A DNA stretch of 55,797 nucleotides from positions 43,832-99,628 of the forward strand of contig CALSCP010002280.1 of assembly GCA_943704425.1 (NCBI GenBank), read 5' to 3'. The position numbers were made by a program, and so were the translations under genes. The stretch is from Ministeria vibrans ATCC 50519. Taxonomy: Eukaryota > Protista > Filasterea. Shown here in pieces: positions 1 through 55,797 of the stretch (position 1 is the first letter of the stretch; every line of letters starts with the position of its first letter). The notes beneath the pieces are model-generated. The model did no database searches, was not told the DNA's origin, and saw only the letters and a list, made by a program, of their open reading frames with translations.

Positions 1-86
<86 letters not shown>
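1..86. repeat. (CT)n microsatellite, intronic in the forkhead gene
   Basis: Pure TC dinucleotide run from the window start. Confidence 0.95.
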
Positions 87-91
<5 letters not shown>

Positions 92-117
92 CTGTCTGTC
101 TGTCTGTCTTCTCGCAC

Positions 118-693
118 CTTCCACCCCGAACCAGCTGTGCGATAGTATGGGAAATGCGTGCAAATCCAGGCATAGATATCGTTCAGTGTCATTTTCTTCT
201 TGTCTGAGCTACACAGTTTTTTAGTGCCAAACGTTTCCTTTCTTCTTTTTTTTCTGCTTTTTCTCGCTTACCTGTTGATGGCGTAGGTGATCAACGTCGC
301 GTACGAGTACGGTGGCTTGCGAGGTCCCGGCTCATCGTCTTCGCGCTCTATTATCACTCCGCCAATCGGATCAATTCGCGTTCTTGTCTTCAAAAGTTCA
401 CAACCATAAAGATTTGTATTATTATTCGGTTCAAGGGAAAAAAAAAACAACACTGAGCAACCTAACATTAGTTTCAACTCAACCCAAACAGTGTATGGTA
501 GTCAATGCTCTTCTGTTCAACGAAGGCACCCAAGTCTGCATGGCACTTTTGAAGGGACACCAAAAAACAACGTCCATGGCAACGGACATTGATGCGCCCT
601 CTTTACCTTGACTTGACTCACGGTGGGTTTCTTTGGCTTGGGTGTGACTCCCATGGCCGAGAGCCAGTCGATAGAAGTGAGAGATTTGTTCAT
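118..693 (-). CDS. FOXJ2/3: Forkhead transcription factor, FoxJ2/J3-like (5' part; continues off the window start)
   Basis: Spliced exons give [11 protein letters not shown]... (FoxJ2/3 N-terminal SLTSIDWL motif) and [16 protein letters not shown]|[30 protein letters not shown]| (forkhead domain). Introns are GT-AG. Confidence 0.88.
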
Positions 694-898
694 CCTCGAA
701 AAAAGAAAACGCGATGAAAATAGTACATTTCATTTCACATTTCCAATAATTAAAAGATCACCATCAATCACAAAACTAATGATTTTATTGTCTTGTTGCA
801 GACTATTAACCTTGAATGATGAATCATAAATTCATAATTCATAATTTCATATAGACATTCACCTTTTATTAGTATCAATTTTTCAATTACTGGTACAG

Positions 899-929
<31 letters not shown>

Positions 930-945
930 CCTTCTCCCCTACTCT

Positions 946-4252
<3,307 letters not shown>

Positions 4253-5367
4253 TTCGTTGTCTTGGTCAGCCTCCGACGTCAGTAAAGTTCCAATATCTGC
4301 AACAGACCAGTTGGGACGAGATGAGTAACGTCACTTGTTTTTCTGTTTTAAAAAAAAAAAAAAAACGTAAAGAGGGACCGTCGCACAGCGTAAGCGAGCA
4401 CCAAGTTGGCTTCATAGCGAATATTTAGGGGAGGTTGCAAGGCAGACCGGGAAACAAGGAAGACGGCCGCGTGTGTGTGCTGACAGTGATTGAGTGGGTA
4501 CGTGTGATTGAGAGGGTTCGTCACCAAGCGGCCGGCAGTCGGCAAAATGAGCCAGAAAAAGGGTTGGGTATTGGGTAATTTGGGTCTAGGTGGTGAGGAA
4601 GGGTGTATGCGGAAAAAAGTTTTGAAATAAAAAAACCAACTTCCCAAAAACTACTTCCATCAGAAGATACGCAACGCCCACGCAACGCCTGTGCGTCTCT
4701 ATCAGCCTATCGCTGCCGCCCCCAGCAAGCAATAACGACTGAATAATGTCTGACGGAGGCTATTGAGCACGGCGCAATGAGCATTCACTTGCTGATTCGG
4801 TGGCAATCGCGTCAGAGGTGTGCGATGATATATTCCAATTTACACCATGTGGAAGGCACATTCCCGTGGTAAGGGCAGTCGCCCTGGCACAGCGACCCAA
4901 TGAGTCCGCATCGTCGTGTAGAACAAGCAGTCTTGGGACAGAATCGAACGCATGGCTGTATCCCATGTTTGGCCCAACTGAAGCCCAACTCCGAGCCTGC
5001 CAGGGCATCTGTGCACACACGCATGGTACCCTTCACGCTCAGGACAAAACGTTTGTAGGCTCCGTGCCCAGCGAGAGGTCCGTCAAAGTGTGTGAAACGG
5101 CCGCTTGAAGGAAACGTTGCTTGCTCGGTAAAAAAAACTGCCGACGCTGCGTCTGCAGAGCGCTCTCAATACTTGCTGCCAAACCCCCCCGCCCTCCGGT
5201 GCACGAGACAAGAGACGCAGGCAACAGACGCATGTTGCCTTTTTTGCTTTTTTTTTTTTTTTTTTTTCGCGTCGAACAAGTCAAAACAAGAGAAAGAAGA
5301 TGTGCAGGAAAGACGAAAATAAAGCCCCCATGTTGTCTGAGACTTGCAAGTGCAGGTGTATGTATGT

Positions 5368-5445
<78 letters not shown>

Positions 5446-5703
5446 CGAGACGTGTGAGTGCGAATGAGAGGCGAGCGGGGGTGCAGGCGGGGGACGGTGA
5501 CTGTGCTAGGAGTGTCCTCCTGAGAGAGAGTCTTACGTTTGCTGCCTTCTTGTAATGCAGTGTGTATTGACGAGGCAATATCAGAAATATGGTCCATCCC
5601 AAGCCTTGAGATAGAATAAAAAAAAGCTGGTTGGAGTTTGGAGTTTAGTCAGTCAGAAAAAGTCCGTTAGGTTTAAACCAACTGATTGTTTCAAGTTTTG
5701 CGA

Positions 5704-8700
5704 TCAATCTTTATTCTTCTTCCTCCGAAGCGTATCCGTCCACTTGCGCTTGGGCTTGGTATCCTCTGACGTGCCATTGGACGTGGTAGTAGTAGCCTTT
5801 GAGGCCTTACGGTTGGTCATGCGCGCCCAGATGGAGCGGCGTTGGGCGGACGGAGACGCAGCAGTGCCTGAGTCAAATTGCATCTCACCGCCCACTGCTG
5901 ACTCGCTGGCGGCAGACCCGCTCGTGCCCTTGTACATGTTCCGCTAGCAAAGGTAAGACACAAAGACTCTCAATCACACGTAACAAAAAGAAAAGCAAAA
6001 AAGAACAAAGGAACAAAAGAACAAAACAAGCAGACACAGACAGAAGAGAGACAGCAGAAGAAAAGAGATATAAAAAACCACACAGACAGAGATAGAAACA
6101 AATTAAAGTGATGGAGCGGTGTATGTTCGGTGTATGTCGATGTAATATATATATATAATAAATATAATTATATATATTAAAATATATATGTGATGGCATG
6201 CAACGGTCTCCCTCTCATTTTCAGTTGGTACCGGATCATCATCATCATCATTGACGTGTGAGGAGGAAGTTGCTGACTGCGATGCTTGTGCTTTGAGTGC
6301 ACTCTTCTTTCGCTCTTTAAATGCCTATCAAACCAAACCCAAAGACAACATCAAAAAAGGAAAGAGAAAAAGAGAGCGCGATCATTCCAGTGAGACCTTC
6401 TTGTCCGTCGTCTGACTGGACGGCACTGCGTCTACAGCCTGAGAGCGCTTGCTGCGGAACAACGACGACCCTTTCTTCATAATCTGTTGACCAACGGGTC
6501 CCGCCGAGGGGTCCAGCTCTGCTTCATACGGATCCTTCTGCACAAGACAAAACATGAATTCAAAAATCCCATAATAATTATAATTATATTATAAAAAATA
6601 TTATAAATAATATATAATTTAATATAGGAGAAGAGACAGCTGACATGAATAAACTATATGTTCCCACCTTCTTTTTCTTGGGCGACACCCACGACCCGCG
6701 ACGCACAAACGACCGCACTCGCGACAGTCCCGAGTGCTGCTTCGACAGTCCTTCTTTTGCCTCAGGAGCACCCTCTGTCTTGTGCTCGTCTGGAAACACT
6801 ATCGCTCGAATCTTCTCAATCTCCTAAACACATCACTGTAATTAATCCCAGCCCAGGAATTCGCAAATGAATAATCAAGCAATAAAGAAGTAGTGGTCAT
6901 GATCATTGAATACTCAATCGCACAATTGTAGTCTAGGCGAGTGAACGAACAAGTGAAGAAAAAGACGATATTTCCAACTACTCAATCACAGACACAGACA
7001 CACACAAATTCAACAATTAGCCCAAACAATCGAAGAAAGAAAATCGCAACTGCAAACGAATCAGTGGGTCCAACAAGCAATTGCAAACCACTCAAGTCCC
7101 AGTCACACAATTGGCAGAAGGAGCTGCTGCTCTCGAAAAATGAGGAGTACCTCTGGTGGCCATTCAACTGTCTCCAGCACTCGTCGAATTTTCTCACGCA
7201 TCGCCTTCTCTTCGTCAAACATCCCCAGCGCATTGTACACATCCGCACAGTTTGCAAGTGCTAAAATATCACAGGCACACACAGTCAGTCCAATCTTTCG
7301 AGAACCAAGTGAATGTGACAAAGTCGTACTCTTGACGTATGTGGCTGATGTCACTGCTCCCAATTTCTCGCGCACTTTCAGAGCAGCCTCATACATCTAA
7401 CACACGATAATCTCAAAAAAAAATCGATTCTTCGACAGACCGCACACACCCAATACCTTTTGCGCCTCTTCAAACTTGCTCTGTCGATGGTAAATGCGCG
7501 CAACATTCCGCAGGACAAGATCCACTTCACTGTGTACCAGTCCAAACCGATCCACCTGCAACTCGAGCAGACGATGGCCCAGCTCCTCAGCCGGCTCTTG
7601 TTTATCCTATATACAGACGAGATACAAATACGTACGCCACAAATTTGATTAAAATCGCTCGGTACGATGGACATGTACACTAGTTTCACACTCTCACTCA
7701 AAAACATAATTATTTTCGCATTCAAACCTGTTTAACCAGGGAGTGACAGAGATTCTCCAGACAAGCCGCAGTCAACCCAGGATCCGAATCTTCATTGGCG
7801 TCCAAAATTACAAGTGCTCGTCGATAATGCCCCTGTAACAACCAAGGGTATTAAAAAATTGAAGGGAGAGAGATTAATGATTGTCAATCAATGACAACGC
7901 AATCGTATTTTAATACATACTTCTGCTTCCTCGTGTTTTTGCTGGCTATCAAAGATGAGTCCAAGATTATTCAGAGTAGTTGCAACCTACAAATAACAAG
8001 GTGCATTGTCACACGCACGCACATGTACAGTTAGGACTCGAGGTAGGTTAAAGGTTAGACCGTAGCCGGCGCCACAATATTAATTCGTCTCACCTGGGGG
8101 TGATTTGGTCCAAAAGCGTGTTCCTTAATTTCAAGGGAGCGCTGACACAATGGCTCTGCTGCTTTGTACATTCCCAGATTGCCATACACTGCCACAAGAT
8201 TGTTCAATGACTGGCCAACCTACAAAACACAATGCAATTATCGATAAGATAAGAATAATACTACAATACTTATTTTACGATTAGAGTCGTATTCTCCGTA
8301 TACTTATTATTTTTTTTCTTCTTTTTTAGTATTTCTTCTCCTTCCTCACTCTTTCTCTCGATCTATCTCTCAATCTATCTCTCTTTTGTTCTCTCACTCA
8401 CGAGCTACCTTTGCGTCGAGGTAGCCAAACGCCTTCTCTCTGATGGTCATTGCGCGTTCGTGAAGTGGCAGTGCCTTTTCGTGTTCTCTCATTTTGCTGA
8501 AACCCAATCCATCGATCAATTGCATTATCTTTCTGTTCTCTCCTAGATACACTATTTTAATTGCATTTCCTCTAATTACCTGTACAAAAGCGCAAGATTA
8601 TTGAGTGCGTTTGCGACTTCAGGATGCTCTGGGCCCAAATGGATCTCAAGAAGATTCACGGAGCGCTCGCACAGCACCGCAGACTGTTTCGTTTGACCTA

Positions 8701-9803
8701 CCCAAACAAAGTAAACTTGCAATTGTTTTCATTCCGAACGAAGGGATACCGGTTGTGCGGTAGAGCATGGCAAGGTACGAGAGAAGCCGAGCGACTTCAA
8801 ATGCCTCGTCACCAAACTCTGCCTCAACCACTTGAAGTGCCTAAAAGAACCAACAAACAAGCATGAATCATTGTTTACGTTTCTTTTTCTTTTGTTTTTT
8901 TTTTGTTGTTGTTGTTGTTGTTACTTCTTCACAGAGTGGAATGGCTTCAATGTATCGGTGTTCGTTAATAAGGCTGGCTGCCGCGTCACACAGTCGCGTG
9001 GCTTCATCAGGCAGATTTGGTAAGTCGTCCTCCTATCATCAATTCCGCAAAGAAAAGACAAGTCCATCAAAGTCAAAATATCCAATCATATATATTCTAG
9101 GATACAAGGCTTTCGTGAATAAACCCGGTATATAACAGCGCTCTCGTTGCAGTTGACATGAGAAATTGAGAACACGGAATATGTCAATCAAAACAAATAG
9201 CTCTGATCTTTAGGCGACGAATATAATGCGCTTTCAAAACAAAAGATGGAGATCACTCGGTTCCACGCGATAGAGTGCAGCGCTTCCTCCGTATTGCTTT
9301 GCATTAACGGACAGCGATCAATGGTGATCATGAAAGTTAAGGCGGAATAGTACAAATAATTCAAACAAGGGAAATTATTCGGTATTAAAGAAGTTTTGCG
9401 CCACTGCTATGGGGAGGGAAATGGGGCAGACGCGGCGATGAGAGACATCTTTTCCTTCAAGACGTGTACACTTTTTTGATTTTCGAAAAGAAAAAAAAAA
9501 CGTTTTTTGCGGTCAGTGCGATGTGTTGGGACAACCGACACAGACTAGTGGCACAAACAGAGGGGGGAGGCAGAATGGGGAGTTGGGGTGCATTGAACTG
9601 ACTAGGAGGTCGGAAAGAGCGAAAAAAAAAGTTTTTTTTCTTCTTTTCCTTCTTCGGTACCATTGCGGCGGTTGCAGGAGTGTGTGTCTCTGCCGGTGTT
9701 GCCTCGGGTGCATTTTGATCCTCTGCTTCAGTCTGGGCACGAGAGGTGGACGAGTGAATGGCTGAGAGAGCACTGGTGACGCTGAGTGACGTACGGGATT
9801 CAT
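5704..9803 (-). CDS. TPR-repeat protein (kinesin light chain / NPHP3-type TPRs) with a low-complexity basic C-terminal tail; multi-exon
   Basis: Spliced exons include LEIHLGPEHPEVANALNNLALLY, AFGPNHPQVATTLNNLGLI and YEAALKVREKLG. The TPR part splices in frame (WPPE|EIEKIRAIVFPDEHK) to the tail ending RRKKNKD*. The start exon (MNP|TEAEDQ) is tentative. Confidence 0.75.
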
Positions 9804-10264
9804 AGTTGCAAAAAGACTCCCAGTCTGTCTTTCAAAGGCACTTTTGCGAGTGTAGGTCTCTTAAAATAGTCTTCCGATAAAGGACCGATATGCGTTTATC
9901 AAGACGCAATCGCAAAAAAGAGTAAAAGATGAAAATTAAAAGATAAAAATTCAAATCTTATGAGTTATGCATATCAGTGTGACAAGGACAACCAGACCAC
10001 TCTTCAGACTCGTATTTTGCTGGACTGAAACACTATCAATCACATCATTTATTCACATGGGAGAATAGTGGCAGGTCGGAAGGGCATGAGCCCAAATAGA
10101 GACCAAATAGACGATCAGTCAAATGAAACAGAAAAATCAAATACAATTATACAAATCAGTTGAATTTTCTCTTTCTTCTCATCCCTCGTTCTCTGACCTG
10201 TGCCCTCGGCGCCTGGTTGTCGCCTGTACGCTACCTCTTTGCTTCCGCGCGGTGTCCTTTGTCG

Positions 10265-11426
10265 ATGTCGGGGGCGCCCAGCAAGGCAGGCAAAGCGTCT
10301 GCGTCTGCGTCTGCGTCTGCGTCGGGCTCCGGCGCCGGCCTGTCCATGGCGGACAATTGGGACCTGTGCCCCAACTGCAACGTGCGAGGGTTCATTCACA
10401 GCGACTACCGCACGGGCGCCGAAGTGTGCGAGGAGTGTGGCGTTGTCGTGCGGCGACTCATCTCCGACGAATCCGAATACCGAACCTTCAGCAGCGACAA
10501 GGGCGACCAGCAGCCTGGTAAGGACTGCCCCCTCCCCCGGGGTGTTCTTCCTCGTTCTTGATGCGCCCGCGTGTCTGTTTAATAGCGAGAGACATTAAAA
10601 AACGAATGGATACGTTTTCCATCATGAACCCCCCTTTCGTTTTTTGTGGCTAGATCGCAACCGTGCGGGTCCGGCAGAGAACCCTGGTGAGGAGATTGAC
10701 TTGAGTACGGGTATTGAGCAGTCGAATGCTGCGTCGCGTGCGTTGGGGCTACAAAACTCGCAGCTGACCCGGTCAAAACGCGACCGGCTGCGCGGCGACG
10801 TTTTTGGCGAGATTACGACGATCTGCGGTCGGCTCGGCGTACCCAATACGACCAGCTCACGTGCTCAGTCGCTGTACAAGCAGTTTGACGACCGTACGGC
10901 GAAGCGGACGAGTCACAAGGCGTCGGCACTCGCGGCCGCAAGTGTCTTCTTGGCGCTGCGGCGCGAAGGCATTCCGCGCACGCTCAAGGAGCTCTGTGGC
11001 GTCGCGACGAACACCACCAAGAAGAAGATCCAGCGAGCATTTACGACTATTGCAGATGCGCTCGGAGGCGAGACGGGTGTTGTGACCACGGACCATCTTG
11101 TGGCGCGGTTTGTGTCGCGCCTCGACATCCCCTATGCCACCGGCCAAGTGGCTGCGTATGTGGCACGGCGTGCAGTCGACCTGAGCCTGGCCAACAGCCG
11201 TGTGCCCACCACCGTTGCCGCAACAGCCATCTACATGACCATGCAGCACACACCGACCCCGCTCACGCCCGCCCAGGTCAGTGACGAGACGGGTGCTGCC
11301 GCCTCCACCATCCTAGGGGCCTACCGCGACATTGTCGATCGCGAGGCGGACCTCTTTCCCGTTGACTTTTGGAAAGGTGTTCTTGAGCGGCGCGAACAGG
11401 CAAAGCAAGACAAGACCAAAAAATAA
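10265..11426 (+). CDS. GTF2B: Transcription initiation factor TFIIB (2 exons)
   Basis: Zn ribbon CPNC...CEECG, B-reader SEYRTF, DRNRAG, and cyclin folds (LRREGIPRTLKEL; VARFVSRL; PTTVAATAIYM). Intron at ~10518-10653. Confidence 0.88.
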
Positions 11427-11740
11427 AATAATCATGATGACTGTATTACATTATACAATAATAAGAAAATAAATAGAGAATCGAGAGCTGTACTCAATGT
11501 CAAAGCAAGGCGATATACAAAGCAAAAAGCATTATAATACTGCCAGCGTAGACTTCTAAACGAGAATGCCCCGAAAGAAGCCGATAGACCAACTGATACA
11601 CCCATGAGAAGAATGTACGAACACACAGGTAGACCCTGTACACTGCAGTCCCTGGTGCACCGTTGCGGCGCCCCTCAGGCCCAATACGCCCGAGGGCCCT
11701 CTTGAAAGGGAACGGGAGAACTGGGTGACAATAATATTTC

Positions 11741-12646
11741 TCATTCGCTGGGACTTTTACACTCTCGGGGACGCCAAAGGTTTGCTTGTACAAGTGCCGG
11801 GCAGTCGCGTGTCAAGGGGGTGTCTGAGTCGCCATCCCACACTTGGCCGACGTGCTCGAGGGCAGACGAGCGAGCGGTGGGGAATGGTCGGGCATGGGAT
11901 CCGTACTTGTCGCAGGAGAAGGCGTCGTGTTGCAGTACACGGCTGCTATTCGAGTCGGGCTGCATGCGAGGCCAGACGTGCACCTCGAGAAAATTCATGT
12001 CGTCCCATTGATGTGCACGCGAAGGCCACGCTTCAATTTGGTGGCGAATCTCCGGAAGAAGCACTCGGCCGCCCCACATGCCTCCGTTGATGCGGTAGAG
12101 CGAGTGAATGGGATGATCGCGCATCAGATGGAAGGCATACGACGAGGCGAGCCATTCGTCGACGGCTGCCCGCTCTCGGAGCGTTGGGCGGGAATCTACA
12201 TCACGAATAAGGTACACACTAACTGTAGGGTCCGCCGCGACCAGAAACCGCCAGAACATGCCCGCAGTGGCGCCACCAAGCGGGAGTGTTGATGACGAGT
12301 TCATCAGCACTATTTCGGCGCCCGTCTTTCGCAGCAGGTCAATGCTGAGCCAGGGAACGGTGTCAGCGTCAACGTAGAATCGACACAGCCAGGCGGGTCC
12401 GTAGACGCGACGGGCGTGCCGGACGTTTGCAAGAGCGCCAGCGAGGTATTTTGAATGCGCACCGTACAATGCGAAGGAGAGCACCTTCTTGGTCGACGGC
12501 ACACGAGCTGAGACGGCCTCCTCCATCATTGGCTTGCTGTCTACGCTGTGCAGTGTGGCGTTTGGAGTTGGCCATTGGCGGAGCACGACGAGAATAGTGC
12601 AGAGGAGCAACAGCAGGAGAAGCGAAGGGCGAACCGATCGTCTCAT
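11741..12646 (-). CDS. Intronless type II membrane, putative glycosyltransferase-like protein of an uncharacterised family
   Basis: N-terminal signal-anchor, then KKVLSFALYG..KY..GA..N, GMFWRFL, RDVDSR (DxD), REXAAVDEWL, FHLMRDHP..H and GGMWGG motifs. Confidence 0.7.
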   Translation of the reverse strand: MRRSVRPSLLLLLLLCTILVVLRQWPTPNATLHSVDSKPMMEEAVSARVPSTKKVLSFALYGAHSKYLAGALANVRHARRVYGPAWLCRFYVDADTVPWLSIDLLRKTGAEIVLMNSSSTLPLGGATAGMFWRFLVAADPTVSVYLIRDVDSRPTLRERAAVDEWLASSYAFHLMRDHPIHSLYRINGGMWGGRVLLPEIRHQIEAWPSRAHQWDDMNFLEVHVWPRMQPDSNSSRVLQHDAFSCDKYGSHARPFPTARSSALEHVGQVWDGDSDTPLTRDCPALVQANLWRPRECKSPSE

Positions 12647-13108
12647 GATTAGAATTCGAGACGATGAGAACCAGCGGAGAGGGGCACGCCAATCCTAATT
12701 AACAATTCCTAAGAAGTAAGGAGTGTCTGACCAATAAGGCTTATGAAGGAGACATTGAGCAAAAAATATAATAATAATTACGACGAGATAAACTCTAAAC
12801 GTCTCTGTTAAACAAAACTTGAATAAACAGACTCACTTAGGAGTGAGTTAAGTTAACGGAGTATTCATGGAGTCATGTCTAGATAAAAAAAACGTGGTTT
12901 TGACAACTGCAGTAACTGATACTTCACTGGTACTAATTGTTTTTCCAATAAGTTCCCTTTCCTTTCACTATACTTATCAATCACACACCAATCTCACAAC
13001 CATCACACACATTTACACGCACACACAGACCGCTTTCCATCGCATAGATTTTCCTAGCCAGACTGTTAATTCCAACGTTCGACGGGCTTCCAATACTTTG
13101 TTCGGGCT

Positions 13109-14924
13109 TTAATTTGAGGATGAGAACATGTCCACACCTGATTCGACGGAGCCTTTCTCGACATCGAAACTTTCAATCCCCTCCAAAAGCGATATCGTCC
13201 AATCAGTCCAATCCTCCATGCTCTCCTGGTGGCTCCCCGGGCGCGACGGGATTTCAGGCACCACCTGCAGCGGTAGCGTTGAGGAAGAGTGTACATGTGT
13301 TTGGGCGTCGAGGTCATCACCACTGCCGGACTCACTCACATCCGCGCCCGCCAGTTCTAAGTTTTTGAAGAGTGGGAGGGAAGACACGCCTGAGTAGCAT
13401 GAAGGTACTGAAGTAGAGGAGGAACGACTTGAAGATGCGGATGACGACAGTAAAAGACGTGGTTGATCACTGTCGGTTGCGGAAGAGCTGAGACAAGACG
13501 CAGCTGCAGCCGCTGAGGTGTCGGGCGCAGCGTACCACTCGCTGGGTGGGTGTGTACAAGGAAGCTGTTCACGCGGTCGCGCCAGCTGACGGTAGCGCTC
13601 GACAGCATCCTTTGCATCTTTGTCTGGGTTACGGCTGCGGGATGCCTTCTCGAGAACATCACCGTTGCCGTGTTTATCAAGCAGATGATCCACCAGTAGA
13701 GCGTGCGAATTCAATGTCACTTCAGAGTTGCACAGTTGACAGACAAATTGTGTGGGTGCAGAGTTATTCCTCACAACAATCTCCGGGTGATATTCGCTCA
13801 GGTGTTCAGCCACGCGATTCTTGCGACTCAATTCAATCATGCTCGTGTCGTCCACACCTTCCTCGTCGGAGGCGCACGCCTGACATTGAAAGCGGAGCAC
13901 GACTACGCAAGTGTGCGGATCGCCACTTATCGCACGCACTCTCTCTTGAGAGAGCTGTGACACGTGCATGAGAATCCTTCCATTCGAGTCGACAATGTTG
14001 CGCTGCAACAGAACGAGAGAAAATCAATTATTATTAATAATTCATAAACTTAGAAGAAACGCAAGAAGAAATGCCGGCTCGATCATTGCAGCATACATAC
14101 GACCGCTGTTTTGTATATAATATAAGCGCCATATGTATACCACTTGAATGTGACTTAATGCAGTCATTGGAAGAGGATGATCAACGAAGCGCGAAAAAAC
14201 AAGAACTTTCAGTCGAAAGATTATTGACCAAGAAAAAACATCTCCACAATTTTTTAAAAACACTGCCAAAGAGCTGAATGTAGGACAAACCCAGGCTGCG
14301 TATGGTGGAAAATTGTTCTAGTACTATTGCAGGATGAATACTGACATGATTACGGGAGAGGCGGGAGCGTGCGTTTGCATTTAATGTGTGTGATGGGGTT
14401 TTCTCGCAGACGAAGCAAGTCCAAGTGCCGCATCGGCAGAGAGCGAAGAAGAAAAATATCAATGCATCGCGCAACAAAGTAGCGCAAAATAAAAGCAATG
14501 AGGATGGAAGGGGGGTGGGTGGGAAAGGGGGAGGGGGAGGGGGAGAGAGAACAAGCGAAATAACATTGGTCGAGATTCCGTCGCGTTTTCGCTTATTTTT
14601 CGTCTGAAATCGACTTCAAATCGACTCGTTTTCTGCTTGTTTTTTGAAAACTCCGGGCGATGGTGGGAAAGTATAGTTAGGGAACAGGGGTGTAGGCACC
14701 TTTCGATACTCAAAGTCGTTTGGGAGAGCGTAGATGTCGTCGGCACGCATCTCCGCGTGAAACTTGAGCAGGGAAGCGTAAATCTCAACCATTTCACGAC
14801 GTTTTTGTCGCCGCGCGCGTTGGAGTTTCACCGTGAGTGTGACAGGGGCGTTTTTGAAACACTCTTGGAGAGTTTTCAATCGAATGGCGGCGCGTGGGAT
14901 GAAGCGGGGGCGAAGGCGGAGCAT
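13109..14924 (-). CDS. Hypothetical twin C2H2-like zinc-finger protein with Ser-rich/acidic tail (at least 2 exons)
   Basis: Exon 1 ends FEYRK|gt at ~14700 and splices in phase 0 to ag|RNIVDSNG at ~14002. Contains CQAC...EHLSEYH and CQLC...DHLLDKH. Confidence 0.6.
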
Positions 14925-15711
14925 TGAGAACTCAATGGAATTATTGGAAAAGGGGAGAAGTCAAAGATGACTGAGCAAGGCCCAAGCAATGAATCTTCAA
15001 TGGAGAGAAGGAATTGATTGAGAAAAAGAGTGTTTTTTTTTAATTTTTTGTCAAAAAAAAGTTTCAAGTTTTGATTCGACAATTAATATTTATATCTAAG
15101 GGTATGTGTCAAAAGTCAATTTTTCTCCCAGGATCGACAAGGACTTCGATAAACTATTCTATCTACTATCTAGAATGTAGACACTAGACTCTAGTGAGTA
15201 CTGAGTAGTAACTACGGAGTAGTGAATAGTGAGTCTTAGGCTTGAAGATCATTACAGTGGTTTCTGTGAAAAATTTGAACTTTTGACTTTTCGTCACAAT
15301 AATAATTATTATTAAAAAAATGCAAGGTTTAAAATTATTATCATAGGTCTATCATAATTTATAGGTGATAGATGTATCAGTAAACGCAGAATAAGGCTGG
15401 CCAAGACTAGGCCGCAGAACTAAACACACTTATTACACTAAGCAGTGGTAATAATGTGAGCTGGTGCGTTATTTTCCCACTGGCTGGCGACCTTGCTACG
15501 GTCGTATGATGTATCTACATAATGTACATACATTTTACGGGTAGACTTTGAAAGCTTGGCATGATGCATTAGATAATTCATAATTTTTTCGCGGCGTTAC
15601 TGTGACACTTTGTGCAAGTAAGTAAGTGAAGTAACATTACAACAAAATAGCTCGTCAGTTCATTATCATTATCACTCTCACACTTTTTTTTTTATTTGAT
15701 CTATACTTACG

Positions 15712-18700
15712 ATGGGCCTTCTTTCCGAGGGCACGTCGCTGACGTGGTCCGACATCGTGCCGCTGTGCGATCATGTTCGCGAACATGGCATCATTCAGTT
15801 CCTCAACATCCACAAACGTCTTCAGGGCCTCTGCAACGATTCCCTGAAGTGGGGCGACGAGGTACAGCACCCACTTGCCTTTGGTGTGAGTGTATGAGGC
15901 ACAGTAGAGGCGGGAGTATCTGTGTTCTTGAAGTGATATTGAGTGCTACTTTTTTTTTTTTTTGTGCTGTCGCTCAACCGTTTTTTTCTCTGTCGTTTTG
16001 GTCACAGGTGGAATACATCATTGTGGTGTTTGATGAAGAGTCGAAAAGGGTTCGGCTGAGTCTGCGGGGCGGCGAGATCCTGGATAAGCTGACGGAGGAG
16101 GAGCGTGAAGGGTAAAGATACAATGCGGCGCGCACTGCACAAGTACACTCATAGTGTGTATTTATTCATCACTCTTCTCTTTCTCTCTGTCTCTCTCTCT
16201 TTTTTTTATCTTTTCCCTCAGGCTCTTAAACAACACGACAATTTCGACCCTATGGCGTCCCGAGTATGGACGATTCATGGTGGAGGGTAGGCGGCAGAGC
16301 GAGAGGCATAGAAGCTGAGCGTGAGTGTACTAAACATGAGTTTGTGTGTTAGGTACTCCGGGCGGTCCGTATGGCGGTGCAATGAAGGACCTGCTGCAAG
16401 TTGAAGAGAACATGCGATTGCGGTATTGAAAGAACAGCAAAGGAGAAGGCATCGAGAAAGACTCACACTGTGTTGTGTCCCGCAGACGTGACAAGGTGCA
16501 GGCGGTGCTCAAGCACAATGAAGCCGCACTGACCATCACTGTCTTCCCGCGAATGGGCTGTGGTGTATTTACTGCTCCTGAAGGGCCCGTCTACGGTGAT
16601 GTTGCCAGGTGCTTACAAGAAAAAGAGAGAAGAAAAAAAATCACAAAAGAAGATGAGAAACTGAGCGCTTCGCTTTCTAAAAAAGGTCTCTGTTTTTCAC
16701 TGACATTGCAATCAATCAACACATTCGATTTCCGTAAGACGCTAAAGTGAATATCATATACGTGTGCTCATATATATTTATGTGTGTGTGTGTGTGTATG
16801 TGTTAGGTCTCTGACACGGAACATTCGATTGCGTCGGAACCAACGCGTTGCCATTAACATTCCCATTTTCAAAGACAAAAACGTAAAAGCATAATAATAG
16901 TTATTATTATTATTTTAATGATTATTGCTATTTGTGTCTGTCAAAACATCACTGAATATGAGTTACTAACTGTTAGTGATTCTGCTGTGACAAGTGTGGA
17001 CATTCAACTCGCGCGCTCACACTCTTGTTTCTTCTTTCTCCTCCTCCTCTTCCTCTTTTCACCTTTTCAGACACCAAGTCCGTTCCGTGAAATATTTCCG
17101 AATGATGACGGAGAAGGGGCACGGGAGGCACTGGATGATCATGTGTATGCCGATGCAATGGCCTTTGGCATGGGAAACTGCTGTTTGCAGGTAACTGCGT
17201 GTCGCACTATGTTGTTGTGTTATTGGTGTGTGCGTGTGTGTGTTTTCTATGCCGCTCAGTGTCTTGTCAGTGCATCATATGACACGTATTGCACCTCTCA
17301 CTTTGTTTCTTTCTGCCTCTCTCTATCACTTTGTTTTTTTCTTCCTCTCTTTCTGTCTCTCTGTGTGTCTGACTAACTCACGTACTCTCTCACTCACTTG
17401 TTGTGTGTCTTTGTGCGGTTTGTATTTCCATAGGTGACCATGCAAGCATGTTCAATCGACGAGGCGCGTTTGCTGTATGACCAGCTTGCACCACTCACTC
17501 CCATAATGGTAATAAAAAACACAACACACTACAACTATGAAATCCTGGACTCACTTTCTGTGATCCCATTTTCTGTCCAGCTTGCTCTCACTGCTGCTTC
17601 GCCTATCTTCCGTGGCCATTTGGTTGATACGGATGTGCGCTGGAACATGATTGCTCAGTCAGTCGACGACCGAACCCGACAGGAACGCGGTTTGGAGGTA
17701 AGATCAGCTCTTTAGACGCAAAGACTCGACACACTCTCTTTACAACAACCACGATCACACCAAGCACACACTACATGCACAGTCTACGCTATATACTCGC
17801 ATACTTTGCACACTCACCTCACGCTCACTTTTCTTCAATTTCAGCCCCTCACCAGTGCTCCCCAGACCCTCAGTAAGTCGCGCTATGAGTCTATCTCTTG
17901 CTACATCAGCAACGATTCCTCTCTCTTCCGTCCCGAGTACAATGACATTCCCATTCCCACGAACCCAAAGGTCTACAAACAACTTTCTGACGCCGGTACG
18001 ACAATCCATAGTCACTTCTCTTACCTCTCTTACGTACTCGATGATTTCTTTTAACAGGGATTGATCATCTTTTGGCTCAACATATGTCGCATTTGTTTGT
18101 GCGCGATCCACTTGTAAAAACAATTCGCTGCACATACTTGTTCTCTCTCTCTCTATCACTTTGTTTCTTTCTCCTCTCTCTCTCTATCACTTTGTTTCTT
18201 TCTCCTCTCTCTCTCTATCACTTTGTTTTTTTCTCCTCTCTCTATCACTTTGTTTCTCTTTCCTCTCTCTCTATTACTTTGTTTCTTTCACCTCTCCCTC
18301 TATTACTTTGTTTCTTTCACCTCTCTCTCTCTATTGCTCTCTGAGTCTTGTTCTCTCTTGTCTTTGTATGGTTAGGTTGTGTTCTCGGAGAAGATTGATC
18401 AAGACGATTCCTCAAGCTCAGACCATTTTGAGGTACGAGAGACACATTACACAAACACTTGTCTTGCACCCACTCAACACAGACATTCTTCTCGCTCACA
18501 TTAGAACATCCAATCGACCAACTGGCAGACGGTGCGGTTTAAGCCCCCACCGCCCCACTCGCCCATTGGCTGGAGAGTCGAATTCCGTCCTATGGAGGTC
18601 CGTACTCACTCCTACCTATGGCGTGTCTTTTCTTTTGTCCTCATTGTATTTCTCTTTTGACCCCTATTTCTCTATTCTTCTTTTTTACTTTGTCTCATTT

Positions 18701-19113
18701 TAGGTCTCTCTGACTGACTTTGAAAATGCGGCTTTTACCGTCTTTACTATTCTTATTTCGCGGGTTATTCTCTCGCTCAAACTCAACCTCTACCAACCCA
18801 TCTCAATGGTACGTTAAAACCCACAGACTTATCTTTCTCCTAAATCACTCTCACACACTTTCTTTAAACACTGTCATCATCTTTCTCTTCCTCTCTATCT
18901 CTTTTACTTACTCCTTTTCCTTAGGTTGATGCCAACATGGCTCGTGCGCACTCTCGCAATGCCGTCAACACTCAGTCCTTTACCTTCCGCAAAAACATTC
19001 AAGACACAAAAGGTTACACTTTGCTTCACATTGTTCTCTATCGATTTGTTCTTTTTTTGTCTTTCTATATCACTTTGTTTGTTTTTTCTTCCTTCTCTCT
19101 CTATCACTTTGTT

Positions 19114-19150
<37 letters not shown>

Positions 19151-19973
19151 ATCACTTTGTTTCTTTCTCTCTCTCTCTCTCTTTCGTTCTTTCTTTCTCT
19201 CTCTTTCTTTCTTTTTTTCTTTCTTCTTTTCTTTTCACTCATTGACTTTCTTTTTAATGTGTTAGGTGGTGAATACGCTGAAATGTCCATCGACACTTTG
19301 ATGAACGGAAAGGTAACGAAAACAATATTAATATTGATCATCAACGAAACCCTCGATTTTTTTTCATGTTTTTGTAGGAAGGAGAATTTCCGGGATTTGT
19401 GCCACTGATTGAGCAGTATTTGGACCAAATGGAAGTGGACTACGACACTCGCGCACAAATCAATTGCTATCTCTGTCTTATCCGCAAAAGAGCAAACGGT
19501 AAAATAACCCCCCAACCTACACACACACATAATTTCTTTTTTTCATTTTTGCTGTTTTCGCTCATACCTTTTTTTCTACTCTGCCTTGTGCAGGGTCACT
19601 TCCCAGCACTGCAACCTACCTGCGTGACTTTGTAACCTCGCATCCGGATTACGCGCAGGACTCAATTGTCTCCGATTCGTAAAGACGCACAACAAAAACG
19701 AAGAGTGAATGTTAACTCTTTTTCTTCTTTTCTTCTTCTTCTTCTTCTTCTTCTTCTTCTTCTTCTTCTTCTTCTTCTCTTCTTTTTCTTCTCGTTTAGG
19801 ATTGCATATGACTTGCTGCGGCGTGTGGATGAGATTGGTCTCGGTCAAACGGTAAAATGCTCAAGTGTATATTACTTTTCATGTCACCTTTTCACTTTCA
19901 CTTCTCTTTCTTTTCTTTTTTCAAGAATTGCGAGGAGATCACGGGATGCTGTACGAAACGCAAGACTGAATAA
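15712..19973 (+). CDS. GCLC: Glutamate-cysteine ligase catalytic subunit (gamma-glutamylcysteine synthetase); many exons
   Basis: MGLLSEG..LTW, KWGDE|[37 protein letters not shown]|[36 protein letters not shown]. Stop TAA at 19971-19973. Confidence 0.96.
18145..18330. repeat. Cluster of the dispersed compound motif (CT)n-ATCACTTTGTTT (about 7 copies) in a GCLC intron
   Basis: Repeated ctctctatcactttgtttct units separated by CT runs. The same unit recurs at several other loci in the window. Confidence 0.85.
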
Positions 19974-20275
19974 ACTCATGCTTTTCTATTTGTGTTTTTC
20001 ACTGAGTGAAAGTGAGAAGGTGCGTTGAGGATCACACAAAATCCATCCTATAAATTATGACAATGTCCCGGCACTGGTTGGAATGCGCTCTCATTTTTGT
20101 ATTTATTGTTCACGGCCACACACGGGGAGTATGTATGGAGATAAGTGGTTGGAAAATCGACTAAGAGAATGAAAAAGATTTATTATCAATATCAATTTAC
20201 TTTACAACGTTTGATTCGACTCATTCCGAGCACTTCTTTTTTTTACCTGTTCATCGAAATTCCCCTTTCAGAAGC

Positions 20276-20343
20276 ATGGAGGGCGAATCGAAGAGTCGGG
20301 CTCCCGCTGCACGCTTTTGCGACGAATGGTCCGTTTTCTTCTC

Positions 20344-20437
<94 letters not shown>

Positions 20438-20988
20438 GTCTCTCTCTGTCTCTCTCTTCCTTCTCCTTAACTCACCTCCCTCGGTCTTCCTGCTCCCCCT
20501 GCCCACTGCAGCCAGTTCCTGATGGTCCCCAAAGCAAGCCCTGAGAAGGTGAACAGACGCGCTGTGTCACAAACAACCAGTGAACGTTTTTTTTTTCGTC
20601 TTTTTTTTGCTTCTTTTTCCACGTTAGGAACTGTATTACCAGTGCAACAAGTGCCAGAGCCGCAAAGACATTGACATCAACCGAGAAGAGGACTTTAGAG
20701 TGTTCTCCAACCGAATGCAGCACTCGGATGAGTACGAGCGAGAGACGACGCAAATCGTATTAGTGTTGAGTGTGTTGCTCATCTCATCTCTTTAGTGAAA
20801 TGCTGACACATATCATTGCGGACGTGACGGCCGACCCGGCGTTGCCCCGCACTCATGACCATACGTGTCGGGAGTGCAGCGGCACAGACATTGCGTACTT
20901 CTCGGCACAGTCACGACCGGACGACAAGAAGATGGCACTGTACTATGTGTGCTGCAACAAGGACTGCAACTACAAGTGGAAGGATTGA
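20276..20988 (+). CDS. POLR2I: RNA polymerase II subunit RPB9 (4 exons)
   Basis: RFCDEC..LMVPK..LYYQCNKC; IIADVTADPALPRT..CREC..YFSAQS..MALYYVCCNKDCNYKWKD*. Confidence 0.93.
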
Positions 20989-21438
20989 GACACGAAAGAG
21001 TGTCTTCTCATCTTTGTGAGGTCAATGATGTGCCTTTGCAGTAAGGGAGTGTGATGCTATGTGAATTATTACAAAAAAAAAGACGATTGTACATAACAGC
21101 AAGGGAAATTGTACGCGCACAGTCACGGCACACGAGTCATGACTCGCGAGTAGTCCTTTAATGACCAGGCTTTGAGAGACATTTAAACACCCACAACCAA
21201 TTGTGATTCGATTTGCATACGATAACCATTAGTATATTGGAAATGTCTTCTTCTTCTTCTAGTATATTGTCTTGTTCTGGCATTGAGTACAGGCCTTGAT
21301 TGATTGAGTCTCTATTTATTTTCTTATTCAGCCATGTATTGTGACTCTTTGTTTTCTATAATGCCCTGTTTTGACATTGGTTCAGCTCTCGATTCTCTAA
21401 ATATGATCGTTTATATTCAGTCATTTTTGAACTTTTGA

Positions 21439-22399
21439 ATGGTGCAGATATTCCAAGTTCTCTCGTGCGTCCAATGCTCGACGAGGCAGGTCAAGTTACA
21501 GAGCAAGCAAACAAAATGGTCTTGCGTGACCTGTGGAAAAAGTGAGGGGCTGAAACATGGACGCGCTCTGACGTGCGCCATTTAGAGCAATCCATCCTGA
21601 AGGTGCTGCTTGTGGGCACCGCGCCCGAGTGCCGGGCAGCTGTGCAGCAGACTAATCTGCTGCGAGGGCAAGTGCAGGAGTCTGCGGAGGTCCTTGCAGC
21701 GCCGCCTGTCCAAAGAATTGAGGTGTGACGGAACGAGTGTTTCGCGCGCGAAACTGTTTTACTCACTGCTGCCGTTCCTGCCAGGAGCAGCGCACTCCCG
21801 TTGACTGGGATGCATATCTTCCTGCCCAGCACAACGGTGGCGGGAGCGACGCCGACGATAGCGATGGCGAGTGTCTTCCGTTTCGCGGAGTGGACGAGGT
21901 GGGCCGTCAGCGCACTAAGAAGGCTCAGCCGAGTCGAGGGGGCACCACCACCACCACCACCACCACCGCCACCGCATCGGTATTTGGTCGAGATCGAACA
22001 CGGACGGAGGTGGGGAGAGACTCGGGTGTGCCGTGTGTGTCTCAGGAGCTGGCGCGAACCGTCGTGACACGACAAGACGAGCCTCGACAGTCAGTGCAGC
22101 CGGATGTGATGTGGACACGACCCAAATCCTCACCTCAACCCCAACAGACGACGAAACGACCGCGAGACGAAGAAGAAGAAGGGGCGAAGAAGCAGAGAAA
22201 GAAGGAAGCGCAGCGAACTGAAACATATCGCCCCCTGAACACACTGATCAGTCGCTCGTCTGCTTCAGCCTGCGCTACGGTTGCGACCAACAGTAGTGCA
22301 CCGTCGAATGTGACCGAGTCCAAGTGGTCGCGTTTCCTTCAGCCCACGGCAGACAAGAGCGACGATGACAGTGACTCAGAGGACCAATACGGCACATAG
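21439..22399 (+). CDS. MRNIP: MRN complex-interacting protein (MRNIP/C5orf45-like), 3 exons
   Basis: MVQIFQVLSCVQCSTRQVK..KWSCVTCGK|KQSILKV...ECRAAVQQTNLLRGQ, with SKWSRFL near the C-terminus. Confidence 0.8.
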
Positions 22400-22776
22400 G
22401 AAGGACCCCGTTTGTTTCAGTTTCCGTTTGTTTGTAGATACTTATTGTTATATTGCCCAGTTGTAAATTGTACGTTGTCCAATATTGGATGGCGCTGTCC
22501 GATATCTTGATATGCAACGATGTGATGGAGTGTTACATTAATGACACAAAACAAACAAAAGGAAAAGAAACAATATTATGACATTAGTGATGTAACATTG
22601 ACAACCAATAGAACGTGCGCTAAGCAATTACTGATTAGTGATTACTGGTTGACGCGGAAGTGAGTAGTGACATGGCCCATGGGCGAATTGGAGGGAAAGA
22701 GAGAGAGAGGAAATAATTCAAGATCAAAACAATCAATCCCAAATTGAAAATTCCCAATATTACAAAAATTTGAACT

Positions 22777-25138
22777 ATGTGCGGTGTTTGCGGACTTCTC
22801 TGCGGCTCTGAAGAGTCTCTGGTGGCTCCCGAACTTCTGGAGGGACTCAGCATGCTGCAGCATCGCGGACAGGTGACACACACACGCAATAAAAAAAAAA
22901 AAAAACCTGTCACTTGGGATGATTTACTCAAACAAGTGTTTGATTAGGATGCGGCGGGCATCATGACGTGTGCCAAGGGCGGGACAGTGTACCAGTGTCG
23001 CGGAAAGGGCCTGGTGCGCGACGTATTCACGCAGACGCGCGTGCACCAGCTGCAGGGACACTTTGGCATTGCGCACACGCGATACCCGACGGCCGGGACG
23101 ACGGCCACCGCCGAATCACAGCCCTTTTATGTCAACAGCCCCTATGGGATCTGTCTGGCTCACGTATGTTTGCATTTGGACGGACGGGAGACAAAAAAAG
23201 CCGTTTTTATTATTGTGATGAATGGACAGTGACACAACTTTGGTGTAGAATGGGAATCTGACCAACACTGAGGAGCTGAGTGACTTTCTCAAGAACAAGG
23301 CTCACCGACATGTGAACACGCACTCGGACTCGGAGGCGCTGCTGAACATTTTTGCGCATGAGCTTCTGACGACGGACAAGAGAAGGCACAAAGCAGAGAG
23401 GGGAGTCGCACGAGTGTTTACCTGACTGTGTTGTTGTTGTGGTTTACCACAGGATTGATCACCACGATGTGTTTATGGCCGTTGCCAAGGTGCACCAGCG
23501 CTGCAAGGGAGCATATGCAGTGGTGTTGCTCATTGCGGGCTACGGCATCATTGCCTTCCGTGATCCTCATGGCATTCGGCCTCTTGTCTTTGGCAGTCGG
23601 TAAATCGCTTTTTATTAGAAGAGAATGTAGAATTGACTCAAAAACGTCTCTGTCAATCGACACAGACCCAACACGCACAACAGCTCGCGCAACGACTACA
23701 TTGTCGCATCCGAATCCGTTGTGCTGGACCTCCTCAACTTTCCCGTGTCGTCGCAGTCGAGTGTGTGTCCTGGTGAGTGTGTCATCATCGAGAAGGACAC
23801 CAATGCCGTCCACAGACGTGTCTGTGCACCCCAGACCACTCTCACTCCATGTATCTTTGAGTATGTTTACTTTGCTCGTCCTGACTCGTAAGTCACACAA
23901 GTTTTTTTTTTGTTATGTGTACTGCAAGATGGGGAGAGCGAGAGGGTCAAGTCATTGATTTGAGTTTTTTTTTATGCATCACATTGAGTGTGATATATTC
24001 TCAACGTTATCAGCTCAATATAATTATGATTAAAATTTCTGATATTTGATAGGATTTTGAACGGAGTGAGTGTGTACCGTGCGCGACTGGCAATGGGAGT
24101 GGCACTGGCGCGGAAGCTGCGAGCACAGGGAGGGGATGTGCTGACGGCGGATGTGGTTGTGCCGGTACCAGACACGAGTCGCCCCAGTGCAATGCAGTTG
24201 GCGCACGAGCTGGGTCTGCCCTTTCGGGAGGTGAGAGAAACTGATAAGTCGGGGTGTATGTTTTGTGGGTGTGTGTGTGGGTGTGGGTGTGGGTGCGTGG
24301 AGTGTGAGTGACGGTGATTGAGTGAGAGCGGCAGTGAGTGAATGTGAGTGGCAGTGATTGAGCGAGATTGGTATTTGATCACTCAAAACGATCTAATATT
24401 ATCATAATATGTATGGTAGGGGTTCATCAAAAACCGGTACATTGGCCGTACGTTTATTATGCCTGGTCAAAAGGAACGGTAAGTGCATTAATAATAATAC
24501 TGTTTTATTTGTTTGTTTATTTATTCTTTTATATTTATAGACGACACGCAGTGCGTCGCAAGCTCAATCCAATGGCAATGGAATTTGCCGGAAAGAATGT
24601 TCTTCTGGTGGACGGTACAACAAAAAAACAATAATAAATTTATTAAATACTTTTTGTCTCACTCACTCATTGGGGCTTTTCTTTGGGGTTTTGTCAGATT
24701 CGATTGTGCGAGGCACAACTGCGCGTGAAATTGTGTCAATGGTGCGCGAATGTGGTGCTAAAAAGGTCTTTCTTGCGTCGTGTTCTCCCGAAATTAGGTA
24801 TTGTATATTTCACTTTAGACGCCCCCATCATAATAAATTCAATTTTATATTGTATTGTTTGCTTGCACATTTATACATTCGCACTCACACGCACACACTT
24901 GCAGATTTCCCAATGTGTATGGGATTGACATGCCGGTTGCGACTGAGTTGGTGGCACACGGACGCACGGGCGAAGAGATTGCACAGGCCATTGGGGCCGA
25001 TGGGGTCTACTTTCAGGTACGGACTGACTACACGCACCCACACGCGCACCCACTCTCTCTCTATCACTTTGTTTTTCTCTCTCTCTATCACTTTGTTTCT
25101 CTCTCTCTATCACTTTGTTTTTCTCTCTCTCTATCACT

Positions 25139-25180
<42 letters not shown>

Positions 25181-25218
25181 CTTTGTTTCTCTCTCTCTCT
25201 CTATCACTTNNNNNNNNN

Positions 25219-25316
<98 letters not shown>

Positions 25317-25784
25317 CTCTCTCTCTCTTTCTTTCTCTCTCTTTCTTTCTTTCTCTCTCTATCACTTTGTTTCTGTCTCCTTTCTCTCTCTCTCTCTTTT
25401 TTAATTATTGTTTCTGATCTATCTGTAGAATTTGAGTGATTTGGAGGAGTCGTGTCGGCAGTTCAATCGTGATATTACGTCGTTTGACACGAGTGTGTTT
25501 GACGGAAACTACGTCACAGGTAAGATGAATAGAAAAAAACCTACGCATAGGATGGTAATAACCAATTGGTAGGGAATGTCGATGCGGCGTACTTTGATGC
25601 ACTGGCGGAGAAACGACGGGACCTGAGCGGTGAGAAGAAGCAGGTGGTGGTCGATGTGACGGATGAAAGTGCAAAGGTGGAGCAAGGGCAGGGAAAGGAG
25701 AAGGCCGAGGCGAAAGCGACGACGGGTGCGTTGGACCGAGATGATAGCAAGGAGGTGTCCATTTACAACATTGGGAACGAGTAA
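22777..25784 (+). CDS. PPAT: Amidophosphoribosyltransferase (purF/ADE4); many exons
   Basis: N-terminal nucleophile MCG, QHRGQ|[48 protein letters not shown]|[18 protein letters not shown]. Confidence 0.96.
25055..25375. repeat. (CT)n tract with multiple ATCACTTTGTTT units and an N gap, in a PPAT intron
   Basis: Same compound motif as at 18145-18330. Confidence 0.85.
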
Positions 25785-26250
25785 AGAAATTTTATTATTA
25801 TTTTTGTTATTAGCATAATTCTTTTGTTAGTCACGTTGATCACGTGCATAATTCATAAAGCACACAAACTGATAACTCCGCCTGACACGCGCTGACAGGC
25901 AGAGACTTTGTGAACTGATCAAAAAGTTTAAGAATATCCATCACACAATACAGTCTAACACCGTCTCTGGTCTCTACTCTAAACTCTCCACGACCCAAGT
26001 AGTCCTGCAAGTGTCAGGTGAGAGCGATGAAACGAAGGTTGAAGGAAATAGTTGCTGCAACTTCCTCCACGGTTTGTGCGACTGATAGCTTCTGCTTTAA
26101 GATCGTTTTAAGCTTCCTCAGTTTAGAAAATCAATGAATTTTAAAAAATACTCTCTCTGCTAGAGAACCACAATGCCATGGACCACTTCACTATCGTCTA
26201 CCTTATTGATGCACGCGAAAATCAAATTCCGCTAAAATATACAAAATACA

Positions 26251-26258
26251 TATATAAA
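26251..26258 (+). promoter_or_regulatory. Putative TATA box for the permuted tRNA gene
   Basis: TATATAAA lies about 30 nt upstream of the tRNA 3' half. Confidence 0.6.
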
Positions 26259-26287
26259 GCACATTTTGGCCCAATTCCGTGCAAGGC

Positions 26288-26365
26288 ACGAAGAGATCGG
26301 GGTTCGACTCCCCGCTTACTCACTTTCCGGGTAAGTGGTATAACGGTTAGCATTCTTCGCTTCCA
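26288..26365 (+). tRNA. trnG-UCC: Circularly permuted tRNA-Gly(UCC): 3' half 26288-26322, 6-nt spacer, 5' half 26329-26365
   Basis: 5' half is GGGTAAG TG GTAT AACGGTTA GCAT T CTTCG CT TCC A. 3' half is A CGAAG AGAT CGGGG TTCGACT CCCCG CTTACTC A. Acceptor stem 7/7 (one G-U), anticodon stem 5/5, T stem 5/5; 72 nt when rejoined. Confidence 0.9.
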
Positions 26366-26368
26366 AGC

Positions 26369-26377
26369 TTTTTTTTT
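26369..26377 (+). terminator. RNA polymerase III terminator (T9)
   Basis: A run of 9 T begins 3 nt after the tRNA 5' half. Confidence 0.7.
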
Positions 26378-26821
26378 GCTTTTTTGGACAACATCTTCCC
26401 GAGATCAGAGATGTCTTTTTTTTAACTTTTTTATTTTCATGCTTTGTTTTTTGTTTCATCAAAAATAATAATAATTATTATTATTATTATTATTATTATA
26501 TTTTGGCGGTTATTGTGAATAACTTTCGTGAGTTCACATAAAAACTACCAGGTTTGCTGGCTTCTTACTTCTATGTATCCACTATTTACTATTGCGACCT
26601 GACCGATGTGAGGTCGGCGATTGTATCTTCATTGTATCAATTTTTGTGATTTTGTGCTTTTGCTTTTTCACTCGGTGTGATCATGCCAAGTCGTCAAAGT
26701 ACCAACTGCTTTTTAGCCCGCCCACACAAGCACGCGCCCACCCAAGCGGTAGATTTGAATCCTTTTAGCTTTGATAATAAAGAGCGTCGTTTTACTTGAA
26801 AATTTGCAAAACAGACCAGAC

Positions 26822-27602
26822 TCAATCCTCCTGAGGGAACCAGCTTGCGGGCAACTCGGACTCCTTTAGCTGCTCTGCGGTCGCCAGATTGTCAATGTTG
26901 TCCTTGCGGAACTGCTTGGAGTGCTTTGAGGCACAGTGGTCCTCGTAGAGCGCATGCGACTGCCACACTTCAATGAGCGAGAAGCGCGACGGGTCGTTGG
27001 TGAAGGAGCGCACTGCGGCATGGACCAGGCCCGCATCGTGGCGACGCGACTGCGCAAGGTACGTCCGCAGCGACTCTCGGAAAGCCCCGTTGCTCTCAGA
27101 TGTCACCTGACGCGACAAGTGTGGTTACATATATGTGCGACTCCAATGATGATATTGCTTTTCTAACTACCTTGAAGTTGCGGGTGATGACAAGGACGTT
27201 GTGGGCGCCAGTGGATGCGTCTGTGTGCTCCTCCTCGAGCGGTGCAAGCACCAGATGGCCATCCAGACGACTCACAAGCGACGCAAGTCGATCAATTTCG
27301 CTGCTCAGTGCACCGCCGCCCAACGAGCCACCGCTCACAACGTTGCCTGTAACATTAATAATAATTGTATTGTGGTCTTTAGTCCTCTTTTGATGATGAT
27401 GATAATAATAAATATAATATAAGAATTAATTTATAATACCGGAAGGAATGGACGTCTGAGTGTTGTACGAGCGTTGACGACGCTTTGATGAGGAGCCATT
27501 GTCGGCACTGACAACAGTGTTGCCAGTGCCCGGAGTGGACGCATCCACAGACGCAATGGTCTTGGTGAGGGCTGAAACAGAGACGGGGTCAGCGTGAGAG
27601 AC

Positions 27603-27654
<52 letters not shown>

Positions 27655-28759
27655 CAGGTAGCCACAAACAAGACACAAAAAAAGATGCAATGGAGTTGGA
27701 AAGGACTAAGACGCAAAGACAAAGTCAGTATGCAGAGACAAGAGTGGGCGTGAGATGACACAAACACACACACAAACAAGAAAATTGATAAGAAAAAATA
27801 AGAAATAATTCTGTTGCCTCTTCGTGCTCTTGTTATACCGGCTGAGACATAGGGTCGCTGAGAAAGCGCAATCTCTTCCAATTTGTCCACTGTCACATCG
27901 ACTGGATTCTGAAGACACTCCAATTGCGACAAAACCTAAAGATAAAAACATATTGGTGACACTGTCCCGGTCGCTTCTTCTCGAAACAACACACCACAAC
28001 ACAAATCTAAACTCGCGCTGACCTCTTTGAGCAGGAATCGCGTGCAGAACTGCTCAAAGTGACCCGATTCGCCGTACGTCTTGGCGGTCTCCACCAGAGA
28101 CCTCTGCACAAAACAACAATGTTTCACTGCCTCACTTGAGCCCATTCAATGTCGAATGGCGGGTACCTGAATGGCATGGTTCATGTGCTCCAGCGACGCG
28201 TAAATGTCACGGAAAGCCTAAAAGAAGCCAGTCAACAACATGAAAAAAAAAAACATAACAATGTAATGTTTTGCGTGTTGTACCTGAAAGTGTTTTGTAA
28301 AATACGAACACAACTCGCTCACATCGATGTTCCTGGGGACAACCAGAGCATAAGAGCCATCACACATATAGACACACACACACACACACACACACAGGGT
28401 GGAGCCACAAGAGCCCTCCTTACTTGCTCTTGTCCGCATCAACCACATCAAACAACTCGTCAAGGTCCGTCGAACTCAGCACTCCATCCTTGAAAAACTG
28501 CTGAAACTCATCGCGGTCGAGGCAGTTATCGTCTATACCGGCCCAGGTGAGTGTGTGTAGGGAGTAGCGAGAGGGTGCGCACGCACAGAGGCACAGCGAG
28601 AGGGCAAAAGGAGAGAAGAGGGAGACATTACGCGACTCATTATTCTGTTCATNNNNNNNNNNCCTGCGCCGACCAGGTCGACCGGCTACCGTTCTTGTCT
28701 GCGCGGCGGAAGACATCCTGGAAGATGGCATGGCCGGGCTCGGGCTGGGCATTGCTCAT
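26822..28759 (-). CDS. NECAB: NECAB-like N-terminal EF-hand calcium-binding protein with C-terminal ABM domain; multi-exon
   Basis: IFQDVFRRADKN|DDNCLDRDEFQQFFKDGVLS..LDELFDVVDADKS|..ELCSYF; FEQFCTRFLLKE; ABM domain ..FRESLRTY..IEVWQS..YEDHCASKHSKQFRKDNID..LPASWF. Confidence 0.88.
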
Positions 28760-29237
28760 GGTGGTTGGTGTGAGGACGGAAGGGGGGAGAGGGAACGACG
28801 GTCGGGAAGGAAATATTTGATTTACTTTTTAGTTTGTGAATTGTGACTTTGTGTACCAACATAGGATAAATAGTCCCGTCAGTCAGGTTCAAACGTGGTT
28901 CACAACGTTTCAACTCAATCGGATGATTTGACTATGTTACTCTACCAGCGCTGAATGGCTCTTTGAACGCTCTCGCGCTTTATACAAAGATCATATCTGC
29001 CGCTAATACCATAAACATGAGTGGAAAGGGATGTCAAGTGCGTCTCGCATCGATATTATATATCGTCCCTCACAGCCCTCTTGAACTCTCATAAACCGCT
29101 AGCAACGCGTTCTCGTTCCCGGCCGGATTCGTTATAATTACGGATTATCCTTCGCATGAATATCGCATAAGCTGTTGCTCACTATATTAATACATTACCT
29201 AGTTGTTTTGTTTTGACATAGTACAGCTCTCGATTCT

Positions 29238-30673
29238 CTATTTATTTCCCACCTAACATGCACGTACAACTCCCGTACAATCTCACTTTCTCCACACATC
29301 CACCACCAATGTCTGAGTCTTTCTGACAAACTTGGCTCGCGCACTCTCCTCATCCGCACTAAATCCCTCCGGAAATGTCACTCTCAACGGAGCATAAACT
29401 CCCACCACATCTAGGGGTAATTAATACGTATCAGTCTCGCTGGGCCACAACATTCCCCCCGTTCTACTTCTTCTTACCACACGTGAGGCAGTCTTTTAGC
29501 ACTCGCACATCACAGTCACGGATGGACGCACACCCGTCCACTCGAATCCGCACGCACACTCTTCTCCCCTCCTCCATAGTTTTGCTCTCAAACGCTGGCG
29601 TGCTCTTAATTTGCTCACCATCAAGTGGTTCAATCAGCGGCGCGCGGGTTATACGCTCATTGCTTTGGGTCTCAATCAACGTGTCAGCAGTGCCTGCATA
29701 TTCTTGCACACGAGCGACAAACGATGTGGCTGTCGCCTCAATCAACTCTGACTCTTCCTTCCCAACAACCTTTCCTTCTTCTTCTTCTTCTTCTTCTTCT
29801 TTTTCTTCTCTCTTCATGCCATCGCGCATTCCCTTGAGCACCTTGTCAATATCGAGTGCTGCAGCGGCGCTTGGAGCAACTGTGTCTGTTGTTTTCATCT
29901 GATCTTGTCTCTTCTTAAGCATAGCAACAGTCCCAGGATGAATGTCCTCGCCCCCGACGTATGTCCCGCCTGCAAACACCTTCTCAAGAGCAAGATCAAT
30001 GCCCAGCGCCTCACTGGCACACTGTACCACCACCGTGTCGATCTGAGAGTGGACAGTTTTGTTGTTGGTTGCTAAGCGCCTGGTTGACACTGATGGATGG
30101 CAGACAACGTCGAGAACCGTGGCTTGCGACCGCTCCGAGTCCAATCCTTTTGCACCAGTGATACCACCACTCTTATTCCGTGCAGGTCCAGCAAGTAGGG
30201 CCACCTGGTCGTTCTCTGGATGAGAGAGAAAAGGTAAATCAACCACACGATCGAGAAAAAGAACACAACCCCTGAAACTTTTCACAGGTGCAAATACAGA
30301 TCAAAAGCCGGGTGAGCGAGGGTGAGTCGCTCACTCAATGCCTTATATCTCTTTCTCCTTGAGCGATGAGTGTGAGCCATGATCCTGATCAGCTCAATGT
30401 GATCATGAACGAAATATTGTTTTGCTTTCTGTTGTCACCTTGAGACTCACGCACCACATTGCTGCAGCACACGTTAACAATGACCGGGGTACCGAGCAGA
30501 GGTTGGCTGCATTGGAGCGCATAGGAACGCGCCACAAGCTGAGCCGTCTCGCGTCGAACAGTGGTCGTCATTTCCTTCATCGAATCCGCGATGAACCGCT
30601 TGTATGCCTCGGGATTGCTCGTCGACAAAGCATCCAATGATGTCCACACCTTGCGAAGCGCCGAGCTGTCCAT
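29238..30673 (-). CDS. PIH1D2: PIH1 domain-containing protein 2-like (PIH1 plus CS-like domain); exact stop uncertain (29238 or 29242)
   Basis: VWTSLDALSTSNPEAYKRFI matches the PIH1D2 N-terminus. Also VIVNVC and VLDVVCHPSV, and C-terminal SARAKFVRKTQTLVV. Confidence 0.78.
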
Positions 30674-31030
30674 TTTTTCAAGCAAGGAAAATAAAAATAG
30701 GAAACTAAAATTCGCCAAGTTGAGTGGGATTTTTCCACCCTCAATTCACACACTCTCCGTTGAGAGCCAACGCCCAACAGTTGACAATTATTAATAAGCA
30801 CTGAGGTATACCAGCACTCGTCGACGACTGTCAATGCATTGATAAAGAAAAATTGAAATCTCATTGAGGTGATAAGTTTTTTTTAACTCGCTCGACCGTT
30901 GATTTTGATCCAAAAAAAAACAGTTTTATCTTCTCTTCTTCAACTCTGACTTACTCCCATCTCCCATCCCAGTGATCTGACTGATCCCACAAACAAGAAG
31001 ACTTCCCACGACCCGCTGGACTATTTAACC

Positions 31031-31453
31031 ATGTCAGACACGCTCGCGAGTTCTCAGGTTCGTTCGGAGCTAGAGAAGCTTAAAACGATCTTAAAGCAGA
31101 AGCTATCAGTCGCACAAACCGTGGAGGAAGTTGCAGCAATCAGGCAACAGCTAAAAGACATTGAAAGACGCGATAGTGCAGCGATCAATGTTACTGAGCT
31201 CCGCGTCACAGCGGTACGCACACAACTCAAGCACCAACACAATTGATCGTTTCTAAAATTTTCCCATCATCGAACCATCATTTCCTCTCCAAAGACTGTC
31301 ACCTACAAGGGATCAACAATGGAAAAGCTCCAGGGTCCTTCTCCTATTCCTAGAAGCAAGCGTGTAATTGACGCTGTCAAGTGTCCTGGAAAATGTATTC
31401 GTCGCAAGGTAATTATTCAATTGATCTCGGGAGTTGTGGTAACAGGCACTTTA

Positions 31454-31546
<93 letters not shown>

Positions 31547-31774
31547 AACTGTATTCTGAGTATATAGGCTCATTATGTGCACAACAAAAAAGACTTTTAC
31601 GAGCACATGCTTAAGCACCACAGTGAATGCGCGCCGTTTGCCCTGAACAGAAAGTACGTTGATGGAAAGTCCAGAACCCAAATCAACTGCCTTCTCTGTC
31701 CTCGTGAGACGGATGCGTCGCGAGGACCCGCTGAAGCCGTCGACCATCTTTTTGCGTCTCACAGCAAAGAGTAA
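31031..31774 (+). CDS. Small twin zinc-finger-like protein, paralog A (3 exons)
   Basis: Helical N-terminus ..IERRDSAAINV..|; KCPGKC..NKKDFYEHMLKHH; CLLC..RGPAEAVDHLFASHSKE*. Confidence 0.72.
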
Positions 31775-32547
31775 CATGAACTGTACGAAAATGTGATTAA
31801 AATTATTATTATTATTATTATTATTATGATTACAATACAAAATTAAATCTTTTGAAAACGGACTCTTATCTCCCCGTATTGGATACTATCACTGTCCTCT
31901 TTAAGAATTTAATACACATAACGAGTTGTCTGTTTTTTTTTTGTTATTTTAAGACCCATATTGATGAGTGGGTTCAAAATAAAAACTCACAATGTTTCAT
32001 TTGTGTTTCCACTCCTTTAACCCGCACGCATCCCTAAGCAGATAGATGGACTTCTGGACAACACGAAGCATTCATGACGTTGTATATATAGTTCCCTTTA
32101 ACACTCAAGTGTTTTTAACACTCTCAGTGTAAATATAAGCAACTGGGGGACATCCCGGTTTTTTTGAGGGTACTTACTCCCTGACGCTTGGCGAAAAAAT
32201 ATGAATAAAAATAATAATAATATAGTCTTCTTCAACGCGCCGTCTTCTAATCGAGTCCTTTTCAACAAGAGTCCTTCTTATCAAGGTATCATTCATGAAA
32301 GTATGCATCAGCCTTGCTTTTTCTTTCGAACGCGAGATATTGCGCGCTTTCTCACTTCTCACAGAATCACACGTCATTCCAAATATAATTCGTCATTATG
32401 ATTATCGTCACTTTTTTTTCATCTCTGCTGACCTTTCGACCCTTCTACCTCCCTCCGCCCTCCACCCTCCCCTGTCTCCTTCCCCTCGACGCGCGCCATC
32501 GCCGCATCTGCACACCATTTTTCATTGATACTTCGCCTACTGCGGCC

Positions 32548-33105
32548 ATGTCAAAAAGATATGCCAGCACTCAGCTCCGCTCGGCGGTGGATAAGAAAAA
32601 GCGAGAAATGGACACAACCCTGGCGTCTTCTTGCCTTGATACGAACACGCGAAAGCATCTTGAGAAGACAAGAACGCAACTCCAACGACGCGATGCAGCT
32701 GAAGTCGACGTTGCCTTACTGAAAACCAAAACTGTTCGTGAATTCACGAATATATTTGAAACGATTAATTTTTGTACGTTTTTTACATAGGCGATCACTG
32801 TCGAAAAGGGCACTTGTACTGTTGAAAAGGTGGAAGGAGTGGCAGACACACCCATGGGTCCGGTTACCGTCCAGGGCTACAAGTGTCCGGGGGGTTGCGC
32901 TCGACGTCTCAAAACGCACTTTGTGTTCAACAAGAACGCCTTTTGCGATCATGTCGTCAAGAACCATAGCAACTGCCGTATCTTTGCCGAGTCAAGCCAC
33001 GCCGGGCAAAAGGGAATGTACGAGTGTCTTGTGTGTGCGGACGGGAAGGCACGGGGGCCTTCTCCGGCCGTCGATCATTTCTTCATGAATCACTCTCACG
33101 AATAA
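32548..33105 (+). CDS. Small twin zinc-finger-like protein, paralog B (2 exons)
   Basis: ..LQRRDAAEVDV..|; KCPGGC..NKNAFCDHVVKNH; CLVC..RGPSPAVDHFFMNHSHE*. Clearly similar to 31031-31774. Confidence 0.72.
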
Positions 33106-33451
33106 ATCCAATTTTTAACCGCACCTTTCAAGCAAAGTCTAAAAACGATCAAATTAATTTATCTGTTATATCAATAATAATTTTAGATTTTTTTTAAAAA
33201 AATTAACTTTGGAGCAATGCGGATTCCCTCATGGCCCACGAAGAGTACAAGCCATTTAATACAGTCACCACGCGAAGATACAACGCCAGTCACGAAGACA
33301 AAATAATAATAATAATAATAATAAAAAATAATAATAATAATTATTATTTTATTATTTTATTATAATCTTTATTATTATTATATTTTTTATTTATTTATTA
33401 CCAATCTCAACAAAAAGCGACAACACAAACTTTGATACAAAACTTGAATAC

Positions 33452-33530
<79 letters not shown>

Positions 33531-33537
33531 ATTATAT

Positions 33538-34751
33538 CGTGCGCCGCCATCCCACAGCCACAGCAACAACAACAACAACAACAACAACAACTGCAACAAC
33601 CACCGCTGGAGAGCCCAGAACACTTCCTGCTCCACTGTGCTCACCCAGCGGTGTACCGACACCGACACGACTCACTGGTCGGCAAGACCCTTGCCGAGGC
33701 ATTGCGCGCGACCAATGACACGCACTATGAAGCACTTCATCCCCTGGGGGAGATGTACAAATGCTTCATCGTCGCCGTCAACGCCACCCATTGACTCACC
33801 CTTCCGAACCCCTCGTGTTCCCCCCCTACCCATCCATATCTCTGTACTCATAATCTAACACACAGTCACGACAACAAGCACACCAGCCGCCCTACAGCCG
33901 ACCCGCCTCGCCTGTGTACCACGGGAGCGCCCCGCAGCCACCTGGACTTGCCGCCGCCGACCACCGATCCGATTGCCTCAACCACGACTTCGACTTTACA
34001 CTCCTTGCCGACAGACACCTTCATGGTGTCAGAGCCCTATGCCTCCNNNNNNNNCTTTTGCGCGCTTCAACATCCCCGCCGGCGCGTCGGTCGACACGTT
34101 CCGGTGTCGGGCGTGCGCAGCCATCCCACAGCCACAACAACAACAACAACAACAACTGCAACAACCACCGCTGGAGAGCCCAGAACACTTCCTGCTCCAC
34201 TGTGCTCACCCAGCGGTGTACCGACACCGACACGACTCACTGGTCGGCAAGACCCTTGCCGAGGCATTGCGCGCGACCAATGACACGCACTATGAAGCAC
34301 TTCATCCCCTGGGGGAGATGTACAAATGCTTCATCGTCGCCGTCAACGCCACCCATTGACTCACCCTTCCGAACCCCTCGTGTTCCCCCCCTACCCATCC
34401 ATATCTCTGTACTCATAATCTAACACACAGTCACGACAACAAGCACACCAGCCGCCCTACAGCCGACCCGCCTCGCCTGTGTACCACGGGAGCGCCCCGC
34501 AGCCACCTGGACTTGCCGCCGCCGACCACCGATCCGATTGCCTCAACCACGACTTCGACTTTACACTCCTTGCCGACAGACACCTTCATGGTGTCAGAGC
34601 CCTATGCCTCCACTGGGGGTATGGCGTACCATTGCGATTGCCTCACTGGATAGCGTCGACACAGCACTATGACCTGCCACTGTTCTCCCATGTTACCTCT
34701 AAAGTTTCGGTCGAGTTTGCAAGGCGGTCTGGCTGTGTCTTCGCGTGGTGA
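33538..34751 (+). mobile_element. Degenerate 3' fragment of an RLE-type non-LTR retrotransposon, present as two near-identical ~500-bp tandem copies split by an N gap
   Basis: CRAC...ESPEHFLLHC...RHRHD (CCHC knuckle plus RHD), followed by RSD...DFT and KVSVEFARRSG. Interrupted by stops. Copies at ~33538-34046 and ~34112-34611. Confidence 0.6.
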
Positions 34752-35291
34752 CTGTATTAAATGGGTTGTATTCTTCTTCTTCTTATTATTATTGCATAAT
34801 TCCAATCTTTTGAGTTACTGAAAGTGATTACTAATAACGAAGCACTTACGACGACACACAGACTCGCACACTGAGTCCTAAGAACTGAGAAGTAGCTAAT
34901 GTACTGAGTAAGTCACTGAGTCATGAGTATGATAATTGTCACCTGTCTGGCTGGCTGCGGCTTATCTTTTTCTTTATCCGGAGAAGATAATACCCCACAG
35001 GCCACATGCTTCCACGTTGACTGTTGGACGGTGCTTGACTGCTTGTCAGACAGTTCAAATAACTCTACAGATTTTCTGATCACATTCTCCTTATTTTATT
35101 ATTATTTTAACTCCTATTGGCTATTGATCGCTACATGAACTATACCAACTACATAGTACATCGTATGAAATGCAATCATTTGAGTGATTTAAAAGTTGCC
35201 GTCGCCGGCGTGTGGTTTCAAAGTTGACACTGCGAGCGACCTGCACAATAATAAATATAGTCACTTGAAATATGTTAGTTATATTTTTACG

Positions 35292-38200
35292 ATGAAGAAG
35301 TACAAGCTCGTTGATAGCGCACCAGGCGTCGCCGGTGCTCGGCCAGCAGCGCTCTCTCCGCGTCCATTTACTTCACCAAGACCCCGGAAACGGCCCGTCG
35401 CGCCCCGTCCCCAAATACCGACACCTCAAGCAGGTATCAAACGCCGCGCGTCGTCGCCTACGCCACAGTCCTCCTCGCTGTCGTCATCATCATCACCCGC
35501 ACCTGCACCGTCGCCGTCTCCGCCCCAGAAGCGAGCCAAATGCCCTGCTGCGCCCACCGCCAAGTCAACACCACCCAAGAAGCAACCGTCCACGCCCAAG
35601 ACCAACACACCGCTCCCCTTGCCTCCACAACAGCCCGCTCCCGAACTCAAACTCGCCCAGCCCGACGCTCCCATGCCGAAACGGCCGCGGATCGAGCCGG
35701 GCAAGGCGAAAAAGCGCTCGACAGTTGCATTGCGGACGGCCACCTCAAAGGCCGAGTCGAACAGCCGCTTCGAGGAGACCCGCAAGCGCATTATTCGAGC
35801 GTTGAAAAGCACGAAATCCTCCAAGGTATGAATGAGGGCGCTTTGAGAGCAAGCGGGAGGAGTTGAATGATCACCTGTAGGACTCCTCCGTTGGAGGCGC
35901 CGCCGACCTGCTGCCGGCCATTCCCGGCTTATTGGTGTGCAACGAGCCGACTCCCGTGCCGCTGACGGACCATGCGATTGCGCAGGTGAAGCAAGCCAGT
36001 GTGGTGCACGGTCGCTACTCGAGCTACTTTTACGAACTGCCATCGCATCTCGTGCGCTTCGTTCATCCCGAGTGGGACACATGTCTGGCTGGCCTTGTCG
36101 ATGAGGTTGCTGTCGCGCTGGGGTTTGAAAAGAAGTCGCTTCAGCCTCACTTGCATTGTCTCGTCCTCGTCGCACCCTCATCACACCCGTACACGCCTCC
36201 CACCAACGACACACACACTGCCGCTCCCCATCGCGCCACGCTCCTCGTGCAACTCCCATCGCACTGCCAGGGCGGCCATCTTCACCTCAATGGCTCCCAG
36301 CACACCTACGACTTTGGCGCGTCCACCTCTCTTGCTCCCTACGAGGCTTTTTACGCCGCCTACACTCACCCTCCCGCCTTCTCCGCCACAGCAGAAGGCA
36401 ACGAAGAAGAAGAAGAAGCGTCTCGCTCACGAGTCCCTCAAATCCAACCCCTTACTGAAGGCCATCGTCTCCTTGCCATCTACCACCTACATCCTCAATC
36501 ATCACCACACAGTTCCTCTTTCTCTTCTTCATCCCACTCCACGACTGTCTCTCCCGAACGAGAACTCGCCGACGCCCTCACCGCCTGGGACGACTCCACC
36601 ACGCCCTGTCTCTTCCTTCCACTCAAGCACCGCAAGTCTATTCTTAGTTGTACGCTCGACGCCAACGGTCAGTTTGCCACGCTCACTGGTAAGGACGCGG
36701 ATCAGCGCGCGCTTGCGCGTCTACAGGCCGCCAATGCCCTACTCCCCGCCTCCAAGCGCATCCGTCTTACCCTTGTCTCTGCCACTCGCACCGACTTTGC
36801 CACGACTACCCTCTCTTCTGCTGCGTCGTCTTCGTCGATCTCGTCAGATCCCTTTGCTGTTGAATGGCACCACGAATCGACCTCCATCCACTGCGTGTGG
36901 AACCGTCTTCCACCCGAAATGCCTCTCAGTCTCGACGGTGACTCGTCCTTCCAGGTCACCAATCGCTCCCTTCTCGACCGTTCTTCCTCCTTTTGGGGCG
37001 ACCTCTCCAGCCGAACACTTTCCCCCTCTGCCACTCTGCCTGCCGGCATGGAGCAGCAGACACACTACGAGTGCACGATGATTGCCATTTGGCGCTGCTC
37101 CACCGAATTCACTCTCCTCTCCAGTGTCTCTGCCGACGCCGCCTTTTACGCCTACCGTCTCGCCGCGGCCGACGACCGTGTGCCCGGCGAGCAACTGGCG
37201 GCCCTTGCCAACCGCGTCTTTGCCCATTCCGACTACGACTCGCTCCCCATTGCCACGCTCATTCGTGGCGCCTACCTCAACGATGCCTTCCTACTGCGTG
37301 TCCTCGAGCGCGCCAAGGGCCGCGGCCTCGAACACATGGGTGGACATATGGGTCCGCTTACAGTGCGTCGTTGGCCCTCGAAACTCGCCGAGGGTGTCCT
37401 GGCACGACTGCATGCCAAGCCGCAGGGCGCCATTGTCGACATGGACAGCACCGCGTGCGCCGCCTTGTGCATCTCCCTTGCCTGTGCGCTCTATGCCGAG
37501 GCCGACGAAGACAGACGCAACGACACAGACATCGACGTGGTCGACGGTGGCAGCAGTGGCGCGTTGCTGGAGCCCGCAACACTGCTGGGCAGCACTACCT
37601 GTGAGTGCAGTCTCATTGTAAGCTACTCGCGTCGCCTTGTCGAACTTCTGGCACGTGTCAAGGTGGGCGATGCGAGCGAACGACTCTGGTCCGTCGCGAA
37701 TCTTGCCAATGACTTTGCCGAGCTTGTGCGCACTCTTATGGACGAGCTCATTGTGCGCTTCTGCGTGCCCCATTGCACACAGGTGACGTCTCTCGTGACC
37801 ACTCTCATTGTCAAGCGCATGCCACGCGTCCGTGCTGCCGCCTGCCTTGTGTGGATGTTCGAATCGGGCTCGATGACGCGCGCTCGTCTTGAGCCTTGGG
37901 TAATGCCCGTGCTGAATCGCACGCGCTCGGATGTGCCCGACGGCAAACTCACCGAGGAGGAGCTGGTGCCGTGGATGTCCCTTGCGGCTCACATGGACCA
38001 GAGTGTCCTTGCCTACCCGATTCTGGAGACCTTCTGTGCTCAGAGCAATGCTTTTGTCAACAGTTTTGACCGTGACGAATTGGTTCCCGGCTACGAACGT
38101 ACCACGCCCACCTGGCAACGCATCCTCGAGACGGTCGCGCGCCGTCGCAAAATGTCCCGACGAACACCCGTCGCCGACTACCGCAATGTGCTCTTCACAG

Positions 38201-38304
38201 TTCCCCCTCCTGGTGATATGGCGACTGCTGCTGCAACTGGTAGTGGCGCTGGCGTATTGCCAAGTTGGGCCAAGGGAAAGAAAGGATCGAAAGCAAAAGA
38301 ATAA
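35292..38304 (+). CDS. Large protein: Pro/Lys-rich N-terminus, degenerate 2OG-Fe(II) oxygenase-like domain, helical C-terminus (2 exons)
   Basis: A phase-0 intron at ~35826-35880 joins the two long ORFs. Motifs PGLLV..PVPL, ELP..VRF..PEW..L..LV..V..ALG, ATLLVQLPSHCQGGHL, PLTEGHRLLAIYHL. Confidence 0.72.
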
Positions 38305-38593
38305 ATGTCCAAAATACTGTGCAATATAATGTAATTAATAGTATTTTTTTCTGCCAGATTACATTTCGTACCTAGAGGGGGTCAATCGACGATGCAGCAT
38401 ACACCCGATGTGAATGAAACAATTGAGCAGCGCCAAAAGCGCCTTTGCAACAGTTTGTCAAGCGACGCGACGCATATTTTTAGAGGGGAGGGAGAACAAG
38501 ATTAGTCATTTAACTGGTTGTGGTGGGGCGGTTGCAGAGAAAGTGGAGCAAGATACAAAACTTATAATGGTACTTTATTGTATTTACAGGAGA

Positions 38594-40518
<1,925 letters not shown>

Positions 40519-41210
40519 CTATTGCGGACCAATTCCATTGTAATCAATCGGCTGAAACCCCAATTTAAAGGCGGGAGAATCATTCTATACAAAAAGACTC
40601 AAAGTTGGGCTTAGGAATTAGGATTGGCATACTTTGAGTCTCAAATCCAACGAATTTATATCGTAAAAAAGAGGATCGGAAATGAGAGAATTCGAATCAA
40701 ATCCTTTGGCTTTCCATTGCTCGAAATCAGTGTGATTGGGAAACCTAAAACCAAAACAAGGCAAACAATAAACACACAAAAAAGTGCAAAAAAAAAAAAC
40801 TGACATGATGCTTTGATGGAGCGGATCAAAGTAGACATTGGAAAGAAAGAAGGAGTCACGATAGTCCGAATCAGACGCAACAGTGGACCCCACGGCAATA
40901 TTTGTCGTGAAGCGCATTCCGTGAGGAAGAAGCGGATACGTGGGGTTTCCTCCGCCATTACAACTAAGGAACAACTCAGCAAGTCAGTTTTTCCATAATG
41001 GCGTGCATTGAATCTAACCTTTTAATGACACCCGAATGGTCGATTAGACCGGCATTCAAGATAATGTTGTTTTGAGCGGAGTTTGAACATCCACAGTGGA
41101 AATAGATTCCACTACTCGTCACATTTGTTATGACATTCTGTGTCATATTCACAGAGCTTACTTGCTACAATTATAATAATAATAATAAGAATACAACCCA
41201 TTTATTATAC

Positions 41211-41243
<33 letters not shown>

Positions 41244-43405
41244 AATTATTATTATAATTATTTATTATTATTGTTATTCTTCTTATTATTATTATTCTTA
41301 TTATTATAATAAATTATTATAATGAAAAGATTTGTACACCTTTTCCATTTTTGACATGATAATAATATGATTATACCTCATCCATGTAAATACCGTTTGC
41401 GCCATATTCCGCATGAGATCCGCCCTGGATCCAATTGTTGGCGATTAGAGTGGGGATGGCACAGCCTGTGGAGTGGTTGAAGCACTGATTGTTGCTGGTC
41501 GAAATATAGATACTAAAACGTATAATAAAATTTGTTATTTTGGTCCAGGAAGTGAACAGGAAGTCTTATTTTATAATAATTATGAACACACTAAAGAAAT
41601 CATTATTTTGTGTCCACTCAAGATTTATATACTATCTTACCCCCCAAAATCAGAGAGAATTCCCAAACCGTAATTTTCAACTCGATTGAACGAGACATTA
41701 AAAATATAGTCAGTGGTCTGTGAATCGGTGACGATTCCGTATTGAGCAAAAGAAGAGTAATAGCACCCAACGCTATATAAAAAAGTAATAATAATCATTA
41801 TTATTATTATTAGTACTATTAATTATCATCTTAAAAATGAGTCAAAAATACAAGTTTACCCTTTCACGGGCAAACCAGATTGCCAGGCAATGAGAATTGC
41901 GCCATAAGGAGAGCCAACGACTTTGTTGTGATGGACGGAAATCATCGAGTGACCTTTAATGCGAATGCCCGATGGTTGTTTGAGGTAAATAAGTCCCGTG
42001 CCGTTGATTGAGTTGTTTGCAATTTCAATGTGCGAGACATTATGGTCGTTGAGAATGGAAATTGCATCTGCTCCCACATGTGAAAAGAGGGAATTGCGCA
42101 ACGTCAGGCGAGTGACACCCAGTCCCTTATGTGCAATAAGAATTGCACTGGCACTCACATGAGAGAGACGAAGAGCGTTGAGATGGCAGTCGGAGGATCC
42201 GCTGTGGATTTGAATGGTTCCTGTTGCGGCAAAATACGATTTGAAGCGCCCTTCGATTGGATCGGACGTGTAGCGCAGGGACAGACCCGAAATGTTTACG
42301 TTTGAGACGGAATTCAGATCCAACAGAGTCGGTAGAGTGGGAATAAATGCGTCGCAGAGTATAGACGATTCAGAGAAAACCGAAATGGTCTCTGCGACAC
42401 TGTCCACATAATACTAAAGCAAAAAAAAATCAATCCAATAATAATAACAACTAAAGCAAATAAAAATCAACACAAATATATAACTCTATTCATGTACTTC
42501 CAGGAAGTACATAGCACAGGTATAATAATACGAATAAACGGTTCAAATTACCTCTCCTTCTTGATCGAGTCCTTCCAAAACATTCTCAAGAATGTAACGG
42601 CGATTTTTTGGATTGTGTCCAATGGGCCCTTGTGGGTATGTCAGAAGAACAGTCTGTGCAAAGATGGAACGTTACGAATGAATATTGCATTGCTTTCGTT
42701 GAGGTTTACTTTGTTGCTTTCATGGACAGACTGAATGCGATGCCACTCGCCTACCCAGGCTTGGAAGACGAGAAGGCGAATGTCGTTGAGGTTGTGGAGT
42801 GTCGGGCGAATGTCGCTGTTGGCGTAAACAAAGCCAAGGGAGTCGATGGCGGGACAGATCGTGCTGGAGCACGGCTGCAAGGGCGCCTCCCACAGAAGCG
42901 TCGAGCCGTGCCCGAGGCCGCGCGAAGGGTCGGCAGGGTGTGCGTTGGGGGTGCGAGCGGGCAAGGCGCGTCGGCCGTCGGCAAAGTGCAGCTGCAGGGC
43001 CGCGCCCGTCTGCGTTGCCACGCCCCGCTTGAGTCTGGCGACGTACACGTTCTTCAGCGTGGCCGACGGTTGCCATTCGGAGGGGCGGATCACAGTGGCG
43101 CCGTGCAGCATGGCCTCGCGACCGGCTGCGGCGTCGGGAGGAAAGAGCTCGACGCTGGTGTCCGACGCAAGCTCAACTGTGTCGGTGAGCTGGTGCACGC
43201 CGGCGTGGACGTAGACAGTGGCCTCTTCGCGGTGGCCAGGTGGCGCCTGCAGACGCGCGCGGCGTACGTGGTTCATGGCGGAGTTCAGCGAAGGGTATGT
43301 CAACAAACCAGCCTGATCTGTCGAGCCAACGTGTACGATGATGCGTCCCATCGCACCACACGTGCTCGCAGCAACGACCAACAGTATGGCTGCAAGTATG
43401 TTCAT
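40519..43405 (-). CDS. Secreted right-handed parallel beta-helix protein (GH141-like / pectin lyase fold); multi-exon
   Basis: Signal peptide MNILAAILLVVAASTCG; VYVHAGVHQL; PARTPN; RYILENVLEGLDQEGE; GIYMDE; SLISDPLF; terminal SPAFKLGFQPIDYNGIGPQ*. Confidence 0.82.
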
Positions 43406-43652
43406 GAGGAGAGAATATTTTTGAGAAATAGCTAGTCTTCATTGTTCACTTATTCAATATTCCACACTATTTGTCACTCATTCGATACTACTTTGTCATT
43501 CGTGTGAATCGTGTCAATTGAGTAAATTGTGTCTCAGCGAATCAAGATTGAGAACTCATGAGAAGATCGCTTGGATATTCCTAAATAATTATTGAAATCA
43601 TCAAAATAATTTATCTCAAATCTAATCAAATCAATTATTTTATTCATTTCTC

Positions 43653-44254
43653 ATGATTCGTCTTCTGTCATCTCGTCTCTCGACAACGACCCGAGTCTGT
43701 GTGCAAGCACACACACCCGTGGCATCGACATTTCGCAGCAGTGCGGCGGCATTTGGTGAAGGTAGGCGCTGGTGCGTTCTCAGCCGTCGCGACGCACCAA
43801 CACTGTTTCGTGCGCTAGAGACCACCAACGAGGAGATAGGCGATGCAATTCGCCGGAAAATCACAGAGGGACTCAGTCCGGACAGGCTCCAAGTGATTGA
43901 CACGAGTGGTAAGGCGTTGGGAAGGCACAGTGCGCCGGTAAAACTGTCTCGTTCATTTCCCGTCTTAGGTGGATGCGGCAGCTTTTTCATCGTTCGCGTC
44001 GAGTCCAACGAGTTTGAAGAGAAGTCGATGGGTACGAGAGAATGCGTTTCGTCGCCCTGTTTGAGGCGTGTTTTGTTTTTGTTTTTTGTTGTTGTGTGTA
44101 TTATCATATTGTTATGTCACCGACACTAAAGATGTGTGTCACTCATGTAGTGGAACAACAAAAGATTGTGTATCGTCTTCTCAAGGAGGAAATGCCCAAG
44201 CTGCACGGGATCCGCATTGAGACTGGAGTTCACCCAGGTCTTGGCAAGCAATGA
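43653..44254 (+). CDS. BOLA3: Mitochondrial BolA-like protein 3 (4 exons)
   Basis: Arg/Ser-rich presequence; VIDTS|GGCGSFF..VESNEFEEKSM|VEQQKIV..LKEEMPKLHGIRIET. Confidence 0.85.
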
Positions 44255-44548
44255 AGTCGTCTCAGTCCTGCCGTCTGCAGGTTGTACAATAAAGGTGTGT
44301 GTTCCTTCTCAGGCACTCCTCTTGTTACTTGTTAGTGTGTTTGTTGTTAGCGAGTATAAATATGTGTGTTTCTTTCCCTAGATACTTGTTAGTTTGTTAC
44401 TTGTTATTGAGTTTAAGGATGAGCGTGTTTATATTGCGAGCAGAGAAATACACCATAATAATAAAGGCTTCTTTCATGAGTTTCAAAGACCAGACCATAA
44501 AATGACCATTAGACCAAGTCCAAACTCACTCCAAAGTTCAAACTTATT

Positions 44549-46084
44549 ATGCGCGCCCCTCTCATCTTATTAACAACCTTGCTCCTTGGCTTCTCGGTGA
44601 CTCTGGCTCGGCCGCGAGTCGCCGTGATCGGCGCTGGCATTGGCGGCGGTGCTGTGTCGTATTATCTCAAAGAGTCCTTGTCTCGCGTTGACATTGACGC
44701 GTACGACTCGCGCGACTACATCGGCGGACGCCTCAAGCATGTGGTTATTGATGGAACCACCGTCGAGCTTGGAGGTACGAAATTCTAGCTGTGAGTGAGT
44801 GTGTCTTGGACGCGTTTTCATCACGTCGCTGTCCTATATTGTTCTTAGTGCCGACCCTTTCCTCTGATTCAAACGTTGTCTTGTTGTTGTCCCCCTAGGT
44901 GACGCTTGGGCCAATGTCAATGTTTACGTTCAGGCACTTGTGAAAAAATTCAATCTTCCTGTCGATGTGACACAGGGACGTCCACACGCACTACTCACTG
45001 CGCCACGGGACCCTGCCTTTGGTGTATGGAATGGCACAGCCTTTGTGCCGCTGTTGGAAGAGGTGCTGGGCCATGCGGAGTCCGTTGCCCGTCTCGCTGT
45101 TGTGCTCGAAGACTTTCTGACTTCTCTTCATCTCAATTACGACCAACGCGATGCGCCCTTCAGCAAATCACACACCTTCACTGAAATATCGGGGTTTCTC
45201 AAGCCGGGAAATCTCCAACGCTACATGGGCAACACAACGGCACACTTTCTGACAGATCTTCATCGCATCCATTCGATTCTCGTCGAAAACGCCGTCACTC
45301 CTGTCCTGCGCGCCATTTACGACCAAGACAGCTCCATGCACGCCTTTGGTGGACTCGTCTCTCTCACATCGCTCACCAGTGCTCATTCAGTAGCAACTGG
45401 CAATTCAAAACTCGTTGAGGCCCTCTTCAATGCCTCTCAGGCGACAGTCCACCTCAACACGCAAATCACTCATATTGCGCAAAATCCGCACACCAAAACC
45501 TTCTCACTCCTCAACAATCAAACATACGATTACATAGTTATTGCGGCTCCCATAGAGCAAACTCACATTCACTTTGACCCTCCTCTGCAAAAATCCTTCC
45601 AAAATCGCCTCTTTGTCAATATCGTTGTCACTCTCGTGCGCGCCCAGTCCGTTCGTCCCTCTTTTTTCAATGTCTCTCACGTCCCTCTCAGCGTTCTCAC
45701 TTCCTCTTCTGCGGATCCCCTCACTCCCTTTGTCTGTCTTCAACCCGTTGCTTCAAAAATATGGAAACTCTTTTCTCACGAGACGCTCTCACAGTCTCAA
45801 TTGGGTTCCATTTTTGTTTCCGTTTCAAACATTACGGTAATTATCATGTTTTCGCTTTGTTTTGTTTGTGGGGGTTTCCCTTCTCTTATTTTCATGTAGG
45901 TTCAGTCTTGGCCCTACACATTTCCTGTGTTGAACCCAACAGATTCATTTCAACCCATTGAAATCACAGGTGAAAAAAAGATATCTTTCTGTCCGTTTCT
46001 TTCTGGTCTATTTCAGTTTATATTTTTCGACATGATAATAAAATTATTATTATTGTTATTATTGTTACTATTATTATTGTTATT

Positions 46085-46115
<31 letters not shown>

Positions 46116-46367
46116 TTATTATTAATAATTTATTATTATTATTATTATTATTAATTTATTATTATTATTATTAATTATTTTTGTTTTTGACGTTTGTGTA
46201 CTATTATTATTTACAACGTTCTTTTTATTACCCTTTTGTCAGAGGGACTGTTCAACGTCAACGCAATGGAAAGCGTTGCATCGGCAATGGAAGGATCGGT
46301 GATTGGGGGGCGCAATGTCGCGTTTCTCATTGCGGAGCGAGAGAAGAACAAAATCAATAATAGTTAA
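44549..46367 (+). CDS. PCYOX1: Prenylcysteine oxidase / farnesylcysteine lyase (4 exons)
   Basis: Signal peptide; VAVIGAGIGG; IGGRL..VELGG; RAIYDQ; GNSKL; YDYIVIAAP; WKLFS; C-terminal NAMESVASAMEGSVIGGRNVA. Confidence 0.87.
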
Positions 46368-46630
46368 CAGTACAATAATATTAATGATGATCATTTTTAA
46401 TAGTCTAGTCTGATTCAAGCCAGGGTGTCTCGAGAATCTTTCTTTACTTTTGATATTCTTTCACAACATTTGGGTAAAGAGGAGAATGGTCAATCTCAAT
46501 AACCAGACGGCGTGCGCTCCCTCCGCGTATCGTTTATCGACTACTTGAGCGCGCGCGCAACACAATGGCGCTGAGAACGGTGTAACAAATTGCGTAATTC
46601 TATTAATCCGTTTCAGTTGTATTTTTCTAC

Positions 46631-47793
46631 CTAGTACCAGGCGTCATAGACTTCAGGCACAAAGTAATCGCGCTTGCTCTGTTGGGTGGGTGCGCGAGAA
46701 CGTCGGGGTTTACTCGCGGTATTAGCATGGCAGAAGCCGGCCTGGCATGCGTGGCAGCGCCCCTGGTCGTGCGGAGCGTCGTCCTCACTGCCTTCTGCTG
46801 GAGTGTGCGACTGAGCGTTGTTTTGCCAAAGACAGCACGCAAACTGTCCTTGCTCACAGTTCTGGCAATCCTGCTCGAAGGTCGTGAAGGCATGCGCAGA
46901 CATCCACCAGTGGTTACAGGAGGAGCATGTGAAAAAGCCAAAGCTCTTGTTTCCGTTGAAGTCCTCGCGGTCAACCCACTCGCCTTGTGCGCCCCGAAAG
47001 GGCGCGTCGTGGTCATGATCGTCATCATCGAAATCGTAGTCTTCGACATGGTGTACTGCATCGGTGTGTTGCTCAAGACCTCGCGCGGAGGTAAATTCAC
47101 GGTCGCACAGGCGGCATTCAAAAGTGGGGGCCCGGGGTGGGTGGACAGCATCGGTGTGCTGTTCAAGACCTCGCGCGGAGGTAAATTCACGGTCGCACAG
47201 ATGGCATTCAAAAGTGGGGGGCCGGGGTGGGTGGACAGCATCGGTGTGCTGCTCAAGACCTCGCGCGGAGGTAAATTCACGGTCGCACAGATGGCATTCA
47301 AAAGTGGGGGGCCGGGGTGGGTGGACAGCATCGGTGTGCTGTTCAAGACCTCGCTCGGAGGTAAATTCACGGTCGCACAGGCGGCATTCAAAAGTGGGGG
47401 GGCGGGGTGGGTGGACAGCATCGGTGNNNNNNNNGTAAATTCACGGTCGCACAGGCGGCATTCAAAAGTGGGGGGCCGGGGTGGGTGGACAGCATCGGTG
47501 TGTTGCTCAAGACCTCGCGCGGAGGTAAATTCACGGTCGCACAGATGGCATTCAAAAGTGGGGGGCCGGGGTGGGTGGACAGCATCAGTGTGTTGTTCAA
47601 GACCTCGCGCGGAGGTAAATTCACGGTCGCACAGATGGCATTCAAAGGTGGGCGGGTGAACAACGTTTGCGTGTTGTTGAAGGGCGCGCTCAGAGGCAAA
47701 GTCGCGATGGCAAACGTCGCAGTGGAAACGGCGCTGATGAAAGCGGTTCGAGCAACCACGGGAGCCAGGAGGCATTGCAAGGACATCCACCAT
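46631..47793 (-). CDS. Tandem C2H2 zinc-finger protein with a C-terminal 3CxxC-type (ZAR1/RTP-like) zinc-binding domain; frame broken only by the N gap
   Basis: Repeats of FECHLCDREFTSARGLEQHTDAVH, then GEWVDREDF..KSFGFFTCSSC..WMSAHA..QDCQNC..PHDQGRCHACQAGFC. Confidence 0.8.
47058..47648. repeat. 90-bp coding tandem repeat (at least 6 near-identical units, one C2H2 finger each)
   Basis: Unit starts at 47058, 47148, 47238, 47328, 47418 (gap follows), 47492 and 47582. Confidence 0.92.
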
Positions 47794-48546
47794 AGCTTAG
47801 AGCACGCTCAACGCAGGGTGGGCGTGTAAAGAAAAACAAACTGAACTTATAGAAACTTTGTTGATGATCTGAAAGGAAAAAAGGAAAGACGGACTTGAAA
47901 AAACGATGACAAACCAGTGCCGAGGTGTGTTGTCTAAATTAACTGTGAACTGTGAAGGCGCGCAATGGCCAATTAGTCTGTTAGCTGTGTCTTTTATTGT
48001 ATTCGAGTCGTCACAAGCTTTGCTCGAAACTTAATCCAATATAAAATATGTGACAAGTTCGTCGTGAGGACCAGAAACGCAATCAGGCACACGCGACGCA
48101 AGTGCACCTCAGGTGAGTCAGAGGCGCCAGAGCACCTCTAATGATCCAATTCGCATAGATAAGAAGTGATATTTTGGTTTCTTGAACAGCTGCGCTGAAA
48201 TTTTGTGGTGTTGTTGCTACGTTTGTCTGTCTTTACCCAAACGCGGACTGTGTGTGACAGCACGCTCAGCATGTCTGCACCGACGACCGCCTTGAATCCG
48301 TTGCAAACCACGTCGATGACCATGTTGCGCACAGCAGGCGTGACGCCGTCGAACGGGGCGAGGTGGAGGATGTTCTTGAAATGTTCACATCGAATTTCTT
48401 CGACCAACAAGCAAACGATTATTTGCTGTGGCGCACGCTGGGCGTTGGGGTGGGTGTATTGCCGTATAAAGACATCAGTGGCTTGCAAGGGGGATGAAGA
48501 AGAGTGTCAAAAACACCTGTTACTGATCATTTTTTTAGTCACAACT

Positions 48547-49166
48547 ATGGGCAACCTTTGTGGCCCGCACCGGAATCGCGTGTCGCCCAAGCCTCCTGAC
48601 GCGGTAGAAACACCACAATCACCATTGGAAAAACACCTTCCAAAGGTTAGCGGTGACTCCGACGTTGTAGCGGGCTCGTTCTGTCGGGATGGTGAACAAG
48701 TTGTCGTCGAGTATTTCCAAGTTGATTCCGACGAGTCGTTCTCATCCGTGGAGCAATCCGACGCCGGCTCCACACACCGACACGAGGATCAGTTAGAGGA
48801 CTTGCGAGAGCGACGCAGGCGGCGACTGGTACGTCTTTATATTTTCTTCTTTCCAGCTCCATGGCAACCATGTTTTCTTCATCTAGGTCCGAATTAGGCG
48901 CGCGCTCTCCACTCTCTCCAATATCACCGAGCGTACCGAGGCAAGTCGAATGTCTACGCCGGGATCCACGTACCATGGACGCTTAATAGCCGTGAGTGGT
49001 CAAACAAAGGAGACGCAAATTGGCACCGTTTCCGTTGGCCCACTCGGCTCGCTGTCGTCACCCACGCTCAACAAGCTCGGCAAAGAAGCTGATGACAGAC
49101 CCTCAAAGCACAACCAGAACGTAATATAAACAATTTTCGTCTCAGTTTATATATATATATATATAT

Positions 49167-49210
<44 letters not shown>

Positions 49211-49321
49211 TGTGTGAGTGTGTGTGTTTATGTTATGGATTGTGTGTCTCTGTAGTCAAGAGTCCTGTCACGCTCTCTCTCGTCGAGTGCCGCGGATCTC
49301 ACATCCCACAAAGCTGAGTAA
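48547..49321 (+). CDS. Hypothetical disordered protein with a possible N-terminal acylation signal (3 exons)
   Basis: MGNLCG start, and two GT-AG introns keep the frame open to ..SHKAE*. No recognisable domain. Confidence 0.5.
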
Positions 49322-49783
49322 GCTTTAGCTACTTATAGTGAATGGCGAACCGACGTGCGAGGCTACCTTCCATTTGTGGGTGAACAAACAAACTGTATAT
49401 AATTTCACACAATTTTAATATCCAGACTGCGGCATGACGCATGTTTTAGTACTGCCAATGAGATTATGAGACTGCCAAACTGCTTTTGGTTCTCGAGAAA
49501 CAGTGTGTGAACAACATTGATTAAAAAACGTGAAACAAAAATTCAAACGAAAACGCGTGAACAGCGTGAGCATTGAACAGTGATCACTGTGAGTCTGTGA
49601 CCCTTAATATTCAATAACGACCGACTGTCGGATTGGTGGAAAGAGGACAGGTTTTGGTGAGATGATGCTTAATCTGAATCAAGTCACTATTGATTATCAA
49701 AGTAATCATACGAAACAAACTCACCAAGACACTAACATTCAACAAAGTCTTTCCCCCACCCCCTTTAATTCTCATATACCAGC

Positions 49784-50493
49784 ATGAGCAGCACTCTGCG
49801 CGCCATTGAAGCAGCTCGCGCCAACGTTGTGGGCTCTTCGGCTGTGGATGCCCGTCGCGGCGTCATTGCGCTCTACCGCGCCTGGATGCGCGAGGTACAC
49901 GCTCCTCCCGCGTCCTGCTTGCCTGCCGCCCCTCCGCCTCTGTTCCCGCTGCCGCAGAGACGCTCTCAAACTCGTCATTGCGCATCGCCAAAAAAAATTA
50001 CCGTCCAGGCGCCACAGCGCCTTCCTCGCCCTCTTCTGCTCATCCTCTCCCCCTCACCCGTCTTCTCCTCCACCCAGGCACCCGATGTAGTGACAAAATA
50101 CGAGTTAAACATGACCACACAGGACGTAAGACGCGTCAAACACTTTTTTACAATCCTCCACAAACCTTTTTTTCCTTCTCCCTTTGAAGGTGAGAGCGAA
50201 AATCCGTGAAGAATTCCGCAAGAACCTGCACGTTACCGATCCCAGAGTGGTGTCGCTTCTCGTAGCGAAAGGTACAATTGACTTTTCTTCAAAATCCGTT
50301 TGCTTAAAAAAAAAACGATCATCTCAATTGTCTCTCTTTGCCACTCACACACTCTGTAGGATTCCAAGAACTTGAAGAAACGACACGCATCTGGAAGCAA
50401 CAGCCACACGTGATGCGCTACTTTGAGAAGGATCAGCCTCGCGAGGTGCAACAGCGCGATTTCATGTCGCGTTTCCTTGCAGGACACGACTGA
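49784..50493 (+). CDS. NDUFA6: NADH dehydrogenase 1 alpha subcomplex subunit 6 (LYR family; 4 exons)
   Basis: ARRGVIALYRAWMRE|AP..Y.L..|VRAKIREEFRKN.HVTDPRVV.LLV.KG|..ELEET..IWKQ..HVMRYF..DFMSRFLAGHD*. Confidence 0.93.
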
Positions 50494-50576
50494 AGACAAC
50501 ACCCTTTCCTGTACAACAATGAAACGATTCTTCTTAGTATACATTTCCAATTCTCAACGCGGTTACAGTGCACACA

Positions 50577-50632
<56 letters not shown>

Positions 50633-50650
50633 TCGCGCGCGTGGGTGGTC

Positions 50651-51592
50651 TTATTCAAAGTCGGCGCCACAGGTGAGACAGGCGGGAGTGCGCTCGCAGA
50701 AGACGGAGAGGCACATTGAGCAGACGAGACCGCGACTGACGACGGTCCGATGGCAGAAACAGGCACCGCGATGATCGACCTGGCTCAGCCCAAGTGGTGG
50801 TTGCGTGTGGGTGCGTAGAGGGGCACTGATGAGATGATGGGTCGTCAGCTGGTGGATCAGAGGCTCTAGAGCAGTGCTGGTGTACACACCGCCAGTGATG
50901 TCCGCCGCCTGCTGCAGAAAGCCCGACTGGTGCTCGTCGGATGTCGGGATGGCGTTGGTGTTAAGTTGGCAAGTGTCGACTGCAATGTGATCGCGTTGCG
51001 CCGCGAAAAGCGCATTCATGAGTGCTGCATAGTCGGCATTGCGGTGCGATGAGGCAGCAACGACAAGTATGCGTGCGTCAAGGGTGTGGCCTGGCGGGAG
51101 AGAGCGCCGTTGCGACTGGATAAAGCACAGAGATTTGCACAAGGCACTGGTCAGAGCCGAAGGGCTCTCCACTGCCGAGCCCGCTGCTGGCTCGCTTAGC
51201 AGAGAGCGAAATGCTTGAATGATGGCGGCGTTGGCGGCAGTAAACGTCTCGAGCGACGTCCCCAAAGCGGCGCGCGAACACAGCCGATCGCGGGTGTGCC
51301 GTCCAACGGTGTCCAGCGACGCCTCCGCCGACGTGCTCACCAGGTGCGCTCGCCCCTGGCTGTGGCATGCAATCACGGCTGCTCGATTGCCACTGCACAC
51401 AGACCGGTGCATGTTCAGAAGGAGCAGCACCGACGCCAACGTCGATTCGAATCCTACGGTGCACAAACTTGTCTATTCAACACAAAATAAACCCCCCACT
51501 CGGGCTATTTCACCTTGATCGTTGTCCACCCACACATTAGGATCGCTCTCAACAACTGCCACAAGGAGCGAAGGTGTTGCCGAGGACGACAT
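50651..51592 (-). CDS. GTF2H3: TFIIH subunit p34/Tfb4 (2 exons)
   Basis: SLLVAVVESDP..W; NRAAVIA; ALCKSLCFI; YAALMNALFAAQ; FLQQAADITGG; VDHRGACFCH..GLVCSMCLSVFC..CLTC. Confidence 0.93.
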
Positions 51593-51657
51593 AGAAGTTC
51601 GAATAAAAAGTATGTTAAAAATATTCAACTACTAATTTACTATTGTTCTTTTTTAAA

Positions 51658-52473
51658 ATGCGTTTACCAACTGCCGATTTAGACGACCCATTACTCGCAC
51701 AATTGCTAGTGCATCACTCTTACTGTGTGGTGACTGGTGGCGATGAGGTGGCGGCCGTGGATAGGCTCCATTTGGAGATTGCCGAATGTCTTGCGAGTCT
51801 CGACCCCGAAGCACGCCAACGGCTCACCTTGCGCACCACACAGTACAAGTCGCACTATAAGCGCATGGGACACAAGGAGCGGCTTCAAATTCGCGCTGTG
51901 GGTCCGCTGGTGCCACTTGAAAATGAGGAGTGCGAGTTCCACCGTCTTTTCTCGCTCACACGACGCGCTGAAGTCCTCATGGAGAGCATCGCCTGGCGGA
52001 CACTCTTGCCAGTGCTGCAACACATTGAATTTCCCGATGCAGACGCGTTCCTTGGGGCGCACGCTGAGCCACGCGCCGAATCAGTCCCGTCCGATCATCT
52101 TTCAAACTCAGTGCTCAACTTCTACAACTACTTCAACACGGCCGAGTTTCGGACGGCGGCCCACGACGACGGCACACACTACCAGGCCAACTGCAACGAG
52201 CATTTTGATCCTGGTTTCGTCACCGTGCTGGGCCGTGCGACTCGCGCCGGTCTCGAAGTGCGCGACGCCCAGTCCAACACATTCACCCTTGTCGAGCCTC
52301 TCCTTCCCGCCCAGCCCTGCGTCACCGTCATCATTGGCGAGACCATCCAGCGTGCGTCGGGCAAGCATGCGCCGGCCTGCTACCATCGTGTGTGTGCGGC
52401 CGAACGCGAACGCTCCAACCTCATTTTTGAACTCAGACCCAAAGTGCCCCTCTGGAAGAAGTGGAGAGAGTGA
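51658..52473 (+). CDS. Intronless 2OG-Fe(II) dioxygenase (IPNS/DIOX-like fold)
   Basis: HFDPGFVTVL (HxD), GLEV, IIGETIQRASG, ACYHRV (distal His), RSN.IFELRP. Confidence 0.85.
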   Translation: MRLPTADLDDPLLAQLLVHHSYCVVTGGDEVAAVDRLHLEIAECLASLDPEARQRLTLRTTQYKSHYKRMGHKERLQIRAVGPLVPLENEECEFHRLFSLTRRAEVLMESIAWRTLLPVLQHIEFPDADAFLGAHAEPRAESVPSDHLSNSVLNFYNYFNTAEFRTAAHDDGTHYQANCNEHFDPGFVTVLGRATRAGLEVRDAQSNTFTLVEPLLPAQPCVTVIIGETIQRASGKHAPACYHRVCAAERERSNLIFELRPKVPLWKKWRE

Positions 52474-52504
52474 GTGACGAGAACCAAATCTGAAAGCTGG
52501 ATTC

Positions 52505-52572
<68 letters not shown>

Positions 52573-52940
52573 GGGAGAGAGAGAAAGGAGGGAGAAACAA
52601 AGTGATAGGGAGAGAGAACGGAGGGAGAAACAAAGTGATAGAGACAAGTCGTCGGAGTGAGGGAGCTAACGAGGTCACCTCATTCATGTGAAAGCGTAAC
52701 TGTGTAACATAAACACACACTAACTAACTACAAATTGTTTTTAATATTTCTTTTCTGTGTCCCTCTACAGTATTAAATAACTTTTCAAGCTTTAATTCAC
52801 ATACAGCTTCTTCTTTTCTTAATATCGTCTCACTTGTCAAAACTGATCATTTTGACATTTTTCTTAATCAATTTTAATTTTCTTTGTTTGTGTGTGTTTT
52901 TTGTCTTTACAGTGTTCCAATAAGGACCTCTTTGCATTGA

Positions 52941-53822
52941 ATGAGGCGCGCTTGGGTGCAACCAGTGGTGGAATATGTGCGTATTTTGAGAAAACGATTT
53001 TCTCATTGGTGGGACAATTACGGCACTGAAAAGCCCTTTGTGCTGCCACTGTTTGTGTTTGAGCAAGACAAGGACATGCGGGAGTGGCGTGTCACCTCCG
53101 GTATGCGCTCTATTTCAGCGTGTTTTCATTCACAAAAGAGAAAATGAAAATTATTCTGATTTCCCTTTGTGTCTCACTCACACACACACACACACACACA
53201 CGCAGATCAATCCTTTGGGGGTGAGAGCAGGTGTGAGTTTATACGCACAGACCACGCCACCGCAGTGTTCCGTGGCACGCTTGACAACCGCGTGCCGGCC
53301 CTTGCAGTCGATTCGGGTTTCTGTACCGATCACATTTCTACTCGTTTGTCTCTCTCTCTTCTCATTCGGTTTTTTATATTTGTGTTTTTTGTGTATCAGG
53401 CAGTATCAAGACAGCGCTGCAACCACAGTTTTCCTTTGATCGCGGCGTGCGCATCAAACTCAACGACTACGATGGACTGCGAATGCGTTTCCGTGGCGAC
53501 GGACGTCCTTACTGGTTTACGCTCTTCTGCGACTCACCCCAGGTCGAGGATCTCTTCATGCTTCCCATTGAAACAATGGGTGGTCCTAGATTCTACACTG
53601 TCGACGTAAGGAAACAGTTTTGTATGTTTTATTGTACTGACTTTCTTCTCTCAGTTGCCCTTTGATGAATTCCTATTGACTGCACGCGGAATCATTCAAG
53701 CAGACGAACAGCAAATGACATTAAACAACAACGCAATCCGCTCAGTACGATAACAAAGAAGAAAAGAGAAATCGATCAAACTCTCTCTCTCTCTCTCTAT
53801 CACTTTGTTTCTCTCTATCACT

Positions 53823-53871
<49 letters not shown>

Positions 53872-53881
53872 NNNNNNNNNN

Positions 53882-53951
<70 letters not shown>

Positions 53952-54064
53952 AGTTTGGTTTAACCATTCAGGATCGAAAAGACGGACCGTTTCAAATGGA
54001 GATTTCTTGGATTTATGCCTATCGGTCACTCAGAGGTCGCCCAGATTCCAAAAACAACTCTTGA
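52941..54064 (+). CDS. NDUFAF1: Complex I intermediate-associated protein CIA30 (5 exons)
   Basis: WRVTS|DQSFGGESRC, AVFRGTL, SGF|CSIK, YDGLRMRFRGDGRPY, LPFDEFLLTARG, FGLTIQDRKDGPFQMEISWI. Confidence 0.9.
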
Positions 54065-54091
54065 TATACTTTAATTATATGTATTGTAAAC

Positions 54092-55723
54092 TTAACAAAA
54101 ACGTTTTATGGAGAAGAGCTCAAAACCAAGAGTATTTTCATTAGAGCTTTTTCGCTCGAGAAATGAGTGCACGGATTTGATTGGAATCGGAGCCGGACAA
54201 AATCGAACGGACAATCGAATGACATTCAATCAATCTACAACACAATTTTATCAATTGAAAAGAAATCACGTCAAATAAGAATAAAACAAAGGAAATTGTT
54301 TGTACCGATCATTTTGTTGGTTTGTGCCCATTTCGAGTGCATAAGCTTTTTCTTCAGCTCTATCCACAATCTGATATGTGTTGAGAGAGAAAAGAAGAAG
54401 AAAGTTTAAGTGTTTGGGTAATTATTATTAATAGTTAAACCTATGACAGTAAGAGAGACTCTCAGACTAGAGACACTCGGTCAATCACAAAGACACTCTG
54501 ACAATCACTCTGACACACTCAAACAGTCAGTCAGTCTCAGACACCCAGTCAATCGCACAGGGTCACCAGCTCTCTTCTCTGTCTCTCTAACGATCGCTTT
54601 GTTTCTTTCTCCTCTCTCCGATCGCTTTGTTTCGTTCTCCTCTCTCTCTCTCTCTCTCTGGCTCATCATACCTGCGCAGGCACTCCGGCCATACAAGCAA
54701 CATTCATTCCGTAACTCTTGGGGCATACCCCGCCAGTCAGCGTGTACAGCATGGTGACGTCCCGTTTGCCCTATGTCATAAAAATAATATAAATTACGCT
54801 ACAATGAAGGAAGAAAAAAGTCGTACTGGGTTGACTTCACAGGCCATGTGAGTGCGTGCGACGTGTGGGTGGTCAGCGTACTCGCTGGTGAGCATATGAT
54901 AGTGGGTACTGAACAACCCACGACACCTAAAATGCAATACAAACGGCGTGCGTAGATGAGGGCTCAGGTTTGTCATTAAAATGCGATTATAATTTATAGA
55001 GTTACTACGTCTCGCGATATAATATGTGCAATAACAGCTACTTACATGGTCTTGTCTGCGAGGTGACGCAGCACTGCATACGCAATGGAGTAACCATCAA
55101 AGGTGCTCGTGCCACGGCCAAGCTCATCCAAAATCACCACAGAGTCGCGCGTGGCATGGCGAAGAATCGTCGACGTCTCAGTCTAGAAAAGCAACCAATC
55201 AAAACAGTGAGAAACACGGAAAGAAGACAATTTTACAAGTCATACGAGTTCACACATAAACGTGGATTGACCGGCAATGATGTTATCTGATGCGCCAATG
55301 CGAGTGAAAATTCGATCAGCCGCAGTGAGACGACACTCGCGCGCCGGAACGTAACAGCCCAACTGAGACAGCACAATCGCTATACAAAGCGGGAGAAAAA
55401 GAAGAGTCAGTGTATAACTGTCATGTAAGTATCACTATCATATCAGTGAAACAAAGAATCGCTTCTAGATGTGTGCGTGTCTGTGTTACCAATGCACACT
55501 TGACGGAGAAGTGTTGATTTTCCGCCCATATTGGGTCCAGTAAGAAGCATCATTTCAGGAGAGCCATTGCCCAGTCTACACGCACACAAATATAGAGAGA
55601 GATGCATAAGTCAATCAATGGCCCATTGCTTAACACACTTACTTGACATCGTTTGGCACAAATCCATTTGATGCAACCACGCAGGGGTGACGCAACTGAG
55701 AAATCTCACAAAAGGCAGGCTCA
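54092..55723 (-). CDS. MSH6: DNA mismatch repair protein MSH6, C-terminal ATPase exons (gene continues off the window end)
   Basis: LRHPC..FVPND; [16 protein letters not shown]; [24 protein letters not shown]; [14 protein letters not shown]; LFSTHYHML; [10 protein letters not shown]. Confidence 0.93.

Positions 55724-55797
<74 letters not shown>

Follow-up and report, generated by a model that had tools for sequence, protein, structure and literature searches.

A probable circularly permuted tRNA-Gly(UCC) gene, one of at least eleven permuted tRNA genes in the filasterean Ministeria vibrans

While permuted tRNA genes have so far been regarded as a peculiarity of a handful of very small algae and a single archaeon, a short stretch of DNA from Ministeria vibrans raises the question of whether a non-photosynthetic lineage next to animals also keeps tRNAs in this inverted form, with the 3' half of the molecule lying upstream of the 5' half. 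An earlier note, made from the letters alone, had read the locus as a circularly permuted tRNA-Gly(UCC) gene in a host of opisthokont or holozoan type. Here, we consider the anatomy of this gene, its transcription signals, its predicted processing and its relatives in the same genome, using the window (the whole stretch of 55,797 nucleotides that was analysed) and the 29.7-Mb assembly of 2860 contigs, before then weighing the other readings that the locus allows.

The nature of the host, which had been guessed from neighbouring genes, can be read from the mitochondrial contig of the assembly (C1523), which has 55,949 bp, 25% G+C and about 30 tRNA genes. Its atp6 frame encodes 247 aa and its cob gene 394 aa from the first ATG, with eight in-frame TGA codons read as Trp. 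The published mtDNA of Ministeria vibrans has a size of 55.9 kb, an atp6 of 247 aa, a cob of 394 aa and UGA as a Trp codon, the cob length differing from that of four other taxa in the same published table (PMC7027106). The atp6 and cob genes and the mtDNA size thus agree with Ministeria vibrans (Filasterea), and the guess of a holozoan-type host is supported; a search for atp8 as a further host marker gave no usable hit. The window itself is nuclear and eukaryotic, with GT-AG introns in its transcripts and with KA1 (a kinase-associated domain at 946-2397), TFIIB-repeat, C2H2 and prenylcysteine-lyase domains among its products. Pfam searches of the ORFs adjoining the tRNA gene yielded no names, and two scans of metagenomes, one with the permuted unit and one with its 5' half, found no relative. 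In polyA RNA contigs, a gene on the + strand is polyadenylated at 25815 and one on the - strand ends at 26770, placing the tRNA gene in a 955-nt gap between two convergent 3' ends; these contigs cover the neighbour genes only, polyA libraries being uninformative on tRNA.

The features of the gene, together with its permuted relatives elsewhere in the assembly, are collected in Table 1. Both halves lie on the same strand with the 3' half upstream, and swapping their order gives a complete cloverleaf. The break falls at 37/38, a so-called type II junction, with A37 ending the 5' half and A38 opening the 3' half, and the sequence agrees exactly with the halves, spacer and break that had been described. 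The spacer contains neither a T4 terminator nor CCA, and CCA is not encoded anywhere in the gene.

Table 1. Parts of the permuted tRNA-Gly(UCC) locus (positions in the window) and contigs bearing the other permuted tRNA genes found in the assembly.
Feature	Location	Strand	Composition or basis
Upstream promoter element	26251..26266	+	motif match; TATA-like box then GCACATTT
5' leader end	26282..26287	+	leader/anticodon-loop pairing
tRNA-Gly(UCC) 3' half, 35 nt	26288..26322	+	tRNA positions 38-73; A38, CGAAG (anticodon-stem 3' strand), AGAT (4-nt variable loop), CGGGG-TTCGACT-CCCCG (T arm), CTTACTC (acceptor 3' strand), discriminator A73
Intervening sequence, 6 nt	26323..26328	+	CTTTCC, between A73 and G1
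tRNA-Gly(UCC) 5' half, 37 nt	26329..26365	+	tRNA positions 1-37; GGGTAAG (acceptor 5' strand), TG, GTAT-AACGGTTA-GCAT (D arm), T, CTTCG (anticodon-stem 5' strand), CTTCCA (loop C32-A37 with anticodon UCC)
3' trailer	26366..26385	+	Pol III-type terminator; AGC, T9 (26369-26377), GC, T6
Val-AAC permuted, two copies	C40		
Arg-CCG permuted	C335		extra intron
Lys-UUU permuted	C437		extra intron
Arg-ACG permuted	C491		
Ser-UGA permuted	C738		
Cys-GCA permuted	C1897		
Thr-UGU permuted	C2373		
Permuted gene	C2431		junction seemingly in D loop, plus 37/38 intron
Gly-CCC permuted	C2647		

In its native order the gene escapes standard tRNA scanners, as the earlier note had foreseen: ARAGORN calls no tRNA in the whole window or in the native 250-nt region, and Rfam calls none in that region, its sole overlap being a sub-threshold match to the T arm. 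The companion expectation, that the swapped order would score as Gly-TCC, also held, ARAGORN calling a 72-nt tRNA-Gly(tcc) once the halves are exchanged at 37/38. Running ARAGORN over all combinations of half lengths was uninformative, as the program calls nearly any sequence that keeps an acceptor stem and a T arm, and explicit stem checks were used in its place. The swapped molecule pairs at 20 of 21 stem positions (acceptor 7/7, including G2-U71; D stem 3/4; anticodon 5/5; T 5/5), the single unpaired position being A12-C23 in the D stem. All of U8, A14, A15:U48 (as R15:Y48), G18G19, U33, U54U55C56, A58 and A73 are there, and the identity features of a Gly(UCC) tRNA are likewise present, namely the anticodon UCC, C35 and C36, A73, class I form, a short variable loop and a Gly-type D arm. 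A73 together with C35C36 is what the identity rules predict for a eukaryotic Gly tRNA, and A73 is common to the Gly(GCC) and the permuted Gly(CCC) of the same genome. Unconstrained folding did not give the cloverleaf (z = -1.55), a failure common for unmodified tRNA sequences. No other T-arm-like hairpin in the window has tRNA context.

Signals for transcription were sought with a motif learnt de novo, by expectation-maximisation, from no other sequence than the 80 nt preceding each of 16 dispersed conventional nuclear tRNA genes. The learnt motif is 16 nt long, has the form GTTATATAGCACATTT and ends 17-59 nt before the conventional genes. Its best match in the window is the element upstream of the permuted gene, which scores 17.1 bits, ranks first among 111,564 positions on both strands (the next scoring 13.3) and ends 21 nt before A38, the first mature nucleotide. 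In eight other permuted genes the motif stands 22-36 nt ahead of the first mature nucleotide, and across some 29 kb of the virus-like contigs with clustered tRNAs discussed below there is no match above 11.6 bits. At the other end of the gene, the T9 run begins 3 nt after A37, and T-runs also follow the 5' part of most sister permuted genes as well as the conventional nuclear tRNA genes. A TATA-like box within about 50 bp upstream and a T-stretch downstream are both found here, as in ordinary tRNA genes of this genome, and the unit 26251-26377 is, to judge by its sequence, a set of the host's own tRNA transcription signals arranged around a permuted order. Six-frame genome searches for the B-block-binding subunit of TFIIIC (PF04182) and for Tau95 (PF09734) were blank at E <= 0.1, the Tau95 control having matched no genome. 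Elsewhere in the window, an ORF on the + strand (10644-11426) contains two TFIIB repeats (PF00382, E = 7.5e-18) and may encode TFIIB or the Pol III factor Brf1.

The break at 37/38 is flanked by a leader that ends in ...CAAGGC and a trailer that starts with AGC-T9. Within the leader, G26285 (position -3) pairs with C32 (26360), A26284 and A26283 (-4 and -5) can pair with U33 and U34, and G26286 (-2) and C26287 (-1) make up with A38 a bulge of 3 nt in which the 3' cut site lies. The central helix has 3 bp and not 4, C35 failing to pair with C-6, and the outer helix has 2 bp at best (G+2:C-6 and C+3:G-7). The arrangement thus departs from a strict bulge-helix-bulge, and a relaxed motif can be drawn in which the 3-nt bulge stands beside the 3-bp helix of positions 32-34 with -3 to -5; folding with the cloverleaf enforced prefers another weak pairing at the junction. 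Across the type II genes of this genome, the full 4-bp helix occurs in one of nine (Gly-CCC), and position 32 pairs with leader position -3 in all nine of the permuted genes with a 37/38 junction, other offsets from -1 to -10 pairing in only one to four of them. The same pair is found in all three conventional genes of the genome that have a canonical 37/38 intron. Eukaryotic endonucleases use an anticodon-intron pair together with a ruler on the mature domain (PMC3978253). With the 32:-3 pair taken as this eukaryote-specific anticodon-intron pair, the leader resembles the 3' end of a canonical intron and the trailer its 5' end. The genome contains two genes with a tRNA-intron endonuclease (Sen) catalytic domain and one multi-exon gene for an RtcB ligase.

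The gene is not alone. A census of the assembly with one IUPAC pattern (T loop, 19-49 nt, then U8-G10...A14...GG) gave 49 matches, which a filter for pairing between the 7 nt after the T stem and the 7 nt before U8 reduced to Gly(UCC) and ten others. As the census relies on this single pattern and the acceptor-complementarity filter it is a lower bound. At least ten further permuted tRNA genes of the same layout are thus present elsewhere in the assembly, a scan for the order 3' half, spacer, 5' half being what the earlier note had proposed. Their spacers measure 5-26 nt, and nine permuted genes have their junction at 37/38. In the gene at C2431:223955-224001 (-), which may be Arg-UCG, the 5' part apparently stops within the D loop (type I-like), with a 37/38 intron in the 3' part.

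Conventional genes, as found with the Rfam tRNA model, number 63, about half of them on the mitochondrial contig. Many of the remainder are in three very tight clusters, on contigs C2083, C585 and C2093, and the dispersed conventional nuclear genes cover only about 12 anticodons. Other kinds of disruption were also seen. A Thr-CGU gene in conventional order at C1793:34874-34983 (+) has a 29-nt intron apparently inside the anticodon (at about 35/36) and not at 37/38, and two weak Rfam matches on C277, at 5162-5219 (+) and 23469-23526 (-), each of 32 bits over model positions 8-63 and with no ARAGORN call, may be further disrupted tRNA genes.

The long ORFs of the window use GGA codons, and whether an ordinary Gly(UCC) gene exists elsewhere bears directly on the standing of the permuted one. 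A search pattern combining a Gly-type D arm with a UUCCA loop after it occurs at two places in the assembly (the control gave zero), in the permuted gene and at C2083:38475-38503. Besides the permuted gene, Gly(UCC) is found only in the mitochondrion, where the gene is AT-rich and unrelated to the permuted one, and on C2083 as one conventional copy in a virus-like cluster without a host promoter. This contig of 57,004 bp has two very tight clusters of conventional tRNA genes, the first at 7140-8069 (Val, Val, Arg, Arg, Val, Pro, Ala, Ala) and the second at 38151-38538 (Glu, Gly-GCC, Glu, Asp, Gly-UCC), the Gly(UCC) gene being the last of five tRNAs set 0-27 nt apart. The host tRNA promoter motif was not found on either cluster. 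In the region examined (28500-48300), long intronless ORFs on the same strand adjoin the tRNAs, and among the products encoded on the contig are a 1376-aa SF1 helicase that also bears a GIY-YIG nuclease domain, an rve integrase and a galactosyltransferase. C2083 looks like a virus or a large mobile element with its own tRNA set, and similar tRNA clusters occur on C585 and C2093. The permuted gene is therefore likely the sole non-mitochondrial source of Gly(UCC), although the cell might in principle draw on the conventional copy of C2083.

Taken together, these observations point to a working type II permuted nuclear gene for cytosolic tRNA-Gly(UCC), matured via a circular intermediate, a reading to which we give a probability of about 0.8. 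The original proposal of a circularly permuted gene is strengthened by the host promoter motif, the Pol III-type T-run and the anticodon-intron pair at the locus, and by the similar genes found elsewhere in the assembly. From these features we infer transcription, circularisation and use in translation, along the following lines. RNA polymerase III would start a few nt upstream of 26288, directed by the upstream TATA-like/GCACATTT element and not by the inverted A and B boxes, and would stop in the T9 run. The resulting transcript of about 90 nt would fold into the tRNA body, with the 6-nt spacer closing the acceptor stem and the short leader mimicking the 3' end of a canonical intron through the C32:G-3 pair and the 3-nt bulge. 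A tRNA-splicing endonuclease of Sen2/Sen34 type would then cut after A37 and before A38, and an RtcB-type ligase would join A37 to A38, giving a 78-nt circle from which RNase P and RNase Z would take out the spacer, CCA being added thereafter.

Other readings of the locus are possible. The gene might be a silent pseudogene, either untranscribed or not matured, that arose when a tandem duplicate lost its outer halves, with Gly(UCC) supplied by the C2083 copy or by an undetected disrupted gene. Such a reading gains from the conventional copy itself, from the junction without a strict bulge-helix-bulge and from the lack of any RNA contig covering the gene, this last telling nothing in either direction, as the libraries are of polyA type. 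A relic would however hardly be expected to retain an intact cloverleaf with every universal nucleotide, the best promoter-motif match in 55.8 kb at the correct spacing upstream, a terminator directly after the gene and, in its leader, the same 32:-3 pair as all its sister genes. The flanks contain no relic halves, and the copy invoked as a substitute sits in a tight cluster without a host promoter, beside integrase and helicase ORFs. We regard a silent relic as unlikely, though most of the probability left over by the favoured reading falls to it.

A transcribed gene need not make a tRNA, and the promoter and terminator would also serve for some other small RNA, such as regulators resembling tRNA halves or a tRNA-like structural RNA, given that circularisation is a prediction. 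Set against this are halves complementary in all four stems, a break exactly at 37/38 and the intron-like 32:-3 pair, a pattern expected only if the halves are rejoined, and a nuclear set otherwise devoid of a promoter-bearing Gly(UCC) gene, which together make a different small RNA very improbable. The possibility of an assembly artefact, whether through the collapse of tandemly arrayed ordinary tRNA-Gly genes or through a chimeric join, which had been named in advance as what would undo the claim, can be put practically at nil, since contigs from two separate studies cross the unit without difference, a unique promoter and T-run abut the halves, and neither half has a second copy in the 29.7-Mb assembly.

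The contig evidence comes from a comparison of the contigs of four public runs with positions 25100-27500. A DNA contig of one run (X2, from 2011) spans 26087-26450 with zero differences, and a DNA contig of another (X6, a metagenome of 2024 from a separate study) spans 25703-26450 with zero differences inside the gene, each reaching more than 80 nt beyond the unit at either end. Chance and misassembly are excluded, to the extent that contigs can tell, because DNA contigs of these two separate studies span the gene unchanged. The strain in the second run differs slightly, by SNPs at 25908 and 26175 and by a T inserted behind 25789; the gene is unchanged in it, an identity that carries no statistical weight at a divergence of about 0.4%.

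Two repeats lie near the gene. One, of 65 nt, is a dispersed repeat at 26052-26116, about 170 nt upstream, at which DNA and RNA contigs of several runs continue, on both sides, into other flanks, and the other is an (AAT/ATT)n microsatellite at 26460-26500, about 100 nt downstream, where the DNA contigs of both runs break (26451-26509). The 120-nt flanks were also searched for relics of lost 5' or 3' halves, none being found, and a tandem-duplication relic in the flanks was rejected, their likeness to the halves being no better than that of shuffled sequence.

The working gene that we favour would take the permuted layout into a non-photosynthetic lineage next to animals, implying either repeated independent origin or a much wider hidden distribution. 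For this gene the former may hold, as the earlier note had suggested. More broadly, Ministeria may store most of its nuclear tRNAs as disrupted genes, whether permuted, with ectopic introns or both, read from an upstream promoter without box recognition by TFIIIC, which would amount to a C. merolae-like system of independent origin in a heterotrophic opisthokont; we give this wider proposal an even chance. If it is true, circular pre-tRNA intermediates would be routine in a holozoan with animal-type Sen/RtcB machinery. Ordinary eukaryotic endonuclease logic, a mature-domain ruler with the 32:-3 pair, may suffice to maintain permutation without a strict bulge-helix-bulge. Permuted genes would also account for the shortfall of nuclear tRNA genes that standard scanners show in this genome, a warning that protist tRNA annotations made by standard tools are incomplete. 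Being culturable, Ministeria would further allow tests, in a holozoan, of circular pre-tRNA processing and of Pol III transcription independent of TFIIIC.

How does this compare with the permuted tRNA genes already known? A 2014 review lists 34 of them, from Cyanidioschyzon merolae, four prasinophytes, the nucleomorph of Bigelowiella natans and the archaeon Thermofilum pendens, with intervening sequences of 1-74 nt, a range that includes the 6-nt spacer described here, in which there is no promoter or terminator; Gly(UCC) is absent from the 34 (PMC3978253). A 2026 review places eukaryotic permuted tRNA genes only in unicellular algae. In the literature searched, outside subscription journals, we found no report of permuted tRNAs in holozoa or Capsaspora, none apparent in the papers on opisthokonts and nothing relevant among the papers listed for Ministeria, in keeping with the earlier note, and within that scope the gene falls in a lineage (Filasterea, Opisthokonta) without a reported case.

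The archaeon T. pendens shares with Ministeria the permuted order and a single-copy gene for a needed anticodon; its junctions are instead at 59/60 and are cut by an archaeal endonuclease (PMC3218864, Chan, Cozen and Lowe 2011). The two are not homologous by descent in any obvious way.

The type II permuted genes of prasinophytes and of the B. natans nucleomorph, reportedly described by Maruyama et al. in 2010, resemble the Ministeria gene in their anatomy. Those of prasinophytes (Ostreococcus, Micromonas) and of the nucleomorph likewise have the 3' half first and a junction at 37/38, a short intervening sequence (5-64 nt there, 6 nt in Ministeria) and an AT-rich upstream region with a T-run downstream (PMC3978253). 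Their junctions are of a relaxed hBH type suited to the eukaryotic endonuclease, a motif that can also be drawn for the Ministeria gene. They differ in that the Ministeria host is a heterotrophic filasterean of the Opisthokonta and not an alga, and in that Ministeria has a well-defined upstream motif common to its conventional tRNA genes.

The permuted and multiply disrupted tRNA genes of C. merolae are said to have been described by Soma et al. in 2007 and 2013, and offer a parallel at the level of the genome. In both organisms many nuclear tRNA genes are permuted (PMC3978253, PMC3728597), some permuted genes have extra introns (Lys-UUU and Arg-CCG in Ministeria), at least one junction lies in the D loop and standard scanners find too few tRNA genes. 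Both also have a TATA-like box no further than 50 bp upstream, in permuted as in ordinary genes, with a T-stretch downstream (PMC3978253). The TFIIIC subunits that went undetected in Ministeria are reported missing in C. merolae, the blank search in Ministeria not being proof of absence. In contrast, many junctions of C. merolae have a strict hBHBh' motif, whereas in Ministeria the full 4-bp helix is the exception and the 32:-3 pair is the invariant element, and expression through a circular intermediate has been shown experimentally in C. merolae and is a prediction for Ministeria. The anatomy of the individual gene is prasinophyte-like and of type II, while the genome-wide pattern of mixed junctions, extra introns and a shared upstream box resembles that of C. 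merolae.
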